Source of the DNA: Acidobacteriota bacterium
GTDB lineage: Bacteria > Acidobacteriota > UBA6911 > RPQK01 > JAJDTT01
Direction of reading: 5' to 3'
Assembly (NCBI GenBank): GCA_965263035.1
Contig: OZ253580.1
Location: 1-64,000, forward strand
Length of the DNA: 64,000 bases
A model generated the notes under the pieces. It worked only from the letters and a program-made list of their open reading frames with translations, was not told the origin of the DNA and made no database searches. Made by a program: the position numbers and the translations under genes. Numbering within the stretch: position 1 is the stretch's first letter; each line of letters begins with the position of its first letter. This document shows, in pieces, positions 1 through 64,000 of the stretch.

Positions 1-223
1 GCTCCGGTGCCCCTCGTCCAGATCGGCCTGCTTGACCCACTTCCGGATCGCCGAAGCCGAGGGCTCGAACTCCCCCGCCAGTGCCTCCGGCGATCGCCCC
101 GAGCGCACCAGCCCTACGATCTCCCGCCGGAACTCCGGCGGATACCGTCTCTGCTTTCTTGCCATCGTGGATCCCTCCTTACTCCCCTACTTTGGATGTG
201 TCCACGAAAGCGGGTCAACTCCA
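1..223 (-). mobile_element. IS3-family element, left end and start of OrfA (runs off window)
   Basis: Reverse complement of 33272-33494; IRL TGGAGTTGACCCGCTTTCGTGGAC starts at 223. Confidence 0.9.
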
Positions 224-1403
224 AATCACTGACGGCGGTCCACTGGTCTTTTTCACTCAGGTCCGCACTCATGTCGAATTCCGCATCGGGCACAACGTCC
301 ACACCCTGCGCATTAGTCTGATCGACCGTGACCCCTCCGCCAACTGAATGCATTTTGGGATCAGTAAGGCCCTCGGGTGCAGGCAGTCGGATTTGTAGTT
401 GCTCGCTCACTACAGGATCATCGGTCAGATGAACTGTCTCGCTAGCTACTCTCCAGGCCGCCCAATGATCATATTCCTCCACAAATCCATCCTCATCGGA
501 GCTGGTACCCGTGAGGAATTCCTCCAGGAACTTGGTATTCCATCCCGCACTTCGAGTCGAAGTATCCGCCGATCTGGTCTGGGCAGATTCTTCGTTTTCG
601 GATTCTGACCCAGAGGAGAAATCGATCGGCGGAATATAATCGAGGGACCGATCCTCGACTAGACTGGGATCCAGCTGCTCCGCAAGTTGGTCATAATAGT
701 CGGTCGTGAGCCCGCCGCGGCGGTCGATTTCCTCGCGAATCTGACGACGAATCGCACTGGGCTGGACCTGTTGACCCCGCACCACGATCGGGATCCAGGG
801 ATCTCCCAGGAAGTGTGCGATCACACGGGCATTCGGATTCTCGCGCTTGATGACCGGATGCAGCTCTTCCAGAGTGTCGACGAAGAATCGCACCAAGTCG
901 TTGACTGCGAGTTGATTCCCTTGGCAGTCGACGAAGACCGAGAAATGCGGTTCGGGGCCGACGATCCAGTTGTCGATCTCCGGAAAACCTCGGATGATGG
1001 TGCCCCACATCTGAGTTCGCAGATCGATCAATCGACGATATTCTTGTCCGCCGAGAGCCGGGATACAGTGAAGCCTGGACTCTGGAACAGCCACGCCGGT
1101 GATATCTAAATGTGGCCCGAAGTCGGGCTCCAGTGCAGCATGCGCAAAGGAGGGAAAGATCCATATTGGCAAGGTGCCGAGTTCGGTGACTCCTGAATCG
1201 GGATTATCCCGGATGACCGAGCGTCTCCGGTTGGACGAGGTCTGATTTAGCGCACCAGGTCCATCCTGGCCATGAAAGAGATCCCTTACAGACAACGTGT
1301 GGGTCCTGTACCGCGCTTTCTTCTGAGCTTGAGTGTTAGAGTTCTCAAGCAACAGGCCTGAAATGACGACGATCATGACGCAGGATGTTGCCTTGAACTT
1401 CAT
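224..1403 (-). pseudogene. Secreted hypothetical protein, C-terminus truncated by IS3
   Basis: Signal-peptide-like start MKFKATSCVMIVVISGLLL after GGAGG; the frame runs into the IS3 end at 223. Confidence 0.6.
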
Positions 1404-1438
1404 GGGGTTTCCTCCCTGTTTGCACTCGAGGTCGCAAC

Positions 1439-4400
1439 TCATGGGTCTCCACAGCGGCAGTTGCGACGAATAAAAACCGTCATTGTTACGGTTGTTGAGC
1501 GCACGGTCTGCCCGCTAGTACCTGTGACGGTAAATCTCATCGTGCCCTCACTCACCGTTGAGTTAGCGACAATGGTGAGGGTGGAAGGCGGATAGGAAGA
1601 CTGTAGGATGCCCCGCTCCAGATTGACGGTACTGGGAGAAAAGGAACCCGTTACACCCGTCCCCAGGCCAGACACGGTCAGCTCTACTGGCGAAGAGAAT
1701 CCTCTTAGGCGATTCACCATCACCGTGTAGGTCTGAGAACAGTAGTGTGTGTCTGCGCAGTTTGGATCTCCCGAGGGAGCCCGTGCCACGTCCCTGCTCC
1801 AGGGCAACACAGATAAGGAGAAATCCGGCCCGGGCACTGCGATGTTGATCGTAGTGGTGCGGGTCAGAGTCCCGCCTGTTCCGGTAATGGTGAGTTGATG
1901 GTTGCCCGGAGTCGCACTGTCAGAGACTTTGACTTTCAGATGAACATCGCCGTCCCCGTCGGGAAGCGTGAACGTCGGGTTCGAGGTGGTGGCTGAGTCG
2001 GCCGGCAGCAATTCATTGGAGAAGCCACCGGTGAGTCCCGAACCGAGGCCGGAGACACTCAACTCCACGGCGGAGCTGAAGCTGGTGTTTCGGTCCACCG
2101 TCACGTGATAGATCCGGAAGGCGCCTGGTTCGATGGTGTTGCTTTCAGGCGAGACGGAGAGTTGGAAATCAGGAGGTTCGGGCACTTCGGCGACGGCGGT
2201 GACGGCGGTGACGGCTTGGCGGGTGGGCGATCCGGTTCTGGGGGTGGCGGTGGCGTTGATGATGAAGGTTTCCTCGCCGGGGGCGGCGTTAGCAAGGGCG
2301 GTGATGGTGAGGACCGAGGAGTTGCCGATGTTGATGGGGTCGTCCGAGAACTCGCCTCGGAATCCCGCGTCCAGATCCCGCAGGCTCAGGGAGACGGGAT
2401 CGTTCCGGCCGCGTATCGGCGCGATGCGCACGGTGTAGGTTTTGGATGCGTCCGGGGCGATGGTGCGGCGAGTGGGCGAGACCGTCAGTTGGAAGTCATT
2501 GGCCCCCGGACTCCGGACGTTCACGTTGGCAGTGACGGAATCCGTCACCCCGGCCGCACTGCCGGTGATGGTGAACTGGTCGTTGCCGGTACTGGCTGGT
2601 TCGCCGACCACCACCGTGAGCCGGGAGCTGTTCTCCGAATCCGAATTCGGGACCGGGTTGACCGAAAAGGAGGGGGTGTTGCGGCTCGACAGGCGTGACA
2701 CGGAAAGCGTCACGGGAGCCGAGAATCCGCCGGTGCGATTCACCGTCACCGTGAAGGAGCCCCGGTCTCCCTTCGTGACATTCCTCCTTTCGGGAGAGAC
2801 CGAGAGGGTGAAGCTGCCGGTTTGCTGGGCCTCGGCCACCACGACCGTCGCTGGGAGCTCCCGGGTCAGGGAGCCGCCCGTGGCGGTGATGATGAAACCG
2901 TAGCTGCCGGCCGTAGCGTCGGCCGTGGCGCTGACGGTCAGCGTGGAAGCCGGGTTCGGGTTCGCCGTCGTGGGCGTCACCGAGGTGGGCGAGAAGATGC
3001 CGGTCACCCCCGCGGGCAGGCCCGAGGTCCCCAGGGTCACCTCAGAGGAGAACCCCCCCGTGGCGGTTACCGTCACCTGAGACGTCTGTGGCGTGTCCGA
3101 ATCGACGTTGACCGTCGTCGGGTTGGCCGAGAGCGTGAACCCGGCGCTGGAGACCTGGATCATCCCGGTCCCCGTGCAGCTGCCCCGGGTCCCCGTCGCC
3201 GTGACGGTGAAACTGCCGGATGCGGCCGGAGCCGTCGAGGACGCCCTCAGGGTCAGCGTCGAGTCCGAATCACTGTTCGTCACCGTGACGGGATTGAACT
3301 GTCCCGTCACTCCGGTGGGGAGCCCCGAGACGCCGAGGTCAAACGAAAAGGCGCTCCCGACCACGGAATTCAGCCTCGCGGAGACCGCCACGGTCCCGGA
3401 GGATCCCGTCGCCACTCGCAGGCTCGTCGGGTCCAGCGTCAGGATGCAGGCCGGTGTGCTGGTCACCACGACCGTGTCCGTGTCCGAAGCGCTCAGAGTC
3501 CCGCTGGTCCCGGTCACGGTGAAGTCCGCCCCTCCGAGAGTGGCGTCCGAGGCGGCCGTCAGCGTCAGCACCGAGGTCCAGGCCGGCGTCGAGCCCGAAG
3601 TTGCCGGGTTGGGGGAGAAGTCGCCCGTCACGCCCGTGGGCAGATCCGAGACCGCAAGCGCCACGTTCGACGTGAACCCATCATCCGGCGTCACCGTGAC
3701 CGTGTAGGCGGCCGTGGCGCCCCGCTGCAGGTTGGCGCTCTCGGGAGTGACCGCCACCCGGAACGCGGGACGCGTGATCTCGATAGGCACCATGATGGAT
3801 CGTGGACAGCCGTGCGCCGTCCCCGTCACCGTGATATCCGCCTCGCCCAGGTCCGCAGTCGATATGGCCGTCAACGTCAGCGTCGAGGCCGAACCCGTGG
3901 ACGTGGGAGACAACGTCCCCGTCACTCCCGCGGGCAGATCCGAGACCGACAAGCATCACGTTCGACGTGAATCCCGCATCCGGCGTCACCGTGATCGTGT
4001 CTCCGGCCGAGCTCCCCTGCGCCACTCGTATCCTCTCCGCCGGCGGCGACAGCGAGAACCCCTTCACCACGACGACGTCCGAATCGGAGTCCGCCGCGCC
4101 GCCGCCGGTACCCCTGACGGTGAACGTGTCCGACCCCAGAGATGCATTGCAACTGGTGGTGACCGTCAGCACCGAGGTCCAGGCCGGTGTCGAGTCCGAC
4201 GTCGCCGGATTGGGGGAGAAGCTCCCCGTCAACCCCGTCCCCAGACCCGAGACGGCCAGCGTCACGTTCGACGTGAAACTCTCTTCCGGGTCCACCTCCA
4301 CGTCGTAGGTCCGCGACGAGCCCCGATCCACGTCCCCACTCTCCGGCGTCATCAACACCTCGAACCCGGGATCCGGATCTGTCGGCGAGTCGACAACGAC

Positions 4401-6026
4401 CACTTCGTCGGTGTCCGAGTCGCTACACCCGCCGCCGGTGCCCTCCACGGTGAACTGGATCGCATCCAAATCCGTGTCGGTGTCGGCACTCAGGGTCAGC
4501 GTCGCGGTCCCGGTGGCCGATATCGAGGTGCGGGACCACTCGTGCGGCACGTCTGAAGGCAGCCCCGTGACCCGCAGCCGGACCGAGGACGAGAATCCCG
4601 AATCCACAGTCACGGTGGTCGTGTAGTGGACCGAGGCCCCCCGCTCCAGATTCTGGGTCTCCGGGGAGTTGGACACCGAGAAGCCTTTGACATCCACCGT
4701 GGCCGAGTCGCTGTGACTGAATCCCCCTCCCGTCCCCGTCACCGTGAAGGAGTCCGGACCTCGGGTGGCGCTGCAACTGGCACTGATCGTCAGATCCACT
4801 GTGTCCCGGGGCGTGATCGGATTGCGGGAGAAGCTCCACGTCAGACCCGTCCCCAAACCCGAGACGCTCAACGTCACCGGCCTCGAGAAGCCGTCGATCG
4901 AATGGACCGTCACCGTGAAGTGACGCGACGAGCCTCGATCCACGTTCGCCCGTGTCGGCGTCACCTCCACCTCGAAACTCGGCACCACCAGATAGCCCGT
5001 CGCCGTGCGCGTCTTCCCTCCCCCCGTGCCCGTCACCGTGAACGTATGCCGCCCCGGCCGGGACGACGAACCGACGTCAATCGTCAGCCTCGAGGTCCCC
5101 GTCGGCGTGACCGATGTCGGCGAAAAGCTCCCCGTCACCCCCGAAGGGAGACCGGAGACACTCAAGGAAACCGACGAGGAGAATCCGTGAAGGGCCGTCA
5201 CCGTCACCGTCGTCGTCCCGTTGTCCCCCCGATACGCCGTCACGTGGTTCGGGCTCACCGAGACCTCGAAATCCGGCGGGTCCGGCGGCGGCAAGGGAGG
5301 CTTGACGACCAGGTTCACACTGCTCGTGAACCACGTGCTCGCCTGCGTGTTCTTGTACCCCGTGAACACATAGCTTCCCACCTGGCTGTCCAGCGTCGGC
5401 GTCGCGCTCGCCCGGCCGTTGGCGTCCAGCGTCGGCCAGCCCGTGATCGTCTGCACCGCGCCCCCGTCCTTGCGGTAGCGCAGATCCAGCGTAATGTTCG
5501 CCGCGTTGCCCGCACTCATCGTGTAGGCCTCGTTCAGCCGCACCATGCCCGGTGAGATCGAAAACGACGTCGGCTGGCGGGCCGTCACCGTCACCCTCCC
5601 CGAGGCCGTGCGCTCCAGCCCGTTGTCCGCGGTCCCGGTTACCGTGAAGTCGGAACTGCCCAGCGTTGCACTGTTGCCGGCCGTGATCGTGAACGTCGTT
5701 GAGGTGTCCGACGAGGACAACGTCCCCAGTGAGGAACTCGTCAGACCCGTTCCCAACCCGCTGATCGTCAGAGAGATCTCGTCGTCGAACCCGTCCCCTT
5801 CGATGGAGACCTCCACCGTGTAGGTCCGAGACGACCGCTGCACCACGCTCCCCGTCGAAGGCGAGATCGTCAACGTGAAATCATGCACGACGCGCTCGTC
5901 GTTATCCCCGTCCCCGCCCTCTTGGCCCAGGACGCCGCCCACGGCCATCAGGCCCAGCAGCACCAGAACCAGGACATGTCTCGGCCACAGGGTCAGGGGC
6001 GAACACCCCGTCCAGACGTGCATCAT
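1439..6026 (-). pseudogene. Large secreted Ser/Thr-rich Ig-like repeat surface protein, frameshifted near 3950
   Basis: ORFs 3681-6026 and 1439-3952 share the repeat FxLSVSP...V.LSVSGLP.G.TG.FSP...FTVTGT; one extra base at ~3949 relative to the sister repeat at ~3650; signal peptide present. Confidence 0.8.
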
Positions 6027-6644
6027 CGGTCCTTCCCTCGATCTTCGCTGCGGGAGGCGGGTCCGGAGCCCTGAACTCGGCCGCCACGGGGCGCAATGGC
6101 CCTACGAATGCGCGGTCCGAGAGTGGCGCCTGGGCTGGGGTCCGCACCTCGAAACCCGGCCGGCGCCCCCGGTGATCCATCACCGAAAACGCCGGCCTCG
6201 CTGAGACGTAAACGCCCCGGGCCGGAGAAAAAACAGAGATAGTAGTGGAATAGAATGGCTACCAGGTTGACTCCTCCTCCGACATAGGACGAGTTGGCTT
6301 AGAGCCTGTCACGTGCGTCACCACTCGGCAGGCTCGCCTACAAGAACGAGAGGTTAGACCAGCGGCCTGACATTACTTTCTGGAGGCCGGGAATCCAGGG
6401 GCCAAACAGGGCCCCGGTCTTTAGGGGGAAGCTCCCGAAATGCCCTGCTATAGCGGGAACAACGAGTACCTTGCAGGACCCCGGAAACCCCGCCTGACCG
6501 CTTCCCTGCCCCGTCTCAGGAAGAGTTCTGACGAGGAGGGCAGCGGAAGAACTACCGGAAGGTGAGCGAGAACCGGGAAGACGCCGGGACCGGTTCCTGG
6601 ACGCGGCGGATGGCCGTCGCCACCCGGAGGCGCGACGGCTGACC

Positions 6645-7867
6645 TAGTACCCCATAACATGTAATTGGTCGTATGCTATAGTAGGAGGCTGGAGAACTCG
6701 GAAGGAGGGGTTCTCATGGCACCACGCTATCGTGTCACGCTCACTGTGGAAGAGCGCGCGGAATTGAAGGCATTGACCCGGGCCGCGACCAAGACCACCG
6801 GCAAGCGGTTCCTGTACGCACGGGCTCTATTGTTGTGCGACCGCGGGTCGGAGGGGCCGGGATGGACCGTGGCCCGGGTGGCCGAGGCGCTGGGCGTCTC
6901 AGTCCGCACGGTCGAGCGCTTGAAACGGCGGTTTGTGGAGCAGGGTCTGGAGTTCGCCTTGGAGCGCAAGCGGCGGGTGCGGCCGCCGCGGGAAGTCATC
7001 TTCGACGGCGTGTTCGAGGCTCGCTTGGTCGCCTTGGCCTGTTCCCAGGCCCCGCCGGGGCGGAAGCGCTGGACCCTGCGCCTGCTGGCGGAGAAAGCAG
7101 TGGAACTGGGCTGGGTCGAACGGGTGTCGGTGATGACGGTGCAGCGGACGCTAAAAAAAACCAACTACAGCCTCATCGGAAGAAGTATTGGCGGATCCCG
7201 CCGCGGGGCAGCGCCGCATTTGTAGCCTGCATGGAGGACGTTTTGGAAGTCTATGCCCGTGCCTACCATCCCCGTCGGCCGGTGGTCTGCATGGATGAGA
7301 CCCACAAGCAGTTGATCGGCGAAGTGCGGGAGCCGCTGCCCGTGGAGCCGGGCCAGCCGGAGCGGATCGAGCACGAGTACGTGCGCAACGGGGTCGCGCA
7401 GATCTTCCTGGAGGTGGAGCCGCTGACCGGCCGCAGCCATGTGGAGGCGGGCGAGCGGCGTACGCGCCAGGATTGGGCCCGCTGGATTGAGGGCATGCTG
7501 GAGAGGCGATATCCGGAGGCCGAGCGGGTGGTCCTGGTCATGGACAACCTGAACACGCACGGAATCGAATCGCTGTACGCGACCTACGAGCCCCGACACG
7601 CTCGCCAACTGGCGGAACGACTCGAAATCCATTACACGCCGAAGCACGGGAGCTGGCTCAACATTGCGGAAATCGAACTGAGCACGCTGTGCGGACAATG
7701 CCTCGACCGCCGCATTCCAAGCTTGGCCCAGATGCAACGCGAGATCGAGGCTTGGGTCGGCGATCGGAATCAACGGCAAACCGAGATCAACTGGCAATTC
7801 AAGACGGAGGATGCACGGATCAAGCTGAAGAGCCTGTACCCGAAGCTTTAAGTGTTAGTAGGTACTA
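6645..7867 (+). mobile_element. IS630-family element
   Basis: TA duplication at a CTAG site; imperfect TIRs GTACCCCATAACA / GTACCTACTAACA. Confidence 0.9.
6716..7851 (+). CDS. IS630 transposase, two frames joined at an A8 run (~7153-7160)
   Basis: N-terminal HTH ORF plus DDE ORF (VVCMDE, VMDNLNTH, SWLNIAEIE). Confidence 0.9.
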
Positions 7868-7873
7868 GCTTCG

Positions 7874-8533
7874 TTGATGGACGCCCTCCTGTCCAGGCCG
7901 GAGGGCGTCGCTTGGTCTGTGCTGGTCGCGAAAGCCAAGGCGTACAGCGACAAGCACGGGTTGACCACTTCTGTCACGGTCGGTCTCTGCCGCGCGCACG
8001 CGAAGTTCCGGGCGCGCAAAGATGGCGTCACTTTCGTCGATGATGGTGAGATTGGAAAGCTCGTCCTGAATTCGGATCATCCACTGGGGCGGAAGGAACT
8101 CGTCGAGCGGGTCGCGGGAACACGCCGGAACAGGAGAGATCTTCCTGGTACTGCTCCGGTCAAGTATGAGCCAAAAGACTACGATATAGGGGATGGGTGC
8201 AGCTATGTGTATGCCTACTACTTTCCCGAATACCGCAAAAAGGGGGAGGTTGATTTCCCGATCAAGATAGGACGCTCGATCGAGTATCGAGGACGGATCG
8301 AAACCCAAAGTCGAGCAACGGGGATGCCAGAAGAACCAGAGGTCGCAGTAGTGTGGCGAACGGACAAGCCAGTGGCGGCGGAGAGGCTGTTGCACGAACA
8401 CTTGAAATTCCGTGGCAAGCACAAAACTGATTCTCCAGGGACCGAATGGTTCCAGACATCACCCGATGAAATCCGACAAATCATTGAGAGCATTCACCCC
8501 GGCGTGAGTATCCGGAGCATCCTGCCGGCTTAG
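7874..8533 (+). CDS. T5orf172/GIY-YIG-like domain protein (5' end possibly clipped by IS630)
   Basis: YVYAY...IKIGRS...AERLLHEHL...GTEWF motifs. Confidence 0.75.
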   Translation: MMDALLSRPEGVAWSVLVAKAKAYSDKHGLTTSVTVGLCRAHAKFRARKDGVTFVDDGEIGKLVLNSDHPLGRKELVERVAGTRRNRRDLPGTAPVKYEPKDYDIGDGCSYVYAYYFPEYRKKGEVDFPIKIGRSIEYRGRIETQSRATGMPEEPEVAVVWRTDKPVAAERLLHEHLKFRGKHKTDSPGTEWFQTSPDEIRQIIESIHPGVSIRSILPA

Positions 8534-8544
8534 GAGACTTAGAC

Positions 8545-8711
8545 CTAGGAGCCTGCGCCGCAGAAATTGATCTACTGCGAAAGCGGTAGAATCGGTCCAT
8601 ATTTCCTCGATTTCTCGGCGAATAGAACAACTATGCACCTCCAAATCGAGAAAATCCGGCCTCGATTCCCCACTTTCTCGCTACGATCATTTCTACCGCG
8701 CAGACTCCTAG
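8545..8711. mobile_element. MITE-A copy 1
   Basis: 167 bp including flanks; TIRs GGAGCCTGCGC/GCGCAGACTCC; TA duplication at CTAG; no ORF; 5 near-identical copies in window. Confidence 0.9.
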
Positions 8712-8721
8712 CGGGGAAACC

Positions 8722-8749
8722 AGAAAAAGGGGACAGTTACCTTCTTTAC
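8722..8749 (-). repeat. GTAG-type REP-like palindrome (also 11976-12002, 52407-52432, 56717-56742)
   Basis: Consensus GTARARAAGRKRACTGTCCCCTTYTY; AGAAGG...CCTTCT stem after GTAG/GTAA. Confidence 0.6.
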
Positions 8750-8912
8750 TCCCGCCCTCGTTCATTCGGCGAACTCGGATCAGCCCTATCCCCCACCCCT
8801 GACCCCCGCTTTCCCGCTCGGGACGTGACTTTGTGCCGTCACTCTCTTTCCCAACCCGGCGAGCCCATGTCTGTGCCGCCTCCTGTGGGACTCCATCGCG
8901 GATGCAGGGTCC

Positions 8913-11268
8913 TCACAGGTCGCCCGGTCTGGGCATGCGGTAGCCGACTTGGCGCTCGGTGAAGATGTAGGCTGGACTGGCCGCGTCATCGCCCAGCTTG
9001 CGGCGGAGCCTCTTCACGAAGGCGTGCACCACCCGATGGTCGCCGGATTCCCGCCGGTCCCAGACTTGGCGCAGCAGGGAATCGTACGTCAGGATCCGGC
9101 CCGCGTTGACCGAGAGTGCTCGGAGCAGCTCGTATTCGGTAGCCGTAAGTTGCACCGGCCGGCCACCGTCACCCGGCGGGCCTCATAGTGGATGGCCAGA
9201 TCCCGCAACCGAAAGGGTTCCGGCGGCTCGTGCCGCCGGCGCAGGGCCGCGCGGACTCTTGCCGTCAACTCCGTCGGCGAGAAAGGCTTGACGATGTAAT
9301 CGACGGCTCCGGCCTCGAAGGCCCTTGCAATCGTCTCGTCCCTCCCGTAGCCGGAGATGAAGATGACCGGCAAATCAGCCAGCTCGGGGACATGCTCCAT
9401 CAATTCGATTCCATCGGTCCCGGGAAGCATCAGGTCCAACAGGACCAGGCGGGGCTTCTCCGTCTTGATGAGGTCGGATACCTCGCGCGGGTCGCCCGTC
9501 ACGAGCGGCACGTATCCTGCCCCCATCAAAGCGTCACGAACGTACCGGAGCGTCTGCGGGTCGTCGTCCACCACCAGGATGCGCGTTCGTTCCTGGCCGT
9601 CCCGAGACGCGTTGGACGAACTCCGGGCGAAGCCGGACCCGGCTCCGGGGCCGGCCTCGTGGACCACTGGAATCGTGAAGGTGAACCGTGTTCCCAGGCC
9701 CACCCCGCCACTCTCGGCCCGGATGCGCCCCCCGTGCGCCTCCACCAGACCCTTGCAGATGGCCAGCCCCAGGCCGGACCCGCCGATCCCGCGATTGTCG
9801 CCGCTCACGCGCGCGTGCTTCCGGAAGGCAGGTGCGGCAACAGTTCCGGCGGCACTCCCAGGCCTTCGTCGGCGACGGAGATCGCCACGTGGACGCCATC
9901 CCGGGCCGCGACGACCCGGATGGGGGACGACTCGGGAGAGTGCCTGGAAGCGTTGGACAAGAGATTGTTCAAGACTTGGATGATCCGCCGCTTGTCGGCC
10001 ATCACCCGGGGCAGGTCCGGAGGCAGGTCGATGCGGATAGTGTGCCGGCCGCCGCCACTCAGGAACGTGTTTCTGGCCTGGTCCACCAGGCCGGCCACGT
10101 CGGTGGGATCGGGGGTGACCGACAGCGTGCCCGTCTCGATGCGCCCCGCATCCAACAGGTCGCTGATCAGGCCGCGCATGTGATCGGCCTGCTCGTCGAT
10201 GATGCGGAAGAACTGGAGCAATTCGGCCGGGTCGGGCGCCGGAGACGCCCCGAGTACCGTAGCGGTCGAGCCCTTGATGGAGGTCAGCGGAGCCCGCAGC
10301 TCGTGGCTCACCATGCCCAGGAACTCGGCCCGCAACCGCTCCAACTCCTCCAGAGGAGCCAAATCCTGCATAGTGACGACCACCGACTCGATCGTGCCGT
10401 CCTCGGAACGGATTGGCGCAGCGTTCATCAGCGTCGTGACACTCCGGCCGTCGGGCACCTGAAGGACGATCTCCTCGGCGCGGATCGTCGAAGCGTTGCT
10501 CATCGCCTGAGCTGCGGGAAATTCTTCCAGCGAGATTTCCCATCCGTCAGGGCGGCGCAACGTCACTACCTCCAGCAGATCCTCCACGCCGCGGCCCGGC
10601 GAGAGCAGGCCTCCGACAATCCGCTTTACCTCCCGATTGAACGACACCGCCTTGCCGGACTTGGCATCGAAGACCGCGACGCCCACGGGCGAGATGTCGA
10701 CCAAGGCCTCCAGGTCGGCCCGGGCCCGCTGTTCGTTTCGGAAGGCGCGGGCGTTCGCAATCGCCGTCGCCGCCTGCGCCGCGAACAACACCAGGACCTC
10801 TTCATCCTCGCTCGTGAACCCCTGTCCGTCTTCCTTCCCAGCGAGAAAGAAATTGCCGACTTGGACGCCCTGATGATGCATTGGAGTACCCTGGAAGGTG
10901 GACGGCGGCAGCACATCCAGGGAATAGCCGAGCGATCGGACGAAACCGTGCAGGTCCCGGAGTCTCAGAGGTCCCGGAAGATCACGTAGGTGCTCGAAGA
11001 AACGCCAATTATCGGGCCAGTCCAGCATCCGCCGATGGTCGTCGGGAGTCAGGCCGGATAAGACGAAGTCCTGGGGCTGTCTAGATTCGTCGAGGATCGT
11101 GATGGCTCCGTAGCGAGCGCCGGTGAGCTCGCGGGCGCTTTCCACAACCTCGCGCAGGACGGTGTTGAGGTCCAGGCTCGAGCTGATGCGCAGGCTGGCG
11201 GCGCTCAGCTTGGAGATGCGATCCCGCAGCGCCTCCATCCCTCGCCTCAGTTCGTCTGGACTCTGCAT
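8913..11268 (-). pseudogene. Hybrid sensor kinase/response regulator (GAF-PAS-HisKA-HATPase-REC-wHTH) with two frameshifts (~9830, ~9150)
   Basis: [13 protein letters not shown]-box, NNLLSNA N-box, [11 protein letters not shown]-box, ILVVDDD REC, OmpR-type C-terminus, spread over three ORFs. Confidence 0.85.
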
Positions 11269-11589
11269 TCGCCCTTCTTTTTCGGCCCCTGGACCGAGCC
11301 CCGTTCAGCGTCCCCAGGCATCGACTCGATGGAGGAGCCGGGTTGGAGACACATTGACTCTGTGGGATCCAATAATAGGGTCTTCGGATGATAATTCACG
11401 GTATTGGCAGTAGATACACCCCTATTGTCATCTAAAGTTCACTTATTTGCTGTATATTTCTGAAGGTGGCTTTCCATTCAGTGCTGTGGGTGACGTTTTG
11501 TCCCGCTATCTTCTGCGGAGAACCCATCACCATTGCATAGAGATCACAAGTCACCCCGGAGGGAACTAGAAAGTAGGGCTCCGAGGAAA

Positions 11590-11796
11590 ATGACGAAAGC
11601 GAAGGGATCTCCTGTCATTAGAGAGTCGCCGGATCAACAGATCGCCAAGACCGGTGAGCCTTGTAAGGTCCCCGGCTTATACGAATCGGACTGCCGCCAT
11701 CGGGAAAGGAAGCTGATCCGCCAAGGGGCGGCATTCCCCTGCTGCATGGCGGGTCGGCACGTCGTCTCCTGGCATCTGGTCAGGTCGATTCGTTAA
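11590..11796 (+). CDS. Small YjzC-like Cys-containing protein
   Basis: KTGEPCKVPGLYESDC...GAAFPCC pattern; SD GAGG; paralog at 15674. Confidence 0.6.
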   Translation: MTKAKGSPVIRESPDQQIAKTGEPCKVPGLYESDCRHRERKLIRQGAAFPCCMAGRHVVSWHLVRSIR

Positions 11797-12402
11797 GAGG
11801 CCCGTTAATCCCTCTTGCGACAACGCTAACGGCATCGCGTCGTTGCAACGCCGCGGCGAGTTCTCGAAGGCGATCGATCCGACCGCCGCCCCCTCCCAGC
11901 CATGCAGGTAGTGTGGTGGGTTCCTGATCAGCCGACCTCCTGTTCCGTACGTTCCCGGTCTTGCGCGGTAGTGGTGTAGAAAAGGTAACTGTCCCCTTCT
12001 CCCGCTTTTCTCCCCTTCTCCCGCTTTTCCTATCTTAGCCGGTAGGGATCCACGACCTCGCTGCTGACCGTAACCTTGTGTGGGGGTCTGCTGGCCGCGC
12101 TGGAGCCAGCCACGGGCAAGCTGGAGAAGATCGATCCGGGCCGAGGGAAGATAAGTTTCAGCTCCATCATGATGCCGCCCGGCTCCCGGGCGACCTCCTT
12201 TCCCGGTTGGGGCTTCGCAGGCCGAGGCGAGGGGAAGGGGTACTGGGCTCGCTAAAGCGAACCCCATCCAGAGCGGCCACGATTCTGGCGACTGCTGCCA
12301 ACTGAACCTTGAGATTCATCCGCCCAATACTGGGTGAAGACAATCTCATCGAGTATTCCCAGCGCCGTAACACGGCCTGTCAAGTTGAATCGTGCAGAAC
12401 TG

Positions 12403-14190
12403 TTATTTGCCATCCTCAGGTTCTCCGGCCGTCTTCTTGAGGATGCTCAGAACCAGTCCCTCTGGTCCGTGCCTCCAGGCGTATGTACAGTCCGAGTCTT
12501 CCCGCCCGGCGGTCTCATAGACTGTGTAGGCATGAGGATAGATCTGAGACGCTGGAATGGTTGGTCCAGGCCTCCAAGTCCAACCGTACCAAAGTCCTGA
12601 GGGGCTTTCCTTTTCGCGCCACCGGCCGCTGATCGTTTCCGAGGCGAAGTCCCCCCAGGCAATGTAGGGCATGAAACAAAACCAGCCTCGTTCCCAGGAC
12701 AGCAGAGGAATCTCATCGAACACCAGGTCACATCCGGCCGGTGGAGGTCCTGCTTCGCGCAGGGCCGACACCCACTGACGGCACAGTTCGGCCTTCCCGG
12801 GAATGGGAGCGTCCATGTTCGAATTAGAAAAGGCCCGATCGCGCTGAAACACGCTCCAGCAGAGAAAGAGACCCAGCAGTACCAGAAAGGACCAGCGTGT
12901 CAGATCGGTGCGTCGGAGTGGTTCCCAGAGCGAGGCCGCCGCCCAGCCCAGGGCTGCCGTGGCGACACTTAAGTAGTGAGGCGCAGCCGAAGGTACGAAC
13001 AGGGTTGGAACAAACGACAGGAATGCGAGCGCCGTCAAGCCTCCGAGTTGCCGGGCCAGAGACCTGCGCTGTTCGGGCGAAGTCAGACAACAGATCCAGA
13101 TGAGAATCAACGGCAGCAGGATGGCCACGGCGTCCAGTTTCGGTGACATCCACTGCAAATAGGTCAGGATCTTCGAAGCCATCAGATTCAAACTCAGTCC
13201 GAATTCGTAAGTGCCGACACCTTCGGGCAGACCAAACCCCAAGACCCAGAATCGAAGCCCCAGATAAGCGGACAGGAGAACCCAGAAAGGGACAAGCTCG
13301 AAGCAGGTCTGCTTCCGGAAGAACGGGCGAGCCAACCCAAAGAGCCACGAGAACACGGTGACGATTGCAGGCAGCATGACGGCATCTTCCTTGCTCAGGA
13401 AAGCTGCGGCCGCCGCTACCCAAGCTCCCAGGCGCCAGTACCGCCCCCAACGGTCCTCGTCTTTTCTGGACCAGCAATAGAGGACGGAGAGCAGACAGAA
13501 GACGAACCCGGATTGGCTGATCCCGGAAACCCAGAAGACCTCGTAGAAATGAGCCGGATGAAACCAGAACAGGGCCGCGGCGATCCAAGCCGACCCCGGA
13601 GAAATCCAGCGGAGCGCCAACCAGAACACCAGCAAGCCGTTCACCAGGTGGACCAGGAGATTCGACAGGTGGTGCCCGGTCGGGTCCAGATCGAAGAGGA
13701 GTTGATTGAAGTAGAAGTAGAAATGTTGCGTGAGGGGGCGATACGCGAGCGGATTTCCCATCACGAAGAACTCCCACGGCGAGACCCAGCCGGGGCGACT
13801 GCTGGCCAGCAGCGGGAAATCGTCCTGGGAGAAATAAATGGAAAGTGCTGGAAAGTGGAACCAGGCGTAAAAGAGAGTCAGGACGATCAGGGGAAGGTGG
13901 GGGTTCCGTAGCGCGATGAGTCTGCAACAACGCCGTGTACGGGCAGTTCTCGGAAAATGACAAACTGAGGGCGAGTTAGAAGCCACGTACCAACTGATGC
14001 ATGACGGCATGGATTTGGCGGAGAAGGAAATACCATTGGCTGGCAACGGACAGGCAGCCCGGTTCATCCACGAGTTGTTTGCCCAGGCCGTGACCTCCGA
14101 CTTCGAGGGATCGGTGCGCTGCACCGCGCCAAAGGACGGGAGGTTCTCGGGAGTGGACCTGGAGATGGACGCCGGCAACCGCGTCTTCAC
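12403..14190 (-). CDS. GT-C-fold polytopic membrane glycosyltransferase (true start probably ~13900)
   Basis: QDDF, YRPL, HLSNLLVHLVN, FHPAH, SKE motifs; many TM segments. Confidence 0.65.
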   Translation of the reverse strand: MKTRLPASISRSTPENLPSFGAVQRTDPSKSEVTAWANNSWMNRAACPLPANGISFSAKSMPSCISWYVASNSPSVCHFPRTARTRRCCRLIALRNPHLPLIVLTLFYAWFHFPALSIYFSQDDFPLLASSRPGWVSPWEFFVMGNPLAYRPLTQHFYFYFNQLLFDLDPTGHHLSNLLVHLVNGLLVFWLALRWISPGSAWIAAALFWFHPAHFYEVFWVSGISQSGFVFCLLSVLYCWSRKDEDRWGRYWRLGAWVAAAAAFLSKEDAVMLPAIVTVFSWLFGLARPFFRKQTCFELVPFWVLLSAYLGLRFWVLGFGLPEGVGTYEFGLSLNLMASKILTYLQWMSPKLDAVAILLPLILIWICCLTSPEQRRSLARQLGGLTALAFLSFVPTLFVPSAAPHYLSVATAALGWAAASLWEPLRRTDLTRWSFLVLLGLFLCWSVFQRDRAFSNSNMDAPIPGKAELCRQWVSALREAGPPPAGCDLVFDEIPLLSWERGWFCFMPYIAWGDFASETISGRWREKESPSGLWYGWTWRPGPTIPASQIYPHAYTVYETAGREDSDCTYAWRHGPEGLVLSILKKTAGEPEDGK

Positions 14191-14526
14191 GAAGTTGCCC
14201 GTGGCGCCGGTTCGACGATGAGCTACCGAGAACGGGTGGAGACGGCGAAACTCTGGATTACGTCGGGTAACTGAGATTAGAGGGCGTCGACTACCCTGCC
14301 ACCTGTGAATCGAAACTCAAGACGCCGTGTCCGTTCCCGGTCTCGGTGAGCCCATTCCGGCGAAAAACTCACATTGGTTGATGCGTACCTTCTGCCCTCT
14401 GTGGGGGCGGCCCACGGAGGTGGGAGACTGATGATTCGATGATGCCGTGATCGTCCCCGAATAGGGCCGACGGCACTCGGATTGAGAAGGAGGGGCCATG
14501 ATGACAATGCCAACGATGAAAGAGCA

Positions 14527-15350
14527 GGCCTCCGAGAATCCGATTCACCTCCCGATTGAACGACACCGCCTTGCCGGACTTGGCATCGAAGACCGCGACG
14601 CCCACGGGCGAGATGTCGACCAAGGCCTCCAGGTCGGCCCGGGCCCGCTGTTCGTTTCGGAAGGCGCGGGCGTTCGCAATCGCCGTCGCCGCTTGCGCCG
14701 CGAACAACACCAGGACCTCTTCATCCTCGCTCGTGAACCCCCGTCCGTCTTCCTTCCCAGCGAGAAAGAAATTGCCGACTTGGACGCCCTGATGATGCAT
14801 TGGAGTACCCTGGAAGGTGGACGGCGGCAGCACATCCAGGGAATAGCCGAGCGATCGGACGAAACCGTGCAGGTCCCGGAGTCTCAGTGGTCCCGGAAGA
14901 TCACGTAGGTGCTCGAAGAAACGCCAATTATCGGGCCAGTCCAGCATCCGCCGGTGGTCGTCGGGAGTCAGGCCGGAAGTGACGATGTCCTGGGGCTGTC
15001 TAGGAGCCTGCGCCGCAGAAATTGATCTACTGCGAAAGCGGTAGAATCGGTCCATATTTCCCCGATTTCTCGGCGAATAGAACAACTATGCACCTCAAAA
15101 TCGAGAACATCTGGCCTCGATTCCCCACTTTCTCGCTACGATCATTTCTACCGCGCAGACTCCTAGAGTCGTCGATGATCGTGATGGCTCCGTAGCGAGC
15201 GCCGGTGAGCTCGCGGGCGCTTTCCACAACCTCGCGCAGGACGGTGTTGAGGTCCAGGCTCGAGCTGATGCGCAGGCTGGCGGCGCTCAGCTTGGAGATG
15301 CGCTCCCGCAGCGCTTCGATCTCTCGCCTCAGTTCGTCGGGACTCTGCAC
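14527..15350 (-). pseudogene. Truncated paralog of the sensor kinase (GAF-PAS part), interrupted by MITE-A
   Basis: Near-identical to 10610-11268; MITE sits in the CTAG equivalent to 11081. Confidence 0.85.
15000..15166. mobile_element. MITE-A copy 2
   Basis: Same sequence as copy 1; empty site visible in the paralog at 11081. Confidence 0.92.
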
Positions 15351-15673
15351 TCGCCTTTCCTTGTCGGTTCCCGGATCGAGCCCCGGTTCAGCGTCCCGGT
15401 GCATCGACTCGATGGAGGAGCCGGGTTTGAGACACATTGGACTCTGTGGGATCCAATAATAGGGTCTTCGGACAATAACTCACAGTATTATCACTAGATA
15501 TGCCCCTATTATCATATAAAAATCACTTATTCACTGTATATTTTTAGAAGTGGCGTTCCATTCGGTGCTGTGGGTGGCGTTTTGTCCGGCTATCTTCTGC
15601 GGCGAACCCATCACCATTGCATAAAGATCACAAGTCACCCCGGAGGGAACCAGGAAGCAGGGGTCCAAGGAAA

Positions 15674-15880
15674 ATGACGAAAGCGAAGGGATTTCCTGTC
15701 ATAAGAGAGTCGGCGGATCTGCAGATCGCCAAGTCCGGGGAGCGTTGTGAAATCTCCGGCATATACGAATCGGAATGCCGCCATCGGGAGAGGAAGCTGA
15801 TCCACCAAGGGGCGGCATTCCCCTGCTGCATGGCAGGTCGGCACGTCATCTCCTGGCATCTGGTCAAATCGGTTCGTTAA
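15674..15880 (+). CDS. Small YjzC-like protein, second copy
   Basis: Paralog of 11590-11796. Confidence 0.6.
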   Translation: MTKAKGFPVIRESADLQIAKSGERCEISGIYESECRHRERKLIHQGAAFPCCMAGRHVISWHLVKSVR

Positions 15881-16113
15881 GAGGCCCGTCAATCCCTCTT
15901 GCGACAACGCTGACGGCGTCGCGTCGTTGCAACGTCGCGACGAGTTCTCGAAGGCGATCGATCCGACCGCCGCCCCCTCCCAGCCATGCAGGTAGTGTGG
16001 TGGGTTCCTGATCAGCCGACCTCCTGTTCCTTTGCCGATGAACGGTGGCTTTCCGCCCGCCGAACCTCCCGCCGTCATCGGGGAATGGGGGACAAGACTG
16101 CCCCCCCTCCAAT

Positions 16114-17170
16114 TCACCCCGTCGGGTAGTCCGTTCCCGGTTCGCTTTGCGAGCAGGAGTCATCCCATGCCTGGAGCTCTCGCTTCATCGAGGCAGCCAG
16201 TTCAGGCAGGTCCGCGACCAGGTTGTGCCGCTCCCCCGGGTCGACGGCCAGGTCGAAGAGCATGTCGTCCCCGACGCGCTCCTGGTCGAGATAGGACAGG
16301 AACTTGTAGCGATCGCCGATCAAGGCATGGTCAGGCGATCCCAGCCGGCTCTGCATCCCCCTCTCGCCGCTATCCGGGGTCTGGAAGGCGATGCGCTTCC
16401 CGCGTTTTTGCATGCCGCCGTCGACGAGGGACAGCAGGCTGATCCCGTCCACAGGGCGGTCATCCGAAGGCACATCCAAGCCCAGCGCGGCGGCCACGGT
16501 CGGAACGTAGTCGCTCGTCGAGCAGGGCACCGCGGTCGACCTGCCCGCTTCCACCCGACCCGGCCATTCCAGGATCCCCGGCACCCGGATGCACCCCTCG
16601 AAGAGGCTGCGCTTGCGACCCCGGAGACCTCCGCTCGATCCACGATCGTTCCCGGATTGAGGCGTCCTCCCCTCGGGGCCGTTGTCGCTGCAGTACCAGA
16701 GCATCGTGTTCCCCGAGATTCCCAGTTGCCTCAATTCCCCACGCAAACGGCCGACCTGCTCGTCGAGCGCGGTGATGCAGCCGTAGTAGTGCTGCTCGCC
16801 CTCGCTGAACCCGGCGTACAGCTCGCGGTTGCGAGGGCCGGCCAGCACCGGACTATGGGGAGTGTGAAACCAGATCACCGCGAAGAACGGGGTTCCGCTC
16901 CGGACGGCCTTGCGAATGAACGGGACGGCGCGATCCATGATGACCCGCGAATCATCGCCGTCGAGGATAGGAGCCTGCGCCGCAGAAATTGATCTACTGC
17001 GAAAGCGGTAGAATCGGTCCATATTCCCTCGATTTCTCGGCGAATAGAACAACTATGCACCTCCAAATCGAGAAAATCTGGACTCGATTTCCCACTTTCT
17101 CGCTACGATCATTTCTACCGCGCAGACTCCTATCGGTCGCGTACTCGCCGGGGCCGGTCCAGTACTTGGA
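16114..17170 (-). pseudogene. Sulfatase, C-terminal part (interrupted by MITE-A)
   Basis: PFFAVIWFHTPH, YCSDNG, LRGRKRSLFEGCIRVPG, LFDLAVDPGE; removing the MITE restores YWTGPGEYATDILDGDDS. Confidence 0.85.
16967..17133. mobile_element. MITE-A copy 3
   Basis: Inserted at ATAT with a TA duplication. Confidence 0.92.
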
Positions 17171-17291
17171 GGGAAATACCAGACAATATTTTTGGGGCCG
17201 GTCCAGTATTTCACTGGGACCGATCCGGTGTTTCTGTAGGGCCGATCCCGTGATTTTAGATCGACGAAGGATCATAGGTATGGAAGAAGGA

Positions 17292-18350
17292 ATGAGCCAG
17301 CCAAATCAATTCAACCAGACGTCGTTCACCTTGGCGCAGAAGGTGGTGGCTGATGCCAAACGGTGGAGACAGCGGTTAGACCTGGAAGAGATCAAGCTGC
17401 ATGATGCAGATGCCGAGTTCATCCTGGTCCGTGAGGCCCTTCGAAGCCTTGCCAAGCCTACCCGCGTGAATTACAGGTCCGCGTTACGAAGGATCGATGC
17501 GTGGCTCGGGGAGAGACCGCTCACGGACTCCACTCTGGCCGCCTACGTCATGGAATTGCACCGGCTGGGCAAAGCACCGGCGACCATCGGTCAGGCCGTG
17601 ATAGCCGTGAAGTTCAGGGAAAAGGTCTTCGACCACCCGTCTCCCGCCGGAAAGCATACCGAGCAGGCGCTCCGGGCCGTCAGGCGGGAGGGCTCCGACC
17701 GCCGCAAGGGCAGTGCGCCGGGTCTGACACTCGATCAGGTGGAGTCGATCATCCAGGCGGCTGAGCAGGACGGGACCGTTTGGGGTCTGAGAGACAGCGC
17801 GATTATCGCCACGGCCTTCTACACTGGTCTGCGAGTCGGTGAAGCTGCTGCCATCCGGGTTTCGGATCTGACATTTTTCAATGACGGAACGGGAATATTG
17901 AGAGTACGGCAGAGTAAGACAGATCAGTTCGGCGTCGGGACCCAGCTCGGTCTTGCCACAGATGCAGTGCGGCGGATCGTGGCGTGGTTGGAGAGAGCCC
18001 AAATCCGTAGCGGCGTCGCCTTTCGGGCTGTCCAGTGCAACGGGTTCGACGGAAGCTACGTCGTGACATCCAGAGCAATGTCGAGTGGCCACGTCGCCGA
18101 GATCGTCAAAGCGCGGGCCAAGGATGTAGGAATCCGCTGCACGTCACACAGCCTAAGAAGGGCATTCGCTCAGCATTTGACCCGTGAGGGGGTGTCAATC
18201 CAAGCGGTGGCGGCTGCGGGCCGATGGTCCGACCCGGCCCAGGTTGTCCGATATGTCCAGAATGAACAGCAGTCTCAATCGTTGGTCGTTTCGATCTTCG
18301 ACCGGAAGCAACGGGAGAAGAAGCGTCGCCGCCGTGCTGGACGTGTTTGA
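17292..18350 (+). CDS. Tyrosine recombinase/integrase (Cre-like)
   Basis: RDSAII...GLRVGE, SKTDQ, HSLRR, GRW...VRY catalytic motifs. Confidence 0.9.
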   Translation: MSQPNQFNQTSFTLAQKVVADAKRWRQRLDLEEIKLHDADAEFILVREALRSLAKPTRVNYRSALRRIDAWLGERPLTDSTLAAYVMELHRLGKAPATIGQAVIAVKFREKVFDHPSPAGKHTEQALRAVRREGSDRRKGSAPGLTLDQVESIIQAAEQDGTVWGLRDSAIIATAFYTGLRVGEAAAIRVSDLTFFNDGTGILRVRQSKTDQFGVGTQLGLATDAVRRIVAWLERAQIRSGVAFRAVQCNGFDGSYVVTSRAMSSGHVAEIVKARAKDVGIRCTSHSLRRAFAQHLTREGVSIQAVAAAGRWSDPAQVVRYVQNEQQSQSLVVSIFDRKQREKKRRRRAGRV

Positions 18351-18365
18351 AAAGAGGAAGAACTC

Positions 18366-18638
18366 ATGAATACCAAATTCGAGCAATGGTCCGAGGAAGA
18401 TCAGTCCGCTTTTATCGCTCGCATGGAATGCGCCGTCCTGTTGGGTCGGTGTGTTCAGGCTTTTGGCAAAGAGACGAAAGCAAGGCGGCGAGAGTTGGAC
18501 CGCTTCGCCGAAACTTTGTTACAGGTGGTTGAATGGACGATGGATCGTTCCCCCGAAAACAAGGCAGTCTTGACCCGCTCACTCGATGTCATAGTTCAAG
18601 TCACGGCGACTGAGGCGCAGCGCAGGGGCAACGAGTAG
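18366..18638 (+). CDS. Hypothetical protein
   Basis: SD GAGG; 90 aa directly after the integrase. Confidence 0.55.
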   Translation: MNTKFEQWSEEDQSAFIARMECAVLLGRCVQAFGKETKARRRELDRFAETLLQVVEWTMDRSPENKAVLTRSLDVIVQVTATEAQRRGNE

Positions 18639-18648
18639 GCTACAAACG

Positions 18649-19637
18649 TCAGCTCAGACCCGCCAAGCGCTCGGCGTCCGCTTGGCTCCACCCTTCCTTT
18701 TTGAGACGGGCGGCGGCACCGATTCTTGGTCCGATCGGAACGATTCGCGCCAGTGCCGGTTCCAGATTCAACCGAACCGGACGCTCCAAAACCCTTGTCA
18801 GTTCATCCCGGAGAGTGTTTACCCAACCGTTCCCGGTTGTCGCAATCCAAGCCCGGAGCACGTCCACTCTGGAAACTTGGCCAGTGGATCCGACACCAAG
18901 AAGGGCGCGACTGATTCCCAAAGACTCGGCAAGTTCCCCGGAGACGGTTTCTTGAGCCTGTCGGAGCTGCGCCAAATCGTTCGGTTCCAAACGGACAGGG
19001 TGCGGACTCGGGCCGGGATTCTCACCTTGCCGCTAGGAGCCTGCGCCGCAGAAATTGATCTACTGCGAAAGCAGTAGAATCGGTCCATATTTCCTCGATT
19101 TCTCGGCGAATAGAACAACTATGCACCTCCAAATCGAGAAAATCTGGCCTCGATTCCCCACTTTCTCGCTACGATCATTTCTACCGCGCAGACTCCTAGC
19201 AAGGGATGCGAACTCAGTCCACCTTTCAACCGCATCAAGGCGGACATGAGTTTGGTAAGGCGTTGCGGAGACTCAGCGGAGACAGTCGGTAGCAATGTGC
19301 CACGAGGCGCGCCCGCGTCTTGGTGGATTGCGTCGTCTATGGAGGCGAGTTGTTGGACCGCATACCCGCCGGACACCCGCCAACTTTCTCCCCTCCAAGG
19401 TTGGAGACTGGAAGGGCGCGTGATGGCATGGATAACTTGGTCCGGTTGTAGGTTCCGGTACTCGAACGAACGGGAAGGGCCGGAGACCGTCACAAGCCGA
19501 TAGACTCTGTTATCAGCGGACCCTTGCAGGTCGTATCCCGTGACCGGGCGCAGGTTCAAACCGTCGTCCAGCAATAGAACGCACTCGCCATTCTCCACAA
19601 GTTGCCGAGATATCCACGGGAGCAAACCCGCCAGCAC
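18649..19637 (-). pseudogene. Phage portal-like protein remnant
   Basis: RQLVENGECVLLL, QVIH, PWRGES, ELAESLGISRALLG resemble HK97-type portals; MITE insertion and frameshift. Confidence 0.55.
19033..19199. mobile_element. MITE-A copy 4
   Basis: Same sequence; CTAG flanks. Confidence 0.92.
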
Positions 19638-19639
19638 GG

Positions 19640-19821
19640 GGTCCGCCGTGCCGGATCAATAGGTCCATGCCCTCCACAGGCCACGTGACGGCACCGGGAA
19701 CGAATAGCTCCCGGCGTCCGCCAGTTGCGGCCCTTCCTTCCTGGAGGATCACCCCGGACAGGGTTTGCCCATTGTCGCTTTCCCGGATTTCCACCGGGAC
19801 TGTGAGTAGTTTTTCACTCAT
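19640..19821 (-). pseudogene. HK97-type prohead protease, N-terminal fragment
   Basis: VEIRE...LSGVIL...RELFVPGA...LLIRH; fused to the portal remnant. Confidence 0.55.
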
Positions 19822-19827
19822 GGCGAC

Positions 19828-21022
19828 TCAGGCCAGTTTGACTTTGAGGCGTCCAAAACCCGCAGAGCGAAGCACGGAAAGCCCGTACAGAGCAACGGCG
19901 GTCAGCTGAACTTGTCCGTTTGCGGCTTTGGTGACGCGGTCCGGGATCAGCGTGATTCCCCGCCACAGGGGCATAACGGCATGGAGAGCACTCGGACGCC
20001 GTACCGCAATCAAGCCCTGGATGTTGGCGCTCGGTGCCACAACGTGCGAACTAATGCGCACGCCGCCGGACTTCCTCACCAAAAGCTCATAACTGCTCTC
20101 GTTGACGCCGCCATTTGCCGCCAGAACGCGATAGAGCGTCTCCATGTGGGTGTAGGTTTTCGAGCCGATCAACATACGAACTTGGTCCGGCATGGAGGCA
20201 TAATGCCCGTCGACCTGGTTCGTCAGAAGCCCCTTGTATCCAGGCCAGTCAACCACGGAAGAGGGGTCGTTGGGCGCAGTCAGTCCGCCACCAAGCAAAC
20301 CGGCGGTGCTGTCGTTCAACAAGATATTGTCGAACTTGCTACTCAAAGCCTGTGTCAGGTTGCTTCTCAGAGCATCTTCCATCCCCGCCAGCCTCGCCTC
20401 GTCCTCGATGCTCCAGAAAAATGACGCCTGCGCCCGCTTGGGAGACAGTACCGAAGCACTGAAAGCACCCGTCGTTTCGGCGGCGGCGGAACTCTTTGCC
20501 GGAGTGTGGACGGTTGCACCCGTGGTCTAAACCGTGTAGGTTGCTTCCCCAACTCCGACAGTCGGCATTCCGACGCCCAAGAACGAAGCGACGCCGTCCG
20601 GGAAAATCGCCGGGATAATAGGCTGCTGACTTGATCCCACGTCCGAAGGTGCCGGCAGTGACGGCGCGTGTCTCCAACTGTTCCAGTGCGATTTGATTCG
20701 CGGCGAGTCCAAAATGCTGCTGCAATTCGGCTTCCGCTCCATCCGTGGAACGTTGAGAGAGTGCCGCCGTCAAGACGCGCCCGACTGTAGAGCGTGACAG
20801 AAGTTCGTCAAACTCCCGCGTCTCTCCATCCCGCACAGTCACTCTCGGTTCCACGGTGGGCTCCAAGGCGGTGCGGTATTCCTTCTCCAATTCCTTATGT
20901 TTGTTCCTGAGCTCCGTGAGCTTCTGGTCTTCTTCAGGGGTCCGGTCAGCCTTGGCCGCTAGGTCGTTGGCGGCCTCCCGGCTGGTTGACAATTTCAATT
21001 GTGCTTTTTGTAGCGGGGTCAT
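19828..21022 (-). pseudogene. HK97-fold major capsid protein, frameshifted
   Basis: N-terminal coiled scaffold-like region; C-terminal ITLIPDRVTKAANGQVQLTAVALYGLSVLR; split over 3 frames. Confidence 0.7.
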
Positions 21023-21330
21023 TCGTAAGATTCCTCCAAATATTGCGCCCATGCCCTACGCGCGGGCGGTAACGTTTTCATCCACTCATTGCGATGGATC
21101 AACCGGTGACAATTCACACATAAAAGGCGCACATTCCCCGGTACATGGAATCCGCCTTGAGATAGGGGCACCACGTGGTGCAGTTCGCATCGCCTTGATC
21201 CCAACCGGCTGACTCGGCCAGCAGTGATCCTATGCCCGCATTTCTCGCGGCGGAAGCGAGCCCGAGTGGTCAGGATCTTCCTTCTAAGTCGCCCCTGATC
21301 GTCACCGAGCTTGGTGTGGTGCTTCGACAT
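21019..21330 (-). CDS. HNH endonuclease (phage packaging type)
   Basis: ELHHVVPLSQGG...NVRLLCVNCHRLIH; ATGA overlap with the capsid start. Confidence 0.85.
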   Translation of the reverse strand: MSKHHTKLGDDQGRLRRKILTTRARFRREKCGHRITAGRVSRLGSRRCELHHVVPLSQGGFHVPGNVRLLCVNCHRLIHRNEWMKTLPPARRAWAQYLEESYE

Positions 21331-21435
21331 GTCAAGATCTAATACAGTAATTCTGCCTAGTAAGTATACACTATACTGACTAATCGGTGGACATAGAATG
21401 TCCATGTTATCGACATTACCTGATAGAATGGAGCG

Positions 21436-21729
21436 ATGGTAGCCGAGGAAAGATGGCTATGGTCCGCCGTGCTCCAGTCCGCGGTGCTGGACTATTTGGG
21501 GCGCAGACGGGTGCTGAAGGATCAGATCCAACATCGCGAAATTGATGAGCGGGCACAGATCGAGTTGGCCCGCGAATGGCTCTGGGATGATGAGTCGCGG
21601 GATGTCGGCTCCCTCCGCTGGATCGGCGACGTTCTTGGATTCGATCCTGATCACCTCCGGCAAGCCCTGATTCGGTGGGAGAAGAGCGGAGCGAAGGGTG
21701 AGATCCCATGGAATCGAATCCGCCGGTAA
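21436..21729 (+). CDS. Small phage-type hypothetical protein
   Basis: LWSAVLQSAVLD...AREWL...GSLRWIGDVLGFDP; TAGAAT and GGAG upstream; weaker relative at 21753-21959. Confidence 0.65.
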   Translation: MVAEERWLWSAVLQSAVLDYLGRRRVLKDQIQHREIDERAQIELAREWLWDDESRDVGSLRWIGDVLGFDPDHLRQALIRWEKSGAKGEIPWNRIRR

Positions 21730-22089
21730 TTTGTACAACAAACTAAAATAGAATGATAATAAACGGCAGGGACTCCGTTGAAACGCCGCCCTTCCCAGCC
21801 TCCATATCGGATGCCGTAGATGTAGGGACATATCGCTGGGTATGTGACCTTTTGGGATACGACTATGCATATTCCAGGCAGTGCATATATGAGAACATAT
21901 CGATAAACGAGATACTTAATGCTTATTACATTCACAAGAGGGGCTCCCCCAAGGCATAGGGGCATATGTCCGAAACCGTATTGGCACCCCAACTCCAAAT
22001 AAAAGTGTTACAATGAACTGGAAACACAACAGGTTGATAAATTTAAGAAGGTTTCAGAGTCAGTTCTTAAAAAAGCCTTTTCCCCTGGT

Positions 22090-22693
22090 ATGTTAACGTC
22101 ATGTCTATCAACGCAACGCGGTCAAGGAAAGTCTACGTTAGCGGCATGGCCCGCCCTACAAACCCTCACTCCGGGGAGTCCATTGTTCGAGGCGGGGTCA
22201 GAAAATCACGTAGTCGGATCAAGTCTTGGTCAATCGAGGCGGACAACGTTCGGAATTTTGCGGAGAATGGTAGAGTCTTTGCCCAACTTTGGATCCGATT
22301 ACAGGGTCAGTGATAATTCCCTTATGTGCCGGATTCGGCACCCGAAAACCCGGACGGAAGTGACAGTGCTCCCGGCAAGTGGAAAATCCGCCATGGGACT
22401 CGTGAACGCCCGTCTTGTGATTGCGGATGAACCGGGAAGTTGGAAACCCGCTGATGGTCTGCTGATGCATGATGCCTTACAAGGTGCTCACGGCAAGCCG
22501 GGAAGCGCTTTGCGCGTCTTGTATGTCGGCACTGTGGCACCCGCCGTTTCTCCCCATTGGTGGGCCGATCTTGTTGAAGGGGGGCATCGAGATCAGTCCA
22601 CGTCACCCTCTACCAAGGAAACCCGGACAAGTGGGATCGGTGGCACACTATCCGGGCGGCAAACCCGTTCATGAGCCACTTCCCGGAGTCTAG
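22090..22693 (+). pseudogene. Terminase large subunit, 5' part
   Basis: Walker A RGQGKST, Walker B LVIADE; frameshift near 22580, then ...TIRAANPFMSHFPES. Confidence 0.8.
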
Positions 22694-24458
22694 CCCGGAT
22701 ATCTCAAAAGAAAGATTGATAAAGGCCGCGTTTTCTGCTATAAGTGTTGTGTAATCAATAACTTACAAAGCAGAAGGGACGCGACCTTATGACCGCAGAG
22801 TGTACCAGAATAAAGCTCAGATTTCAGGGCCTGGACGGACGGGATGTCGTGGGCCGGTTCGACGGCGGCGAGATCACCTCCGACGCCGGTGGCGTGCTCC
22901 TGCGCGAAGTGGAGCAGCGGACCCGGATTCTGGGTCGTCTGAGCGAATGCTTCACCGACTATCGAGACTCGGATCGAGTCGAACACCCGGTGGAGGCGTT
23001 GATCAAACAGCGGGTGCTGGGGCTGTGCCTGGGCTACGAGGACCTCAACGACCACGACGAGTTGTGCCGGGACCGGCTCTTGGCGCTGTTGTGTGATCGA
23101 GATGATCTGACGGGGGAGTTCCGGCGCGTGGAGTCGGATCGAGGCAAGCCGCTGGCAGGCAAGAGCACCCTGAACCGACTGGAGCGGACTCCGTTGGAGG
23201 GACCGGAGGGCGCGTACAAGAAGATCGTGGCCGACCCGGCGGGGATGGACGAGCTGCTGCTGGAGGTGTTTGTGGAAGCGCATCCGGAGCCCCCGGAGGA
23301 GGTGATCCTGGATGTAGACGCCACGGACGATCCGCTGCATGGGAAGCAGGAGGGACGGTTCTTCCACGGCTATTACAAACGCTACTGCTACCTGCCGCTG
23401 TACGTCTTCTGTGGGGAACATCTGTTGTGTGCGCGGCTGCGCACGGCGGATCGAGGCGCGGCCCACGGGGTGGTGGCGGAGTTGGAACCGATCGTGAGGC
23501 GGCTGCGTGAAGCGTGGCCCCAGGTGCGGATCACGGTTCGAGGGGACAGTGCCTTCTCCAACGACGAGTTGATGGTCTGGTGCGAGAAGGAAGGGATCGA
23601 TTACGTCCTGGGGTTGGCGCAGAACGATCGGCTGAAGCGGAGGATCGCGACCCGGATGGAGACCGTCCGGCAGTTGCAGCGGGCGATCGGGAAGGCCGTG
23701 AGGCAGTTCCAGGAACTGCGCTATCAGACGCACAAGAGTTGGTCGTGCGAGCGCCGGGTGGTGGCGAAGGTGGAGCACCTGCCCCGGGGAAAGAACCCGC
23801 GATTCATCGTGACTTCGGTCCCGGTCCAGGAATGCGATGGGCGAAGATTGTACGAGGAGGTCTACTGCGCGCGGGGAGACATGGAGAATCGGATAAAGGA
23901 ACAGCAGATGGGTCTGTTTGCGGACCGCACGTCGACCCGGAAGCTGGCGGGGAATCAACTGCGGTTGTATTTCTCGGCATTCGCCTACGTGATGATGGAG
24001 ACGTTGCGACGGGTGGGGCTGGCGGGGACGAAGCTGGCGCGGGCGCAGAGCTGGACCCTGCGGGTGAGATTGCTGAAGATCGGGGCACAGGTCCGAATCA
24101 CCAGCCGCAAGGTCTGGTTGTCCTTTTCCGAGAGCTATCCGTATGCGGCGCTGTTGAGGACGGCTCTGACGCAAGTGCAAGCCCTCCCGCTTCGCTGTTA
24201 GCAACGGATGGAAAGAACTCTTTGGACGATGGCGACTTGGGAGTCCCCAGGATGGACTGCGCCCCGGAGTGGGCACCGGGTCGAGAGTCGTCGCTCAGAA
24301 GCGCAGGATGGGCGTCAAAAGGCTCTGGAGAAGCGCTGCATCTGGCCGTTGGTCGGCACGTTCGAGCACGAAAACTGCCTCTTGAACTCGTATGGATAAA
24401 GAATCACCCAGACGACGGTTCAACTTCCGTTTATTGTTCTACTGATGAGAAATGCAGG
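22694..24458 (+). mobile_element. IS1380-family element
   Basis: TIRs CCCGGATATCTCA / CCTGCATTTCTCA; CTAG on both sides. Confidence 0.9.
22789..24201 (+). CDS. IS1380 transposase
   Basis: FDGGEITSDAG, LDVDATDDPLHG, RGDSAF, RGDMENRIKE. Confidence 0.95.
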   Translation: MTAECTRIKLRFQGLDGRDVVGRFDGGEITSDAGGVLLREVEQRTRILGRLSECFTDYRDSDRVEHPVEALIKQRVLGLCLGYEDLNDHDELCRDRLLALLCDRDDLTGEFRRVESDRGKPLAGKSTLNRLERTPLEGPEGAYKKIVADPAGMDELLLEVFVEAHPEPPEEVILDVDATDDPLHGKQEGRFFHGYYKRYCYLPLYVFCGEHLLCARLRTADRGAAHGVVAELEPIVRRLREAWPQVRITVRGDSAFSNDELMVWCEKEGIDYVLGLAQNDRLKRRIATRMETVRQLQRAIGKAVRQFQELRYQTHKSWSCERRVVAKVEHLPRGKNPRFIVTSVPVQECDGRRLYEEVYCARGDMENRIKEQQMGLFADRTSTRKLAGNQLRLYFSAFAYVMMETLRRVGLAGTKLARAQSWTLRVRLLKIGAQVRITSRKVWLSFSESYPYAALLRTALTQVQALPLRC

Positions 24459-24625
24459 CTAGGAGCCTGCGCCGCAGAAATTGATCTACTGCGAAAGCGG
24501 TAGAATCGGTCCATATTTCCTCGATTTCTCGGCGAATAGAACAACTATGCACCTCAAAATCGAGAAAATCTGGCCTCGATTCCCCACTTTCTCGCTACGA
24601 TCATTTCTACCGCGCAGACTCCTAG
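24459..24625. mobile_element. MITE-A copy 5
   Basis: Same sequence; abuts IS1380 and MITE-B. Confidence 0.92.
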
Positions 24626-24738
24626 GAGGCTGTCCGAGAATGCGATTTTCGTCCAAATCGAAAGATTTAAGTTATTGATTTATAAGGAGATAGGTTTTAC
24701 GGGATCGTGAGTTTTGGAGTTCTCGGACAGCCTCCTAG
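24622..24738. mobile_element. MITE-B copy 1
   Basis: Perfect 16-bp TIR GGAGGCTGTCCGAGAA; CTAG flanks; internal IHF consensus. Confidence 0.85.
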
Positions 24739-27700
24739 AGGATGGGGGGTCCTCCGCGATTCGTGACGAGACCAACCTCGAACCGCTCGTAGATGGAGGC
24801 TTCCAGGCTCACCGCACCACCCACCTCTACAGCGCACCTCACAGACCTTGCTGACTCAAAGTTGGGAATCTCTTCATTGTCCTCGTTCAAGGGAGGGGTG
24901 AACGCGGAGAAGTAATCTGGAAGTCTTCCTTCCCACCTAGCTCCAGATCCAGCAATAAGCTTCCCGAACTCATCCCTGGAATGGCAACCTATGAGATATG
25001 GAGCATCTCTATACTTCCTTGAATCCTGTGTCCTGGGTGACCATTTCAAGGTGCATCGGGACAGAGAACCTCCTGGGTAGATGTCGCAGTCAATAAAGAT
25101 CGCGGAGTGGGCTTCTGCGTTTTCCTTGAACTTCCGATCATATTTGATTGGATCTGGGAGAGGCGTCGGAGGCGTAGGATCAGGATCATCCCATCCCAGC
25201 ACAATGCCGCTGGGCCCGCGCAACCCTGTGGTGACGAGGTCTTCCACCTGGGACCCGTCCAGATTGGCCCGCTGGATCTTTTCCGTCCCGTAGTCCGTCC
25301 AGTACATCTTGCCGGCACCCGGGTCCAGCACAATGCCGCTGGGCCCGCGCAACCCTGTGGTGACGAGGTCTTCCACCTGGGACCCGTCCAGGTTCGCCCG
25401 CTGGATCTTTTCCGTCCCGTAGTCCGTCCAGTACATCTTGCCGGCACCCGGGTCCAGCACAATGCCGCTGGGCCCGCGCAACCCTGTGGTGACGAGGTCT
25501 TCCACCTGGGACTCGTCCAGATTGGCCCGCTGGATCTTTTCCGTCCCGTAGTCCGTCCAGTACATCTTGCCGGCACCCGGGTCCAGCACAATGCCGCTGG
25601 GCCCGCGCAACCCTGTGGTGACGAGGTCTTCCACCTGGGACCCGTCCAGATTGGCCCGCTGGATCTTTTCCGTCCCGTAGTCCGTCCAGTACATCTTGCC
25701 GGCACCCGGGTCCAGCACAATGCCGCTGGGCCCGCGCAACCCTGTGGTGACGAGGTCTTCCACCTGGGACCCGTCCAGATTGGCCCGCTGGATCTTTTCC
25801 GTCCCGTAGTCCGTCCAGTACATCTTGCCGGCACCCGGGTCCAGGGCAATGCCGCTGGGCCCGCGCAACCCTGTGGTGACGAGGTCTTCCACCTGGGACC
25901 CGTCCAGGTTCGCCCGCTGGATCTTTTCCGTCGCCACGTCCGTCCAGTAGATCTTCGTCGAAACCGGGCTGGGGGGAGGAGGAGCACCCAATCCGACCCG
26001 CTCGAAGACCACGATCCCTTGATCTTCGGTGTCCAGGTAGGCGTGTCTGCCGTCGGGACTCGCCGCCAGATTCCGAGTGGGTCCGAAATCGGGAACAGGG
26101 TGATTGAAGCGGTCCTGCTGCCACGGCGCAACGAAGTCGGTCACCGCCAGAGCATCGGATTCCGGCTGCCATTGGACGGCGAAGGCCACGTCCTGGCAGA
26201 AGACATCGACCGCCGGGATTCCCCTTCGCGCACTGGCGAATCGGCACTGGTTTCTCCAACCGTACGACCACGGCCGGGCCCAAAACTGCGGCAACCTGTC
26301 GAGCGCACTCGGATTGGAAGGGTTCTGTTCCAAATCATACACGTTCGTCCTGGTTCCGTCGCCGTCGAAGACGAACAGGTACCGGTCGTCGCTGGTGATC
26401 GCCAATGCTTCGGCGCGCCACGTCAGACTTGCGCGATACGCCGTCTGCGTGAGTCGACTCGTGTTGGCGTCACGTCGGAAGACGACCAGGTAGAAGTCCG
26501 TGACCGCGTAGACATGGCTGCCGCCATTGGAGATCACGGCTCGTTTGAGTCCGTGGACCTCCAAGGTCTGGACATGCCGCAGATCTCCCTCCGCATCCAA
26601 GGCCAGGACCTGCAACCGACCTGCGGAGGGAAGAACCGCGTTCAGGAACGAGCCTCCACCGTCCATAAAGACGTCGCCGAATACGCCGACTCCGCACTCG
26701 GAGGCGTCCGGCGGATCCCCGCTGACCGAAATCGTCCCCTCGTCCTCAAGTTCCTGTTGGGTTTCATCGAGCGGTGCGAACCTGCGCCAAGTCCCACAGC
26801 GATGGGCGTAGAGTTGGTCTCGATGCGGGTCCCAGATCAGAGAGGCGTCTTCGAGACCGTCGTCTTCCAATAGTTGAACAAACGTGAGGCCTCCGGTCCT
26901 CGGATCTCGTTCGAAGACTTGCAGTCCCAGCTTCGACGCCACGTACAGAGCCGTGCCGCGGTCGTTGAATGCCAAACTGGACGGCCCGCTGAGCTGCACC
27001 GAAGTTCCGCTGGCGTCCAGGTCGCCGTCGGCCAGGCGTGCAGCGTACTTGAGCCAGACCGGCGGTTCGGTTTCTCCCCAGTGCATCGTGAAATCGCCGC
27101 CGCCCCCACGGCCGCGGCCCCCCAGCCGAATCGTGTAGCGTTCCCTTTCTTCGGCATGAACGATCACCTCGATCCCGTCGGTCTCGACCCCTTCCGGCTG
27201 ATGGCTGCTCCTGACGAACTCCAGACCTCCGAACCCGTCCCCGCCTTCCCTGTAAACGGCTAGCACCCACGATCCGTCCGGATCGTCCACCCAGAATCGA
27301 TGCCAACCGGTCGCGGTGGCTTCGTAGGTCCACCAGAGCGACGAATGACCCAGCACGGAGCCCCGTTCACCGCGCTCGAGAGTCGCGAAACGATTCGAAC
27401 CCGAGAGGGACCCGGCGGCTCCCGTCAGCGTCGCGGCACGGGCCAGATGATTGTTGTCGGGAGTCGGTCCCCAGGTCATACTGGCGCACGAATTACTGGT
27501 TGAATACGCCGCGATGTCTCCTGTCGGAAAACCGACGGTGAGCCAGTATCGGTGCCCGCCTCTTGCCTGCAATACGAAATCGGACGGCACGGTATCGGGT
27601 CCGGTCCGGGACAGGAACTGCAGATCTTCGGACGACGGCCCGGTGAACACCGTCAACTGCAACTTGGGGTAGTGCGGGTCCCCCTGGCCACCATCTTCGA

Positions 27701-30700
27701 GCCGCCAGGTATACCGTCCGGATGCCGGCGCCTCCCACACCCACCACCTCGTCCTGACTCCGGTCTCGAGGGGTTCGCCCGGCTCCACCGTCGTTGAACT
27801 GCCGGTGCAGACGATGTGTTGGGAAGAGGGCTCACTCTCGATCTCCTCCGCGTCAACGATATCGTCGTTGGCCGGAAAGTACCGATTTGAGGATTTCCAA
27901 CTCAATTCATACGGACCGCCGGACTCGTAAGCGTTCCGGTCGGCGACGGCGACGTGATAATCTCGGCCAGCGCCAGCGGGGAAGGACACGTATGAACCAC
28001 GGTAGTCAGAAACCAGCCGGAGTGTGCTAATGTCGTCCCCCTCGAATACGAAGATATATTTGAAAGGCTCGCTCGAGAATGCCCACCGGCCGTCGTCGGG
28101 AGCCGTCCACCGGTGCCAGGTGGTGCCTGCGAACCCGCCGAACCACTCGCCGGGCTCCAGCGTGGCGCCCTGGGTGGTCCCCTCAACCTCGCCCGCGTCC
28201 CCCTCCAGATCGGTGGCCCGCGCGAAATTGTCGTTCACCGGACGGTCCCCCTGAGACCAGCGGAGATCGACGGGCGTCCCCCGGCCCAGATGGCTCACCC
28301 GGATTCGATAGGATTGTTCCTTCTTGGCAAAAAATTGTGTCCGCCACTGATTGGAAGAGACCGTTTCCAAGGTCGAGATTCGATCGCCGCGGAAAACGTC
28401 GACGCGATCGTCGCGTCCGTCTCCGCTCTTCTCCGGCGGGTGGAGGTTGAAACGAACCGCACCGTCCGCCGGCGCCGTCCACCGGTACCAGACCGATCCG
28501 GCGGGCCGACCTTGACGGGAAGTGAACGACGGTTCCCCCGGCTCGGGGGTCGCCAGCACCAGGTCCACCTCATGCGAGCCCTGTTGCCCTCCGATGACCG
28601 CTGCCGAAGCGAATTCGTCGTGGGCGGGGCTTTGGGCCCTCCCGGGACCACGGCCTCCATTCGGCGCCACTTCCACCGAGACGGAGGCCGCCGTGGCATT
28701 CCACGCGCTCGCCGTGAAGTAGAGGCGGACCGGATCCATCGGGACGGACGAAACGCCGAACCGGACTTCCTGAGTCTCGCCGGCCGCGACCTCACCGAGC
28801 GGGATCGACACGCCCGGACGGATCAGCGGGCCCACTTCATCCGTCAGATCGACTGAAACCCCATCCTCGCGAGACACGGCCATGGAATCGATGCGGAGCT
28901 GCTCACACCCGGAGGTCTCCCCTGTATCCCGGCAATCCAGGTGCAGCCGGCTCCCGGCCGCCACGTATTCGTCTGCGGTCACCGTTACGGTCAGATCCTG
29001 CTCCCCATCGCCCACAAGACGGGTCCGGTCGGTGTCGATCACCAAGTTCGGAGTGGACGCCCCCCGGATCACCGTCCACGCCAGCGCCGCCCGAGGAGGT
29101 GCGGTGTAGACCCGCCGCGCCACCACCTTCGCCCGGTACGTGCCCGGCCGCGGATTCCTCACGATGATCCACTCCACGTTGTCCACCCGGGACGCGGAAG
29201 AGTGCTCTCCGCACGCTCCGTCGCCGCAGTTGCCGTCCCGGTCCAGCCAAAGGTCCAGATCGTTCAACACCGTGCTGGTGACGGTGTCCGCCGGGGGTTC
29301 GTCCCAGGTCATCACCAGGTCGAGGCGGCTGGCGCCCACCGGTACCTCGATGTCCACTTCGCCGATCTCTCCCTCCGTTAGCGCGCCCCACGCTCCGCCG
29401 CCGTGCCAGCCGCCGCGACCAGACCGATTCAGCACGCTGGTGCGTGCCGACACCTTGCCCAGGCCGTACTGCGCCTGCAGGGAGCCGGGTCCACCAGTGT
29501 TGGTCGAAGGGAAGGCGTCCGGCGCATCCAGCCAGGGATCCGGCCGGATGGCGCCGGCCATGAGCCGGGCCCGGGCCAACGCCGGCCGTTCCCGGTGCTC
29601 GGGGGCCACATCCATGAGCAGGGCGGCCACCCCCGCCACCGTGGGCGAAGCCATGCTGGTGCCGCTGAGCGCGACATATTCCCCGCGGCTCCCGTCACCG
29701 CGGGTCGAGTGGACGCGGACGCCCGTGGCGACGACCTGAGGTGCCAGGCGTCCGTCCGCCGTGGGCCCGTGGCTGCTGAACCCCACGAGGTCGCCGCTGT
29801 CCAGGGCGGCGCCCACCGAAAGCGAGCTTTTGGCGGTACCGAAGTTGGAGAAACCGTTGATGTTGGCGTTCGACTGCGCAACGACATAAAGCTGGCGGTG
29901 GCTCCAGACGATGGAGTCGAGCTTGCGTTCGGAGGATCCCCGGCCCTCCCACGTCCTGGACGTTGCGGCCAGGCTCATGTTGACGATCAGGGGCTTGACG
30001 GCTACGGAGGATCGGCCCTCCTCGGCACACCCGGTCGCTTCGGCCAGGAAGTCCATCCCGCGAAAGATGCCCTCAAATGACCCATAACCAAGAAGTGACA
30101 GCACTTTAGCGAAGCGGATATGCCTCACAGCGGGCGCCATGCCTGCGAAACGCGGCTGGACGGTACCGTTGCCGCCAATGGTCCCAGTGACGTGGGTCCC
30201 GTGGCCACCCTCATCGATCCACAAATCCTCGGCCTCGCGGAACGTTCCGTCGGGTCCCCCGACATACCACACGAAGTTGGCGCCGCAGATGCTCTCTCGG
30301 TTCGACGAGATGTCCAGGTGATTGACGTTGAGCCCCGTGTCCATGACGCCGATAGGGACGGAAGCGCCACCCATCCCGGAAAAGATCCCGGGAGAACCGT
30401 CGTAAGCACGCAGGACATCCGCCCCCATGGCGGGAACGGCTGTATCGTGCGCCGGCCGGACGATGCCGACCCGCTCGATGGCCAGCACGTAATCCAAAGT
30501 GGCGATGGATTCCACCTGGTCGTAGGCCAGGCTGGCCGTGTAGGCCCGCAGGTCCGGATCGAACCGGGCCACCACCACGCCCTGGTCCTCCAATGACCGC
30601 CGCCACCGGCCGTCGGGATCGTCCGTCATCAGGGTTATGAATACCGGTGCCTGTTCCTGCGGAGGCGCCTCCCGGGCCTCGCGGACGAACCTCTCGGAGA

Positions 30701-31400
30701 GCTTCCTGTCTACGGGCACAGCGCCCAGTCCATCGACTTCCGGCAAGGCCGCGATCTCCTGCAACAGGGCCGGTTCGCCCGGCAGTTGCGCGCGCACGAG
30801 ATGGCCCGAGGAACCGAGGGCGGTCGCGCCGAACTTGGAGAGCAGCCCGGTCACCTCGTTCGGCTTCGCGTCCTCGGCCAGCCGGACCCAGCCGAAGGAC
30901 CAGTCCCGTCCGGCGGCAGACGCCTGGGTGGCGAGGACCTCGATGGAAGTGACCGCGTCCAGCCAGTCCGGACCAGGCCCCGCCGGCTCGTCTCCAGCGT
31001 CGACCTCGACTGCGATTCGTGCCCGGGGCATCTCTCCGTGGTAGGAGACGAAGGAATATCCTTCGGGCGGCGAGTGCACCGTCTCCTCCGCGGAGCCGTC
31101 GAGGAGGGGCGGCGTTTCAGAAGATCGGGGCGGGGCCTGGAGCTGCGGCTCCAAGACGATTCCTCGGCTCTCGGCTTCGATTCGGGCCAGGGCAGCGCGC
31201 GACGCCTTGGCCTCCCCGGTCAGGGACACGGCTCCGGCCTCTTCTCCGGGCGCCCGGTAGTAGACGATCAACCCCGCCAGGCTCGCGACCAAGGCCAACG
31301 ACACCAAGACGTCGGAGTAGTCTCTTGTTTTTTTTGGCCTGTGCCTCTGAGGTCCCGAGCCGGCACTGTCGTTTCTGTAAGGAGTTCTGATCGTGATCAT
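24735..31400 (-). CDS. S8 subtilisin-like protease with beta-propeller and YWTD (LDL-receptor class B) repeats
   Basis: Triad GVMDTG / GHGTHV / SGTSMA; N-terminal TM segment; six YWTD repeats. Confidence 0.9.
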   Translation of the reverse strand: MITIRTPYRNDSAGSGPQRHRPKKTRDYSDVLVSLALVASLAGLIVYYRAPGEEAGAVSLTGEAKASRAALARIEAESRGIVLEPQLQAPPRSSETPPLLDGSAEETVHSPPEGYSFVSYHGEMPRARIAVEVDAGDEPAGPGPDWLDAVTSIEVLATQASAAGRDWSFGWVRLAEDAKPNEVTGLLSKFGATALGSSGHLVRAQLPGEPALLQEIAALPEVDGLGAVPVDRKLSERFVREAREAPPQEQAPVFITLMTDDPDGRWRRSLEDQGVVVARFDPDLRAYTASLAYDQVESIATLDYVLAIERVGIVRPAHDTAVPAMGADVLRAYDGSPGIFSGMGGASVPIGVMDTGLNVNHLDISSNRESICGANFVWYVGGPDGTFREAEDLWIDEGGHGTHVTGTIGGNGTVQPRFAGMAPAVRHIRFAKVLSLLGYGSFEGIFRGMDFLAEATGCAEEGRSSVAVKPLIVNMSLAATSRTWEGRGSSERKLDSIVWSHRQLYVVAQSNANINGFSNFGTAKSSLSVGAALDSGDLVGFSSHGPTADGRLAPQVVATGVRVHSTRGDGSRGEYVALSGTSMASPTVAGVAALLMDVAPEHRERPALARARLMAGAIRPDPWLDAPDAFPSTNTGGPGSLQAQYGLGKVSARTSVLNRSGRGGWHGGGAWGALTEGEIGEVDIEVPVGASRLDLVMTWDEPPADTVTSTVLNDLDLWLDRDGNCGDGACGEHSSASRVDNVEWIIVRNPRPGTYRAKVVARRVYTAPPRAALAWTVIRGASTPNLVIDTDRTRLVGDGEQDLTVTVTADEYVAAGSRLHLDCRDTGETSGCEQLRIDSMAVSREDGVSVDLTDEVGPLIRPGVSIPLGEVAAGETQEVRFGVSSVPMDPVRLYFTASAWNATAASVSVEVAPNGGRGPGRAQSPAHDEFASAAVIGGQQGSHEVDLVLATPEPGEPSFTSRQGRPAGSVWYRWTAPADGAVRFNLHPPEKSGDGRDDRVDVFRGDRISTLETVSSNQWRTQFFAKKEQSYRIRVSHLGRGTPVDLRWSQGDRPVNDNFARATDLEGDAGEVEGTTQGATLEPGEWFGGFAGTTWHRWTAPDDGRWAFSSEPFKYIFVFEGDDISTLRLVSDYRGSYVSFPAGAGRDYHVAVADRNAYESGGPYELSWKSSNRYFPANDDIVDAEEIESEPSSQHIVCTGSSTTVEPGEPLETGVRTRWWVWEAPASGRYTWRLEDGGQGDPHYPKLQLTVFTGPSSEDLQFLSRTGPDTVPSDFVLQARGGHRYWLTVGFPTGDIAAYSTSNSCASMTWGPTPDNNHLARAATLTGAAGSLSGSNRFATLERGERGSVLGHSSLWWTYEATATGWHRFWVDDPDGSWVLAVYREGGDGFGGLEFVRSSHQPEGVETDGIEVIVHAEERERYTIRLGGRGRGGGGDFTMHWGETEPPVWLKYAARLADGDLDASGTSVQLSGPSSLAFNDRGTALYVASKLGLQVFERDPRTGGLTFVQLLEDDGLEDASLIWDPHRDQLYAHRCGTWRRFAPLDETQQELEDEGTISVSGDPPDASECGVGVFGDVFMDGGGSFLNAVLPSAGRLQVLALDAEGDLRHVQTLEVHGLKRAVISNGGSHVYAVTDFYLVVFRRDANTSRLTQTAYRASLTWRAEALAITSDDRYLFVFDGDGTRTNVYDLEQNPSNPSALDRLPQFWARPWSYGWRNQCRFASARRGIPAVDVFCQDVAFAVQWQPESDALAVTDFVAPWQQDRFNHPVPDFGPTRNLAASPDGRHAYLDTEDQGIVVFERVGLGAPPPPSPVSTKIYWTDVATEKIQRANLDGSQVEDLVTTGLRGPSGIALDPGAGKMYWTDYGTEKIQRANLDGSQVEDLVTTGLRGPSGIVLDPGAGKMYWTDYGTEKIQRANLDGSQVEDLVTTGLRGPSGIVLDPGAGKMYWTDYGTEKIQRANLDESQVEDLVTTGLRGPSGIVLDPGAGKMYWTDYGTEKIQRANLDGSQVEDLVTTGLRGPSGIVLDPGAGKMYWTDYGTEKIQRANLDGSQVEDLVTTGLRGPSGIVLGWDDPDPTPPTPLPDPIKYDRKFKENAEAHSAIFIDCDIYPGGSLSRCTLKWSPRTQDSRKYRDAPYLIGCHSRDEFGKLIAGSGARWEGRLPDYFSAFTPPLNEDNEEIPNFESARSVRCAVEVGGAVSLEASIYERFEVGLVTNRGGPPIL
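25198..25956 (-). repeat. Six near-identical 129-bp (43-aa) YWTD tandem repeats
   Basis: Unit recurs at 25201, 25330, 25459, 25588, 25717, 25846. Confidence 0.95.
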
Positions 31401-32497
31401 AACTCCTTATCCAGGGTGAAATCGGATGGGCTCACTCTCCGAAGCCGCGATCCGGCGGACTTGGAGCTTGATCGCCGCCGGGAGGCTTGTCGTCGCCAAC
31501 GATCCTCCGGCGCAAGAATTTAGAGTAGCAGCAGACGGGAAAACGGGAAAATATGAAGGCACAAGCTACCTTACACGACTCACGTGATATTAAGGTGAAT
31601 TTACAGTCTAATATGGTGAAATATTAGTGAAATCTTGCCTCAATGCGCGATCCGTGCCGCTTACCGGGTTCGGTACGGCTCGAACTCGGTCCCTCCATCG
31701 AGCCGGCGGATGGCGACGCTGAACCGGGTTTCGCCCCGGGGTCCGACGAGGTTGGACCATGGAAGAGGGCCGAAGAACTGAGGCGAGAGAACCCGACTCC
31801 CACAACAGAGGGCGCATGAGCACCTGAGAGGGAGGCCCGGAGACGCGCCATCCACTCCTCACAGCTAAGCGGTGGCTTCACAGTTCACCCCCCCTAAAAG
31901 CCGCTTGGTCTGACCGGTACGGTCACGCGTCAGTTAAGGATTGCGGACTTCTCCGCACGGCGCTTGCGGCGGGCTTGGGCGGAGACCTTTCCCATCCGCG
32001 TGTTCTTATCGTAGGCCCGTTGGAGTGAAGAACATGACGCTGTAGCAAAGCACGTCGAGCGGCTCCCAGCCGTGATCTTCGGCGAAGCGCTCCACGGCCT
32101 CGACCATCTGGGGCGGGAACACCTCGTTTTCCGGGTCTACTTCAGGCGGGAAACCCCACACGGCCAAGAGCATCCTGTAACTCCCTATCGTTCGCTTTGT
32201 TGAGCGTGTCCCGATTCGTCATGTCCTTCCCCCCCAGACCCCCTCTTCCATCCCAAAACCAACTCCAAATGCGGACCGAAGACGGACCAACCCACTCCCC
32301 ATCCACAGGGGATCCATCCAGGGCCTACCCCCCCCCGTGGAAAATCAGAGATTTCCCACCGGGTGCTACGGCGCGCTTCATAGGCCAACGAGAACCGAAG
32401 ACCAACAAATTAAACTCTCCAAGAGAAAGAAAGTCCGGACCCGAGCACTGTCAAAAGTTTGGACGATTTCAGCCCAAAAACCGGCCCGGCCCCAGGA

Positions 32498-33271
32498 CTA
32501 ACCTGTGTAGTTCATGTAACACCCCGAAAGAGCGGAGCGTCCCGGTGGACAATATGGTGGACGGATCACCCTGACACCCCGTGCAGGCGAGCCAGAGAGC
32601 GTATCGAGGCTCCGCTTAGCCAAGCCTGGACGGGGGATGGCCTGGTCGCGATCCTGCGTCCGCTTACGGCGGGTCTGGCCGCTTCTAATGCCCCGCTCCC
32701 GGCCCCAGTTCGTCCGCTCCGCATCACCCGGGGCCCCGAACTGACCCCGCTTGATCCACTTGCGCCGGTAGCGCTCTACCGATCGCGAGATCCCGGCGAC
32801 TTCCGGCGGGTCCAGAGGGACCAGAAAGGCGTCATTGATCCGGTGGGCCTCGTTAAAGACCGGCAGGCCGAGGTTCGTTGGGGAACCAGCCCACTTCATG
32901 CAGTGGCAGAAGACGTCGCAGTTCCGGCCCGCCGCCGTGCGGCTCACCTTTGGCCTGCGCCAGCGGAAAGGGATGTAATCACCCAGCTCGCCCAGGGTGT
33001 ACGGCTTCCGGCGGAGCCAATGCGTCTTGAAGCCCCGGAGCTGGGCGTCCTCCATGGGATTGTGTGTCAGGACGCCCGTATAACCCGCGTCGGCTCCCAA
33101 CACGGCGGCGTGATACTCGGAGATGCGGGCCCAGCGCCGCAAAGACGATACCCGCGCATCATCACCACTGTGGACCGGAGTCGCCAGCGTCCAGACCCCA
33201 TGAATCCCGCCCGCCGCCCAGTAGACTGCGCACACCTTCCACAGCGGGCCGGGACTTTTGCACGCATAAAC
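32498..33271 (-). pseudogene. ColE2-type replicase/PriCT-1 remnant, interrupted by IS3
   Basis: HGVWTLATPV, YTGVLTHNP, GRNCDVF...WA, PLDPPEVAGISRSV. Confidence 0.7.
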
Positions 33272-35055
33272 TGGAGTTGACCCGCTTTCGTGGACACATC
33301 CAAAGTAGGGGAGTAAGGAGGGATCCACGATGGCAAGAAAGCAGAGACGGTATCCGCCGGAGTTCCGGCGGGAGATCGTAGGGCTGGTGCGCTCGGGGCG
33401 ATCGCCGGAGGCACTGGCGGGGGAGTTCGAGCCCTCGGCTTCGGCGATCCGGAAGTGGGTCAAGCAGGCCGATCTGGACGAGGGGCACCGGAGCGACGGG
33501 TTGACGACGTTCGAGCGCCAGGAGTTGCGTCAGGCGAGGCGGGAGATCAAGCGCCTGCGGATGGAGCGGGACATCCTAAAAAAAGCCGCGGCTTGGTTCG
33601 CCCGGGAGAGCGACTCGATCCCAGGAAAGGATTCGAGTTCGTAAAGGCGCACCGGGCCCAGTTTCCGATTCGGGTGATGTGCCGCGTGTTGGGTCTCTCC
33701 CCCAGTGGGTACTACGCCTGGTTGAAACGTCTGCCCTCGAATCGAGCTCGCCAGGACCAGGCGCTTCGGGAAAAGATCGTGCAGATCTGGAACGAGAACC
33801 GGAGAGTTTACGGTCGGCCTCGTCTGCATGCCGAACTGAGAGCTCGAGGGGAACGGACGAGCCCGAAGCGTGTCGGTCGATTGATGCGGGAAGCCGGGAT
33901 TCAGGGGGCGAGCCGGAGACACCGGAAGGCCGGGCTCACCCGGAGGGACCGGGAGGCCCGTCCAGCACCGGACTTGGTGAACCGGAACTTCGCGGCTGAG
34001 GGACCGGATCAGCTCTGGGTGGCGGACCTGACGTATGTCCGCACGAAGGCGGGCTGGTTGTATGTGGCCGTGGTCCTGGACGCTTGGAGCCGCTTGGTCG
34101 TGGGCTGGGCGATGGAGACCCATCTGCGGTCCGAACTGGTCGAGAAGGCGCTCGCCATGGCGGTGATACGGCGGCAGCCGAAGCAGGTGATCCACCACTC
34201 GGACCAAGGGGCGCAGTACACCTCGACTGCCTTCGGGAAGAGATGCCGGGAGGCCGGGGTGCGGCCGTCGATGGGCTCGGTGGGGGACGCTTACGACAAC
34301 GCCATGTGCGAGAGCTTCTTCGCGACGCTGGAGTGCGAGTTGCTGGACCGTCACCAGTTCCGGAATCCGAATCAGGCGAGGCGGGCCGTCTTCGACTTCA
34401 TTGAGGGATTCTACAACCGGCGCCGCCGACACTCGGCGCTGGGCTACGAGTCGCCGGTCCGCTACGAGCAGCAGGCAGCGTAGGACCCACGGCGTCGTCG
34501 AAACTCGATCCGGACGACGAGATCCTCGATTCGTGCTCTCGCCGAGTGCAGTGATGACCTGCTGGGGTCGTCTTTCCTGCCTCCAATGCCGGTCCTGCGG
34601 GCCGGGAGGCTCAGAAGGACTGACGCCGCCTCACGAACCGGTTCGTTTTCGCGCTGCTCGACCACGAAGCCAGCACCATCACCGTCGCACCAAGCGTCGC
34701 GCGCGACACGATTGAAGAGGGCAGGGGGGCGCTGCCCCCCTGAGACCCCCGGATGCAAAGAGATACACACCACTCTTAAATCCCTGGAAAGAGAGCGCCG
34801 AGGCCCCCTCGTTACGCGGTATCCCATTGTGGAAAATCAGAGATTTCCCACAACGTGAGCCCTTTTGCTGACGCCTCCATCAGTCCCCCCCCAAAGAAGA
34901 AAGAACGCTCTGTCAATGGTCAACACCCTGACATTTTCTATGGCCATTGACATTCAGCGGGAGGAAGTCTTGCTCCCCAACGACAGAAGGAGTATTACAA
35001 CCTAGACCAACGTAAACCGCACTAATAAATCGTCCACGAAAACGGGACACCTTCA
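33272..35055 (+). mobile_element. IS3-family element, complete, with long 3' non-coding tail
   Basis: TG...CA ends; IRs TGGAGTTGACCCGCTTTCGTGGAC / TGAAGGTGTCCCGTTTTCGTGGAC; 4-bp TSD AAAC. Confidence 0.92.
33330..34483 (+). CDS. IS3 transposase OrfA/OrfB with -1 frameshift site (A7G, ~33580)
   Basis: OrfA HTH and leucine zipper; OrfB WVADLTY, HHSDQG, ESFF. Confidence 0.93.
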
Positions 35056-35153
35056 AAACACCCTCACACTCTTTAAGACAGGAAGTTAGTTACAAGAAGT
35101 AATCCCGGCGGGCTGTGGAAACCGAAGGAGGGGGAACGGTGGCTAATGGACCC

Positions 35154-35270
35154 CTAGGAGGCTGTCCGAGAACTCGAAAAATCATAGTCTTTAAAAACTT
35201 AAACCTTTATAAATCAATAGTTTACAAACAAGACTGTTTGAAAAAAGTCTATTCTCGGACAGCCTCCTAG
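35154..35270. mobile_element. MITE-B copy 2 (inverted, diverged interior)
   Basis: Same 16-bp TIRs and same length as copy 1; IHF consensus AATCAATAGTTTA. Confidence 0.85.
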
Positions 35271-35450
35271 GGCCGTGCTACTGGCCGAAAGGGACGCGGC
35301 AAGGCGGGATTCCAGACTCCGGGCGCGGTTCCTGAGCTACCGATTGAACGCTCCGGCAAGGGACGAATCCGCCGTCTTGTTACAGGTTGCGGACTGGAAA
35401 CGGACTCTCGTCCGTACTCTCCCGGAACGTGACGGCGCTCCGGCCGTCCT
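35267..35450 (+). pseudogene. Terminase large subunit, continuation
   Basis: RAVLLAERDAARRDSRLRARFLSYRLN joins in frame to ...FPES at 22690. Confidence 0.75.
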
Positions 35451-35895
35451 CCTGGTCGTTGGTCAGGGTGCCCAGGTGCCATTTCCCGAAGTGCCCCGTC
35501 GTGTAGCCTCTCTGCTTCAGCATTTCCGCGAGAGTGACTTCCTGGTCGCGGATGTGACCGGTGTTGGCAAACGGGATCCCGTACCGGTAGGGATGGCGCC
35601 CGGTCAGCGCGCTGCCTCGGGTCGGCGAACACACCGGTGCTGCCGAATAGAACCGGTCGAAGCGAAGTCCGGCCGCGCTCATCCCATCGAGGTTCGGCGT
35701 CTTGAGGAACGGATGGAACGGATGCCCGTTGTAGCCGGTGTCGCCCCATCCCTGGTCGTCGGACATGCACAGGATCACGTTCGGCGTCGTGGGCGGTTCT
35801 CCGGGGCCGGTGGCCGACACGCACCCCGCAAGGGGAACTGCGGCGACGGCCAGCGAGCCGTGCAGGAACTCCCGGCGGCTCGGTCTGTCTGCCAT
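35445..35895 (-). pseudogene. Sulfatase, N-terminal part with Tat signal
   Basis: [32 protein letters not shown]. Confidence 0.88.
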
Positions 35896-35946
35896 CCCGG
35901 TTCCCTCTTCCTACCGTCTCGGCGACTCGAATGGAGATCGCGGCGG

Positions 35947-37410
35947 TCAGCGGTGGACGGCCGGAGCGTCGGCCGAACTCTCATCAATCGACGCGATCCC
36001 TGTGGACGCGCCGAAGCAATAGAGCCGGCTTGTCGTTCGAATGAGGAGACACCCGCCGGCAATCGCCGGCGTCGCGTACACGTCCTCGTTCAAGTCGTTC
36101 GTCTGCAGCACCTTCCAGTCCGGACCGGGCTCGAGCACGACGGCTTTTCCGGCGTCGCTCACCATGTAGATCTTGCCGTCTCCAGCCACGGGCGAGGCGT
36201 AGAAGCCGTCGAGCGCATCCTGCAGCCTGCCCTGCTTGAGAACCTTTCCGCTGGCCGGATCCAACGCCGTCACGATGCCGCCGTTGCGCACCAGGTAGAG
36301 CACGCCGCGATAGAGGATCGGCGAAGCCACATCGGGGAGCGACTTCTGATGGCGCCAGATCAGGTGAGACTTGGTCACGTTCCCCCGGCCACCGAGGCGG
36401 ATTGCCATGCAGCCGTTCTCGGAGACCCGGCGGGCCCGGTAGTGCTCCCAATCCCGTGCGTTCATGGTGCCGTTCTTGTTCCGGTCGTGCATCTCCCAAC
36501 TGCCGGGCAGCCATTCTGCGGGGATCTCCTGCTTGGTCAGTTCCGAATCGCCGTTCGTGTCGAACCGGTCGCGCATCTCCTCGAACGGCAGCAACTCTAG
36601 GCGAGCCGTCGGCTCTCCCCCGGGAGCCCACCCATTGAAATAGAGCCGGTCCCCGTCAACAACAGGTACGGACTTGACCTGGTAGGTCAGTCCGTCGAGC
36701 CGCCAGAGTTCGCGGCCGTCTGCGGCGTAGCCGGTCATACGGTACGAGCCCGGCACGATGATCTCGGGGCTTCCCTGTCCCCGGTCGTGGACGACGGGCG
36801 TGGAGAAGCTGTGCACGACGTCGGGGCGCGCCTGCTTCCAGAGAATTTCGCCGTCGGCCGGGTCCACGGCGATGACGAAGGCGTCGAGGTCCTGGTCGCA
36901 GACTTGGACGAGCTTGCCGTCGACCAGGATCGGGGACGCCCCCATGCCGTGGAAATTGGTGAACGGTCCCAGCGGCCGCGTCCAGAGCTCGGTTCCGTCC
37001 GCGCCGTAGGCGACGAGACCGTACCCGCCGAAGAACGCGTAGACGTTCGTCCCGTCGGTGACCGGAGTCGGCGCGGCCTCGTCGTTCAGACGGTGCATTT
37101 TCTCGGTTCTTGTGGAGGGCGCGGCCCGGCGCCAGATCTCCTTGCCGGTCGAGCGGTCGAGGGCCATGGTGAGAAGCTTTCCGTCGTGGTGTGCCGTCAG
37201 GAAGATTCTGGTTTCCGTAACGATCGGTGAGGACTTGCCCGGAGGCAGACTCGTTTCCCAGATCACGTTGGAGCCGGGTCCGAAGACCGCGGGCAGCGGG
37301 CCCTCTTCAGCGACGCCGGTTCCGTTCGGCCCGCGGAACCGCGTCCAGTCCGACGCGATTGCGACGCAGGTGAAAACCAGCAAAGACAGGACTGACTTGG
37401 CCAACGGCAT
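35947..37410 (-). CDS. Secreted PQQ-like beta-propeller repeat protein
   Basis: Signal peptide; DWTRFRGPNG; repeated SSP/ASP...G.ELW units. Confidence 0.85.
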   Translation of the reverse strand: MPLAKSVLSLLVFTCVAIASDWTRFRGPNGTGVAEEGPLPAVFGPGSNVIWETSLPPGKSSPIVTETRIFLTAHHDGKLLTMALDRSTGKEIWRRAAPSTRTEKMHRLNDEAAPTPVTDGTNVYAFFGGYGLVAYGADGTELWTRPLGPFTNFHGMGASPILVDGKLVQVCDQDLDAFVIAVDPADGEILWKQARPDVVHSFSTPVVHDRGQGSPEIIVPGSYRMTGYAADGRELWRLDGLTYQVKSVPVVDGDRLYFNGWAPGGEPTARLELLPFEEMRDRFDTNGDSELTKQEIPAEWLPGSWEMHDRNKNGTMNARDWEHYRARRVSENGCMAIRLGGRGNVTKSHLIWRHQKSLPDVASPILYRGVLYLVRNGGIVTALDPASGKVLKQGRLQDALDGFYASPVAGDGKIYMVSDAGKAVVLEPGPDWKVLQTNDLNEDVYATPAIAGGCLLIRTTSRLYCFGASTGIASIDESSADAPAVHR

Positions 37411-37527
37411 GGCTAAAGACTACCCGATTTCGACAGACCATGGTCCGGAAGGAGGGGCGATTTCCAATCGCCCATTCCCCGCTTACCCAACTCTCCTCCG
37501 GTGTTCGGCGGCTGGAAACCGCCGCTC

Positions 37528-38157
37528 GTGCGCCCGACATGGGCTGTATCTAAGGGATGAAAGATCCCAAGGGAGGTGATGGGACCAACCCTAGCCGAAC
37601 CGCAAGGCGTAGCCGCGAGGTGAAGCTGAAGGAAGCGGAAGGCAAACCCACGACCGCAGGAACACGAACCGGCAGTGAGGCCGGGTGCGGGCGGTGAGCT
37701 GGCGAGCAACAGCGAAACCCGAACCCCATCCAGACGCATCAGGTAGAGCCGGGCGGCCCGGGGGGAAAGATGCAGCACCTTACTCGGGGAGATCTCAAGG
37801 GTGAGAGCCCTTGAGAAGTCAGCAGAGGTCGTAGTAGCGAAGAAGCTGGGTAATGCCGGTGGAGCGAAGGACCGAAGGAGTCGGACTGGCCCTATGGTGG
37901 ACTCGTCAGCGGGATCGCAACTACCTCCGAAAACGGGCCGTGGGGAGGCCCCTCGGACCCGGCATGGAAGGCCCACGGGTGGAGCCCGGCAAGCCGGAAG
38001 GGCGGAGATCAAGTCTCAGCGGCGGCGGAAACCGGAAAGAAAGGCCCTGTACGAGGCTCGAAAGAGCCTCGGGTGACTCCAACCGCCGGATACTGAAAAC
38101 GGTATGTCCGGTGGTGTGGGAGGGTGCAGGGGCGCAATCCCCTGCACTCGACCCGAT
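37528..38157 (+). ncRNA. ORF-less group IIC intron
   Basis: 5' GTGCGCCCG; AGAAGTCAGCAGAGG..GTAGTA; short DV with CGC triad (AACCGCCGGATAC...GTCCGGTGGTGT); DVI hairpin; 3' CCCGAT; no RT ORF. Confidence 0.9.
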
Positions 38158-38419
38158 CGGCTCGGCGGTTGGAAATCGTTGCTCCAATCCTTGGAGAACA
38201 CCGACGGGCCGGCAGCGCATTGACAGCGTCATCGCGGTGTACGGCCGGACCTGCATCCCGGCGGACTTCATAGCTCCCCGGTCACATACGGGCTAGAATG
38301 CTCCCTTGGCGCATTTGGTCCGGCGAGCCGGGTCCCGGTTACGGGGGACGGTCACCACGGAAGGATTCCGAGGCGGGATTGCCGAAGCCAAAGGCTCAAC
38401 GATCTGCGGAGGATCCGTG

Positions 38420-40927
38420 ATGATGACGAATACCCGTTGGCTTGTGGCCCCGATCTTGGTCTGCCTGTGCCTGTCACAGAATGTGCGTTCCCAGGACTCG
38501 CCCACTCCGGTGGATCTGACTCCCTATCTCGTGCAGCCGAAAGCACAGGAATCGGGTCCGTCCGGATTCCAGTTGGCGTTCGCCGGCGAGGCCAGTCACC
38601 GGCTCCAGTTCCAGTATGGAGCCGAGGAGGCCGTCGAGCTGCAGGTGTCGGTGGGGTACCCGGCGGGAGGAGCTCGAACCCTGCGTCAGCTTCTGGACCC
38701 GGGTGCGGAAGGCCGTGAGGTCGGTTTCGATCTGGGGCCCCTGCTGGCCCACGGACCCTATCGTCCGATCCCCGCCTACACTCGCAAGGGTCCCCAGGCG
38801 AAGACTTGGCGTCCCTTGCGCACCGGCTGGTGGGTCGATACCCAGGATCCGGGCAAATATCTCGTGACCGTCATGGGAAGACGGGTGCGGGACGGCCAGA
38901 CCCTGTTTACGACCGACCTTCGGATCCCGGTCCAGAACTGGGTGGGGGCAGATCTGGACCGCTTGGCCTACATCGACGACAACGCGGCCGAGGCGGAGCT
39001 CTGGCTGGAGAAAGGCGCACCCGTCACGGAGCTGCCGGTCGAAGTGGATCTCGTGGAAGCCCGGACCGGCAGCCGGCGATCCTCCTCCACTCCGGTCCGC
39101 CTGACCCGGGACAAGATCCGGGTGGCCTTCGACCTGAGGGACCTGGAGTCAGCGACCTATCACGTTCGGGTCCGGCCTCGTATCGACGGCCGTCTCTGGG
39201 ACGACGGTGTCCGCCGGGCTCTCTACGTGTTCCGGAACGGGCCGCCGCCAAAACCGGAGCCACCTATCGAGATTCCGGTGGCTCCCCAGTTGTTCCTGGA
39301 CGACTTCCTGATCGATGAGCAGCGGAATCTCCAGAGGGTCTTCCATCCGGCTCGCAAGCTGGATGCTCAACCGATTGTCCGGGCGGACCGGCCCTGGGAG
39401 GGGCACGCGGTCATGGTGCCCAAGGGCTCGAGATACGAATTCAACGAGAAGCAGAACCGTTACGAACTGGAATACATTAGCCTGAGCCGCTATCGGTTGC
39501 TGGCCGTCTCCAGTGACGGAGTGCGTTGGACCAAGCCGGATCTGGGCCTGGTGGAGTTCGAGGGATCCCGGGCCAACAACATTCTGGAGATCGTTCCCCG
39601 CGGGAGCAACGTGGAAGCGGACGGCCGCTTCGGGGGACTGTGGGATTACAGGACTCGCGGGGTGCCTGATCTCCGGACCGCCAGCATGGTCTACACCCCC
39701 AAGACCGAAGACATGTTCTTCCTCCGGGGGACGTACCTGGTGGTCCGGGACTCGGACGGTGTCCGGTATCTCACCACGGAACGGCCCTTCATGCGGCATC
39801 ACTCGCAGTTGGAGTCGTTGGACAACCCCAACGACAACCTGGGGCCCATGTTCTACGACGAGCGGACGGGTGAGCTGGTGCTGTACTTCGCGCCGCATCC
39901 TCCGGCCAAGGGGCGGGGACTGGTGCGTTACGACAACAAGTGGGCGGTCTCGCGGAACCTGGGACGCATGACCACGCGAGACGGCGTGAACTGGCACCGG
40001 AGCTACATCTGGGCGCCGCCGCGGGAACATCCGAAGCACCAGAGTTACGGAATGCAGCGGGTGAAGCAGATCGGCGACCTGTACGTGGCGTTCTTTCCTC
40101 TCTACGACTGCGGGACGCAGCAGATGGACGTCCATATCTGGGTGAGCCGGAACGGGATTCACTGGGAGGATGTTGGAGGGGACCAAGCCTGGATCCCCAA
40201 CGGACCCGACGGCAGCTTCGATCATGGGATCGTCTACAGCCTCATCGACGGGCCGGTGGAGGGGGACCGGTCCGAGGCCTTCTACCACGGGACGAACACC
40301 CTGCACTTCAACGCCTGGATCCTGAGCCGGTTGAGGGGGGGATTGGATGATCCTCCAGTGCCAGCCTCCAAGATCTTCGACGAGAAGACCTACAACGGGC
40401 GGCCTTATCTGTCGCCGCCGGCGCCGGTGGGGCCGGGGTGGGCCATGTACGACTGCATCTGGAGTTGGCGGCGGCCTCGCTGCAGCCAGACCATGGAGGA
40501 AGTACGGGAAGCCTTCTGGGCCGAGGTGGAGGCGAACACGGGGCAGAATCGAAGCAACCACGTGGAGAAGAGCCGTGAGTACGAGATCGTGCCGTTCCGG
40601 GTGGAGTTTCGCACCAATGGGTTCGCGTCGAGACGGGCCGGGGAGCAGGAGGGCGTGTTGACGACCCATCCCTTGATCTTCCAAGGGAGCCGTCTGACGG
40701 TGAATGCCGCGGCAAGTGTGGGTCGAGTGGCTGTAGAGGTCTTGGACGAATGGGGTAGTCCCCTGCCCGGTTACGGCCGAAAGGAGTGCCGGCTCGAGGC
40801 CTTCGACAGCATTCAGCAGGAGGTCACATGGCGCGGACAATCGACTCTGGATACATTACGAGGCCACCCGGTTCGTCTCCGATTCTACGTTCACAAAGCT
40901 GACATTTACGGATTTCAAATACATTGA
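38420..40927 (+). CDS. Secreted hypothetical protein, glycosidase-like beta-propeller
   Basis: Signal peptide; LFLDD; Asp-box-like SSDGVRW, TRDGVNW, SRNGIHW; C-terminal LRF...IYGFQ. Confidence 0.7.
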   Translation: MMTNTRWLVAPILVCLCLSQNVRSQDSPTPVDLTPYLVQPKAQESGPSGFQLAFAGEASHRLQFQYGAEEAVELQVSVGYPAGGARTLRQLLDPGAEGREVGFDLGPLLAHGPYRPIPAYTRKGPQAKTWRPLRTGWWVDTQDPGKYLVTVMGRRVRDGQTLFTTDLRIPVQNWVGADLDRLAYIDDNAAEAELWLEKGAPVTELPVEVDLVEARTGSRRSSSTPVRLTRDKIRVAFDLRDLESATYHVRVRPRIDGRLWDDGVRRALYVFRNGPPPKPEPPIEIPVAPQLFLDDFLIDEQRNLQRVFHPARKLDAQPIVRADRPWEGHAVMVPKGSRYEFNEKQNRYELEYISLSRYRLLAVSSDGVRWTKPDLGLVEFEGSRANNILEIVPRGSNVEADGRFGGLWDYRTRGVPDLRTASMVYTPKTEDMFFLRGTYLVVRDSDGVRYLTTERPFMRHHSQLESLDNPNDNLGPMFYDERTGELVLYFAPHPPAKGRGLVRYDNKWAVSRNLGRMTTRDGVNWHRSYIWAPPREHPKHQSYGMQRVKQIGDLYVAFFPLYDCGTQQMDVHIWVSRNGIHWEDVGGDQAWIPNGPDGSFDHGIVYSLIDGPVEGDRSEAFYHGTNTLHFNAWILSRLRGGLDDPPVPASKIFDEKTYNGRPYLSPPAPVGPGWAMYDCIWSWRRPRCSQTMEEVREAFWAEVEANTGQNRSNHVEKSREYEIVPFRVEFRTNGFASRRAGEQEGVLTTHPLIFQGSRLTVNAAASVGRVAVEVLDEWGSPLPGYGRKECRLEAFDSIQQEVTWRGQSTLDTLRGHPVRLRFYVHKADIYGFQIH

Positions 40928-41270
40928 CCAGCAGGGTTCATATGGAGCTTCGCCGATAGAGCAGAGGCCGGACCCTGAGGTGCCGCAGATGAGGGAGTGT
41001 CGGTGTGGATAGATTACATATTGTGCTGTGTCACGTCACCGCTTCTTGTATCCTTTTAACGATGGTATTAGACGGGTTGAACCAATCTCAGCAACGAAGA
41101 TCATTACCCTCTTCTAGACACTAGGTCCAACTGCCATTCGCAGGCCCGCATTATGGAACCCAATGCCCCCACATTCCCATCACGCAGAGTTCGAATCTTG
41201 GGAGTACTCACATCAACCATCGTCATCATCCTTGTATAGATACCACAAAATATCATTAAGGTAAGATTCA

Positions 41271-42442
41271 ATGTCTAGTTACACCTCCAATTTCGCCGTC
41301 CGTCTATTCTACAGTTATAGCCACAAAGACAGTCATTTTCGCGACTCTATGGAAGACTCGCTTTCATTGCTCAAACAACGTGGATTGCTCGATGACTGGT
41401 CAGATGTAAAGATTTTACCCGGAGGAAAGATCTCGAAAACCAACAGGAAGAAGATGGATAACGCTGACATCATGGTGTTTCTTCTCAGCCGGAACTTCAT
41501 TGCTTCGACCGAGTGCATGAAGGAATGGGAGTACGCAAAGCGTCGTACTAATGAAAAAGTGCTCGTCCGCATTCCAATAATTCTATCCGATTGTGCGTGG
41601 CTAGATTTGCTTGGGAGCGACGACATCAAAGCATTGCCGCGAGATGGCAAACCTATCATGCGATTTGCCGATGACGGTGGCGCCTGGCAACAGGTATATG
41701 AGGGCATTAAAGTCGTTGTAGACAACTTACGAACAACTTTCACTCCAAAACAGGAATTCTTGGAGATAATGGAGAAAACCGATTTCTTGTCCGTACAACA
41801 CATTAGACTACAGGACATTTTTATATTTTTAAGATTGTCCTGTTACGCACCTCATGCAAGGGGGGAACATCCACCAAAAGAACAGGTTGACACCATAGAG
41901 GAGCTATTAAAGAATAAATATACGATAGTCCACGGTGACGAGATGAGTGGCAAGACAGCTCTCGGGCGCTTTCTGTTTCTTTCTCTGACAAAGGAGTTGG
42001 AACCTGTTCTGCATATAGATTTGCAACATCTTCCTAGACGTCCCCTTCGAGAAGAAACCTTTCGCCATACATATCACCGGCAGTTTAATGGCGATTATTC
42101 TCTCTGGAAGCGACAGCCTTCAAAAACCCTTATATTGGACAACTTGCAGCCAACTCCTCAATTAGTTAAATTTATTGTACTCTCCAAGGATTATTTCGAT
42201 AAAATAATAGTTACTTTATCGTCTGATATATTCAACTCGTTTTTCAGGGACGAAGAGCGTCTGGCCGAATTCTATGAAATGGAAATTGAACCGCTTACTC
42301 ACCGACAGCAAGAGACGTTGATTAGAAATAGACTCCGATTGTCGGATCGTAGCGAAACAATCACCGACGGCGTCGTCGATCAAATAGAAAACCGAGTGAA
42401 TTCCATAATCATTTCTAACAGGATCGTACCACGGTATCCATT
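41271..42442 (+). pseudogene. TIR-domain P-loop NTPase, 5' half
   Basis: FYSYSHKD...SRNFIASTECMKEW TIR; GDEMSGKT Walker A; ends at the TSD. Confidence 0.88.
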
Positions 42443-42493
42443 GGGGACTACACAGATGTCTAGGCACGCCCAAATGCGCCAAATCAGAGACTA

Positions 42494-42580
42494 TCAATCT
42501 CGCACGAAAGTGCTAGAATAGGAAGAGGGGAGCACAACAACCAAGGGCCACACCATCACAACTGCAAGGCCATCAGTCAT
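42494..42580 (-). CDS. 28-aa hydrophobic peptide (type I toxin-like)
   Basis: MTDGLAVVMVWPLVVVLPSSYSSTFVRD; SD GGAG; paralog adjacent. Confidence 0.45.
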   Translation of the reverse strand: MTDGLAVVMVWPLVVVLPSSYSSTFVRD

Positions 42581-42604
42581 CTTAAGGCTCCCCTGCCCCA
42601 TTGC

Positions 42605-42688
42605 CTACCGAATCAGGTAGAATGGCGGGGAGGGGAGCATAAAAACCAAGGCCGACACTAACACAATTAGATCAGCGGCATCAGTCAT
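42605..42688 (-). CDS. 27-aa hydrophobic peptide (type I toxin-like)
   Basis: MTDAADLIVLVSALVFMLPSPPFYLIR; SD GGAG; TATAAT upstream. Confidence 0.45.
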   Translation of the reverse strand: MTDAADLIVLVSALVFMLPSPPFYLIR

Positions 42689-42766
42689 CTTAAGGCTCCC
42701 CTCCATCATTTCATTATACTGCTTGCCTGTAAGATCAGACCCACGAAAGTGCTAGAATGGGATGGA

Positions 42767-42857
42767 GGCGGGTTGCCCGACTTTGGATGATGGGGCCTGT
42801 TTCAGAAACAGGTTGGTCCTTATGGCCACGGAGGTTCGAGTCCTCCACCCGCCTCCA
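42767..42857 (+). tRNA. Atypical tRNA, anticodon CAG, long variable arm, U73, CCA encoded
   Basis: GGCGGGT/ACCCGCC acceptor; CCTGT-TTCAGAA-ACAGG; GGAGG-TTCGAGT-CCTCC. Confidence 0.8.
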
Positions 42858-42904
42858 TCAGGGTTATTGTACTGCTTGCCTGTAAGATCAGACCCACGAA
42901 AGTG

Positions 42905-43159
42905 CTACAAGCCCTGTCGGTGAGACCTTTCTTTTGGAGTCAATGCCCATTCGACACCTCTCGGTTGATGGACTTTCCCTTGGTCCCTTAACAGTTTGAG
43001 TTGTCCTGTAGTAATTGCATTGAACCCCTGCTCTGGCAAACCGAGCTTTTCAGTAATTGGACTTAACGACAACCCCTCCTCGTATTTCTCCAATAGATTC
43101 AAGATTCCAGCTTGGATCAAGCGTTCTCCCATCTCTGCAAGCATTCTAGCCTCTGCCAT
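42905..43159 (-). CDS. Small winged-HTH-like protein
   Basis: ILNLL...GLSLSPITEKLG...LKLLRDQGKV...WALT; SD AGGAGG. Confidence 0.6.
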   Translation of the reverse strand: MAEARMLAEMGERLIQAGILNLLEKYEEGLSLSPITEKLGLPEQGFNAITTGQLKLLRDQGKVHQPRGVEWALTPKERSHRQGL

Positions 43160-43185
43160 CTGCTTCCTCCTAAGTAAAATACATC

Positions 43186-43485
43186 ATGGAACTAGGATTC
43201 ACACTTCCACCCACCCGACCCCGCCCAAAGATCCCTCTACAGCAAACGTGTAAGAGGTGTGGGCAACCAGACAAGTTCGACTTCCACGTACCAGATCATC
43301 TTTGGAAGTCTATAGTCCCAAAGTCCCATCGGAACCTTGCTATGTGTCTGTATTGCTTCGATGAGGAGGCCGCCGCTAAAGGTATTCCCTACGCGTGGGC
43401 CATCACTGAGTTTTGTTTTGCAGGCCGCGGAGCCACATTTGGCTTCACGGTGTCACGATACGTTGAAAAGAGGCAACTGATCTAG
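43186..43485 (+). CDS. Small CxxC...CxxC protein
   Basis: CKRC and CLYC motifs. Confidence 0.55.
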   Translation: MELGFTLPPTRPRPKIPLQQTCKRCGQPDKFDFHVPDHLWKSIVPKSHRNLAMCLYCFDEEAAAKGIPYAWAITEFCFAGRGATFGFTVSRYVEKRQLI

Positions 43486-43649
43486 TCGTCACAGTCGCCG
43501 TCCTTTTCTTTGGCCTGGCACTGATTGCAAAGTTCCCCGCTGGTCGGCTTCGCGTTCCTGCTAACGTAGTCGTCCGTTGGCCAGTTGGAACAGTTGCGGC
43601 AATAGTGCCACGTATCGCTCGTTCTTCGCTTTCGGTATTGTCTCGCCAT
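43482..43649 (-). CDS. Small zinc-finger-like protein
   Basis: TWHYCRNCSNWP...GELCNQC; SD GGGG. Confidence 0.6.
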   Translation of the reverse strand: MARQYRKRRTSDTWHYCRNCSNWPTDDYVSRNAKPTSGELCNQCQAKEKDGDCDD

Positions 43650-43766
43650 GCTTTTCACCCCCTTTCTGGCTAGTCGTGATCCCATTAAGGAAGGAATCAG
43701 AGGAGCTTGATAAGAGACTTCAAATATAGCTTGAGTGCACGCCCAAATGCGCCAAATCGGATATTC

Positions 43767-43979
43767 TCAATCGTCAATCTGAGAGGCAGCGAACTCCAAG
43801 ACTCGGGCTAGTTCTCGGGCTTGGTTAGTACTCATATATGAGTAAACATTACCGTTTTCAATCCTCAGTTCCAGTGGGTAAGTCTCTTTGCAATCTTCCT
43901 CGTGAGGGTATCGAAGGCGAACTTCCCTGGTGGGGTACGCGCTCAATGTGATCTCAAATTCTTTCTTACTGTCTATCAT
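43767..43979 (-). CDS. Hypothetical protein (preceded by a 36-aa ORF at 43992-44102)
   Basis: Strong SD GAGGAG; 70 aa. Confidence 0.6.
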   Translation of the reverse strand: MIDSKKEFEITLSAYPTREVRLRYPHEEDCKETYPLELRIENGNVYSYMSTNQARELARVLEFAASQIDD

Positions 43980-44548
43980 GGTCCTCTCCTCCTATAGTCC
44001 CAACATTCGAGCAAACTGCTCCTTGGTCATGCCGTCATAAATGCTGCGTTTCGGCCTGAAGAAGTTATTTAGATGTTGCAGTACAATAATGACAATTGCC
44101 ATTGGTTTACATCTCCATAGTTATTTCATTGGCAACGGCCAGGGGGTTTGGGAGTTCTTCCCCCTGGCCACTAACCTTCCTCAGATATCATACCACAGAA
44201 TCAGGAAAAGGGAACGGCGGGGAAGAGCGGAGGAGTCTGACGGCTCCGAAGCGACACACTACGCATCAGATCCGACACCCGGCTTTCCAGTGTGTCACAG
44301 GCTCCCTTGCGTGCGTGAGCAAGTAGGCAAGGAGTTCATCCTCCGCTCCTCTGTCCTCTTATTGTACTCCGTGTGCAATACGTGGAGGATTTAGGAGGCG
44401 GCGCGGCTCCAACATGGAGCAAAGGGTTTTGTGTAGCCAGTTCAGTTAGGCAAAAACGCGCCGCCCTGGTAAATGCCTACCATGATATTCGATGGAGTGC
44501 AACCTGTGATCTGGATTTCTTGTCACAGGTGGTCTACGATGCGGTGGA

Positions 44549-44652
44549 GGAGGGGTGGCAGAATTGGCATTGCACTCGAATTTAAACTCGTAGGTCAGTA
44601 GGCGTTGCACCACAGCGCACCTGTACGGGTTCAAATCCCGTCCCCTCCTCCA
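44549..44652 (+). tRNA. Degenerate tRNA-like gene; very long variable arm, irregular anticodon arm (loop around TTTAAA)
   Basis: GGAGGGG/CCCCTCC-TCCA acceptor; ACGGG-TTCAAAT-CCCGT T-arm; D-loop TGG. Confidence 0.6.
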
Positions 44653-44662
44653 TTGTGATGTC

Positions 44663-44751
44663 GGGAGCGTGGCCGAGTTGGATTATGGCGCCCGGCTGAA
44701 AACCGGGTGGGTGTAACAGCCCCGCAGGTTCGACACCTGCCGCTCCCGCCA
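44663..44751 (+). tRNA. Atypical tRNA: Ser-like body with GAA (Phe) anticodon
   Basis: GGGAGCG/CGCTCCC-GCCA; CCCGG-CTGAAAA-CCGGG; long variable arm; G73. Confidence 0.85.
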
Positions 44752-44773
44752 TCAATTCATAATACTCGGAGCA

Positions 44774-45223
44774 TCAAAAAAGCCTTTGACTTCGTTGGAG
44801 CAGGCCATCGAGTCTTCCTTTCGGAAGTTTTCCAACAGATTCCCAAATCGTCTCTCCAAAAACCGCCTCATACGATCCTGATTCGATGAACTCAGTAGCG
44901 TTTAGCGAGAGGATGACCCCAACACAGTCCGCCAGTATCAGTGCGGCCAGCGCCTCACGTCGGACCATCCCTCCAAAACCATTACGGGCACCAAAATCAA
45001 TTAGGACTAGTCGATACCCTTTAAGTTCAGGAGAGCTAGACGCGATCGTTTTTATTACTGTAGTGCTGTACACCTCCAGGCTGTTAGGGTCTGTCAACTT
45101 CTGTTGAATCTGCTCGTTTAGACCCGGAACACTGCCGTCTGAACTCATGCAATTAGACCCACTCGACGGCGTACAATTGGCGGTCAGAAGCACAAGAAGC
45201 AAAACGGTGCAGGAGTTTTCCAT
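44774..45223 (-). CDS. Putative lipoprotein
   Basis: LLLVLLTANC lipobox-like; FGARNGFGGMVR motif. Confidence 0.6.
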   Translation of the reverse strand: MENSCTVLLLVLLTANCTPSSGSNCMSSDGSVPGLNEQIQQKLTDPNSLEVYSTTVIKTIASSSPELKGYRLVLIDFGARNGFGGMVRREALAALILADCVGVILSLNATEFIESGSYEAVFGETIWESVGKLPKGRLDGLLQRSQRLF

Positions 45224-45254
45224 AACTCAATCTTTAATTAGAATAGATGTAGAC

Positions 45255-45345
45255 GGCGGGTTGCCCGACTTTTGGATGATGGGGCCTGTTTCAGAAACAG
45301 GTTGGTCCTTGTGGCCACGGAGGTTCGAGTCCTCCACCCGCCGCC
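45255..45345 (+). tRNA. Atypical tRNA, anticodon CAG, long variable arm, G73
   Basis: Near-identical to 42767-42857 except the discriminator; TAGAAT upstream. Confidence 0.8.
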
Positions 45346-45477
45346 CTTGCAATGAAGGAGGATGAGAACCGAAACCGTGCCTTCCCTAACTTCACACTGC
45401 CGACTAGAGCAGCTTAAAAGAAGGCGAGTAACGAACCGAAAAGCTCATCCTCCTCCATCAATTTATAATACTTTGAC

Positions 45478-46755
45478 CTAAAGTCCTGGCACAGAACTGC
45501 ACTTCGATGGAACGATCACAGGATCATCCGATTCCTCAGACTCTCGGTACCTAATAGACCCTCTTTGCGACCAGGGGAGGTTAGGCACATCGGGCAGTTC
45601 AATCTCTGTTCTAGTACCGCCTACGAATCCCTTATCTGGCACCAGTACCCATTCACCACGCCTGTACCAGATGTGAGATCGTGCCCAGACCCGCGAGTAC
45701 CTAATATCGATCGGATCATCTTCGGACATACGTCGGTGGAAAGCGCCGATGTTTGGATTAGGTTTAGAGCTACTAGAAAAGGAACTCGTCCAACTCAGCT
45801 TTCCAGAGAAATTCAACCTGGCCGTAGCGACACATCGACCTGGTCTTTCTTCAAATACCTGGTGGATCTGGTATCCTTGTGCAGTATCAGGCAACTCATA
45901 TCCGCCATCAGAGGTACGGGTTCTACCACCTCCTGCAGGAACCACTGACATCCCATTCTCCAGAGCAGGAGGGATCCCTTGGTAGTCAGCACGTGCTGCC
46001 TTCCCATAGATGCCTTCTATTGTGGTGTCAAAAGCTCCCTTTTCCCGTATTACAATGTCTCTCCAGTCACCAGGGGGACAGTCACCTTCCGTCACGTCTG
46101 GAGGGCCTTCATACAATCGCTCCCACTGTGCTTCATGCCACCGGGCGTTTCCATACTCCGGAGCAAAAGACTCAACTACCATCAAGGTGTAATCGAGCCC
46201 TGTCCCTGACTCTGGGTCGTCCACTTTGACAAGCCAACGCTTGAACTCATCTACAACTCGCCGATTCATGTCGGAGTAGCTTTTGACTCCGACAATGTGC
46301 CCACGGAAGTACTCGGTCCCAGAGAACGAATCAGAGAGAACACGTATACATTCCTCTGTCTTGAGGACTTCATGGGCATCTTGAATGGGCGCTTCGGTGA
46401 GCTCCACTGATTCGCACTCGAGTTCGTCTTTGAATCTAAAGGAGTCTGTTGGGTCCTTGTCTCCATAGATGAGTACAAGAGGGTCGGGAAGAGGAACGAC
46501 CATTGCAGCAAAGAACTTCCCTGACTCGTACTCTGTGACTCTCCACTCATAGATGTGACCACAATGGATCGCATCAAAAAATTCTAGGTTGATGATCTGA
46601 CCGTCGTGGGGAGGCTCTGAAAGACTCACCTCAACGCGACAATCTGGACAGGCGTTAGGGATAAATCCGTATGGAGTGTCGAATCCCCACTTCTCCTCGG
46701 CTTGTACATTCGCCAGGAATGCAGCAAAGGCCATTAGCACAATTACTTTTCTCAT
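45478..46755 (-). CDS. Secreted hypothetical protein
   Basis: MRKVIVLMAFAAFLANVQA signal peptide; SD AGGAGG. Confidence 0.75.
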   Translation of the reverse strand: MRKVIVLMAFAAFLANVQAEEKWGFDTPYGFIPNACPDCRVEVSLSEPPHDGQIINLEFFDAIHCGHIYEWRVTEYESGKFFAAMVVPLPDPLVLIYGDKDPTDSFRFKDELECESVELTEAPIQDAHEVLKTEECIRVLSDSFSGTEYFRGHIVGVKSYSDMNRRVVDEFKRWLVKVDDPESGTGLDYTLMVVESFAPEYGNARWHEAQWERLYEGPPDVTEGDCPPGDWRDIVIREKGAFDTTIEGIYGKAARADYQGIPPALENGMSVVPAGGGRTRTSDGGYELPDTAQGYQIHQVFEERPGRCVATARLNFSGKLSWTSSFSSSSKPNPNIGAFHRRMSEDDPIDIRYSRVWARSHIWYRRGEWVLVPDKGFVGGTRTEIELPDVPNLPWSQRGSIRYRESEESDDPVIVPSKCSSVPGL

Positions 46756-46783
46756 AGCGTACCTCCTTACTCTGTATTCAGAT

Positions 46784-47128
46784 TCAGAATCCCAATGCCT
46801 TGCGGGCGAACTTCTGGATCTGTTTCCACATAATGACCTGATCGAAGTGATGGTCAACGCCGTAATGGTCAGTGTGCGTTATACCATCCTTCAAAATCTC
46901 GCCTGCAATGGGGAGCACGGAGTCGGGAGTCCACCGAGTCAGAACGTCCGAAGGATCGTCCGTCCGGCACAGGTACATCTGTGCTGTAATAACGATCATG
47001 TAGTCGCCTGTGTCGGACGGAATCACGAACAGTGCGTTTGGAGGAGTCTCCACCTCCGTGTTCCAAGGGTGTCCCACACCAAACGCGACGGATAGAATTG
47101 TGATAGCGATTAGCAATGTGTTTCTCAT
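46784..47128 (-). CDS. Secreted hypothetical protein
   Basis: Signal peptide; SD AGGAGG; TATAAT upstream. Confidence 0.65.
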   Translation of the reverse strand: MRNTLLIAITILSVAFGVGHPWNTEVETPPNALFVIPSDTGDYMIVITAQMYLCRTDDPSDVLTRWTPDSVLPIAGEILKDGITHTDHYGVDHHFDQVIMWKQIQKFARKALGF

Positions 47129-47991
47129 AATGCCTCCTTCTCGTACCTTGTGTACGACTTGTTGATTTATGACATCGGTGACCGACGCATTTAGTACACT
47201 ATTATATCACATTATAATAGATGCACAAAGCAAGACGACCAAGGAATTAAGGAAGTATTCGGAAGGGGCGGGACAATAACAAACCGCCCCTTCGAACATC
47301 GCTCCGGGGTCGGGTGAAAGTAGTAAAGCCCTCCCCCATGTGGGAGCGATTACCGGGGTGGCCGAATCAAAGCTACACCTTCATCGTCGTACTGTCCGAC
47401 CCAATTATCGTGGGACAGACGATGTCGGGCGTGCGATCTCAACTGTGCCCGAGTTGCCGGGAGGAGCAGACCCATGAGGCGCGTCTGATCCTGAGCGAGG
47501 GGCAACAACGCTTCCCAGGTAATGCCTCCTGGCGCAGTCATCAAGTGATCGAGGTATCCGGCGTAGGTGCTGAAATTGCGGGGCATCGCGGGTCCCTCCT
47601 GGGGGAGGGTCCCGTATCAGAGGCGTAGCAAGCTGACAACGTATCGGGTAAACTGTCTGACAGGCTGACTTTCCTCCAACACAGGACCAGTTGGCTCAGA
47701 GTCCGTTGGGTGCTGATATCACCTGACGGACTCACCTTTTCAGAGTACTCGGCCTAGCTACAAGGAGCACTCGTTCCCTTGTAAGGGAGCCGGGTCTGAG
47801 TGCTCATCGAACAGCGATGCTGATGGAAGAGTTGCTTATTCACCCGGCGCGGTTCATGAGGCCACGCTTTACCAGGTTGTTTTATTCAGCAAGAGACCCG
47901 ACACAAGCGAATCACTGCCGAGAGCACTGAGGCGGGATTGTGCCGGATAAATAATTGGTAGTCAATAGAAGGGAGAAAATTATCTCAACTC

Positions 47992-48219
47992 TCAGCGGAG
48001 GGTGTCCACCACGGCATTCCGTACCGATTCCATCCAGGTCTCAATCTCCCGCTGGTGTTGGACCAGGGCCTTTACCTTGTCGTCCACAATCCGCAGCCGT
48101 CGGATAATGAGCAGGTGAGAGACGATGATGAGGAATAGGACCAGGAGCAAGGCGAAGGCGTACCAGTGTTGATCGACGATGGGAGGGATTCGGGAGAGTA
48201 ATGAGTTGAGCTGTTCCAT
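47992..48219 (-). CDS. Small single-TM protein
   Basis: FALLLVLFLIIVSHLLII followed by a coiled segment. Confidence 0.55.
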   Translation of the reverse strand: MEQLNSLLSRIPPIVDQHWYAFALLLVLFLIIVSHLLIIRRLRIVDDKVKALVQHQREIETWMESVRNAVVDTLR

Positions 48220-48272
48220 GCTTCAATCTTCCTGCTTTGCCGAAGTATAATACATACATGGCGGAGGGTTGA

Positions 48273-48348
48273 TGGACGCAGCGGGCTTCGGACCCGCGTC
48301 TCCCGGTTTTCAGCCGGGTGTGTTATCCGGGATAAACACTATGCGCCC
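48273..48348 (-). tRNA. Atypical tRNA: G3:U70/A73 (Ala identity) with GAA (Phe) anticodon
   Basis: GGGCGCA/TGCGTCC-A; GTGT/ACAC D-stem; CCCGG-CTGAAAA-CCGGG; GCGGG-TCCGAAG-CCCGC; no encoded CCA. Confidence 0.75.
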
Positions 48349-48475
48349 TCGGTTTGCTTTTCCCTCCGCCATTCTAAACATCTTGCCAAGGTCAGGGGTC
48401 TTTGGTATTTTGGCCTCTCTCGCGCATGATTGTAGGCAATCAATATTATGTGTTATCATGTGTTCTTCAATGATG

Positions 48476-48551
48476 TGGAGCCGGTGCCAGGAATCGAACC
48501 TGGACACGAGGACTTGCTGGGCCCCGGCGTTTGCCATTCCGCCACACCGGC
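48476..48551 (-). tRNA. Atypical tRNA, anticodon AGC, C3-G70, U73, CCA encoded
   Basis: GCCGGTG/CACCGGC-TCCA; GGGGC-CCAGCAA-GTCCT; CCAGG-TTCGATT-CCTGG. Confidence 0.75.
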
Positions 48552-48575
48552 TCCCTTCATTATAGACCGTCAGAG

Positions 48576-48651
48576 GGGAGCCGGTGCCAGGAATTGAACC
48601 TGGAAACAAGGAATTGCGAGTCCCCGACCTTGGCCACTCAGTCACACCGGC
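48576..48651 (-). tRNA. Atypical tRNA, anticodon CGC, C3-G70, U73
   Basis: Same body; GGGGA-CTCGCAA-TTCCT. Confidence 0.75.
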
Positions 48652-48675
48652 TCCCTTCATTATAGACCGTCAGAA

Positions 48676-48751
48676 GGGAGCCGGTGCCAGGAATCGAACC
48701 TGGAAACAAGGAATTGCCACTCCCCGACCTTGGCCACTCGGCCACACCGGC
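48676..48751 (-). tRNA. Atypical tRNA, anticodon GGC, C3-G70, U73
   Basis: Same body; GGGGA-GTGGCAA-TTCCT. Confidence 0.75.
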
Positions 48752-48871
48752 TCCCTTCATTTTAGCACAGGGGGACTATCGTGAAAAAACGACCTCGCAA
48801 GCCCGTGGACATCCTAGCCCTGGCAATGCGCCGGGCTTATGAGCAAACTAGGGGCGGAGAAGCCGAATCCC

Positions 48872-49843
48872 TCAATGAAGATCGTCCGCCTTGTCGGAAA
48901 CCAGATCGAGATACAGCAGACGACGACCGACCATCCCCGCCACGATGTGCTTCATCTGGTCAATAGTATCCAGTTCCCGGATGTTGTGACGCTTGACAAA
49001 CTCGTTGACGTAGCGGTGCAGGTGCTTCACGCTCAAGCTGTGGAACGTCCCCATGTAGCCCCGCTTCAACATCGACCAGAAGGATTCGATGCCATTTGTG
49101 TGTACTATGCCGTCAACGTACTGTTGAGCGCTGTGTCTCACAGACTTGCGATTTGAGCCCATCCAGGCGTAAGCCTGATTCTCGTCCGTGTACGACTTCA
49201 CTCCGAAAGTGGAGCTGTCCAAAATGAACCGGGCAAGAGTCTCCTTTGTCGTGTCCGGCACCACCCTGGCCCTGATTTGATTCGTAGGCCGGTCCTTCAT
49301 GCCTACCACTGCGGTCTTGCCTGAGGGTCCACGACCGGAAAACATCGCCCGTCGCTTCTTGCTCATGTTCCTCCGCTTGCCTCCCATATAAGTCTCGTCG
49401 ATTTCCACGGGACCGATCAGAGCTTCCAAATCGTCCTTGTCCAAGGACTCGCGGAGTCGGTGCAACATGAACCACGCCGTATTCTGCGTCACGTCGATGT
49501 CTCGATGGAGTTTCATCGAGGAGACTCCCTTGAGGTTCGTGACGTAGATGAAAATGGCGTAGGCCCATTTTCGGAGCGGAACCTTGGATCTTGTCAAGGC
49601 CGTGCCAGTGCGGACGCTGAAATACCTACGGCAGTCCGAACACCAGTACGGCTGCGGATATCGGTTTGGCGTCTCATTCGTCTTGACGCTGCCGCAATGA
49701 CCACAGCACCGTTCCTCGGGCCAGAGAACATCCTCAAACCATTTCGTCGCGGCTTCCTCCGTGGGGAACATCTCCGCGAGTTGGATCATTGAGATCCCTT
49801 GTCGGTAGAACTTTCCGGGGGCTTTCCCCTTGCACTTGTCCAT
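48872..49843 (-). CDS. IS1595-family (ISXO2-like) transposase
   Basis: Zn ribbon CGHC/CSDC; VEIDETYMGG, YTDE, HTNGIESFWS. Confidence 0.95.
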   Translation of the reverse strand: MDKCKGKAPGKFYRQGISMIQLAEMFPTEEAATKWFEDVLWPEERCCGHCGSVKTNETPNRYPQPYWCSDCRRYFSVRTGTALTRSKVPLRKWAYAIFIYVTNLKGVSSMKLHRDIDVTQNTAWFMLHRLRESLDKDDLEALIGPVEIDETYMGGKRRNMSKKRRAMFSGRGPSGKTAVVGMKDRPTNQIRARVVPDTTKETLARFILDSSTFGVKSYTDENQAYAWMGSNRKSVRHSAQQYVDGIVHTNGIESFWSMLKRGYMGTFHSLSVKHLHRYVNEFVKRHNIRELDTIDQMKHIVAGMVGRRLLYLDLVSDKADDLH

Positions 49844-50152
49844 GGTGGGCCTTTCGTGGTAGGATTCTCGGGACGCGGCTGAACCGAGGAACCCACGGCC
49901 TGGCAACCTCCGTTTGTAAGTGAGAGACCAGAGCGCAGGACCTGCTTCGAAACCGCGTCCAATTCAATTATATCACACCTTTATAGATGGTGTTTTTATC
50001 AGCCTTACTCTCCTTTAATTCCCTGTAATTATGCCATCGGACCCTGACATTTTTCTGTCATAAATCCTTTGTTTAGTTTAAGGTTACGAAGATTTAATTG
50101 ACCTTTTGTGTGATTGTGTGGTAAAATTATTGGGTTAATGTGAACAGGAGGC

Positions 50153-50332
50153 ATGATGACTAAGAAGGAACTCAACGGATTCACAGAGGCAGTTCGAACG
50201 GTTGTCCGAGAGGAATTAAAGCCGATTGAGCAGCGTCTCGACAAACGCCTTGACGACTTGAAGAAGGAAATCCCTGGTCTAGTTGCGGACGTGATCGCAC
50301 AACGATTTCCAACCCTGTTCCCACACTCATAG
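50153..50332 (+). CDS. Small coiled-coil protein
   Basis: MMTKKELNGFTEAVRTVVREELKP...; SD AGGAGG; paralog of 50427. Confidence 0.6.
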   Translation: MMTKKELNGFTEAVRTVVREELKPIEQRLDKRLDDLKKEIPGLVADVIAQRFPTLFPHS

Positions 50333-50426
50333 GCTGCCAGATCAATTAGGAGGAAGGTTACGAAGATTTAATTGACCTTTTGTGTGATTGTGTGGTAAAA
50401 TTATTGGGTTAATGTGAACAGGAGGC

Positions 50427-50705
50427 ATGATGACTAAGGAAGAACTCAACGGTTATGTCAACGCCGTCAGGCTCGTGGTCCAGGAGGAACTTGAGCCCGT
50501 CAAATCTCAGATTACAACCCTGACTCTTCGAATGGGAGATGTGGAACTGAGGTTGGGAGAGGTTGAAGCCAGAATGGGCACGTTGGAGTCTCGCATGGGA
50601 ACGGTCGAGGCCAGAATGGGGACATTGACTCAGAGAATGGGTGATGTTGAGACTAAGGTAGGGGCGTTGACTCAGAGAATGGGTGATGTTGAAGCCAAAT
50701 TGTAG
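50427..50705 (+). CDS. Small heptad-repeat coiled-coil protein
   Basis: (A/S/Q)RMG(T/D)(V/L)E heptads; duplicated 85-bp promoter/RBS block. Confidence 0.65.
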   Translation: MMTKEELNGYVNAVRLVVQEELEPVKSQITTLTLRMGDVELRLGEVEARMGTLESRMGTVEARMGTLTQRMGDVETKVGALTQRMGDVEAKL

Positions 50706-51073
50706 GATGGGGTGATGGAGGAGAACGACTAGACGTAGTTGTAGGGGTAGGTGACTACTGCCCCTCCGGGGGGAGCGATGGAGTTAGTCAAACTACCACT
50801 CCCTCTGTCCCCTCCATCATTTAATTATACTCCCCACGAAAGTGTAGAATGGGATGATGGAGGAGGGAAACCAATCCTGCCGTCCCATGTATTAACACCA
50901 CAATCGGCAGGGCTACCGTTGAGGCACACCCCAAGGCGGTAGGCTGCTCAGCGATAGTGTGTCTTCCACTGGGTCCAGCCATCGCCCTCCTCCATCATGT
51001 GATTGTACTCCCCACGAATGTAAGGCCCAGTTCAATGACCCTGGAGGCGTGCCTAGACATCTGTGTAAGCCCC

Positions 51074-52387
51074 TATCCATTCTACGTACTCTCAATACTC
51101 CAAACCTACGAGGCCTTTATGCCTAGTGAGCTCTCTATTACTTCCTACGGTCACTGTTACTATGTCCTTATTATTGCCAACTTAGTTAAGGCAGGCATAC
51201 CTCGTAGCGACGATCAACTAAATACATGTTTTTACTTTGCAGAACGCTTAGCATTTGAAATTTATCGGATTGCAAGGAAATCCAACTCGGGGTCGTTGGA
51301 TTTTGACAAGTTTGTGGCGGACTACAGAAATCAATATATAATTTCGCGATCGGTCCTGAGTAGGTTGATGCATCCCGATTTTGGAATCATCAATACAGAA
51401 GGTCAATTCAAAACAGCGTACATGTACTACTTCTTTCTGGGCAGGTTCCTCTCGAAGAACCGCAGCACACACATATCCATAATTGAGAATATGTGTGAAA
51501 ATAGCCACGTGACTTCGAACCACCTGACGCTTCTTTTCGTTATTCATCATACTGATGATAGACAAATAATTGATGACATATTGCTTAGGACAATGTGCAC
51601 ACTGGACACTGTGCAACCCGCGGTTCTAGATCGAACGGAAACTCGGAGATTCAAGGATATCATTGCCGGGCTCCCCACAAATATACTCTCCAATGATAGT
51701 GTGGTGAAGGAAAGGAAAAGACAGAGGGATGGTCGCGACTTGACCGAGAAGCAAGACGGGTACGATGGTGATACGGATGGCATCGATCAACAAAGCCTGG
51801 TTAACGACATTTACAAAATCTTTAAAAATAACGAGATTATGGGGCAAATTCTACGAACCAAATACGGAACGTTAAAAAAAGAGACGATTGTGGAAATCAT
51901 CGAGACGATTGCGGACAGTGGGCTACGCCTTGTCAACTTTGTCCTCAAGGATGAAAAGGAAATAGCCGATACCGCCCACTACCTTCATGCGAAATATCCG
52001 AAGGATGATATAAAGAAGATAAAAAACTATCTTCAATTCTTTTCTTTTTTCTGGACGATAGTAAATGTTGAAAAAGTTGCTAGAGCCATAAATGTTCCAG
52101 AGATTATTGAAACGGTCGATTCAGTCGTTACGCGGAAGGGGTCGCCGGCGTACGATCTTATTGGATACTTCAGCCTGCTCGACAGTTCTCCGGAAATCTC
52201 AAGGAAAGTTAATAAACGACTAGGATACCTATTGAACACTCACAAGGACCTGTTTGTTAAGTGGGTGTTGTCAATTAGAACGCAATACTATATGAATACC
52301 CACGATAGTGGGGCATCGATGGAGCAATCGGTCTGTTCGTTGTTAGATATCAAGTATTCCTCAGCCCATCGTTCCTTACGACGGTAA
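51074..52387 (+). pseudogene. TIR-domain NTPase, 3' half
   Basis: Removing the transposon and one TSD gives in-frame NRIVPRYP|FYVLSILQ; 825 aa in total. Confidence 0.88.
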
Positions 52388-52599
52388 GTGGTAGAGTCAT
52401 ACGCGCGTAAAGAAGAGAACTGTCCCCCTTCTCCCGGTAGTGCAACTCTTGGAACTGCCTAAATGGCTCCCTGCTCGCCAACAACGGCTGCCGGGCTACC
52501 TCCATCGCCTTTTTGATTCGGGCTTCAGCCGGTGCTTCCTCGCCGGCTCGAGTACGTATTTGTCGTGTTCCTCCTCCCACCACACCATTGACTCGTCAT

Positions 52600-54337
52600 C
52601 CCAGATTATTCATGGAACATGTTGATAAGAGCTTCCAACCCGGCGTTTTCGTGCGATCGGAGCCCGGTTTCTCTTGAACCTCTGTCGATTCGACTGAATC
52701 GGCTCGAAAACAGGACGATTGAACCAGTCATTAACCGTTTACCGGCCAGGGGGACCGTCACCCGCCGACAGGTTGACTTTCCGGTGAGAAATCCCCACCG
52801 TTTCGGTCCCTTCCACGGGCCCGTTTTCTCCTCCGTCCACTATCCCGGCGCCCAGGACACCCGCGCCAGTCTCTGCCACAACCGCTTCCAGTCCGTCGCC
52901 CCTTGACTGATGACGAAAATCAATCGCCTCCCCTGACGCAGCGCCCGACTCGCCACTCGCAACACCCGCTCGCGAAAACGACGCAGACTCCAGCCCCGAC
53001 GCGTCGCCTGCTCCATCAGCACCCGACCCAGGTGCAGGATCTCGTACCCCAGCAGATTCAGCAGGAACCGGACTTCGTTGTGGGGTCGAACGCCGGCCTC
53101 CGTCCTCGCTTCCGGCTTGGCTTCCGACTTCAGCGGTTGGCCCCGATAGTGCGTCTTGGGCCGGCTCGCGGAGGACAAGGCCGGATCGAGCACGTCCATG
53201 AACTCCCCCATGTGGCCTTCCGCCTTCCCCCGCTTTCGATACTGTGCCAGCAACTCCTGAGCCTCGTATCGTTTCCGGCTCAGGCTCGTCAGCAACCAGA
53301 AATGATCCGGATACAACTCCCCCGGTCGCTCCCGCACCACCAGCACCACCCGGAGCGTCAACTTCAGCGCCTTTTTCCCCAGGTAGCTGGCTCCCGGAAA
53401 AATCTCCCCGTCGATCAGGTCCCCCGTCTCGGCACAACTCGCCACCAACCCGTGGTACATCCGCTGGCGATAGTATCCGTTCCATTCGCTTCCCGGGGGA
53501 TGCCCATGGACCTCGACCGGGAGACCGTCCACGTCCAGGTACATCGTCTTTTTCCGTCTCTTCTTCCGTGGGGTCTTTTTCCCCCGTTTTCGCCGCTGGC
53601 CTTCGATCATCTCGATCCGACGGCACGCCAGCTCCGTCACCGCCTGGTGCAGGACCGGAAGGTTCTCCTCCCGGCTGAGCGTGTCCAGCAGTCGGGACAA
53701 GGTCGGCTGCGACGCCAGCCCCTGGCCCTCCTCCAAGGCCGCCGTGCCCCGACGAGTCCGGCTCGCCACCCGCAAGCTCGGATCCTGACGCAGGCGGTCG
53801 GCGTCGGACTGGTCGCGCCAGCCCTGACCCAGCAGCAGGAGTCGAGTCCGCAGCAGATCCGACAGCGGATAGCGGATCGAACTCGGGTGTCGCGGATCGT
53901 GCAACCGCCCGGTCAACCAGTCGATGAGGCCGCTGCGATCCATCAGCTCCCGCTGCACCAGGGCTCCCGTGTCCGCACTGAGCAACTCGGGGCGGGTCTC
54001 GAGGCGGAGGGATCGGTTGAATGAGGGCCGGATCTGCGGTATCGTCTCAGGCATGGCGTGCTCCGTTCTTTGTGGTTGTTTCTTAGCACTATAATCATAC
54101 CACAAATGACGGGCACGCCGTCTCTTTATGCCGCCCTTGGAGGGGACGAAAACCGTGGAAATGCTTGGGTTTCGGCCCCCCTTGAATCCTGGGGTTAAAC
54201 CGACGTTGAAAACAAATATAGCGTTTCACCCAGGTCGGATCCCATCCGTTTTCTGTGGGTATCCGGTAACCCTCTGATCCGACTCGACATGACGGGCACG
54301 CTTGCTCATTTTATGTTTGCGTGATGAATAATCTGGG
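52600..54337 (-). mobile_element. IS1380-family element; transposase 52840-54054, possibly internally deleted
   Basis: Perfect TIR CCCAGATTATTCA; LSADTG, LASQPTLSR, LDVDG, YRKRGKAE. Confidence 0.85.
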
Positions 54338-54342
54338 ATTAA

Positions 54343-55686
54343 GGGGATTATCTACCAAACTATACAAATCCCCTATCACTTCGGCTTCTTATGGACACGA
54401 ATAGACGGGTCCGGTCGCTTGGCGTTGGCGAACATCCTACGGGCAACTTCCTCCGGTGTGGCATCCAATTTGATGATGCGGGTGACAGGGCGTCCACCTT
54501 TGTTCTTAGGTTTGGGTTTCTTCGCCATTCTCACGTTTCCCGAATGGACATATATCTCCGCTTTTTATTCTCTTTTCGCAAACCGATCAGTGTGTAGACG
54601 TTGGACTTGAGCCGGTTACACGGACCGCATCAATGGGCTGTGGACGGTTACTAGGCTCACGCAATCAAATCCCGGTAGTGTAGGAGCTTCCTGTCCATTC
54701 TCCGGACTATGAAGCCCATCTGTGTGTCCATTTCCCGGATGTTCTGTCTTCCAGCGAACTCCCGAACGTATTTGTGAGTGGGCTTGGACGAGAAGTGATG
54801 GAACGTCCCAACGTATCCCGGCTTGAGCATGCTCCACAGGGACTCGATGCCATTGGTATGAACTTGGCCCTTCACTTACTCTTGGGCGCTATGATTGACC
54901 GAATCGTGGGAGTATTCCTTCAGGCCGATGTAGGCGGGCGAGTCATCCGTGTAGACTTCCGACTCCGGGACCACAGTCTCACGTACGAACTTTACGAACT
55001 TCAGGAGGGTCTTTCCCTTGGGGTTCGGGACCACCTTGGGCGCCACCCGCTTGGTCTGCCGGTCTTTTATCCCGACGACAGCCGTCTTTCCCACGGCCCC
55101 ACGTCCTTCCATCTGGGCTCTCTTGGCCTTTGGCATGTTCTTCCGCTTCCCGCCCATGTAGTTTTCGTCCACTTCGACTGGACCCGGCATAACTGTTGGA
55201 TCACCGAAGAACTCCTCACGGATTCTCTGCATGAGATACCAGGCCGTCTTCTGCGTGATTCCCAGCCCCCTGTGGAGCTTCATCGAAGAGGTGCCCTTCA
55301 GTCCCGTAGTCATCATGTAGATGGCGAGGGCTCACTTCTGGAGGCCGATCTTGCTGGACTGCATGACCATGCCCTTGCGGACGCTGAAGTAACGTCGACA
55401 ATCCCGGCAGTGGTAAGGCATGGGTTTCCGGGACTTCACGGCCTTCGTATTGACTGAGCCGCAATCTGGGCAACATCTCTCGTTGCCCCAACGCTGCTCT
55501 TCAAACCACTTCTCGGCGGCCGTATCGTCGGGAAACATCCGAAGCAACTGGATGATGGTCAACCCTTCTCTATGGGCCTTTCCGGGGGCTTTCTTCGCTG
55601 TTCTCTTTGTTCCTTTCATGTGTAGTATTCGACCAGAATCCACTGACACTTTTCAACGGATTAGTGTAGTATGGTATATAATCTCC
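54343..55686 (-). mobile_element. Second IS1595-family element, frameshifted transposase, essentially no cargo
   Basis: TIRs GGGGATTATCTACCAAACTA / GGAGATTATATACCATACTA; ATTAA remnant of TSD; fragments 55332-55619, 54876-55316, 54657-54875 (VEVDE, YTDD, HTNGIES). Confidence 0.85.
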
Positions 55687-55776
55687 CAAATTAAGGTAGG
55701 GAAAGTAGACTCCGAATGTTGAAATTGCACCCTCAAATCCATGACACATGGCTCCGCTGAGCGACGCCCGTTTGCA

Positions 55777-56925
55777 TGTCACCAGCACGTGAACTTGTCC
55801 GGTTTTATGACACGTGATCTGTCCGGTCGGTGAAAATGTGAACCCCCTCCTCGCGTCGCCTGGGGGCCGTCTGTGAGACTTCCGGTCAGACTTGGCCGGA
55901 AGCTTGACCCGACGCTTCCCAGGGCGCATCCGGCTCTCTGGAGTCCCGACTTCACGCCGCCTCCCTCCCTTGGTGCGCTTCCCCTGGGGTCCGCCCACCC
56001 AGCGCCGAGTGAGGCCGCTCCCCGTTGTAGAACTCCATCCACTCCCCGATCACCCGCTCGGCCTCGAATCCGTCCGCCAGTTCACGCAGGTAAACCGCTT
56101 CGTACTTCAGCTACCGCCAAACCCTTTGATGAACACGTTGTCCAGACAACGACCGCGACCGTCCATCGAGCACTGTGCCCCGGACGCCTGCACCCACTCG
56201 GTGAACGCCCGGCTCGTGAACTGCGCTCCCTGATCCGTGTTGAAGATCGTCGGTAGCCCTTGTGAGAGCGCCCTTTCCAGAGCCTCGACACAGAACTCGC
56301 TGTCCATCGTGTTGGACAACCGCCACGACAGCACGTACCGACTGCCCCAGTCCTTCACCGCCACCAAGTACAAATACCCCTTTTAGACAGGGATATACGT
56401 GATGTCAGGGCACCAGACCTGATGGGGCTCGTCGATCTTCAGGCCCCGGAGTAGGTAGGGGTAGACGCGGTGTTCCGATCGGGCAACGCTGGTTCTCGGC
56501 TTCGGGTAGATGGCCTCCAAACCCAGGAGCCGCATCAACCGACGAATCCGGTGCCGACCGACGAGGACCCCTTCGCGGCGCAGGTGGCGCCTCAGCTGCC
56601 GGCTGCCGTAGAACGGATACTGAAGAGACAACTCGTCCATGCGGCGCATCAGTGCGAAGTTCTCCGGGCCCTCCCCCTTCGGCGTGTAATACAGCGACGA
56701 TCGACTGATCCCCAAAGTAGAGAAGGTGACTGTCCCCTTCTCCTCCAGGAGGCTTTCATGACACGGTTCCCCCGGCGGCGAGAGATTCCGCAGGTCTTCG
56801 GTCGGCGCCCGGAAGGATCGCCTTGAAGAACTCGGCGTGGCGGCACATCCGATAGCTGTTGCCCCGGATGTTGACAATGTGGCAGCGGTGGAGCAACCGG
56901 GCCAAGAGCGCGGCGGCCATCACCT
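55777..56925 (-). mobile_element. IS21-family remnant (IstB C-terminus and right end) containing an IS3-family fragment (55872-56716)
   Basis: VMAAALLARLLHRCHIVNIRGNSYRM; repeated CCGGACA end motif ending TGACA; IS3 YLVAV.DW.SRYVLSW, FNTDQG. Confidence 0.7.
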
Positions 56926-56971
56926 CCTTCGGGATCTTTCATCCCTTAGATACAGCCCATTTCGGGCACCC
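56917..56971 (-). ncRNA. 5' fragment of the same group IIC intron family
   Basis: ATGGGCTGTATCTAAGGGATGAAAGATCCC identical to 37539-37568; preceded by a similar GGCGGCTGGAAA REP-like motif. Confidence 0.8.
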
Positions 56972-57086
56972 GAGGGGCGCCTTTCCAGCCGCCCGCCCGC
57001 ATCGGACTGGTTCAACTTACGTCTCACGGCCGAAACGAGGGGTCCTTCCGGTCCATGAGCCGCACCAGACCTCGACCTCCAGTTGG

Positions 57087-57300
57087 CTAAGTTGGAGGCA
57101 TGCTGGCCGAATGCCTCCATTTGCTCCGCCGACCGCCTGACGACCAACTCGGAGGGGGCACCAAGTTCTGCCGATAGGCCATGGCGTCGACCTGGACTTG
57201 ACAGGCCCTCTCCAATCGGTAGATGTAGAGAAACGCCGCCGCGACGGTTCGCTCCACGGTCAACAGACCATGATTGCGCAGGATCATGGTATTTGCATCC
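57087..57300 (-). pseudogene. Class II aldolase/adducin C-terminal fragment
   Basis: MILRNHGLLTV...AF...LERACQVQ. Confidence 0.75.
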
Positions 57301-57303
57301 TTT

Positions 57304-58377
57304 TCAAAAACTGCTGCGTCCTAGTAAATCGAGGGCAGTTTGCGGCCGTAATGGCTCGATATGGGCGAGTGCATTGCGCGCCTTGCGCAGCTGCCGGACG
57401 CCTCTGCGCAGGGCCCAAGTTCCTCCTCGCCGTACCACCGAATGTAGTTCCCCAATTTCCAAGTCATCAGGGTTCCTGGAGGCCATGCCATTTCGACGTA
57501 AGTGACGCCTAATCTCAGAAGCATTACGTCGCACGATCACACCGCGCCATGATTCAATTCGTGGAAGTAACACCGATGCTTGCGCACTCCATACCCGGCG
57601 GTTGATCTCACGCGGCGGTTCGTCGAGCGCGGCAAGGGCTGCGTGCACTTTACCCGATCCAGACGCGGTACCGAATCTCCACTCGGAAGGTGTTGCGATC
57701 GTCCAACCTCTATCGTGTGCAAACAAACGAAGTATCTCACACGGAGCCAGGATCGCGTTGATGTCCTCATCGACCAAGAGCTCGGCGGTTTCGAACTCCC
57801 AAGCCGCCACACGGGCGATTGTCATCGCCAACAAAACTGCTTCCGACTCAGCTATCCCCCGTCGCAAGAGACATTCATGCGCCCAGAACAGAATATCCAT
57901 TTCGCCAACTACGTTGTTCCAGTCGTGAACAGACATGCACACATCTGTATCCGGTGGATTCCCCAGCGGTGCACCCTCCAACGGCGCTACAAACAGAGTC
58001 CGTCCCAACGCCGATACGCTACGACAAGCGTGAGCGTACTTCGCGAGAAAGTCACGCCAGCAAAGCCAATTACTCGACGTCAAGTCGTCCAACCAGATTA
58101 GCCTTCCGCGGAATGCATCGTTTTCACAAATTACTGGCAAATCGTCGTCATGCATAGAAGAACCAGGCGCATACTGATTACATAATGACTCAAACGGAGA
58201 ATCGCCGGCGCTGAACCTGTTCATGACCAGAACATGATCCAATTTCGCCATCACGGAGTCGCAGAACCCATTCGGCATGGCGCCTGGGAACCTCGCAACT
58301 ACGTTGACTCCGTTGCGAAGAGATCGCTCCACCGCTTCCACGAATCGTACCGGACCTGGCAAGTCCCATAGTCTCAT
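57304..58377 (-). CDS. Hypothetical protein translationally coupled to the giant NTPase
   Basis: ATGA overlap; 357 aa; LIWLDD and C-terminal RNALAH motifs. Confidence 0.8.
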   Translation of the reverse strand: MRLWDLPGPVRFVEAVERSLRNGVNVVARFPGAMPNGFCDSVMAKLDHVLVMNRFSAGDSPFESLCNQYAPGSSMHDDDLPVICENDAFRGRLIWLDDLTSSNWLCWRDFLAKYAHACRSVSALGRTLFVAPLEGAPLGNPPDTDVCMSVHDWNNVVGEMDILFWAHECLLRRGIAESEAVLLAMTIARVAAWEFETAELLVDEDINAILAPCEILRLFAHDRGWTIATPSEWRFGTASGSGKVHAALAALDEPPREINRRVWSAQASVLLPRIESWRGVIVRRNASEIRRHLRRNGMASRNPDDLEIGELHSVVRRGGTWALRRGVRQLRKARNALAHIEPLRPQTALDLLGRSSF

Positions 58378-61300
58378 TTTGAGTTACGTTCTTTTAGAAG
58401 TCGCTTCAAAAGCGAATTGTAAGACCAATGGCCGTCGTCACGCCGCTCCAACAGATGTAGATGTTTCATCCAAGTAAAACGCCGCTTCAACGTGGTTTTT
58501 TCAAAAACGTTTTCGGAGGGACCGGCATCTTCGGCCAACTCCTGTGCAAGGGTGTTTGCTTGACTGATCGATTGGACGTTGTAGTCGACAAGTGTTTGTA
58601 CTTCGCGTTCAACCTGCTTCGAGTCAATTCCCAAGCGTTTCAGCCACTCTTCCCGATTATCGTTGACCATATTTTTGAGTGCATCCATGCGCGCCGGTCG
58701 CGAAAGTATTGACAGTTTATACTTCTCCACGACGGCTGACCAGCCACCAGAAACCTTCAACAACTCCTCCATCTCCTTGTTGTCTTGCAAATTATGGTCC
58801 GCACTCCACTGGCGTACAAAGGTTCGGTGCCACGGGCCCAATTCGGCCCACTCAACATTGTCAATACCCCGACAACCCTCGTCAATGTCGATAAGTGTTC
58901 TCCAGAGCGTATGCGGTTTTGCGACGAATACAACACGAATATAACGTCTATTCGTCATACGACGCCAAGCGTCCAGAGTTAGCTTTAACCACCGACAAGA
59001 CCACGGCGTGTCCAACGGAACCAGATAAATGTGTGTACCGCGTTTGGGATCCGGCCGGAGCTTCGTTATCTCCCGTTTGAATTGTTGCGCGTCTGCGTGG
59101 GGTGGCAACTTCCTGTACATCTCCGGATCAAACCGTCCCTTCAAGAAGATACTAATATGTTCGACCTTCGTTGCATCCACGCCCGACACAACCGTAACGC
59201 CGCCGCGCCGCTTCAGACGTCCCTCCTGTTCCGATGTCAGCGGACCACGTCTTCGTGACGAGTGATCACCATAGTAACGCCCATGAAACAATGCCGGCTC
59301 ATAGATCGCCGGCAGTTCACGATCTTCTCTGAGAAGCGTATCCGCAATAACGTTCTTGCTGCCCAGAAGCGCCCGAACATTCGGATTTCTAAGTGTGTAT
59401 CGTTTTTCGTCCCATTGACTCTTCTGGACTGCCCTCAATACACCCAAACCAACCATCTCATCAAGGAGTGCGCCGAACTCAGCGGCTGTTGAACTAAAGC
59501 CGGCGTCCCACCAACCTCGCGCCTCCTGCATGATCTCTGAACGATTCAACGCCTTCGCCAAGTTAGCACCATGACCTTCCAATTCCCGAGCAGTCTCGTG
59601 TGCAATCGCGTAGGCAATGACTTCATACCGCGGATCGAGTTTCAACGTTGCTAGAAATCGATCAAGAATATTCTGCCGTAGGTCATCCTTCCTGAATACG
59701 GTATAGACGTCATCCACCGTAATCTTGTACGGAAAACCTTTGTTCGAATCCCGCAAATACTCCACGAGCTTTGCTCCATAGAGTTGGATCAACGACGGGA
59801 AATAGTTTGTGCGAGCCAATATGTGGGTAACAATGTTTTCACGCTCGAAGCGGCAACCAATTACTGCCAACGGATCGCTGATCAGTTGTCTCGCCTCCTG
59901 CCATTCCCCGTTTGAAAGCAGCGGTCCGACACAAACAGGATTGCCGAGATGAATCAAAGGATGATTTGCCCTTTCTGTAGTACGCAGCACGTTGTGTAAT
60001 CCAGAGAACACCACCTTGAATTTTCGTTCAGTATCATCCATAAGACCCTTGAGGCGCGTGGACTCGGGAAAATCGTTCCTCGCATCAAGCTTGAGGAAGT
60101 TGTCTGCTTCGTCCAGAAGCAGCAGTAACTGCCTTTCATTGTCTTCGTTTATCCAATTCTTGACGGCTTGCATAAACTTCTCGATCACACTTGAATTGCT
60201 CCTAGGTGCTGTAGTGCCTTCGGGAAAAAGATCGTCACTAAGCTCGCGCCAAAGTAGGCGCCAGATATCCTCCGGTTGCTTATCCTCGCCGATCCCGCGC
60301 GATTTCAGATCGATCCATTTGGCGACTTTCCGTGCGCTGGGGTTGTGAAACTCCGCCTCGGCAGAACGGAGCAGCGCCGTCTTTCCAAGCTGACGGCCCC
60401 CGTATACAAAACAGCTGCCATAACGATCCTTTACCTTCTCGAGTTCCCTGCTGCGTCCAAAAAACATTTCAGGCGGCACCAAACTTGAGGTGGTCACGAA
60501 TGGTTCTGCCGCTGTAAACGGTGCGGCGCAACGGAATAACGTTGGTAAGCGTCCTGAGGGAATTACCGATAAGTACAGCACAAGCGTTTCATCTACTATC
60601 AACATGTGCCTCTGGGATTCCCTCGTTGCCCACTTGCGCAACAGCTCCCGATCCTCACCGAGACGGCCAAAGTGCAATACAATCGTTGGATGACTTCTTG
60701 CATCGCCGACCGACTGAATGATGGAGTCTCGGGCCGGCGTTCTCCAATTCAGCACAAACCTATATTTCCCATTTGCCGAGGAGCCATATATGTGCAACGG
60801 GCAAAGCGTTCGTTGTCGAAGGGGTTTTGTGGTCACCAATAATGATCCATCAGGCTTCTCTTCGACATCTTTCACGTCAAAACCCAGCATCTTCAAAAGC
60901 TTGACGATGGATTCATTGTGGACTCGGCCGCAGAGTGCTATCTCATACCACGTTGCCAAAATTTCTTCCGCTTGCTGTGCCTCATCCTCGGACATGGAGC
61001 TAAAGCTGATGCCTGCGATGTCGGTACGGCTTTCGGCTGCGCGAACAATATCGTCAGGTCCTGGACGTTCCGGACCGGCGAATAATTTCTCGATCCTGCC
61101 GGTTGCGGTCATGAATGAGTTGAAGTGATCAGGTTCGTGTCCGATGGCTGCGATGGGTTCACCGTCCCGCAATCGCCCCACCTGCTCAGCTACAGTCCTC
61201 CAGTCGCGGGACTCAATGGCTTCGCGAACCCGTTCCAGTTCTGCTTGGGAGAGATTCCGGTCCATCTCCTCCAAATCGTCCTCGTACTTCCTTTTAATCT

Positions 61301-64000
61301 CCCCGTGGCACTGGTTCAACCGATCACGGATTGCCTTGAACCTGCTTTCTATTTCCACGAGCGCGCCGCCGCGATCAGTGATTCTCCCATTTGGCGGCAA
61401 GGTCTCCACCATGTCATCCCGCTCAGTATCCGTGAGTGCATTGAAGTAGTAGCAGATTTCAATCTCTTCCGTTAGTTCGACCCACACCTTCCACAACTCA
61501 TGGAGTTTATTGCGTTCCACGCCGTTTAATGTTTCAATACATGAATCTTCATCGGGGTCCCCAACGACTCCCATTTCATCACACGCAAATGCAGCACCTG
61601 CCAGATCACCTCGTGCGAGTCGTGCATCGAAAGCCGCCTTCAATGTACTTGCGTGGTCATCGAAATTGGTCAAGAGTCGTAGCAATTCAGGGTTCCGTGC
61701 TACAGCCCCGGACTCCATGTCATAGTCTAAATCAGTTACGAACAAAAGATCTTTCGAAAGCAATAGCGCGGGTGTGTTGACGTGACGGAACGTCTCGACA
61801 ATTTCCCCTTCAAATACGTTGATCAGTGCCTTAATAGACGCCCGGCCTCTCACAAGAGCCGCCGATAATGGTAGTGAAGTCTCCAGCGTGTTCCCGGCGG
61901 CATCTATGGCATCTAGCGCACCTGAGCCGTGCCGTGCAAGGTCTTGTGCAAGATCCTTTACCTTACTCTCGATGAAGCCGTCCGGATTCGGTATTGTCTT
62001 CATAAGCCGGAGCCACTCTTTGGCCAATCCGATTATGGGCTCTACACTTCTTCCCAGCTGAGTTAGGGCCCGAGCCTCGATGTTGCTGCCGGTATTTCGC
62101 CCCAAGTCATTTCGGTCGGTATTGTGGACCAGTTCCTTGAATCTGCGCTCCTCCTCAAGTTCTTTTAGAATTTCACGGACTCTTGGGGCCGCAGCCTTGT
62201 CTCCCTTGCAGCAGCGTCCTGCCAGTTCATTCAGTATCCCTCGTCCACGCTGCCAAAAACGCCAGACCCGCTGTGCTGGACCAAATAAAACTCTTCTTGC
62301 AGAGGCCTCCTCACGCCAAGTCTCCACTCGATTCACAAGATCCTCGAGACTGGCCGTCCATGCAGTCTCATCAAGCGCACTTTGTAGCTCGCGAACCCCG
62401 AAGTGTGCAGTCTGTAACGGTTGTGCCCCCCGAACGATGGCATCGACGAAATCGGATACACGAGAGAATCTAGTGGATACGTCGAACCGACGTAGCATCG
62501 AGAGAGCTCCGGTCGCCGGCGCAAACAGCGTTGGGAACAATGCCGCCGGCAACAACATCAGGTTCAAAGCGTCCTGTAGATCCTCATCGTTCCGTTTAAG
62601 AGAATTCTCACCGACAGCCGACAAACACTTCGCGAGAGGCTGCAGCAAGTTACCTTCGTAATTGTTCACGGAATCTCCCATAGCCGCTGCCGCGATGAGA
62701 TCGGACGGGGGAATATCTGCGCCGTCAGTTGCATCTTCCTGCGCCAACAATGCGATATGGTACGCGATCCCGAGTCGATCCTGTGCGATTGCGCGCCATA
62801 AAGCAGTTGAGAATGAAACATAGGAAGAACCAGCTTGCTCCATCTGTTCAAGACGGGCTGCCCGCGGGAGTTCTTTGTCTGTCTCGTGGGTGTGCCGTTG
62901 TCCTATAGGCAGGCACTTGGACGCTAGCGGTATTGATGGGTCCGCGGGTCCAGGTTCCGAGCCTGTTGCAACAACCTCATTATCGTTTCCCTGTTCGTCG
63001 CGATTCTGAGCAGCTTCCTGTGTTTTCCTGGCTGAGTGTGGTATGATTTCTTCTTCGTCGGTCTCGGATGGCTCGCTCTGGTCTTGTGGCGTGACGTCGG
63101 GCTCGTGAACTGTTGGCGATGCAACCTTGAGCACTTTCGCCATGGCTCGGTCCTGTTGCGTCATCGCCTTGTGAAGACTACTGAAGAGTTTTGCAGTTCG
63201 TTTAACCGCCTTGATTCGATGCGTACGGTCTTGTGAAATAGACGCTTGCGCCTGGTCAGCCTCACACTCACGCTCCAATCGGGTTACTTCATTGGTAGCT
63301 TCAAACCAGCCGCTAATTGTTTCCGGCAGTTCAAGCTTCACCCGTTTGATGTCTGACTGGAGTTGGTCAATGTCGGCGGATTCGTGGGGATATGCTCGCT
63401 TCCACAATTCATGGATCTTATGGGACTCATCAAGTTCCTGCGCCAAGCTTGGCACATCCGATGTGCGCTCCTTGATCGTTTGTGCAACATCGTAGAGTAG
63501 ATCTTCAGCGCTCGGAGTGAGAAAGGCCAAGACCGGTTTACGTAAACGTAGCACGTCGTCGACTTGATTTGATAGATTGTTGAATAATATCGTAGCCACT
63601 GCTACTGACGATACTTCAACCAGCTTCGATGCTGTATCCGCAAGTTCGGAACATGCATCACGGAAATCGTCTGCGATTCGTTCCTGACTGCGGAGCGATT
63701 CGACAGGTTCGTCGGTATCTTCATCCTGTTCAGGCGATTGATTCAGGGCAAAGCTGAACTCATTCGCAAAGACATCGATCTTATTGGTTGCCTCTATTAT
63801 CAACCGGGCATCATCGAGTATCGTAGCCACGGCGAAGGCCACCAGTACTACTTGTTCTTGTCTTTCCGAATCCAGCTTCGCCCAATTCAAAATGTCGTTG
63901 CGGACGACTGGAAGTACGGCCAGGGCCGGACACTGCCAGTCAATCGATTTCGCAGCTGTATCGAAGAGATCCTGGCAGTCCAAGAGCGCATCTTCATCGA
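58374..64000 (-). CDS. Giant (>1870 aa) P-loop NTPase, STAND-like; 5' end outside window
   Basis: FFGRSREL, YGGRQLGKT, LLLLDEAD; the frame is open to the window edge. Confidence 0.85.
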   Translation of the reverse strand, partial: DEDALLDCQDLFDTAAKSIDWQCPALAVLPVVRNDILNWAKLDSERQEQVVLVAFAVATILDDARLIIEATNKIDVFANEFSFALNQSPEQDEDTDEPVESLRSQERIADDFRDACSELADTASKLVEVSSVAVATILFNNLSNQVDDVLRLRKPVLAFLTPSAEDLLYDVAQTIKERTSDVPSLAQELDESHKIHELWKRAYPHESADIDQLQSDIKRVKLELPETISGWFEATNEVTRLERECEADQAQASISQDRTHRIKAVKRTAKLFSSLHKAMTQQDRAMAKVLKVASPTVHEPDVTPQDQSEPSETDEEEIIPHSARKTQEAAQNRDEQGNDNEVVATGSEPGPADPSIPLASKCLPIGQRHTHETDKELPRAARLEQMEQAGSSYVSFSTALWRAIAQDRLGIAYHIALLAQEDATDGADIPPSDLIAAAAMGDSVNNYEGNLLQPLAKCLSAVGENSLKRNDEDLQDALNLMLLPAALFPTLFAPATGALSMLRRFDVSTRFSRVSDFVDAIVRGAQPLQTAHFGVRELQSALDETAWTASLEDLVNRVETWREEASARRVLFGPAQRVWRFWQRGRGILNELAGRCCKGDKAAAPRVREILKELEEERRFKELVHNTDRNDLGRNTGSNIEARALTQLGRSVEPIIGLAKEWLRLMKTIPNPDGFIESKVKDLAQDLARHGSGALDAIDAAGNTLETSLPLSAALVRGRASIKALINVFEGEIVETFRHVNTPALLLSKDLLFVTDLDYDMESGAVARNPELLRLLTNFDDHASTLKAAFDARLARGDLAGAAFACDEMGVVGDPDEDSCIETLNGVERNKLHELWKVWVELTEEIEICYYFNALTDTERDDMVETLPPNGRITDRGGALVEIESRFKAIRDRLNQCHGEIKRKYEDDLEEMDRNLSQAELERVREAIESRDWRTVAEQVGRLRDGEPIAAIGHEPDHFNSFMTATGRIEKLFAGPERPGPDDIVRAAESRTDIAGISFSSMSEDEAQQAEEILATWYEIALCGRVHNESIVKLLKMLGFDVKDVEEKPDGSLLVTTKPLRQRTLCPLHIYGSSANGKYRFVLNWRTPARDSIIQSVGDARSHPTIVLHFGRLGEDRELLRKWATRESQRHMLIVDETLVLYLSVIPSGRLPTLFRCAAPFTAAEPFVTTSSLVPPEMFFGRSRELEKVKDRYGSCFVYGGRQLGKTALLRSAEAEFHNPSARKVAKWIDLKSRGIGEDKQPEDIWRLLWRELSDDLFPEGTTAPRSNSSVIEKFMQAVKNWINEDNERQLLLLLDEADNFLKLDARNDFPESTRLKGLMDDTERKFKVVFSGLHNVLRTTERANHPLIHLGNPVCVGPLLSNGEWQEARQLISDPLAVIGCRFERENIVTHILARTNYFPSLIQLYGAKLVEYLRDSNKGFPYKITVDDVYTVFRKDDLRQNILDRFLATLKLDPRYEVIAYAIAHETARELEGHGANLAKALNRSEIMQEARGWWDAGFSSTAAEFGALLDEMVGLGVLRAVQKSQWDEKRYTLRNPNVRALLGSKNVIADTLLREDRELPAIYEPALFHGRYYGDHSSRRRGPLTSEQEGRLKRRGGVTVVSGVDATKVEHISIFLKGRFDPEMYRKLPPHADAQQFKREITKLRPDPKRGTHIYLVPLDTPWSCRWLKLTLDAWRRMTNRRYIRVVFVAKPHTLWRTLIDIDEGCRGIDNVEWAELGPWHRTFVRQWSADHNLQDNKEMEELLKVSGGWSAVVEKYKLSILSRPARMDALKNMVNDNREEWLKRLGIDSKQVEREVQTLVDYNVQSISQANTLAQELAEDAGPSENVFEKTTLKRRFTWMKHLHLLERRDDGHWSYNSLLKRLLKERNSK

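Follow-up and report, generated by a model that had tools for sequence, protein, structure and literature searches.

An IS1595-family transposon of an Acidobacteriota bacterium carries tRNA genes whose bodies and anticodons do not match

We identify, with near certainty, an 8,631-bp transposon of the IS1595 family carrying mismatched tRNA genes at positions 42443-51073 of the 64-kb stretch of DNA analysed here (the window). Mismatched tRNAs also lie between inverted ends and 8-bp duplications in four more IS1595 elements (loci L001/L011, L009/L034, L036 and L038), while irregular tRNAs adjoin the transposase at a further, unbounded locus (L078). The assemblies with these related tRNA-bearing loci belong to Acidobacteriota, Alpha- and Gammaproteobacteria, and mismatched tRNA cargo on several IS1595 elements across bacterial groups is new here. 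The co-occurrence anticipated by an earlier, sequence-only reading of the window is thus borne out, but its claim that no such cargo had been described was overstated, since irregular tRNAs near transposon-related genes have been known since 2017: Mukai et al. (2017; PMC5389517) report an allo-tRNA pseudogene overlapping a transposon-related ORF, and irregular-tRNA polycistrons near toxin-antitoxin genes in Acidobacteria.

The exact ends and large cargo first proposed for the element are upheld by its terminal inverted repeats (31 nt at 90% in a repeat search), the 8-bp duplication TATCCATT on either side, and its transposase domain (Table 1). In-silico excision of the element with one TATCCATT copy restores a single open frame of 825 aa, so the insertion is a true one, and the target in which transposition placed it is a candidate anti-phage gene of TIR/PDC-S60 type. 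The element has one intact transposase, which matches DDE_Tnp_IS1595 (E 1.8e-34), scores 23.3 bits against Zn_ribbon_IS1595, slightly below the cut-off of that model (25.4 bits), and is 78% identical to that of L001. The host, described as a soil/marine-type bacterium, has one copy of the element in its genome. Cargo amounts to about 11 ORFs for small or secreted-looking proteins, none assigned to a family, along with eight genes for tRNAs and six further RNAs, such that the description of the element as mostly RNA-based holds by gene number, but neglects the ORFs, among them one for a secreted-looking protein of 425 aa.

A permissive scan with Rfam RF00005 (gathering score 29) gave eight matches within the element, at 39.4-52.9 bits. 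The default Rfam scan recovers six of these eight genes and ARAGORN calls six, their union being all eight, and neither calls a tRNA in the rest of the 64-kb window. None of the seven readable tRNAs has an anticodon that fits its body, and the Rfam alignment returned their anticodons and discriminators as first described; in T2 it flags non-standard pairs. The leader GGA of T1 pairs with U73-C75 to form a 10-bp helix (fold with flanks, z -3.45), T4 is a copy of T1 (97% identical in a repeat search), and the closest host tRNAs to T3 are Ser. T5 sits within an 8-bp outer stem (48261-48372; z -3.35) and carries C55 in its T loop, and the bodies of T6-T8 share the acceptor GCCGGUG/CACCGGC, with U73 and no G:U pair.

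Table 1. Features of the element and its target gene, by window position (L numbers denote related elements in other genomes; z, fold against shuffled sequence).
Feature	Position	Strand	Evidence
Target gene, N-terminal part: TIR domain, ThsB-like, and beginning of PDC-S60	41271-42442	+	Pfam TIR_2 2.2e-12; PADLOC ThsB 1.9e-29
Left target-site duplication copy TATCCATT	42435-42442	.	Flank sequence
Left terminal inverted repeat, 28 bp	42443-42470	+	26/28 positions agree with right-end reverse complement
RNA unit A1, stem GAGGGGAGC/GCUCCCCU; TAGAAT 6 nt upstream	42525-42602	+	Repeat common to A2
RNA unit A2, 10-bp closing stem, 3' end CCUCCAUCA	42629-42710	+	z -4.5; 0/200 shuffles as good
T1: anticodon CAG, long variable arm, U73, CCA encoded	42767-42854	+	Rfam 44.4 bits; ARAGORN
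ORF, 84 aa, no family match	42905-43159	-	Profile searches
ORF, 99 aa, DUF6300 sub-threshold (17.5 bits, cut-off 27.8)	43186-43485	+	Profile search
ORF, 67 aa, Cys-rich, no family match	43482-43685	-	Profile search
Partial internal copy of sequence adjoining left end	43737-43772	+	Repeat search, 89% over 36 nt
ORF, 70 aa, no family match	43767-43979	-	Profile search
RNA unit D1, stem GAGCGGAGGA/UCCUCCGCUC, then ATTGTACT	44222-44358	+	z -2.6
T2: acceptor, D and T arms intact, U73, CCA; no foldable anticodon arm	44549-44649	+	Rfam 39.4 bits
T3: anticodon GAA, long variable arm, G73, CCA encoded	44663-44748	+	Rfam 52.9 bits
ORF, 149 aa, lipoprotein-like N-terminus (by eye), no family match	44774-45223	-	Profile searches
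T4: anticodon CAG, long variable arm, G73, then CCC	45255-45343	+	Rfam 42.9 bits
RNA unit C1, stem GGAGGAUGAG/CUCAUCCUCC, 3' end CCUCCAUCA	45352-45464	+	z -3.8
ORF, 425 aa from ATG (459 aa from upstream TTG)	45478-46755	-	Homologues in L001 and L009 elements
ORF, 114 aa, signal-peptide-like N-terminus (by eye), no family match	46784-47128	-	Profile searches
ORF, 78 aa, homologue in L001 element	47350-47586	-	Sequence comparison, 35% identity, E 3e-14
ORF, 75 aa, hydrophobic stretch, no family match	47992-48219	-	Profile searches
T5: anticodon GAA, G3:U70, A73, T loop UCCGAAG	48273-48348	-	Rfam 50.6 bits
T6: anticodon AGC with C33, U73, CCA encoded	48479-48551	-	Rfam 50.9 bits; model R1 90 bits
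T7: anticodon CGC, U73	48579-48651	-	Rfam 52.7 bits; 100-nt tandem unit
T8: anticodon GGC, U73	48679-48751	-	Rfam 51.9 bits
IS1595-family DDE transposase, 344 aa from TTG (323 aa from ATG at 49843)	48872-49906	-	Pfam
Two small coiled-coil ORFs: 50153-50332 (59 aa), 50427-50705 (92 aa)	50080-50705	+	Repeat search
RNA unit B1, three hairpins on a 12-bp closing stem (four-way junction)	50706-50822	+	z -4.4; 0/200 shuffles
RNA unit B2, three hairpins on a 14-bp closing stem	50851-50999	+	z -4.0; 0/200 shuffles
Right terminal inverted repeat	51046-51073	-	Comparison with left end
Right target-site duplication copy TATCCATT	51074-51081	.	Flank sequence
Target gene, C-terminal part, PDC-S60 positions 438-889 of 906	51082-52387	+	PADLOC 2.3e-24; 825-aa empty-site frame

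Judged by isotype proxies built on one reference genome, the part of each element tRNA that a synthetase would read appears to disagree with the part that the ribosome would read, in keeping with the mismatch first reported. The nearest reference tRNA has the isotype of the anticodon in only one of 22 tRNAs from six elements, against 29 of 38 host tRNAs in a leave-one-out control. The five nearest host tRNAs do not include tRNA-Ala in the case of T6-T8, tRNA-Phe in that of T3 and T5, or Leu(CAG) in that of T1 and T4. A covariance model of the U73/NGC bodies places the host tRNA-Cys first among non-members (68.9 bits; next 57.9) and none of the three host tRNA-Ala genes among its 14 matches; in other loci the top outsider is likewise a tRNA-Cys (62.4 bits). 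It is to tRNA-Cys that the bodies of T6-T8 score closest. Examples from the related loci are anticodon AGA on Leu-like bodies, GCU on Arg-like bodies and ACG on a G3:U70 body.

tRNA arrays are common on mobile elements, and the G+C content of this one (51.8%, within a genome of 62.1%) would suit normal tRNAs from a foreign lineage, charged correctly and adding to the pool available to lower-G+C mobile DNA, as phage and plasmid arrays do. We regard this as most improbable. Identity rules valid across bacteria are broken by bodies that carry an NGC anticodon but lack G3:U70, by short-arm bodies with Ser anticodons, and by Leu anticodons on bodies that have a short arm or lack A73. The element anticodons correspond to the commonest host codons, and CAG, GAA, GGC and CGC are already found in host tRNAs, whereas the codons enriched in element ORFs (GCA, UUG, CUA, UCU, UCA and UGU) are unserved. 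Because its anticodons duplicate those of the host and miss the enriched codons, the battery is not for codon supply.

In alignments, stems co-vary while anticodon loops stay fixed, including across elements of different phyla. The U73/NGC family comprises three copies from the window and another three from one alphaproteobacterial locus; both sides have changed in 11 of its 21 pairs, and 90.3% of cells are paired, a level reached by 0/500 shuffles, as opposed to 34-52% with partners slid. G35, C36, A37, A38 and U73 are invariant, and the sole variable there is position 34 (A, C or G). T3 and its L001 homologue differ by compensatory changes in six of 24 pairs and have the loop CUGAAAA in common. 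Conservation of loops amid co-varying stems implies that the anticodon loop is read by something, and makes it very unlikely, in our estimation, that the element merely acquired hitch-hiking tRNA pseudogenes that are decaying without function. Such decay would account for the moderate Rfam scores (39-53 bits), an A1 fold no better than shuffled sequence (z -0.7), the rarity of the family in the phylum (1/151 and 1/401 genomes sampled), and the broken anticodon arms of T2 and of the L001 homologue of T5, in which a 36-nt insert disrupts the loop and C3-U70 replaces G3:U70. It is already disfavoured by the covariation, however: homologous elements show compensatory changes with nearly full pairing, not random decay, and the mismatch is systematic and seen again in at least five other loci. 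Those two broken arms do mean that part of the battery cannot decode; T2 and those closing-stem RNAs that lack a T loop are incapable of it, and are either degenerate copies or serve some other role.

The arrangement of the cargo could instead reflect RNA elements acting in cis, as processing or stability signals that divide up its transcripts (by fixing, for instance, where the transposase mRNA ends) or as RNAs required by the transposition machinery. In the window, L001, L009 and L036, the transposase stop is followed on its own strand, within approximately 100-180 nt, by the first tRNA (within 1.8 kb in L038), the smallest element (L036, 2.6 kb) holds little beyond a transposase and two tRNAs, and a closing stem and 3' motif are common to all units. 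Yet 69 of 80 loci of transposase relatives have no nearby tRNA by ARAGORN, and the tRNAs are therefore dispensable for transposition. As a separate -10-like hexamer accompanies each of six of the eight window tRNAs, as four of the eight are oriented against the transposase, and as a processing signal requires neither a conserved anticodon nor an A, C, G wobble series, we deem a cis-acting role unlikely.

We tentatively favor, at somewhat less than even confidence, the reading that these are missense tRNAs on a mobile element, with the body of each deciding how it is charged. They would be transcribed one by one and fold into the L shape; T3 and T4 would be charged by SerRS (long arm, G73), T5 by AlaRS (G3:U70, A73), and T6-T8 by an enzyme that reads U73, most likely CysRS and possibly GlyRS. 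Once charged, they would decode the abundant host codons CUG, UUY and GCU/GCC/GCG, with low-level insertion of an incorrect amino acid. Were charging directed by the body and abundant codons decoded, this would make the transposon a mobile source of missense translation at specific codons, and such elements may spread the capacity for mistranslating particular codons, because related elements in other bacterial groups carry similar tRNA sets. Charging of T6-T8 is the weakest step, as recognition by CysRS normally involves the anticodon GCA, and that by GlyRS C35. In E. coli, Ser or Ala is inserted by natural tRNAs that have Ser or Ala identity but foreign anticodons (Mukai et al., 2017; PMC5389517), and C33 in T6 resembles the frequent absence of U33 from natural mistranslating tRNAs (PMC11415595). 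We counted leader-trailer helices, C33 in T6, C55 in T5, the units with broken anticodon arms, and precedents of tRNAs left uncharged or charged without use against missense decoding. The element's own genes also decode ordinarily, so that nothing in it needs these tRNAs.

Leader-trailer helices of at least 6 bp flank 11 of 27 element tRNAs but 0/51 host tRNAs, and could hinder RNase P, leaving no free 3' end. Together with units lacking a usable anticodon arm, they fit RNAs matured unlike tRNAs, and hence a possible but rather doubtful account in which anticodon-specific tRNA mimics do not decode, and benefit the element or its host either by decoying or soaking up anticodon nucleases, tRNA-modifying enzymes or synthetases, or by occupying the A site uncharged and so setting off a stress response. 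Loops kept while stems co-vary are compatible with mimicry, as are the location in a defence-type gene and the precedent of irregular tRNAs that are toxic, or charged yet unused in translation, others being uncharged (Mukai et al., 2017; PMC5389517). A nuclease decoy should, however, copy the host tRNA body too, and bodies are mismatched in 21 of 22. Further, wobble position 34 is exactly where the three tandem copies diverge, as expected for codon coverage, and related elements are inserted in unrelated genes. The addiction, dormancy or anti-phage roles first proposed would be conjectural: profile searches of the cargo proteins (Pfam, PADLOC) matched no toxin-antitoxin, nuclease or defence family.

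The 425-aa product is beta-rich with a signal-peptide-like N-terminus (by eye), and its family has 14 members including itself among 5.8 billion proteins, none with a Pfam domain; a fold search with its predicted model (pLDDT 79.5) gave no match. For the 78-aa ORF, a search beyond the L001 element found no homologue. Each coiled-coil ORF is preceded by a duplicated, promoter-like leader of 99 nt (promoter-like sites at 50098 and 50372), the second holds 42-nt tandem repeats, and the region has a sub-threshold DUF7310 match. The structured RNAs noted earlier are present, but are better described as at least six units with terminal closing stems of 9-14 bp. Pairing of the 5' and 3' flanks closes many of the RNA genes in the element, and a -10-like hexamer lies immediately 5' of most; ATTRTACT occurs eight times in the window against 0.82 expected, seven of them within the element, and CCTCCATCA exactly nine times, again with seven inside it.

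The exact ends that a sequence-only reading had assigned to the IS1595 transposon at 42443-51073 hold: the two termini match as inverted repeats at 26 of 28 positions, and the 8-bp target-site duplication TATCCATT abuts the element on either side. In-silico removal of the element and one copy of TATCCATT yields a single 825-aa open reading frame, one half of which carries a ThsB-like TIR domain (PADLOC 1.9e-29; Pfam TIR_2 2.2e-12), and the other of which aligns with PDC-S60, a candidate defence family, over positions 438-889 of 906 (PADLOC 2.3e-24). The element thus inserted into, and split, a defence-type gene. Within the stretch examined (41000-53000), this gene has a G+C content of 44-47% against 62% for the genome, and the landing site therefore looks like an already foreign defence island. 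The element itself spans 8,631 bp at 51.8% G+C and is single-copy in a host genome of 6.198 Mb and 62.1% G+C, where the rest of its 8.6-kb cargo has no match elsewhere. Contigs from three studies hold it at the same site, with no differences in the long pieces; one low-depth joint that skips 41540-52269, with 31 letters on its shorter side, is not taken as an empty site. Rfam group II intron domains lie some distance upstream (table).

Membership of the IS1595 family is also evident from the element's transposase, which covers positions 2-153 of the 153-position Pfam profile DDE_Tnp_IS1595 (PF12762, E 1.8e-34), and in which D149, D220, and E253, assigned by eye as the DDE triad, are invariant in a three-way alignment. 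The N-terminal zinc ribbon (PF12760) scores 23.3 bits, under the 25.4-bit cut-off, and its Cys pairs are kept in relatives. Plasmid-borne relatives, annotated as 'IS1595 family transposase', reach at most 42% identity among the 12 matches listed, and all 453 fall below 60%. The host genome holds about 16 other IS1595 copies, with transposases approximately 50% identical to that of the element; one of these copies lies within the window, and has no tRNA call near it there. A partial copy of the left-end subterminal sequence is found inside the element, and the leftmost module, comprising the RNA units A1 and A2, the tRNA-like gene T1, and three small ORFs, may be a later addition to an older, shorter element.

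Eight tRNA-like genes (T1-T8) lie within the element. Rfam RF00005 matches all eight at 39.4-52.9 bits (gathering score 29), six of them also under default filters, and ARAGORN calls six; the union remains eight, and none is called elsewhere in the 64 kb. For scale, there are about 51 ordinary tRNA genes in the 6.2-Mb host genome. The anatomy first described for these cloverleafs, including anticodons, discriminators, and bodies, is reproduced in the Rfam alignment. T6-T8 are 100-nt tandem units with G1:C72 and the acceptor GCCGGUG/CACCGGC, which contains no G:U pair, and the tRNA-Ala hallmark G3:U70 is replaced in them by C3:G70. All eight fit a 7/5 model over positions 1-71, with a 7-bp acceptor and a 5-bp T stem, and pairs beyond these come from leader and trailer (10 + 5 in T1).

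Features of the element, its surroundings and its relatives (window coordinates unless a locus or host contig is named)
Feature	Location	Strand	Description
Group II intron domains	37609-37872		Rfam D1-D4, 85.5 and 43.6 bits; about 4.5 kb upstream of element
Rejoined target gene	41271-52387		825-aa frame after removal of element
Left end	42443-42470		inverted repeat
Right end	51046-51073		inverted repeat
T1	42767-42854	+	CAG anticodon, long variable arm, U73, encoded CCA
T2	44549-44649	+	acceptor, D and T arms kept; no anticodon arm
T3	44663-44748	+	GAA anticodon, long arm, G73, encoded CCA
T4	45255-45343	+	97% copy of T1, with G73
T5	48348-48273	-	GAA anticodon, G3:U70, A73, T loop UCCGAAG
T6	48551-48479	-	AGC anticodon, C33, U73
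T7	48651-48579	-	CGC anticodon, U73
T8	48751-48679	-	GGC anticodon, U73
Transposase ORF	48872-49906	-	DDE_Tnp_IS1595
Subterminal copy	43737-43772		89% over 36 nt, 1.27 kb inside element
Coiled-coil ORFs	50080-50711		two small ORFs
Second IS1595-family transposase	54660-55592	-	52% protein identity to that of element
ATTRTACT after RNA units	42713, 42866, 44361, 50824, 51002	+	
ATTRTACT after RNA units	44080, 48244	-	
L001 tRNA-like gene			GAA anticodon, long arm, A73
L001 tRNA-like gene			T5 homologue; 36-nt insert in anticodon loop; C3-U70
L001 tRNA-like gene	directly after transposase		irregular tRNA
L009 tRNAs	directly after transposase		two strongly Leu-like bodies (alignment scores 103, 92), A73, AGA (Ser anticodon)
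L009 tRNA	directly after transposase		Arg-like body, anticodon GCC
L036 tRNAs			UGA on U73 body; GCU on Arg-like short-arm body
L038 tRNAs (included)			GCU on Arg-like body; ACG on G3:U70, A73 body
L038 enclosed tRNA-like genes	L038 9150-9620		three, each in own leader-trailer helix
L078 repeated pairs	L078 3345-5010	-	U73 family member, then, 8 nt on, C1:G72 A73 short-arm tRNA
Extra tRNA-Leu(UAA)	host contig C1 2101850, 2914932, 5348837, 5672126		unusual C1:G72 first pair
Odd ARAGORN calls	host contig C1 2512570-2514053, 2543035-2543107		'tRNA-Phe', 'tRNA-Ser(GGA)'

In these genes body and anticodon disagree, as the sequence-only reading had proposed, and as was found by each of three proxies for isotype: alignment to host tRNAs, a covariance model (R1), and the nearest reference tRNA across elements. 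When these genes are aligned globally to the canonical host tRNAs, T3 comes closest to Ser, T1 and T4 to Ser and Tyr, and T7 and T8 to Cys, with the cognate isotype ranking only 4th to 37th. R1 was built on T6-T8 and three tRNAs of L078, a related alphaproteobacterial locus, which together form a family with U73 and an NGC anticodon (U73/NGC). Beyond T6-T8, its best host match is tRNA-Cys (68.9 bits), followed by Phe and Gly(UCC) (57.9 bits), and none of the three host tRNA-Ala is among its 14 matches (150 of approximately 2,458 first-look candidates scored); over 88 other sources, the top outsider is again tRNA-Cys (62.4 bits). The family's anticodon, however, is NGC, so that GCA occupies positions 35-37, and the margin of tRNA-Cys over Gly and Phe tRNAs is just 11 bits or so. 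Across six elements, the nearest reference tRNA shares the anticodon isotype for 1 of 22 readable tRNAs, as against 29 of 38 host tRNAs in a leave-one-out control, a contrast that is large even though a reference set drawn from one genome makes this a rough measure.

Irregular tRNAs of this kind could be decaying relics, a possibility raised with the original observation and one that homologues allow to be addressed. In the U73/NGC family, 11 of 21 pairs have changed on both sides while 90.3% of cells remain paired; sliding the partners by one to three columns lowers this to 34-52%, and none of 500 shuffles attains what was observed. The D stem, where the L078 rows are poorly aligned, is 50% paired. 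U73 and G35-C36-A37-A38 are invariant in all six members, and the variation is confined to position 34. Between T3 and its L001 homologue, 6 of 24 pairs have changed on both sides with 97.9% pairing (7/500 shuffles reach this), and the anticodon loops are identical although the discriminators differ (G73 vs A73). Covariation together with fixed anticodon loops argues against random decay, and the pattern also argues for a function that would read the anticodon loop.

Comparable cargo recurs in other IS1595 elements, which both substantiates and extends the first observation. An alignment-based scan for the transposase clade returned 342 relatives, and among the best 80 of these, which were fetched, 11 loci contain ARAGORN tRNAs; most clade members therefore lack tRNAs. 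Clade members that do carry tRNAs carry mismatched ones, as in five of the 11 loci (L011, L034, L036, L038, L078), where irregular tRNAs lie inside or beside the element. Each of the other six loci contains one or two tRNAs that are ordinary in type and length, at 0.7-4.8 kb from the transposase, and these may or may not be part of an element. One relative, L001 (the same place as L011), occurs in an Acidobacteriota assembly and has a transposase 78% identical to that of the window element; it is about 4.8 kb long, its ends match, and its target duplication is ATTCAATT. It also encodes homologues of the 425-aa and 78-aa cargo proteins (35% identity, E 3e-14, for the latter). The same assembly contains a second element, L009 (in the same place as L034), which is 7.5 kb long with the duplication TTCCGATT and in which the 425-aa protein again has a homologue. 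L036, in a Rhodobacteraceae assembly, is 2.6 kb long with the duplication CAAAAATA, and L038 is 3.7 kb long with the duplication AAACGAAT and five tRNAs. L078 has at least seven tRNA-like genes, including the three U73/NGC members and C1:G72, A73 short-arm bodies with Leu anticodons; a repeated CCAGCCGACTGAATATAGGGGTTC motif follows each of its tRNA pairs. An inverted-repeat search located the ends of the four elements with 8-bp duplications (L001/L011, L009/L034, L036, and L038), and did not find those of L078. Across the 80 fetched loci the end pattern of the window element recurs in L011 only, and a degenerate end consensus matched nothing in metagenome contigs; in genome contigs its sole matches were the two L001 ends. 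A protein-family scan of metagenome contigs found no further copies.

Many of these tRNAs are enclosed by an outer helix formed from leader and trailer. A contiguous helix of at least 6 bp within 6 nt of the acceptor end is present in 11 of 27 element tRNAs and 0 of 51 host tRNAs; the 8-bp outer stem of T5, which is 10 bp in its L001 homologue, lies past the offset limit of this count. The longest contiguous runs of the three enclosed genes in L038 are 5, 7, and 14 bp, and as their leader-trailer sequences differ yet remain complementary, the outer helix itself appears to co-vary. Six further RNA units of the element (A1, A2, D1, C1, B1, and B2) have closing stems and no T loop. GGAGG/CCUCC is abundant in the stems. 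Five of the six beat shuffled folds (z -2.6 to -4.5), A1 being the exception, and fold prediction renders B1 and B2 as four-way junctions. Searches for other Rfam families among these units gave just chance-level rows (E 0.11 or worse).

Short motifs accompany the RNA genes. CCTCCATCA occurs exactly nine times in the window, seven of these within the element, and ATTRTACT occurs eight times against 0.82 expected (0/100 shuffles reach eight), with seven copies in the element, where it follows several RNA units. Read on the opposite strand, this motif resembles a -10 hexamer, TAYAAT, directed back towards the RNA gene, from which antisense transcription is possible. Upstream promoters were considered as a special feature of the element tRNAs and rejected. 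A -10-like hexamer lies 7-22 nt upstream of six of the eight window tRNAs, and TAnAAT lies 4-24 nt upstream of 11 of 27 element tRNAs; similar hexamers at 14 of 51 host tRNAs mean that they are not distinctive, and a two-hexamer scan returned 13 sites against 7.4 ± 2.7 expected.

The protein-coding cargo offers few leads. Toxin, antitoxin, and defence families gave no match at E <=0.01 to the cargo ORFs (all 11 in Pfam, 10 in NCBIfam, 8 in PADLOC), the sole hits in those libraries being low-score coiled-coil matches in one ORF, and among the genes searched the ThsB/PDC-S60 match is limited to the interrupted target gene. None of the cargo ORFs contains an aminoacyl-tRNA synthetase domain, and the host genome encodes one CysRS. 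The family of the 425-aa protein is very small (14 proteins in 5.8 billion; present in 1 of 401 sampled genomes of the phylum), and the protein has no hit in Pfam, NCBIfam, or PADLOC; its confident structural model has no Foldseek match in the PDB at E <=0.001 and a best Z of 4.7 in the wide VIA-align search, and the Atlas gave no usable hit. A word-based search with the 78-aa protein returned only itself. The two small coiled-coil ORFs each stand behind a 99-nt leader, the leaders being 98% identical, and the second contains 42-nt tandem repeats encoding a repeated RMG-x-x-E heptad-like unit.

Two roles in decoding were rejected. Recoding of the element's own genes is at odds with homologues of the transposase and the 425-aa protein, in which the residues opposite CUG, UUY, and GCN are mostly Leu, Phe, and Ala (for the transposase 67% L, 61% F, and 43% A, where Ser, Ala, or Cys never lead); judged from these alignments, the element's own ORFs are decoded normally. 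Codon supplementation is likewise disfavoured, as the element anticodons repeat what host tRNAs already provide, and fail to match the codons in which the element ORFs are enriched. The codons they do match are the host's commonest (CUG, 41% of Leu; UUC, 77% of Phe; GCC and GCG, 77% of Ala).

The closest precedents are the irregular tRNAs described by Mukai et al. (2017; PMC5389517), whose findings are restated in a 2020 review. According to these sources, allo-tRNAs have a 12-bp acceptor branch split 8/4 or 9/3, an allo-tRNA pseudogene overlaps a transposon-related ORF, and Acidobacteria contain polycistrons of irregular tRNAs close to toxin-antitoxin genes. Those tRNAs likewise combine identity elements (Ser long arm, Ala G3:U70, U73 species) with unrelated sense anticodons, are found largely in Acidobacteria, cluster next to mobile-element or toxin-antitoxin genes, and include members with broken stems or extra loops. 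Synthetases that ignore the anticodon charge some of them; GGU-anticodon tRNAs are charged by HisRS, possibly via GUG at positions 35-37, yet are unused in translation. The window tRNAs share with allo-tRNAs what appear to be Ser or Ala identity elements beside a non-cognate anticodon (T3 and T4 with long arm and G73; T5 with G3:U70, A73, and GAA), but since all eight are 7/5 rather than 8/4 or 9/3, they are not strict allo-tRNAs. They appear to differ from the clusters of Mukai et al. in being carried by a delimited IS1595 transposon, and further in that such cargo also occurs in Alpha- and Gammaproteobacteria assemblies, and that Pfam, NCBIfam, and PADLOC recognize no toxin-antitoxin pair in the element.

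A second precedent is tRNA-ProX (tRNA-ProA, -ProT, and -ProN) of Streptomyces and Kitasatospora, which acts with ProRSx (PMC10404621; review, PMC11415595). According to both, its AGC anticodon reads Ala codons without Ala identity and without U33, resulting in programmed missense. T6 resembles it in its AGC anticodon and non-U33 base; however, tRNA-ProX has C1:G72, A33, A34, and an adjoining dedicated synthetase gene (proSx), whereas T6-T8 have G1:C72, U73, and C33 or U33, with no synthetase in the element, and the window tRNAs are not tRNA-ProX. These two papers make no mention of a transposon or mobile genetic element ('transpos' is absent from both; 'mobile' is absent from PMC10404621 and appears a single time in PMC11415595, within a reference title naming Mycoplasma mobile).

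With respect to its vehicle, the element, whose putative N-terminal zinc ribbon scores just below threshold, resembles the IS1595 family in its DDE_Tnp_IS1595 transposase, terminal inverted repeats, and 8-bp target duplication, and is unlike other passenger-bearing members in its 7.6-kb load, made up mainly of tRNA and tRNA-shaped RNA genes. Our literature searches on IS1595 with tRNA or passenger genes, and on transposon-encoded or irregular tRNAs, turned up no paper in which an insertion sequence carries tRNA cargo. Phage, plasmid, and integrative-element arrays carry cognate tRNAs that match element codon usage or replace cleaved host tRNAs. The present clusters are similar to these in being borne on mobile DNA with a G+C content unlike the host's, but differ in that body and anticodon disagree and in serving the host's commonest codons; the T5-T8 array has no DNA match among 50,697 phage records.

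To our knowledge, few natural tRNAs that deliberately break the genetic code have been described (CUG-clade yeasts, tRNA-ProX, and allo-tRNAs), and their biology and spread are poorly understood. If the element tRNAs work, they would by analogy act like the known missense tRNAs, allo-tRNA and tRNA-ProX, and a missense role, though tentative, appears the best supported reading of their sequences. Doubt attaches mainly to the helices between leader and trailer, to the broken members, and to whether the U73/NGC family would be charged. A broader proposal, that an IS1595 clade spanning at least three bacterial classes carries missense tRNAs as selected cargo shaped around the blind spots of synthetases, is one that we consider rather unlikely. 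On that proposal, Ser-, Ala-, and Leu-type bodies would tolerate any anticodon; Arg-like bodies would be altered solely at wobble position 34 to give GCU, reading Ser AGY codons; and in Cys-like U73 bodies the GCA triplet would be displaced to 35-37, with the ribosome reading NGC (Ala codons). Release of tRNAs from closed leader-trailer helices might perhaps occur only under certain conditions. If this were true, the elements would constitute horizontally mobile devices for codon-specific proteome diversification.

Three things are new: the vehicle is defined, its kind of cargo recurs across bacterial classes, and the Cys-like NGC family is conserved. The vehicle is fully delimited, being a transposon whose ends are exact and whose insertion is dated, and at least five related loci in three bacterial classes carry the same kind of cargo. 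An earlier, vague association ('near transposon-related genes') thereby becomes a testable system, in an element small enough to clone, with specific predicted substitutions (CUG to Ser, UUY to Ser/Ala, GCN to Cys/Gly, and AGY to Arg) and a comparative set that reveals positions under selection. Activity of the tRNAs would make mistranslation a trait that can be passed on horizontally; should they be inactive, the conserved anticodon loops would suggest that regulators or decoys shaped like tRNAs form a new class. Builders of orthogonal tRNAs may likewise find the scaffolds of interest, above all the U73/NGC family and the design with a leader-trailer helix.

The host genome offers another example of tRNA genes that travel on repeats, namely the four extra tRNA-Leu(UAA) genes, which lie within a family of repeats up to 99% identical over 1.5 kb; an ORF with a DUF772 transposase domain adjoins one copy (L091). 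Elsewhere on the same contig, the odd ARAGORN calls hold the repeated hairpin CGGCGGUUGGAAACCGCCG, and look like repeat hairpins rather than tRNAs.

Follow-up and report, generated by a model that had tools for sequence, protein, structure and literature searches.

[quoted passage not shown] Clusters of tRNA genes, some with odd members, are known on mobile elements (excerpts of PMC4758250 and PMC8421152). Streptomyces has dual-identity tRNAs that cause mistranslation and are toxic to E. coli, as stated in the accessible portion of PMC10404621.

The locus analysed here lies in the window, a stretch of 64,000 nucleotides from an Acidobacteriota genome, and is a transposon of the IS1595 family of 8,631 bp (42443-51073), hereafter the island. 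Its GC content is low, approximately 0.45-0.55 versus 0.62 for the genome. Its borders and protein genes are the following:

41271..42442, +: 5' part of the interrupted TIR-NTPase gene (rest at 51082-52387)
42435..42442 and 51074-51081: target-site duplication TATCCATT, 8 bp, copies 1 and 2
42443..42470, +: left terminal inverted repeat, 28 nt, starting with GGGG (repeat search, I1, arms of 31 nt, 90% complementary)
51046..51073, -: right terminal inverted repeat (repeat search)
45478..46755, -: secreted beta-rich protein, 425 aa, cargo common to 3 of 4 related elements
48872..49843, -: IS1595-family transposase

The insertion of this element divided a TIR-NTPase gene of 825 codons: in-silico excision of the element with one copy of the duplication gives a single ORF of that length, and both junctions are bridged by contigs from all four DNA runs (4/4). 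The 5' part of the gene matches Pfam TIR_2 (E=2.2e-12), with nSTAND3 and AAA_14 below their cut-offs. The transposase contains DDE_Tnp_IS1595 (E=1.8e-34) and a Zn_ribbon_IS1595 match of 23.3 bits, below the cut-off of 25.4. The element is an active-type IS1595-family transposon and the layout described below is part of its cargo. The 425-aa protein, which has a tblastn match in the first element of genome G004 and reading-frame homologues, had 14 protein matches at E<=0.001, itself counted, without an informative name among them, and its model (pLDDT 79.7) had no match among PDB folds at E<=0.001. A dedicated synthetase was looked for in the island and none was found.

The non-coding cargo consists of approximately 15 cassettes, with eight tRNA-like RNAs and about seven other multi-hairpin RNAs. 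Every cassette is closed by a long terminal helix and has a host-type -10 box, (TGn)TAGAAT, 5' of the sense strand; nine of them have a second box, AGTAyWAT, on the opposite strand (the reverse box), mostly 3-8 nt past the 3' foot. The fold z-score was <= -3.4 in 9 of 12 units. The units and boxes are:

42511..42519, +: P1, extended -10 box TGCTAGAAT, putative sense promoter of U1, box type as in host tRNA promoters
42527..42593, +: U1, non-tRNA unit GGGGAGC...GCTCCCC, repeat families D11/D12, predicted structure poor (z = -0.52)
42618..42623, +: P2, TAGAAT, sense box of U2
42629..42704, +: U2, second GGGGAGC unit, closing helix 10 bp, 3' end ...CCCC-T-CCA (z = -3.47)
42713..42720, -: reverse box of U2, AGTATAAT
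42750..42758, +: P3, TGCTAGAAT, putative sense promoter of U3 (TAGAAT at 42753-42758)
42761..42859, +: U3, 13-bp closing helix GATGGAGGCGGGT/ACCCGCCTCCATC (42761-42773/42847-42859) round a type-II tRNA-like gene (42767-42857; anticodon CAG, U73, CCA encoded; ARAGORN; Rfam tRNA 44.4 bits); z = -4.16
42866..42873, -: reverse box of U3, AGTACAAT (TACAAT 42866-42871)
42903..42911, +: degenerate sense-promoter copy TGCTACAAG with no unit behind it, repeat families D7/D9
44225..44348, +: U4, multi-hairpin RNA, 10-bp closing helix (z = -2.86)
44361-44368, -: reverse box of U4, AGTACAAT
44397..44465, +: U5, two-hairpin RNA, 9-bp closing helix (z = -4.20)
44535..44654, +: U6 with TACGAT box (44535-44540); tRNA-like gene 44549-44652 (Rfam tRNA 39.4 bits), aberrant anticodon/variable region, U73-CCA
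44663..44751, +: U7, type-II tRNA-like, anticodon GAA, G73-CCA (ARAGORN; Rfam 52.9 bits)
44759-44766, -: reverse box of U7, AGTATTAT
45239..45472, +: U8, TAGAAT 45239-45244; CAG tRNA-like copy 45255-45345, 97% identical to U3 (D5) yet without CCA; 114-nt extension closed by CCTCCTCCATC at 45449-45459; reverse box AGTATTAT 45465-45472 (-)
48244..48376, -: U9, TAGAAT 48371-48376 (-); 11-bp outer helix 48258-48268/48362-48372; tRNA-like gene 48273-48348 (anticodon GAA, G3:U70, A73; Rfam tRNA 50.6 bits); z = -4.22
48244-48251, +: reverse box of U9, AGTATAAT (TATAAT 48246-48251)
48476..48767, -: U10-U12, three tandem 100-nt repeats (family D1), each with a -10 box (48559-48564, 48659-48664, 48759-48767) and a tRNA-like gene; anticodons AGC, CGC, GGC; U73
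49860..49975, -: U15, structured leader of the transposase mRNA; TGATATAAT 49967-49975 (-); 8-bp helix 49953-49960/49871-49878; opposing TAGGAT 49860-49865 (+)
50703..50831, +: U13, three-hairpin RNA; TAGGAT 50703-50708; closing helix GATGGAGG/CCTCCATC spanning 50714-50818; reverse box AGTATAAT 50824-50831 (-); z = -5.10
50845..51009, +: U14, three-hairpin RNA; TAGAAT 50845-50850; perfect 14-bp helix 50854-50867/50985-50998 (inverted repeat I3); reverse box AGTACAAT 51002-51009 (-), TACAAT 51003-51008; z = -5.29

This cassette design, with its units, closing helices and both box types, is a feature of the IS1595-family element. The nearest host tRNA never exceeds 73% identity to any of the eight tRNA-like genes, versus a median of 79% for the best non-self match among host tRNAs. 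U7 and U9 share an identical GAA anticodon stem-loop (I6). We take the type-II bodies with CAG or GAA to be Ser-like, and the G3:U70/A73 acceptor with GAA to be a body/anticodon mismatch under the identity rules. Recent duplication could account in part for the flanks shared inside the island (D7, 96% identical).

An earlier note on this DNA had described the layout of TAGAAT, helix and reverse box at 42753-42871, 45239-45471 and 50845-51008 and, inverted, at 48247-48376, and all four are present; the TATAAT of the last starts one position away, at 48246-48251. The layout is also found in U2, U13 and U15, while U4 and U7 have the reverse box only. A scan for a -10 box, a perfect helix of at least 8 bp and a reverse -10 box recovered seven layouts in the island, against a mean of 0.05 and a maximum of 2 in 300 first-order Markov simulations (at least one in 14/300). 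The motif CCATCA-N2-6-AT[TA][AG]TAC has seven matches in the 6.2-Mb genome, six of them inside the island, and AGTA[TC][ATC]AT has nine in the island versus 148 genome-wide (1.04 vs 0.024 per kb, ~43-fold enriched). In the 22 nt downstream of the 57 ARAGORN tRNA calls outside the island there was no reverse -10-like box; inside it, three of six had a reverse box. These controls confirm that the layout is real and far beyond chance.

Host tRNA genes have TGC-TAGAAT/TATAAT boxes 8-32 nt upstream, and each of the island's seven matches of TGnTA[GAT]AAT points, in sense orientation, towards a gene or unit; on sequence grounds, the sense boxes are credible promoters. As for AGTAyWAT, eight of the nine matches adjoin the 3' foot of a unit, and wherever the strand of the tRNA is known the box is on the opposite one. 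Twelve reverse boxes listed by eye, from four elements in three genomes, all read TAnnAT on the antisense strand, retaining T-12, A-11, A-8 and T-7 and varying only at the two positions best tolerated in sigma-70 -10 boxes. With its spacing to the foot, this resemblance to a -10 element makes convergent transcription plausible. The claim of the earlier note that each unit makes a sense and an antisense RNA thus holds as far as the second box looks like a -10 element, the transcription being predicted from it. Reverse boxes are without TGn, and the consensus scan gave a -35-like hexamer only at 45465-45470; host promoters usually have TGn or TTGnnn. Neither the tandem U10-U12 nor the three tRNAs in the first element of G004 have a reverse box. 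The AG that invariably precedes it (ACT on the sense strand) is not accounted for by a -10 function. In the closing helices (n=16), G.U pairs number 11 vs 8 A.C, which does not indicate the strand that needs the helix.

Related transposons were found in two other genomes. G004 carries two elements, of 7,465 and 4,799 bp, and G324 two 1,853-bp copies, 100% identical with differing 8-bp duplications, each with one tRNA-like unit that ends CCTCCATCA-N6-ATTATACT beside the transposase. Flank motif and helix design persist though the transposases are only 57-79% identical, also in a different family belonging to the same order, and the enclosed RNAs are wholly different. In the G004 orthologue of the GAA type-II unit U7, 6 of 29 pairs are compensatory and none is broken. 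Sequence comparison thus shows the design and the predicted RNA folds to be conserved. Identity nucleotides are not kept in orthologues (N73 is G vs A, and G3:U70 becomes C3/U70), and a hairpin replaces the anticodon loop in the G004 orthologue of U9.

It had also been noted that tRNA leaders pair with the discriminator and CC(A). This pairing exists: the leader adds 6 pairs at 42767, 7 at 44549 in the predicted fold and, in the three tandem genes, 3, 3 and 6; at 44663 and 45255, where the genes are also tRNA-like, there is just one consecutive extra pair. Host tRNA leaders pair with N73-C74(-C75) over at least 2 pairs in 19/34 genes, a count reached by 5 of 5000 leader permutations, and over 3 pairs in 8/34; only the cases of 6-7 pairs exceed the host range. 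With the usual distance of 7 nt from box to start, sense transcription would begin at the 5' arm or within it, and a large part of the 'sequestering' leader may therefore go untranscribed.

We tentatively suggest that the cassettes encode sense/antisense RNA pairs acting as cis-antisense control modules. Both boxes would fire, with starts at or a few nt inside their own helix foot, and each two-box cassette would give a structured sense RNA together with an antisense RNA fully complementary to it. Control, by duplex formation and transcriptional interference, would limit the sense RNA or, in U1, U2 and U14, the mRNA of a small hydrophobic peptide. The tRNA-like RNAs would serve as scaffolds or mimics with the shape of a tRNA, their fold rather than decoding being under selection, and would not be toxins silenced through their CCA ends. 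The evidence favours such pairs over the 'toxic tRNAs' of the earlier note, in which toxic (e.g. mis-decoding) tRNAs would be held by antisense RNA and by leader/N73-CCA pairing until processing, each unit being an RNA-only toxin-antitoxin pair. That model is very improbable. The disagreement of bodies and anticodons in several units (type-II Ser-like with CAG or GAA; G3:U70/A73 with GAA), the toxic Streptomyces precedent (PMC10404621, in part), the GAA stem-loop kept in G004 with a compensatory pair and the 6-7 extra leader pairs of three units would suit it. Nevertheless leader/N73-CC pairing is frequent among host tRNA genes, sense transcription is predicted to start at the 5' arm or within it, N73 and G3:U70 vary between orthologues, the U9 orthologue has no anticodon loop and U6 no normal anticodon arm, and the island has no dedicated synthetase. 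Moreover, seven units that are not tRNA-like have the same layout, and some fifteen toxin-antitoxin pairs per transposon would be unparsimonious. The frequency of the pairing in the host and the loss of identity nucleotides speak against restraint by CCA sequestration, and the toxin-antitoxin idea fits better in its classical type I form, a small hydrophobic ORF with an antisense RNA overlapping it, and only in the three non-tRNA units.

We also regard as unlikely a reading in which the reverse 'box' is no promoter and only sense RNAs are made. The motif would then belong to the 3' flank of the sense strand, as an A/U-rich site of release or processing directly behind the terminal helix or as the remnant of an IS1595 end. 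The IS1595 repeats of the lineage start GGGG-ATTAT(A/G)TAC, outward GTATATAAT-CCCC, like ATT(A/G)TACT. In G324, whose element is minimal, the motif follows the tRNA-like unit after 6 nt, brackets with the far repeat ~1.06 kb containing the transposase only, a plain-IS size, and by eye resembles the element's own repeat over ~14 matched positions with three gaps. Only 3 canonical terminators were found in the island versus 7.5 expected, so some other 3'-end signal is needed, and the reverse boxes have neither TGn nor -35. However, the end-defining GGGG tip is missing in 12/12 motifs, the extended likeness is seen in G324 alone, reverse and sense boxes are spaced alike from the foot, and a consistent hexamer exists only in antisense (TAnnAT 12/12), the sense strand having TATACT in some and none in ATAATACT. 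It is more doubtful still that this is a tRNA cluster of the ordinary mobile-element kind, its pseudo-tRNAs in decay and its flanks functionless and inherited by tandem duplication of one promoter-tRNA-spacer module. Such clusters are known (PMC4758250 and PMC8421152, in part), spacer copies are 96% identical (D7), U8 has lost CCA at 97% identity to U3, a degenerate promoter copy stands at 42903-42911 and U1 is weakly structured. But the flank and helix design outlasts the divergence of transposases and enclosed RNAs, orthologues show compensatory changes, the eight tRNA-like genes are farther from host tRNAs than these from one another, anticodon and body mismatch in several, and eight genes per 8.6 kb fall below the array definition quoted in the available text of PMC4758250.

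To return to the proposed sense/antisense pairs, in U1, U2 and U14 the antisense strand has a promoter-like box, an SD and a small hydrophobic ORF:

42494..42580, -: U1as, SD-preceded hydrophobic sORF, 28 codons, antisense to U1
42605..42688, -: U2as, SD-preceded hydrophobic sORF, 27 codons, antisense to U2
50821..50982, -: U14as, SD-preceded ORF of 53 codons with a hydrophobic core, antisense to U14

Among the 34 SD-preceded sORFs of the element, U1as and U2as are the two most hydrophobic and U14as is in the top five. Conservation of the GGGGAGC unit is highest over 22 nt that hold, on the antisense strand, the SD, ATG and three codons; 4 of its 13 pairs covary, and the U1 copies in G004 (79-84% identical) covary in the internal helix. 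Coding by U1as and U2as is doubtful: their substitutions show no third-position excess (8,5,5; 7,7,7; 5,5,8 ...), and of their G004 copies one has a stop at codon 12 and the other a frameshift. U14as had no homologue beyond itself and no Pfam family, and no match to a Pfam toxin family was obtained. The coding evidence for the three ORFs is equivocal; antisense strands of the tRNA-like units have no consistent ORF. In their anatomy these three non-tRNA units look like classic small-peptide toxin/antisense modules. In each, the SD (GGAGG of TGATGGAGG) is predicted to pair with CCUCC at the far end, a likeness, here at the level of sequence, to the 5'-3' sequestration that the available part of PMC6733600 describes for hok and aapA/IsoA.

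The RNA cassettes lie within an element of 8,631 bp in which a DDE transposase domain (Pfam PF12762, E=1.8e-34, 119 bits against a cut-off of 27), terminal inverted repeats and an 8-bp target duplication, TATCCATT, at both flanks were all found, as is characteristic of the IS1595 family, whose target duplications are of 8 bp. The zinc ribbon of the transposase (PF12760) scored 23.3 bits, slightly below its cut-off of 25.4. The repeat search gave arms of 31 nt that are 90% complementary, and these were refined to 28 nt starting with GGGG. When the element and one copy of the duplication were excised in silico, a single frame of 825 codons was obtained from position 41271. The borders, the interrupted gene and the sequence behind it are as follows.

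42443-42470 and 51046-51073: terminal inverted repeats of 28 nt, from the repeat search and refined
41271-42442 and 51082-52387, + strand: split 825-codon gene for a TIR-domain / P-loop NTPase, a candidate defence gene; the TIR match is N-terminal and the STAND-type NTPase match is weak
52840-54105, - strand: ORF of 421 codons
54660-55595, - strand: IS1595-type copy, marked as containing one TGA and one TAA

Both junctions are bridged by contigs of four DNA runs, with DNA-like, flat depth. Neither an empty site nor an alternative joint was found in these four runs, and the element is single-copy in its genome; a related element in G324, a genome of another family of the same order, exists as two identical copies at different sites. 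The transposase, the repeats, the duplication and the bridged junctions together identify the cassettes as cargo of an 8,631-bp transposon. The source genome is a single contig of 6.2 Mb and 62% GC, of which the window is the beginning, and the cassette-bearing stretch has about 45-55% GC.

Several other features were seen around these borders. The split TIR-NTPase gene sits in a low-GC patch of its own (0.44-0.47), and further transposon debris (52840-55595) follows it directly. About 5 kb 5' of the element there is a match to group II intron domains D1-D4 (37609-37872, + strand; Rfam RF02001 85.5 bits, RF01998 43.6 bits). A 36-nt internal copy (43737-43772) of the sequence directly inside the left terminal repeat (42464-42499, 89% identical) may mark where an older boundary of an element lay. 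Outside the window, three host tRNA-Ser genes of the same genome (contig C1, 146316, 167900 and 2899049) are followed by a shared AT-rich stretch of about 55 nt, possibly left behind by an element with the 3' ends of tRNA-Ser genes as its target.

The cassettes were recognized as about 15 units, U1 to U15. ARAGORN found six tRNA genes in the element, and the Rfam tRNA model found eight, at 39.4-52.9 bits (gathering score 29); host tRNAs from other loci score 62-65 bits with this model. At least seven more units (U1, U2, U4, U5, U13, U14 and U15) are non-tRNA, multi-hairpin RNAs with a long terminal helix. Fold z-scores were -3.4 or lower in nine of the 12 units folded, with U1 at -0.52. The tRNA-like units and the unit in front of the transposase gene are these.

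U3 and U8: type II tRNA-like, anticodon CAG
U6: tRNA-like, with an aberrant anticodon region and no normal anticodon arm
U7: type II tRNA-like, anticodon GAA
U9: tRNA-like, anticodon GAA, with G3:U70 and A73 in the body
U10-U12: three tandem 100-nt repeats, tRNA-like, anticodons AGC, CGC and GGC
49860-49975: U15, the structured leader of the transposase mRNA, in which TGATATAAT and an opposing TAGGAT flank an 8-bp helix

Since U15 has the box, the helix and the opposing box, the same frame serves the element's own gene too, although a counterpart of U15 is absent from the homologue in G004, a genome of the same genus.

The layout from which the earlier note started, a sense box, a closing helix and a reverse box on the other strand, was found in all four of its examples, one of them off by a single base, and it is present too in U2, U13 and U15, with the reverse box alone in U4 and U7, and in relatives in two other genomes. 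A scan for a box, a perfect helix of at least 8 bp and a reverse box returned seven layouts, against a mean of 0.05 and a maximum of 2 in 300 simulated sequences. The pattern CCATCA-N2-6-AT[TA][AG]TAC occurs seven times in the genome, six of these in the island, and the reverse box AGTAyWAT occurs nine times in the 8.6 kb of the element against 148 times in 6.2 Mb. Elsewhere in the genome no reverse box was found within 22 nt of a tRNA call (0 of 57).

The two boxes are distinct motifs. The sense box, (TGn)TAGAAT, is of the type of the host tRNA promoters (TGC-TAGAAT, TGC-TATAAT and others), which lie 8-32 nt 5' of host tRNAs, and each of the seven island matches to TGnTA[GAT]AAT is in sense orientation to the unit or protein gene that it faces. 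The reverse box is found 3-8 nt past the 3' foot of the helix in eight of its nine copies, is antisense in every case in which the tRNA strand is known, and is followed on its own strand by (T)GATGG(A/C)GG. Twelve reverse boxes listed by eye from four elements all read TAnnAT on the antisense strand; three of these, all from G004, are 7-15 nt from the foot. The reverse boxes have no TGn and, in all but one case, no -35; if active, they are probably weaker than the sense boxes. Tandem units without a reverse box are U10-U12 and the three tRNAs of the first G004 element. With sigma-70 geometry, in which transcription starts about 7 nt past the -10 box, both boxes are predicted to place the start at their own helix foot or at most 8 nt inside it. 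The ninth copy, a lone AGTACAAT box, lies at 44080 (+ strand), 137 nt 5' of U4, with a perfect 10-bp GC-rich hairpin downstream (about 44133-44165, within the region 44080-44172).

The tRNA-like genes are not copies of host tRNAs: their best identity to these is 64-73%, where the median best non-self identity among host tRNAs is 79%. A long variable arm is a mark of Ser, Leu and Tyr tRNAs, G3:U70 with A73 specifies Ala, and Leu tRNAs have A73. By these rules anticodon and body disagree in the element, as type II bodies carry CAG with U73 or GAA with G73, a G3:U70/A73 body carries GAA, and the NGC anticodons are on bodies without G3:U70. Moreover, the identity nucleotides differ among orthologues (N73 is G or A; G3:U70 or C3/U70), and in the G004 orthologue of U9 a hairpin replaces the anticodon loop. 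With identity nucleotides not conserved, the anticodon loop replaced in the U9 orthologue and the anticodon arm abnormal in U6, selection appears to act on the tRNA shape and not on charging or decoding. Selection on shape leaves one point unexplained: U7 and U9 share the same GAA anticodon stem-loop, and G004 retains this stem-loop, with a compensatory pair.

The earlier note described the leaders at 42767, 44549 and 48476-48751 as complementary to the discriminator and CC(A), and took them to sequester the CCA end. Pairing of the leader with N73-CC(A) amounts to 6-7 pairs in U3, U6 and U12; U7 and U8 have one consecutive pair only. As a special trait the pairing does not survive comparison with the host, whose tRNA leaders also pair with N73-C74(-C75): at least two pairs were found in 19 of 34 genes, a level that 5 of 5000 permutations of the leaders attain; three pairs occur in eight of the 34, with none above three in that set. 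One of all 56 host tRNA calls with a good acceptor stem reaches four leader pairs, and only U3, U6 and U12 are above the host range. The predicted sense start falls at or within the 5' arm; in U9 transcription would take in just three bases of this arm. Several host tRNA promoters lie just 8-10 nt before the start of the mature tRNA.

On the antisense strand the string AGTAyWAT-N3-5-TGATGGAGG reads as a promoter and a Shine-Dalgarno (SD) sequence, and it serves an ordinary gene in an unrelated genome. In U2, U1 and U14 an ATG follows 2-7 nt on, and the ORFs that start there have a hydrophobic core and run for 27, 28 and 53 codons. These three ORFs, U1as, U2as and U14as, are all preceded by an SD and have Kyte-Doolittle 13-residue maxima of 2.9, 2.8 and 2.5; among the 34 small ORFs of the element that have an SD in front, no others are as hydrophobic as two of these. 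Since the SD is an arm of the terminal helix, it would pair with the distal CCUCC, and such pairing of the SD to a distal sequence is described in PMC6733600 for the hok and aapA/IsoA mRNAs. Each small ORF is faced by TGCTAGAAT or TAGAAT boxes, and this strong convergent box would supply an RNA that overlaps the small-ORF mRNA in U1, U2 and U14.

Only three of about 15 units have a hydrophobic ORF of less than 60 aa with a ribosome-binding site. The peptides have no Pfam match at E<=1, their substitutions show no third-position bias, of the two G004 copies one ends at codon 12 and one is frameshifted (four copies in all), and U14as has no homologue. We had also considered antisense ORFs as a general feature of the tRNA-like units, and dropped the idea because the leaderless or SD-led ORFs seen there by eye encode short, unrelated, non-hydrophobic peptides.

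The element also carries protein genes. One of these is shared with relatives.

45478-46755, - strand: protein of 425 aa with a signal peptide, beta-rich; kin at about 12770-14030 in locus L005 and about 10950-12300 in locus L038

This protein is common to three of the four elements; apart from itself, 5.8 billion clustered proteins contain just 13 homologues. Pfam, NCBIfam and PHROG gave no family for it and the PDB no matching fold, and in 401 genomes of the phylum the matches were the source genome and one weak, unrelated protein. At 50080-50705 (+ strand) a 99-nt block with promoter and ribosome-binding site is doubled, with 98% identity, before small ORFs of 59 and 92 aa; the latter contains a 42-nt periodic coiled-coil repeat, and both gave PHROG matches of unknown function only. 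That an 84-aa ORF of the island and a 136-aa ORF of G324 encode related HTH proteins is not supported, as they gave no alignment at E<=100 and no family match.

Related elements were found in two other genomes. G004 has two, of 7,465 and 4,799 bp, flanked by separate 8-bp duplications and with transposases 57% and 79% identical to that of the window element; they carry GGGGAGC units, a type II GAA tRNA-like gene, a homologue of U9 and the 425-aa secreted protein, and further odd tRNAs (Gly-GCC and two Ser-AGA). The two G324 copies are of 1,853 bp and 100% identical; in each, the transposase is accompanied by two small ORFs and by a single tRNA-like unit that ends in CCTCCATCA-N6-ATTATACTGTTTGCC. 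Duplications of 8 bp flank three related elements as well. The motif is present in two of 76 genomes of the order, and the class and phylum samples gave no further true element: the pattern matches in G425, G444 and G494 were judged to be chance ones, within coding-looking sequence and without a tRNA-like RNA, and that in G527 is the promoter and SD of an ordinary gene. A scan of genome contigs with a single protein gave no relatives, and with a protein alignment gave the G004 element only. JGI metagenome contigs, searched by protein alignment and by the GGGGAGC-unit pattern, and IMG/VR contigs, this pattern included, gave nothing. Among 28 loci with other IS1595 copies, ARAGORN found odd tRNAs only in the two G004 elements; one locus (L019) adjoins an ordinary-looking tRNA-Pro. 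Many IS copies bear a mark of one internal TGA, and in the three marked copies of the source genome that were checked this proved to be the terminal stop.

We are inclined, tentatively, to regard the cassettes as transposon-borne small-RNA units transcribed from convergent promoters, that is as cis-antisense pairs, with three candidate type I modules and with tRNA-like members acting as scaffolds or mimics. It is somewhat doubtful that the reverse box is instead a non-promoter 3' signal or the relic of an insertion sequence. In these genomes the IS1595 copies have terminal repeats that start GGGG-ATTAT(A/G)TAC and contain a TATAAT read outwards, and the motif beside the tRNA-like unit of G324 resembles the element's own repeat and brackets, with the far repeat, 1.06 kb, the size of a plain insertion sequence. 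By this likeness the reverse box may descend from an IS end; it is, however, without the GGGG tip and therefore not a working one.

A decaying tRNA cluster is an unlikely source of the units. The GAA type II orthologues have 6 of 29 pairs compensatory and none broken, and the GGGGAGC unit has 4 covarying pairs among 13 (the U9 orthologue was left out of these counts, its alignment being mis-registered by the insert). On this comparison of sequences the orthologous RNAs keep their folds. The G.U and A.C counts of the closing helices, 11 against 8, do not single out the strand that requires the helix. We give little credence to a reading in which tRNA-shaped effector RNAs are each wired, through the convergent-promoter frame, to a perfectly complementary antisense RNA, some with swapped anticodons that could mis-decode Phe, Leu and Ala codons, so that loss of the antisense could switch on mistranslation or tRNA mimicry in addiction, stress or anti-defence; if true, tRNAs would here be the basis of an RNA-against-RNA toxin-antitoxin principle. 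Least probable of all is the model of the earlier note, in which toxic tRNAs are held in check by antisense RNA and by sequestration of the CCA in the leader, a pairing that host tRNAs share and that U3, U6 and U12 exceed.

Should the convergent boxes fire, the cis-antisense arrangement that we favour would be a compact and reusable natural "expression frame" of promoter, terminal helix and opposing promoter, with very diverse contents: tRNA-like and cloverleaf-like RNAs, the leader of the transposase mRNA and possibly type I toxin mRNAs. It would also be a tractable case for cis-antisense control in mobile elements, for the purpose of tRNA mimics with mismatched anticodons, and for the existence of type I toxin-antitoxin modules in Acidobacteriota, where to our knowledge none has been described. 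Even with silent boxes, the tRNA-like genes would form a new, transposon-borne family. Full-text literature searches gave no description of such cassettes or of such a gene family, and we know of no IS-type transposon that carries batteries of promoter-equipped structured RNAs.

In RNA-only (type VIII) toxin-antitoxin systems, such as SdsR/RyeA and CreT/CreA, a toxic RNA is neutralised by a second RNA; in the element only a convergent-box geometry was seen. In IS10 the transposase is under the antisense control of RNA-IN/RNA-OUT, and promoter-like opposing boxes likewise surround the transposase mRNA leader U15. However, the predicted antisense RNA of U15 starts 5' of the ribosome-binding site and leaves the start codon uncovered, the transposon family is different, and the frame is reused about eight more times away from the transposase. 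Engineered tRNA scaffolds are tRNA-shaped RNAs that need not decode. The units resemble these, the tRNA-like domain of tmRNA and the mascRNA mimics in having the tRNA shape without a need to decode, and one orthologue has, as a scaffold does, an insert in the anticodon loop; the 3' end of the G324 unit aligns with that of tmRNA, with UCA instead of CCA. The scores are nevertheless far under the thresholds (tmRNA 17.9-27 against 47 bits; mascRNA 21 against 42.5), the two G324 values being 27 and 17.9 bits with the Rfam tmRNA model and its gathering score 47, no mRNA-like domain is present, and the units of the window have no Rfam tmRNA match.

The dual-identity, mistranslating tRNAProX of Streptomyces and Kitasatospora, as PMC10404621 presents it, is similar in that anticodon and body identity disagree and in its A34 anticodon (AGC here and AGA in G004). 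It differs from the units, which are without an adjacent synthetase isoform and whose identity nucleotides are not conserved among orthologues; no synthetase family was found among the submitted ORFs (Pfam, 10 proteins, namely eight island ORFs and the split-gene halves; NCBIfam, 10 island ORFs). With the mobile tRNA arrays of the Acidithiobacillus ICE, of mycobacterial plasmids and phages and of the cyanobacterial L-arrays, as treated in PMC4758250 and PMC8421152, the element shares clustered tRNA-type genes, an encoded CCA and a mobile element of foreign composition. An array unit is defined in PMC4758250 as at least 20 tRNA genes at a density of at least two per kb, whereas here eight tRNA-like genes are found in 8.6 kb, about 0.9 per kb, on a DDE IS-type transposon. 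Unlike those of the arrays, each gene has its own promoter, many with an opposing box, N73-CCA is included in the terminal helices, the anticodon does not match the body, and non-tRNA RNAs in the same frame lie between the genes.

In comparison with type I systems such as hok/Sok and aapA/IsoA, there is here no sequence-family match and no codon-level conservation, one relative is truncated, and the same frame also holds tRNA-like RNAs without an ORF, so that the likeness is one of anatomy. It comprises, for U1, U2 and U14, a hydrophobic ORF of 27-53 codons, a compact promoter and SD, the SD paired to a distal CCUCC as in the mRNAs treated in PMC6733600, a fully overlapping RNA predicted from the stronger convergent promoter, and the tandem duplication of U1 and U2.

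Follow-up and report, generated by a model that had tools for sequence, protein, structure and literature searches.

Natural code-breaking tRNAs are known from few cases, namely the allo-tRNAs, tRNA-ProX and the serine tRNA(CAG) of yeasts. In the sections of the cited literature drawn on here, the closest precedent for the locus described below is provided by the 'irregular tRNA polycistrons' and the allo-tRNAs of Mukai et al. (2017; PMC5389517). The polycistrons (tRNA0/tRNA1/tRNA2), which come from soil metatranscriptomes and for which a tie to transposable elements and toxin-antitoxin genes was proposed, are clusters of tRNAs whose identity elements and anticodons conflict. Among them are 7/5 tRNAs that combine U73, a CGC anticodon and a Cys-like D-loop, U73 tRNAs whose anticodon is AGC, GGC or UGC, class-II tRNAs of the 7/5 type whose anticodon is foreign, and tRNAs whose cognate anticodon triplet is displaced to positions 35-37 (PMC5389517). 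The allo-tRNAs combine a long variable arm and serine identity with non-serine anticodons, including one CAG, and insert serine at leucine codons in E. coli; their defining traits are an acceptor/T branch of 8/4 or 9/3 and a tetraloop on a long D-stem (PMC5389517; PMC7609411). The tRNA-ProX of Streptomyces and Kitasatospora, also a foreign anticodon on another scaffold, adjoins a dedicated synthetase isoform, ProRSx, and causes proteome-wide mistranslation (PMC10404621). Finally, in CTG-clade yeasts and Ascoidea, competition between a tRNA(CAG) and tRNA-Leu(CAG) leads to serine or leucine at CUG (PMC6041473).

Here, we describe an array of mismatched tRNA genes in a 64,000-nucleotide stretch of an acidobacterial genome, referred to as the window in the following. 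The array has the above traits of the polycistrons in common with them, but a comparison with their rows by eye finds resemblance only in the D-loop and anticodon-loop motifs of the CGC type. While the polycistrons are short unassigned transcripts, shown without transposon borders in the sections covered, the present array lies in a complete genome and is bordered, and no RNA evidence for it was found. Moreover, their class-II members carry the stop-codon anticodons UCA, UUA and CUA, those of the array CAG and GAA, and a Tyr-like 7/5 CAG tRNA is absent from the two of 25 data-set parts and the keyword matches compared (PMC5389517).

The two CAG genes at the center of this study resemble the allo-tRNAs in their transposon neighbourhood and in bearing an anticodon foreign to their identity elements, but they have a 7/5 branch, a 4-bp D-stem and an 11-12-nt D-loop. 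We rejected an 8/4 allo-tRNA fold for them, in which the eighth pair would be U:C. The tRNA array units of mobile elements, phages and mycobacteria consist largely of canonical tRNAs and cover many amino acids, whereas nearly all members of the present transposon array are mismatched. Dense clustering of tRNAs on mobile DNA is common to both (PMC4758250; PMC5966550). While tRNA-ProX has its adjoining synthetase (PMC10404621), the CAG genes are transposon cargo, and the genome yielded no additional SerRS, CysRS or TyrRS. While the yeast Ser-tRNA(CAG) is eukaryotic, chromosomal, lineage-fixed and proven by proteomics, serine insertion by the CAG genes is a possibility (PMC6041473).

Two CAG tRNA genes with different discriminators

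ARAGORN predicts a tRNA(CAG) at 42767-42857 and another at 45255-45345. The Rfam tRNA model scores them, as CAG-1 (42767-42857, + strand) and CAG-2 (45255-45343, + strand), at 44.4 and 42.9 bits (gathering score 29); both were overlooked by the whole-window scan with default filters. A cloverleaf with a long variable arm is the predicted fold of each. CAG-1 is a 7/5 class-II gene with anticodon CAG, A37, C15/C48, U73 and an encoded CCA. Across positions 1-73, CAG-2 is identical to it in 86 of 89 aligned columns (96.6%), the three differences being an added U in the D-loop, G for A in the variable loop and G73 for U73; it lacks the encoded CCA, as position 73 is followed by CCC. A sequence-only reading of the window had claimed two near-identical CAG-anticodon genes with different discriminators, neither of them A73, and these results bear it out on each count.

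All three differences lie at unpaired positions (a chance of ~0.15 by our estimate), and the 21 pairs of each copy are unbroken. Both genes keep the L-shape elements, i.e. the T-loop and G18G19, and an intact anticodon loop of 7 nt with U33 and a purine at 37. Their variable region of 17 nt, as counted from the sequences, has a stem of only 4-5 pairs, and C15/C48 breaks the usual 15:48 tertiary pair, so that folding may be impaired. The 60-nt flanks of the copies show 49% and 46% identity, with the drop below 50% right at the gene borders; this pattern suggests selection or gene-precise copying. Positions -1 and 73 co-vary, with A:U in one copy and C:G in the other: in CAG-2, C-1 is paired with G73, and in CAG-1, leader and trailer lengthen the acceptor helix to 13 bp (42761-42859). 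Since no homologue of these tRNAs was found in any collection searched, including 400 genomes of the phylum, covariation is assessable only between the two copies; likewise, no second genome among those searched was found to hold the locus.

Each gene follows a -10-like TAGAAT hexamer on the + strand. That of CAG-1 (42753-42758) lies 8 nt before tRNA position 1 and is preceded by TGC, making it extended -10-like; it is missing from the promoter-scan list because a -35 element is absent. That of CAG-2 (45239-45244) lies 10 nt upstream, where the scan reports TTTCCA-16-TAGAAT at 45217-45244.

A tyrosine-like body with a leucine anticodon

The CAG genes are paralogous, non-canonical class-II tRNAs that combine a tyrosine-tRNA-like scaffold with a leucine anticodon and a non-A discriminator. 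Their tyrosine-type body is backed by BLAST loci, alignment and tree: in the 400 genomes of the phylum, all 14 best-match loci examined fall inside tRNA-Tyr(GUA) genes, and the alignment reveals a common UUGCCCGA D-arm, a common variable-arm core and an identical T-arm. Model R1, whose training set contained both copies, scores them at 80.7 (CAG-1) and 78.3 bits (CAG-2), next to 86 bits for the host tRNA-Tyr and 66 for the best other host tRNA. When the anticodon arm and N73 were masked, a maximum-likelihood tree built from 38 class-II tRNAs left them out of both the Leu clade (support 100/100) and the Ser clade (82/98). As a correction to the sequence-only reading, these matched loci, the alignment, model R1 and the tree show that the genes are not leucine tRNAs with a changed discriminator. 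However, they also lack the tyrosine identity elements A73 and U35 (PMC9976931) of the GUA-anticodon tRNA, having U73 or G73 and A35 instead.

Could they nevertheless be ordinary extra tRNA-Leu(CAG) isoacceptors, charged by LeuRS despite their odd discriminator? They have a Leu-box anticodon and a long variable arm, and ARAGORN labels them Leu. Yet, in the sections of the source used, A73 is a crucial determinant for leucine and G73 an antideterminant against LeuRS (PMC9976931). The host's canonical Leu tRNAs have A73 in five of five cases, and the three that read CUN codons (CAG, GAG, UAG) all have A73 and G37; the CAG genes lack A73, the A15:U48 tertiary pair and G37. Together with their position outside the Leu clade and a pairwise identity to host Leu tRNAs of 50-60%, the lowest among the three classes, this leaves such isoacceptors hardly credible.

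For serine, the bacterial identity set includes the long variable arm, G1-C72, G2-C71 and G73 (PMC9976931). The first three occur in both copies, G73 in CAG-2 only, and serine insertion at CUG by CAG-2 is plausible. Against serine charging stand the position of the genes outside the Ser clade, the short variable stem and the Tyr-like AC spacing: two bases (AC) separate the variable stem from the T-stem, unless U45-A forms a pair; Tyr has the same arrangement (UAC), whereas Ser tRNAs leave a single base unpaired there.

A canonical tRNA-Leu(CAG), with A73 and CCA, is encoded separately by the host. As the sequence-only reading had supposed for a GC-rich host (genome 62.1% GC), CUG is abundant: at 43.7 per 1000 codons, it makes up 43.5% of Leu and is the most frequent Leu codon in a crude set of 4,074 long ATG-ORFs. 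SerRS, CysRS, TyrRS and TrpRS are each encoded once in the genome, and a dedicated synthetase is therefore not evident.

Mismatched tRNAs throughout the array

At least eight tRNA genes in the window, two of them the CAG genes, have an anticodon at odds with their body, and the mismatch is systematic. An irregular tRNA-like gene of 101-104 nt (x101; 44549-44652, + strand; Rfam 39.4 bits) has the acceptor stem of the host tRNA-Tyr, U73-CCA, a 9-bp leader/trailer extension and an aberrant anticodon region. Beside it, a class-II tRNA (44663-44751, + strand; 52.9 bits) combines the Phe anticodon GAA with a serine-type body, G73 and CCA. Its nearest database matches are tRNA-Ser-like stretches in seven phage records (74-79% identity), five of which are annotated tRNA-Ser, and it falls within the Ser clade beside the host Ser-UGA tRNA (support 91/60). 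A further tRNA-like gene with anticodon GAA (48273-48348, - strand; 50.6 bits) carries the alanine identity pair G3:U70 together with A73; its T-loop, UCCGAAG, is deviant, and its anticodon arm of 17 nt recurs unchanged in 44663-44751 (inverted repeat I3, 100%). Finally, three tandem 100-bp units (48479-48751, - strand), each a TATAAT plus a tRNA, have the anticodons AGC (with C33), CGC and GGC. These tRNAs have U73, a D-arm like that of host tRNA-Cys and GCA at positions 35-37, lack G3:U70, and differ mainly at position 34, all within the Ala box. Leader/trailer helices of 6-9 bp occur in three of the eight element tRNAs versus none of the 50 other tRNA-model matches in the genome.

The array also holds structured units that are not tRNAs. 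X1 and X2, two paralogous units (42520-42712, + strand; repeat families D5, D7 and D8), each follow a TAGAAT hexamer, and an Rfam search at E<=5 matched neither. A terminal helix of 10 bp closes X2, which ends in CCUCCAUCA and has fold z-scores of -3.71 on the + and -4.96 on the - strand. Near the other end, two cloverleaf-shaped units within 50704-50996 (50704-50824 and 50851-50996; listed on the + strand, which is uncertain) each enclose three inner hairpins in a terminal helix of 12 bp and carry the same 3' motif CCUCCAUCA. Their fold z-scores are -4.08 and -3.37 on the + strand and -2.40 and -3.87 on the - strand, and an Rfam search gave no convincing match.

A transposon within an antiphage gene

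An IS1595-family transposon of 8,631 bp (42443-51073), with a GC content of 51.8%, contains both CAG genes plus six or more other mismatched tRNAs. Its 28-nt left terminal inverted repeat (42443-42470, + strand) starts with GGGGAC and, in a local alignment, is identical at 26 of 28 positions to the reverse complement of the right one (51046-51073, - strand). The element is flanked by an 8-bp target-site duplication, TATCCATT, read from the sequence at 42435-42442 and as an identical octamer at 51074-51081. It encodes a 344-aa DDE transposase (48872-49906, - strand; Pfam DDE_Tnp_IS1595, E 1.8e-34; Zn_ribbon_IS1595), to which the other transposase copies in the genome are ~50-52% identical. Transposase domain, terminal repeats and 8-bp duplication are all traits of IS1595-family transposons. 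The element itself is single-copy in the genome, and no close relative was found in any collection searched. This family of insertion sequences and transposons was reportedly described by Siguier et al. in 2009. Other elements of the family, such as ISApl4, share DDE_Tnp_IS1595 and the 8-bp duplication with the present transposon and have GGGGCT-type ends beside its GGGGAC, but in the sections of the source covered their cargo is none or resistance genes, compared with a tRNA-like gene array here (PMC12561309).

The transposon has inserted into a TIR-NTPase antiphage gene and split it. The N-terminal half (41271-42442, + strand; the apparent ORF continues into the element to 42521) matches Pfam TIR_2 (E 2.2e-12), the PADLOC ThsB-like TIR (E 1.9e-29), PDC-S60 at positions 187-288, and NCBIfam NF053861 at positions 311-560 (E 1.4e-21, under the curated cut-off). 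The C-terminal half (51082-52387, + strand; the apparent ORF begins in the element at 50957) matches NF053861 at positions 554-994 (E 5.1e-68) and PADLOC PDC-S60 at positions 438-889 (E 2.3e-24). When the element and one duplication copy are removed, the reading frame is continuous from 42442.

A duplicated spacer module

The first CAG gene is flanked by 38-bp direct repeats on the + strand (42717-42754 and 42870-42907), which are perfect, as the sequence-only reading had noted, and cannot be extended perfectly by one base on either side. The 6.2-Mb genome contains no third copy, and an exact repeat of this length would be expected there by chance about 1e-10 times (our estimate). Copy 1 lies in the spacer/promoter module 5' of CAG-1; copy 2 has TACAAG at the -10 position and lacks a downstream RNA gene. 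A looser similarity spans 59 nt (89.8%; 42700-42757 vs 42852-42910) and therefore takes in the 3' end of the preceding RNA gene. The motif CACGAAAGTGCTA occurs three times in the genome, always in the array (42503, 42742 and 42895). The 38-bp repeat is a duplicated spacer/promoter module between the small-RNA genes of the array.

The sequence-only reading had also proposed cassette gain or loss; on this view, recombination would add or remove the 153-bp unit bounded by the repeats, and strains would differ in having one or two CAG copies. Deletion through recombination or slippage is possible at perfect direct repeats of 38 bp, and the array apparently grew through reuse of the spacer. No allele without the 153-bp unit was seen. 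On the other hand, the overlap with the preceding gene's end is what is expected of an array spacer, not of a recombination site, and the locus was found in no other genome among those searched. In four public runs from three studies, the unitig of the 38-mer has ~2x flank depth, as would fit a genome that carries it twice, and the tRNA-specific unitig is at flank depth in four of four runs with no joint reported; a deletion junction would be invisible there, since the repeat is longer than the presumed 31-letter word of the contigs (the length named for the run index) and yields no new word. We regard the cassette as very doubtful; the demonstrable mobile unit is the 8.6-kb transposon that holds both CAG genes.

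Possible roles of the array

With moderate confidence, we favor a reading in which a transposon-borne array of mismatched tRNAs acts as a missense-suppressor set, with Tyr-like CAG genes of which the G73 copy is charged with serine and reads CUG. Each CAG gene would be driven by its own TAGAAT promoter, and a transcript with a leader of a few bases would be trimmed to a 7/5 class-II tRNA. LeuRS and TyrRS would pass over both copies, because these lack A73 and A15:U48 and have A instead of U at position 35. CAG-2 would be the better SerRS substrate and, if charged, would compete with the host tRNA-Leu(CAG), placing some serine at CUG. CAG-1 would be a poor substrate, either uncharged or slightly accepting serine or cysteine, since U73 and its first five acceptor pairs are those of host tRNA-Cys. 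With their neighbours, the CAG genes would form a set directed against the host's commonest Leu, Phe and Ala codons. Lying in a mobile cluster of mismatched tRNAs, they might therefore bring wrong amino acids into the bacterium's proteins, and precedent exists in E. coli, where natural tRNAs that pair a foreign anticodon with Ser or Ala identity insert these amino acids (PMC5389517). Misreading of the commonest Leu codon should, however, be costly. A more elaborate version, which we think quite unlikely, is a deliberate mistranslation module, in which the tRNA battery decodes the host's most frequent codons for Leu (CUG), Phe (UUC) and Ala (GCN) as Ser, Ala or Cys, restrained by inward-facing antisense promoters and buried CCA ends, as a conditional toxin/addiction or stress-diversification device carried by an IS1595 element; if true, the CAG copies would bring two amino acids to one codon, depending on G73 or U73.

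Two other explanations compete with the missense-suppressor set. The CAG genes might yield tRNA-shaped RNAs that serve the transposon outside translation, as regulators, enzyme or toxin decoys, processing signals or antisense partners. We consider this a tentative alternative, to which several features lend weight: the array has at least four cloverleaf-like non-tRNA units with a common terminal helix and flank motifs, the leader/trailer helices set the element tRNAs apart and bury the CCA end of CAG-1, and a motif 3' of the RNA genes resembles a -10 hexamer when the opposite strand is read. Moreover, several irregular tRNAs of Mukai et al., for which regulatory roles were proposed, either escaped charging by the enzymes of E. 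coli or were aminoacylated yet unused in translation (PMC5389517). The intact anticodon loops, the retained T-loop and G18G19, and the variation of the NGC genes at position 34 within the Ala box, which looks like selection on decoding, argue against it. Alternatively, the CAG genes might be decaying or neutral hitch-hikers, i.e. functionless tRNA-Tyr-like genes of an earlier host with drifted anticodon and discriminator. The foreign GC content of the element, its single copy and absent close relatives in the collections searched, damaged-looking neighbours such as x101 and the T-loop of the 76-nt GAA gene, and the unusual C15/C48 fit this. But drift should break stems, and all 21 pairs are intact in both copies; identity falls precisely at the gene borders, a TAGAAT hexamer sits at the right distance in both copies, and at least eight tRNAs of the array are mismatched alike and still foldable. 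We therefore judge hitch-hiking unlikely.

The present locus is a whole set of mismatched tRNAs in a complete genome, carried as cargo by a transposon with clean borders, whose insertion also inactivated the strain's TIR-NTPase antiphage gene. Such an element would provide a vehicle for the horizontal spread of codon-reassigning tRNAs. Its members are natural experiments in tRNA identity (Tyr-like with CAG and G73/U73; Ser with GAA; G3:U70 with GAA; Cys-like with NGC), and as a locus in a culturable genome the array allows direct tests of expression, charging and proteome effects. A simpler second example is found in another genus, G320, where an IS1595-family transposon with 26-nt repeats and an 8-bp duplication carries an irregular U73 tRNA(GAA).

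The two tRNA(CAG) genes

In the window, the initial 64 kb of a 6.2-Mb genome in one contig, ARAGORN calls six tRNAs, two of which carry the anticodon CAG (CAG-1, 42767-42857; CAG-2, 45255-45345). Both were absent from a first 64-kb Rfam scan with default filters; a 7.2-kb scan, repeated on the whole genome, scored them at 44.4 and 42.9 bits with the Rfam tRNA model, for which the gathering score is 29. Each has a predicted cloverleaf fold with a long variable arm. Over positions 1-73, they are identical in 86 of 89 aligned columns (96.6%), compared with 49% and 46% identity in their 60-nt flanks, and differ only by one D-loop U, an A/G exchange in the variable loop and the discriminator, which is U73 in CAG-1 and G73 in CAG-2. 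Downstream of this position, CAG-1 encodes CCA and CAG-2 CCC. The observation with which this analysis began, two near-identical CAG tRNAs of which neither has A73, is thereby confirmed as it was written. Its interpretation was correct in part, and the interest of the locus goes beyond that description.

A probable tyrosine-type scaffold

The ordinary tRNA set of the host is complete and contains a canonical tRNA-Leu(CAG) with A73 and CCA (5466330-5466417). The CAG genes have C15 and C48 in place of the A15:U48 of Leu tRNAs, and A37, where the three host CUN-reading Leu tRNAs have G. According to PMC9976931, LeuRS depends crucially on A73 and on the 15:48 pair, TyrRS critically on A73 and U35, and G73 is an antideterminant against both enzymes.

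In a BLAST search of 400 genomes of the phylum, all 14 of the best loci examined (L010-L022 and L028; five loci with 20-nt T-arm matches were left out) have their match within a tRNA-Tyr(GUA) gene. In the alignment, the CAG genes and Tyr tRNAs have in common the start (UUGCCCGA) and the end (AUGGG) of the D-arm, the variable-arm core CUUAUG and an identical T-arm; the CAG genes differ in their anticodon arm, a larger D-loop and a variable arm that is longer by 3 nt. In a maximum-likelihood tree of 38 class-II tRNAs, computed with the anticodon arm and N73 masked and one truncated Tyr row left out, the CAG genes form a pair (100/100) outside both the Leu clade (100/100) and the Ser clade (82/98), placed in an unresolved grade of Tyr tRNAs; because only 67 columns were kept, this tree excludes but cannot place precisely. 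A model trained on ten Tyr genes together with the CAG pair (model R1) gives the host tRNA-Tyr, which was outside the training set, 86 bits, the CAG genes 80.7 and 78.3 bits and the best other host tRNA 66 bits. Canonical Ser-UGA tRNAs of other genomes reach about 72-77 bits, so the margin between Tyr-like and Ser-like on this model is modest. In our reading, the scaffold of the CAG genes is probably of the tyrosine type, their anticodon is one for leucine, and their discriminator is neither that of tyrosine nor that of leucine.

Readings of the acceptor and T-stems as 8/4 or 9/3 were rejected. We also dropped the idea of a shifted UCA or AGA anticodon hidden in the CAG loop, because U33 makes such a shift uninformative.

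An IS1595-family transposon in a split antiphage gene

Both genes lie within an 8,631-bp element of the IS1595 family (42443-51073). It is bounded by 28-nt terminal inverted repeats (42443-42470 and 51046-51073; 26 of 28 positions identical), directly outside of which stands an 8-bp target duplication (TATCCATT), and it encodes an IS1595-family transposase (48872-49906). Another member of this family, ISApl4, has GGGGCT-type ends and likewise makes 8-bp repeats (PMC12561309). The element is single-copy, its GC content is 51.8% vs 62.1% in the genome, and its transposase is about 50-52% identical to other IS1595-family copies in the genome (tblastn).

The element interrupts an antiphage gene. 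The ORF at 41271-42521, with a TIR domain and an NTPase, matches positions 311-560 of the NCBIfam profile NF053861, and the ORF at 50957-52387 matches positions 554-994; the PADLOC profile PDC-S60 is likewise split over both. Both scores fall short of the curated cut-off, and we therefore regard the gene as a relative of the family rather than a named member. When the element and one copy of the duplication are excised in silico, the two halves (41271-42442 and 51082-52387) join in frame. In 40 relatives, no empty site was found and the C-terminal half of the gene was unmatched.

The element also contains a 99-bp duplication, 98% identical (50080-50178 and 50354-50452), of which each copy precedes a small coiled-coil ORF (50153-50332 and 50427-50705).

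An array of RNA genes and its spacer

A TAGAAT or TATAAT hexamer stands 8-10 nt 5' of position 1 of each RNA gene in the element, and behind many of these genes come (C)CUCCAUCA, a few bases and ATTRTACT; all four genome copies of the stricter motif TCCATCA-N3-6-ATTRTACT are inside the element. Non-tRNA units with long terminal helices have the same flanks as the tRNA genes (in 42520-42712, 44222-44360, 45356-45460 and 50704-50996). The predicted folds of at least four such units are cloverleaf-like, with terminal helices of 10-12 bp, and two units have three inner hairpins; an Rfam search of these units matched no family.

In three of the eight element tRNAs, pairing between leader and trailer lengthens the acceptor helix, by 6, 7 and 9 bp; none of the other 50 tRNA-model hits in the genome has an extension of more than 4 bp. 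The 6-bp extension of CAG-1 pairs its CCA, while CAG-2 has only C-1:G73; thus, positions -1 and 73 co-vary between the copies.

CAG-1 is also bounded by the 38-bp direct repeats (42717-42754 and 42870-42907) in which the sequence-only reading had seen a cassette that could be gained or lost. The repeats are real: they are identical, cannot be extended and occur as just these two copies in the 6.2-Mb genome. The mobile unit, however, is the 8,631-bp element, and the 38-bp repeat lies within a spacer of the array. A looser similarity around it (59 nt, 89.8%) begins inside the gene before it, at the 3' end of that gene. In the second copy, the hexamer is spoiled (TACAAG), and no gene follows. The layout of spacer, tRNA and spacer therefore fits an array built by reusing one spacer. 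Contigs of four public runs have no joint and no variant at the repeats, a deletion between which would be invisible to contigs. The locus is present, identical in sequence, in six public runs from three studies, with no RNA run among those listed, and the strains behind them may be the same or near-identical.

On the opposite strand, the motif ATTRTACT/ATAATACT at the 3' side of the RNA genes forms a -10-like hexamer (TATAAT, TATTAT or TACAAT) that faces the gene, for example at 42866-42873, 44759-44766 and 45465-45472. This sequence pattern suggests that convergent antisense promoters at the ends of the RNA genes are possible.

Mismatched neighbouring tRNA genes

Six further tRNA-model matches lie within 6 kb. 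A class-II tRNA at 44663-44751 has the Phe anticodon GAA, G73 and CCA, and sits within the Ser clade of the tree; its nearest relatives are tRNA-Ser-like stretches in seven phage records (74-79% identity), five of which are annotated as tRNA-Ser. The 17-nt GAA anticodon arm of this gene recurs identically on a different scaffold, a minus-strand tRNA-like gene at 48273-48348 with a deviant T-loop, whose body has A73 and G3:U70. The latter pair is the mark of alanine tRNAs, and U73 with GCA that of cysteine tRNAs (PMC9976931). Three tandem 100-bp units of promoter and tRNA on the minus strand (48479-48751) have the anticodons AGC (with C33), CGC and GGC, for Ala codons. They have U73, no G3:U70 and a D-arm that resembles the host tRNA-Cys, and the Cys triplet GCA is found at their positions 35-37. 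Finally, a tRNA-like gene of 101-104 nt (44549-44652) joins the acceptor stem of the host tRNA-Tyr and U73-CCA to an aberrant middle part. This last gene has a 9-bp leader/trailer helix, and may also have an 8-nt anticodon loop (AUUUAAAC) and, before the T-arm, an additional hairpin.

Judged by the identity marks of the CAG genes and their neighbours, at least eight genes join the anticodon of one amino acid to the body of another. The codons targeted are the host's commonest: among 4,074 long ATG-ORFs, taken as a crude set, CUG, rightly taken to be abundant from the start, makes up 43.5% of Leu codons, UUC 78% of Phe codons, and GCC and GCG together 78% of Ala codons.

Possible decoding by the CAG tRNAs

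What has been observed is the structure of the genes, their mismatch, the hexamers that resemble promoters, and the transposon; how these work can be outlined conditionally. The CAG genes would be transcribed with very short leaders, the transcripts would mature to 7/5 class-II tRNAs, and LeuRS and TyrRS would reject these. The genome encodes one SerRS, one CysRS, one TyrRS and one TrpRS, and holds no second SerRS, CysRS or TyrRS. Serine tRNAs are marked by their extra arm, by G1-C72 and G2-C71, and by G73 in vivo (PMC9976931). CAG-2 has G73, G1-C72, G2-C71, C11:G24, G30-C40 and a 17-nt variable region, and the variable regions of Ser tRNAs in the phylum go down to about 14 nt. These serine-like elements and the short variable regions of the phylum's Ser tRNAs would make charging by SerRS, with insertion of serine at CUG, the most likely translational outcome for CAG-2, much as the sequence-only reading had proposed for the G73 copy; the serylated tRNA would then compete with the host tRNA-Leu(CAG). 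As CAG-1 has U73 and the first five acceptor pairs in common with the host tRNA-Cys, its weak cysteinylation is conceivable.

Several points weigh against an efficient use of these tRNAs: C15 combined with C48, a junction of the Tyr type ahead of the T-stem, the placement outside the Ser clade and the cost to be expected if the Leu codon used most is misread. The irregular tRNAs of Mukai et al. 2017, several of which were uncharged, or charged but unused (PMC5389517), would by analogy count in the same direction.

Relatives of the genes and of the element

BLAST found a homologue of the CAG genes in none of 40 relatives and no full-length match in the 400 phylum genomes, where matches were partial (19-42 nt) and nearly all to the 3' half, with one to the anticodon arm. 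Pattern scans for such homologues were negative in viral contigs and JGI metagenome contigs; in species-representative genomes, they returned nothing besides one locus (L009), which was rejected as a chance pattern match without a tRNA. Among phage records, matches were to the GAA class-II gene alone, and plasmids gave none. Model R1 matched in 139 of 150 genomes; among the matches listed, 15 lower-scoring ones were fetched and proved to be canonical Ser (10), Leu (2) and Tyr (3) tRNAs, and 46 weaker matches exist besides those listed. Two genomes flagged as unpublished (G016 and G063) contribute to the tallies alone.

The closest relatives of the transposase are at most 59% identical in the 400 genomes and 33-41% in metagenomes. 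Among 29 IS1595 transposase loci with their 1.5-kb flanks, two have canonical tRNAs, one has a tmRNA-like piece and one an irregular tRNA, the sole one found there. The latter belongs to a genome of another genus (G320), in which a 3.4-kb IS1595-family element (locus L059, 6192-9635) has 26-nt inverted repeats and an 8-bp duplication (TTTGTGGG). Its cargo is a single irregular tRNA with the anticodon GAA, U73, a 10-bp leader/trailer helix and the D-arm type of the three U73 genes with Ala-codon anticodons in the window's element.

Comparison with known systems

The closest description of such genes that we found is that of Mukai et al. 2017, who report polycistrons of irregular tRNAs from soil metatranscriptomes. 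These comprise 7/5 tRNAs with U73 and CGC, others with U73 and AGC, GGC or UGC, His-like tRNAs whose GUG is displaced to positions 35-37 and class-II members with stop-codon anticodons (PMC5389517). The allo-tRNAs of the same work (PMC5389517), one of which has CAG, are defined by an 8/4 or 9/3 branch, which the CAG genes here lack; the latter match the looser kind of the irregular tRNA cluster. Other analogues are tRNA-ProX with ProRSx (PMC10404621) and the yeast Ser-tRNA(CAG). Judged by title and the opening part of the abstract, none of the papers listed in a literature search describes an IS1595-family transposon with such tRNAs. From its sequence, we interpret the locus as a transposon-borne set of anticodon/identity-mismatched tRNA genes, that is, as an instance of a kind of cluster already known and poorly understood.

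Further observations in the window and the genome

Elsewhere in the host genome, there are four extra tRNA-Leu(UAA)-like genes (2101850-2101936, 2914932-2915018, 5348837-5348922 and 5672126-5672212), with a C1:G72 start (CCCCGG...) and low tRNA-model scores. All four are embedded in repeated regions of several kb, and an IS1595-type transposase is near one of them; TTA codons are very rare (0.7 per 1000). The window also contains a repeat of about 164 bp, at about 8547-8710, 14999-15165, 16969-17134, 19035-19198 and 24461-24624, which is present in the genome in well over 100 copies, 93-100% identical; it looks like a miniature transposable element. Matches to Rfam group II intron domains (85.5 and 43.6 bits) are found at 37609-37872, directly 5' of the low-GC region; GC content over all of 40-64 kb is lower than in the left part of the window. 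Further transposase genes are located at 52840-54105 and nearby, and an ORF of at least 1,869 aa with matches to AAA/STAND-type ATPases occupies 58374-63983 on the minus strand.

Follow-up and report, generated by a model that had tools for sequence, protein, structure and literature searches.

The multi-hairpin RNA units noticed in a 64,000-nucleotide stretch of DNA from an Acidobacteriota bacterium (GCA_965263035.1 OZ253580.1:1-64000; here called the window) all lie inside a transposon of 8,631 bp (42443-51073). Our tentative preference is to regard them as cargo of this IS1595-family transposon, in the form of gene cassettes for small RNAs. In this view irregular tRNAs and tRNA mimics form a graded series on a single cassette frame, with these units at its non-tRNA extreme.

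The element is of the IS1595 type by both its DDE transposase (119 bits against DDE_Tnp_IS1595, for which the cut-off is 27) and its 28-nt ends with an 8-bp duplication. Its boundaries, transposase and target gene are as follows.

41271..42442, plus strand: N-terminal half of a TIR-STAND NTPase gene (Pfam TIR_2, nSTAND3)
42435..42442: left copy of the target-site duplication, 8 bp (TATCCATT), identical to the 8 bp at 51074-51081
42443..42470: left terminal inverted repeat, 28 nt (31 nt, 90% complementary, in the repeat search)
48872..49906, minus strand: IS1595-family DDE transposase (Pfam DDE_Tnp_IS1595, E 1.8e-34; Zn_ribbon_IS1595)
51046..51073: right terminal inverted repeat
51074..52387, plus strand: C-terminal half of the TIR-STAND gene; the target duplication has its right copy at 51074-51081

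The 21-nt core of the terminal repeats occurs in the whole genome only at the two ends of the element. The transposon interrupts the TIR-STAND NTPase gene, a bacterial defence gene, as established with database homologues: the two halves match residues 1-390 (62% identity) and 389-820 (63% identity) of the same 824-aa homologue and are in frame, and the target gene is restorable in frame. No intact copy of this gene was found in the 14 family genomes. DNA contigs from four runs in two studies carried the element at the same site with identical RNA units; no empty-site joint was seen among these contigs, which cannot show absence. The element's own IS1595-family transposase is a candidate mover of the 8.6-kb unit, and it is possible that an IS of ∼1.3 kb is nested inside the element. 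Among 27 IS1595 loci elsewhere, one had a tRNA nearby, and the association of IS1595 with an array was confined to the genome under study (G000) and two others (G004 and G010).

Five units had been listed in the sequence-only reading. All five are in place, but the list was incomplete: about 15 small RNA units, a mix of odd tRNAs and non-tRNAs, lie between 42525 and 50998.

42525..42600, plus strand: stem-closed unit with a large A/C-rich loop; TAGAAT box upstream; weak fold (z -0.65)
42629..42704, plus strand: stem-closed unit; 10-bp GGAGGGGAGC closing helix; z -4.45; both flank boxes
42767..42857, plus strand: irregular tRNA of type II with a CAG anticodon, a U discriminator and a leader that pairs with the trailer
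44225..44348, plus strand: multi-hairpin unit 1; three hairpins inside a GAGCGGAGGA closing helix; z -2.99
44397..44465, plus strand: three-way-junction unit; z -4.21
44549..44649, plus strand: tRNA-like RNA with long insertions; Rfam tRNA 39.4 bits, default ARAGORN silent
44663..44751, plus strand: type II tRNA; anticodon GAA on a Ser-like body that has G73
45255..45345, plus strand: second copy of the irregular CAG tRNA (97% repeat); promoter-like TTTCCA-16-TAGAAT
45356..45454, plus strand, transcribed strand uncertain: rod-like "CCGAAA unit"; five copies, covarying stems
47785..47905, plus strand: conserved structured motif GGGAGCCGGGT...ACCCGGC (GCCGGGT motif)
48258..48372, minus strand: caged tRNA; anticodon GAA, inner gene 48273-48348, 11-bp outer helix; z -5.13
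48476..48752, minus strand: three tandem U73 tRNAs; anticodons AGC, CGC and GGC, with GCA at positions 35-37
50713..50819, plus strand: four-way-junction unit 2; z -4.70; 4 G-U pairs
50854..50998, plus strand: four-way-junction unit 3; z -5.01; 14-bp closing helix, 22-nt loop

One frame is common to the irregular tRNAs and to the unrelated multi-hairpin cores. Its 5' part consists of a TAGAAT-type -10 box located 3-10 nt before a G-rich 5' arm, and in its 3' part the C-rich arm that pairs with the 5' arm is followed by CCATCA, about N4, and ATWRTACT. A TAnnAT box was present 3-10 nt upstream of 11 of the 15 units, and WTWRTACT was present downstream of 8. TAGAAT itself is the upstream box of six units and the downstream box of none, and thus the frame is polar. 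The combination CCAT-N4-9-WTWRTACT has 11 sites in the 6.2-Mb genome, 7 of which are within the 8.6 kb. In 76 genomes of the order, a looser flank pattern was not above the reversed control except in G000, and a scan of genome contigs with the 3'-flank pattern returned at least 121 matches that were single and scattered and were taken as chance. The 42525 and 42629 units are paralogues, as judged by repeat comparison.

The plus strands of the five reported units fold as described, with z scores of -3.0 to -5.0. The MFE was -49.5 kcal/mol for 44225-44347 (z -2.99; 2 of 200 shuffles as good), and 0 of 200 shuffles were as good for 44390-44470 (-37.1 kcal/mol, z -4.21), 45350-45460 (-33.3 kcal/mol, z -4.23), 50705-50825 (-58.6 kcal/mol, z -4.70), and 50853-50998 (-65.4 kcal/mol, z -5.01). 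The hairpins that had been quoted (ACGACUA/UAGUUGU, AGGGGUAG/CUGCCCCU, CCUGCCG/CGGCAGG, and CUACCG/CGGUAG) were all within the MFE folds, and the 22-nt loop of the CCUGCCG/CGGCAGG hairpin was present in the centroid. The proposed four-way plan applies to the three units closed by GGAGG/CCUCC but not to 45356-45454, which is a rod, or to 44397-44465, which is a three-way junction. The GGAGG/CCTCC closing stem is present but had been drawn too short, the real helices being 9-14 perfect pairs long (e.g., ATGATGGAGGAGGG). The core sequences are unrelated, as had been noticed (all 15 of 15 pairwise local scores had z below 1.7), and the proposal of one unnamed family was not supported: the frame alone is common to the units, and the 45356 unit has a small family of its own.

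Folding energy did not tell the strand, because the minus strands of the five units were about as stable as the plus strands (z -2.6 to -5.4). The minus-strand fold was equal or better for the 44225, 45356, and 50853 units, and the plus-strand fold of the 50713 unit was 14 kcal/mol better than its minus-strand fold. A further point against the favored reading is that the downstream box, when read on the opposite strand, is a good -10 hexamer at a fixed distance of 8-9 nt from the helix. Each unit has two to four G-U pairs, which would be A-C if read from the opposite strand, and these were counted in support of RNA over duplex DNA.

The five units had no Rfam family match by gathering threshold or by E-value. 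At E values up to 5 the sole match was SNORD46 (E 4.2, chance level), and the tRNA model RF00005 matched none of them. Default ARAGORN called 0 of the 5. No known terminator was found at a unit, and three terminator-like sites (a short G+C-rich hairpin with a run of T residues downstream) were found in the region versus 7.5 expected. Identification of the units as Y RNAs of a Ro60 system was rejected: a TROVE/Ro60 gene was found in none of the three array-bearing genomes by a search that was positive in the controls Deinococcus radiodurans and Bacteroides thetaiotaomicron, and there was no Rfam Y RNA match. The earlier suggestion of tRNA mimics fits the context of the units, namely, the shared frame of promoter, closing helix, and 3' flank and the caged tRNA in three genomes, but membership was not supported.

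Eight tRNA-model matches occur within 6 kb, and among them are tRNAs that are irregular or mismatched between identity and anticodon (the Ser-like type II body with GAA, the U73 bodies, and the tRNA with long inserts). None of the irregular tRNAs is close to any canonical tRNA of the genome, and the full canonical set is located elsewhere in the genome. In the tandem U73 trio the stems are kept by compensating changes and position 34 is variable. The Ser-like GAA tRNA (44663..44751) has a homologue in the same frame in G004, and the caged tRNA design was found in three genomes (this one, G010, and G004), with double changes in 13 pairs. A second array near 2.51 Mb was considered and rejected, the extra ARAGORN calls there being false positives in coding or repeat DNA.

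Within the family, frame-bearing arrays were found elsewhere only in G004 and G010. The CCGAAA unit is present in five copies in 2 of 137 genomes (one in G000 and four in G010); 7 or 8 of its pairs are changed on both sides, and 0 of 500 shuffles reached its covariation score, which among the five reported units was computed on 45356-45454 only. Metagenome contigs yielded 42 further loci, none with the helix architecture, which were taken as chance or low complexity. The GCCGGGT motif has four copies in three genomes, with double changes in six pairs, and G010 has a four-way unit of the same plan as those described here (z -8.6), with a 22-nt loop. Three small conserved RNA designs of this locus are absent from the searchable catalogues, namely, the GCCGGGT motif, the CCGAAA unit, and the caged tRNA. 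No homologues of the other four of the five reported units were found by blastn in 60 relatives or 14 family genomes; 50690-51030 had no match in the 60 relatives, and 44190-44775 and 48240-48790 gave only 23-60-nt matches (E 0.004-0.03) in the 14 family genomes. When the whole element was compared with 137 class genomes, almost only the transposase was matched among the two candidates scored per genome. One genome, G016, is included as nonmatching in the tallies of 60 relatives, 76 genomes, and 137 genomes and contributes to no positive result.

The non-tRNA units might instead be decaying or scrambled tRNA pseudogenes, functionless by-products of duplication and insertion in the tRNA array, with flanks and closing helices that persist because the copies are young. 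The lack of homologues for four of the five units is consistent with this, as are the chance-level fold of unit 42525 and the insert of ∼30 nt in the anticodon loop of the G004 caged tRNA. At relaxed settings only (90% thresholds, introns allowed), ARAGORN reads 44221-44353, which contains the 44225 unit, as an alternative tRNA-like fold in which 41 nt are inserted, and several irregular tRNAs are marked "pseudo?" in the table of Mukai et al. 2017 (PMC5389517). However, decay should erode helices, whereas the unrelated cores keep three good hairpins (z to -5.0, and -8.6 in G010) and have no residual likeness to each other or to tRNA, and both the caged tRNA and the CCGAAA unit are conserved, with compensating changes, in more than one genus. 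We consider decay an unlikely origin of the units.

For 45356-45454 only, a role as a minus-strand 5' leader acting in cis can be envisaged, with the TATTAT box at 45465-45470 directed toward the lipoprotein-like open reading frame at 44774-45223. The promoter-like sequence GTGCCA-16-TATTAT on the minus strand points into this unit, and the minus-strand fold is 16 kcal/mol better and has more pairs (29 pairs, 93.7% paired), including five invariant G-U pairs, with one U-A to G-U change. Such a transcript would cross the CAG tRNA in antisense orientation, however; the genes downstream on the minus strand of the four G010 copies are unrelated, and the orientation of the frame agrees with that of the plus-strand tRNAs. 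A leader function is given a rather low probability.

It seems improbable that the units act as DNA, either as MITE-like or recombination-site-like cassettes with inverted ends (the -10-like box and GATGGAGG) to which a transposase or recombinase binds, or as single-stranded DNA folds. This would be compatible with the location of the units in a transposon, the similar folding of both strands, the retention of ends around swapped cores, and an inverted repeat that continues past the closing helix into both flank boxes (24 nt, 83%). Yet the third position of the box pair is always mismatched, and thus the boxes are not retained for pairing. Bona fide tRNAs in the same frame, the polarity of that frame, and the G-U pairs also argue against a DNA function, as do the lack of duplications around single units and of unit copies elsewhere in the genome. 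The earlier proposal that the units are antisense or guide RNAs, displaying their loops to nucleic acid targets in trans, likewise has little probability, because despite large open loops of 22 nt (50854-50998 and the G010 unit) and about 56 nt (the A/C-rich loops of 42525 and 42629), no complementary or identical stretch of at least 17 nt was found elsewhere on either strand of the 6.2-Mb genome beyond likeness to the tRNA-Glu T arm, the many 15/16 hits were one chance match to a multicopy IS, and no guide-using protein was recognised in the element.

If the units are, as we favor, small-RNA gene cassettes of an IS1595-family transposon, each would have an extended -10 promoter of its own that drives transcription of the plus strand. 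The 5' and 3' ends would be united by the closing helix, in an acceptor-like, end-protecting, or processing role, and the variable arms would be the part offered to partners. The RNAs would not decode; instead, the element might profit from them as mimics or decoys for tRNA-binding or tRNA-cutting proteins, possibly nuclease toxins, synthetases, or modification or processing enzymes. Searches of the 12 element proteins with Pfam, NCBIfam, and PHROGs revealed no tRNA-targeting toxin, toxin-antitoxin pair, or other partner. It is conceivable, but highly speculative, that the element is a library of RNA-only effectors on one display frame, in which convergent promoters (TAGAAT sense and AGTAYWAT antisense at the fixed 8-9 nt) produce a harmful tRNA mimic and its antisense antidote, an RNA-based addiction or antidefence module that spreads by core swapping within a constant closing helix. 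Should the RNAs prove to be produced, the element would amount to a mobile kit of tRNA mimics, and functional tests could use the locus as a concrete construct.

Several known systems share features with the array. RNase III processing stalks, which flank rRNAs and tRNA precursors, similarly pair leader and trailer over 10-24 bp around a structured RNA; unlike these stalks, the flank extension here has a constant mismatch and resembles two -10 boxes. Bacterial Y RNAs (YrlA), which have a tRNA-like module and are bound by Ro60/Rsr, also combine a long helix of the 5' and 3' ends with that module, but in the present units the acceptor end lies inside the helix. Phage T4 RNA C and RNA D are small stable RNAs inside a phage tRNA cluster and, as here, are non-tRNA, stem-closed RNAs among the tRNA genes of a mobile genome. 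In phage small-RNA clusters closing stems are likewise retained while cores are exchanged, although the carrier of RNA C and RNA D is a phage rather than a bacterial transposon and there is no sequence relation.

With regard to the carrier, IS1595-family cargo elements are described in PMC5704250 as having 25-bp ends and 8-bp repeats. MTnSag1 and tISCpe8, IS1595 cargo transposons in the same text, likewise have a DDE transposase of the IS1595 type, ∼25-bp inverted repeats at their termini, an 8-bp duplication, and passenger genes. Their passengers are resistance or mobilisation genes, whereas the cargo here is small RNA genes and small proteins with no assigned function.

The nearest known system appears to be that of Mukai et al. 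2017 (PMC5389517), in which irregular tRNAs form polycistrons, and the present array may be read as a variant of it. That article describes transcribed polycistrons, thought to be acidobacterial, in which some tRNAs are charged yet unused in translation. Their members include 7/5 U73 tRNAs whose loop is CUCGCAG and others that carry inserts of 38 and 64 nt. As here, identity and anticodon are mismatched, the cognate triplet is displaced to positions 35-37, there are members with large inserts or pseudogene marks, and there appears to be a link to transposable elements; by eye, the 7/5 U73 tRNAs, and tRNA0, resemble the trio in the transposon. The neighborhoods reported there are toxin-antitoxin genes or transposable elements, whereas no toxin-antitoxin genes were recognised here, and each unit here has its own putative -10 box rather than belonging to one polycistron. 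The carrier here, unlike that of the Mukai polycistrons, is defined as a transposon by its ends and its target duplication. Several units here have no likeness to tRNA yet share the closing helix and flanks, and the available text of Mukai et al. (PMC5389517) describes no tRNA enclosed by an outer helix. The irregular, non-decoding tRNAs of soil metatranscriptomes were previously without a carrier or function, and this locus adds a closed-genome example, a defined IS1595-family cargo transposon as the carrier, a visible cassette frame, and evidence that the frame also holds RNAs that are no longer tRNAs.

The reported units lie inside a discrete mobile element, an 8,631-bp transposon bounded by imperfect 28-nt inverted repeats.

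42443-42470: left end of the element, inverted repeat
51046-51073: right end of the element, inverted repeat

The 8-bp TATCCATT is identical on the two outer sides of these repeats, whose 21-nt core had no further copy in the 6.2-Mb genome. A TIR-STAND NTPase gene is split by the element, with residues up to 390 encoded on its left and the remainder, in the same frame, on its right; both halves align to one 824-amino-acid homologue (residues 1-390 and 389-820, 62-63% identity). The sole transposase within the element belongs to the IS1595 family, for which cargo elements with 25-bp ends and 8-bp duplications have been described (PMC5704250). The element was found unchanged at the same site in four DNA runs from two studies.

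Five multi-hairpin RNAs had been proposed from this region in the sequence-only reading, and minimum-energy folds and z-scores against dinucleotide shuffles confirmed each of them in place.

44225-44348, + strand: -49.5 kcal/mol, z -2.99; closing helix and three inner hairpins
44397-44465, + strand: -37.1 kcal/mol, z -4.21; three-way junction
45356-45454, + strand: -33.3 kcal/mol, z -4.23; rod
50713-50819, + strand: -58.6 kcal/mol, z -4.70; closing helix and three inner hairpins
50854-50998, + strand: -65.4 kcal/mol, z -5.01; closing helix and three inner hairpins

The four-way plan holds for three of them but not for 44397 or 45356, and the GGAGG/CCTCC closing stem, although present, is part of longer helices of 9 to 14 perfect pairs. 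The core sequences are unrelated, as had been claimed (z < 1.7 in all 15 pairwise comparisons, one unit from another genome included).

These five units belong to an array of about 15, together with two more stem-closed units (42525 and 42629) and eight matches to tRNA models, built on a common cassette frame. A TAnnAT box ends 3-10 nt upstream of the 5' arm in 11 of the 15, reading TAGAAT in six units and often preceded by TG. The 5' arms are G-rich (GGAGG, GGCGG) and the 3' arms complementary, and in the true tRNAs of the array the leader-trailer pairing spans the CCA end. Downstream, eight of the 15 carry CCATCA, about four bases and ATWRTACT; seven of the 11 genomic occurrences of a loose version of this pattern (CCAT-N4-9-WTWRTACT) fall within these 8.6 kb. 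The frame is polar, with TAGAAT exclusively upstream. The downstream box, at a constant distance of 8-9 nt from the helix, makes a good -10 hexamer on the opposite strand (TATAAT, TACAAT, TATTAT) and is a candidate convergent promoter, processing signal or binding site.

A duplicated 99-nt promoter and leader (50080-50178 and 50354-50452; TTGACC-18-TAAAAT; 98% identity) precedes two genes for small coiled-coil proteins (59 and 92 amino acids). The second gene contains 42-nt tandem repeats, and its end is the exact start of unit 50713.

The tRNA-like members of the array are irregular.

44549-44649: tRNA-like, with long inserts
44663-44751: Ser-like type II tRNA with G73, yet anticodon GAA
48273-48348: caged tRNA, a complete tRNA with an outer helix of 11 bp (GGCGGAGGG type) around it
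48476-48752: three tandem tRNAs with U73 and GCA at positions 35-37

Because GCA occupies positions 35-37, the formal anticodons of the tandem trio are AGC, CGC and GGC; U73 is also a feature of tRNA-Cys. Sequence comparison indicated that the differences in their D and anticodon stems are compensatory. A full canonical tRNA set is present elsewhere in the genome, and none of the array tRNAs resembles any of its members. A further irregular tRNA occurs in G004, a genome of the same genus: a type I tRNA of 73 nt that stands alone (65.5 bits; extracted locus L246, 1504-1576, on G004:C1 at ∼1.817 Mb) with anticodon GCU, which is normal in long-arm tRNA-Ser.

Several other features of the element and its surroundings were recorded. 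Weak 21-nt inverted repeats (48388-48408 and 50031-50051, 71%) might delimit a nested IS that carries the three NGC tRNAs as passengers; the G004 IS copy is homologous over 48796-50094 only. The 36 nt at 42464-42499, just within the left end, recur 1.3 kb inward (43737-43772, 89%), perhaps as a subterminal binding site or as the relic of an earlier end. Mobile DNA collects in this region: immediately beyond the right side of the split gene are a broken second IS1595-family copy and the DDE_Tnp_1_4 transposase of a ∼30-copy IS (54657-55650 and 52840-54105). Group II intron domains (Rfam D1D4-3, 85.5 bits; D1D4-1, 43.6 bits), followed at the place expected for a reverse transcriptase by an 873-amino-acid ORF with no Pfam match, lie at 37609-37872 and 38306-40927.

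Minus strands of the reported units fold about as well as plus strands, so that fold energy alone has no power to assign strand. Judging from the tRNAs that share their frame, the units other than 45356 are probably encoded on the + strand. The + fold of unit 50713 is 14 kcal/mol better than the - fold, and its four G-U pairs agree with the + strand. Unit 45356 is the exception and may belong to either strand: folded as the minus strand it gains pairs, keeps five G-U pairs invariant and shows a single U-A to G-U change, and a promoter-like site on that strand is directed into it.

The same design was detected in two genomes of the family, G004 and G010, the latter from a different genus and with three arrays.

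G010: caged tRNA, then two copies of the 45356-type unit
G010: hairpin unit, then two more 45356-type copies, directly after an IS1595 transposase
G010: three-way unit (z -8.3) and four-way unit (z -8.6) behind a TTGACA-18-TATCTT promoter
G004, around an IS1595 copy: type II GAA tRNA with TAGAAT box and 3' flank
G004, same copy: another tRNA
G004, same copy: caged tRNA with ∼30 extra bases in the anticodon loop

In the G010 four-way unit the closing helix is GGGAGCGGAGGG and the first hairpin opens into a loop of 22 nt, as it does in 50854-50998. Alignment of the three caged tRNAs revealed 13 pairs changed on both sides. Among the five 45356-type copies, which come from two genomes only, double changes occur at 7 pairs when folded as the + strand and at 8 as the - strand; their covariation score was reached by none of 500 shuffles, and paired cells fell from 91-94% to 25-55% when partners were slid. 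A covariance model of this unit hit two of the 137 genomes searched in the class, and the other four reported units had no detectable homologue in the relatives and family genomes searched. Other IS1595 copies are rarely adjacent to tRNAs (1 of 27 loci). Pattern scans of large collections gave chance matches only, among the matches listed.

A second structured and conserved motif (GGGAGCCGGGT...CTGCC...GGCAG...ACCCGGC) adjoins the arrays in all three genomes.

47785-47905: copy in the window
745-880 and 1111-1230: copies in L136, an extracted locus from another genome
16127-16226: copy in L195, likewise extracted

It has a 9-bp outer helix with double changes at six pairs and, in G004 and G010, a possible pseudoknot partner downstream (GCAGACAAC / GTTGTCTGC). 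The window's copy region was also matched by blastn in genomes G005 and G003, in which no tRNA was detected.

The best explanation, given somewhat less than even confidence, is that the units are a set of putative non-decoding tRNA-mimic cassettes borne by the transposon. Support for the earlier suggestion of tRNA mimicry comes from context only, the frame shared with irregular tRNAs, whereas the five units themselves match no tRNA model. Default ARAGORN called none of them; with lowered thresholds and introns allowed, it called a tRNA at 44221-44353 that would contain an insert of 41 nt, which is only a hint. Their proposed placement outside Rfam families and known terminators stood up to both checks: no reported unit matched a family at the gathering score, the sole match on a unit at E values up to 5 was a chance-level snoRNA (E 4.2), and no unit had a terminator-like site. 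The antisense or guide reading offered alongside mimicry is not supported, as a search of the genome found no target of at least 17 nt and a cluster of 15/16 matches goes back to a single chance match that a multi-copy IS repeats. Against a Y RNA identity, the three genomes with arrays all lack a Ro60 gene. A search for partner proteins covered the element's twelve small or unknown products and gave no informative match in Pfam, NCBIfam or PHROGs.

These putative cassettes can be compared with the polycistrons of irregular tRNA sequences found in forest and peat metatranscriptomes, which their authors took to be acidobacterial and linked with toxin-antitoxin genes or transposons (Mukai et al. 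2017, PMC5389517). Some tRNAs of that set have the cognate triplet at positions 35-37 and are charged but not decoding; it also comprises 7/5 U73 tRNAs whose loop reads CUCGCAG, as well as members extended by inserts of 38 or 64 nt (PMC5389517). Compared by eye, the tandem trio is of the 7/5 U73 kind. Relative to that paper, whose supplementary figures may show related structures, what is new here is a defined carrier, a common cassette frame, the caged tRNA and non-tRNA cores within the frame.
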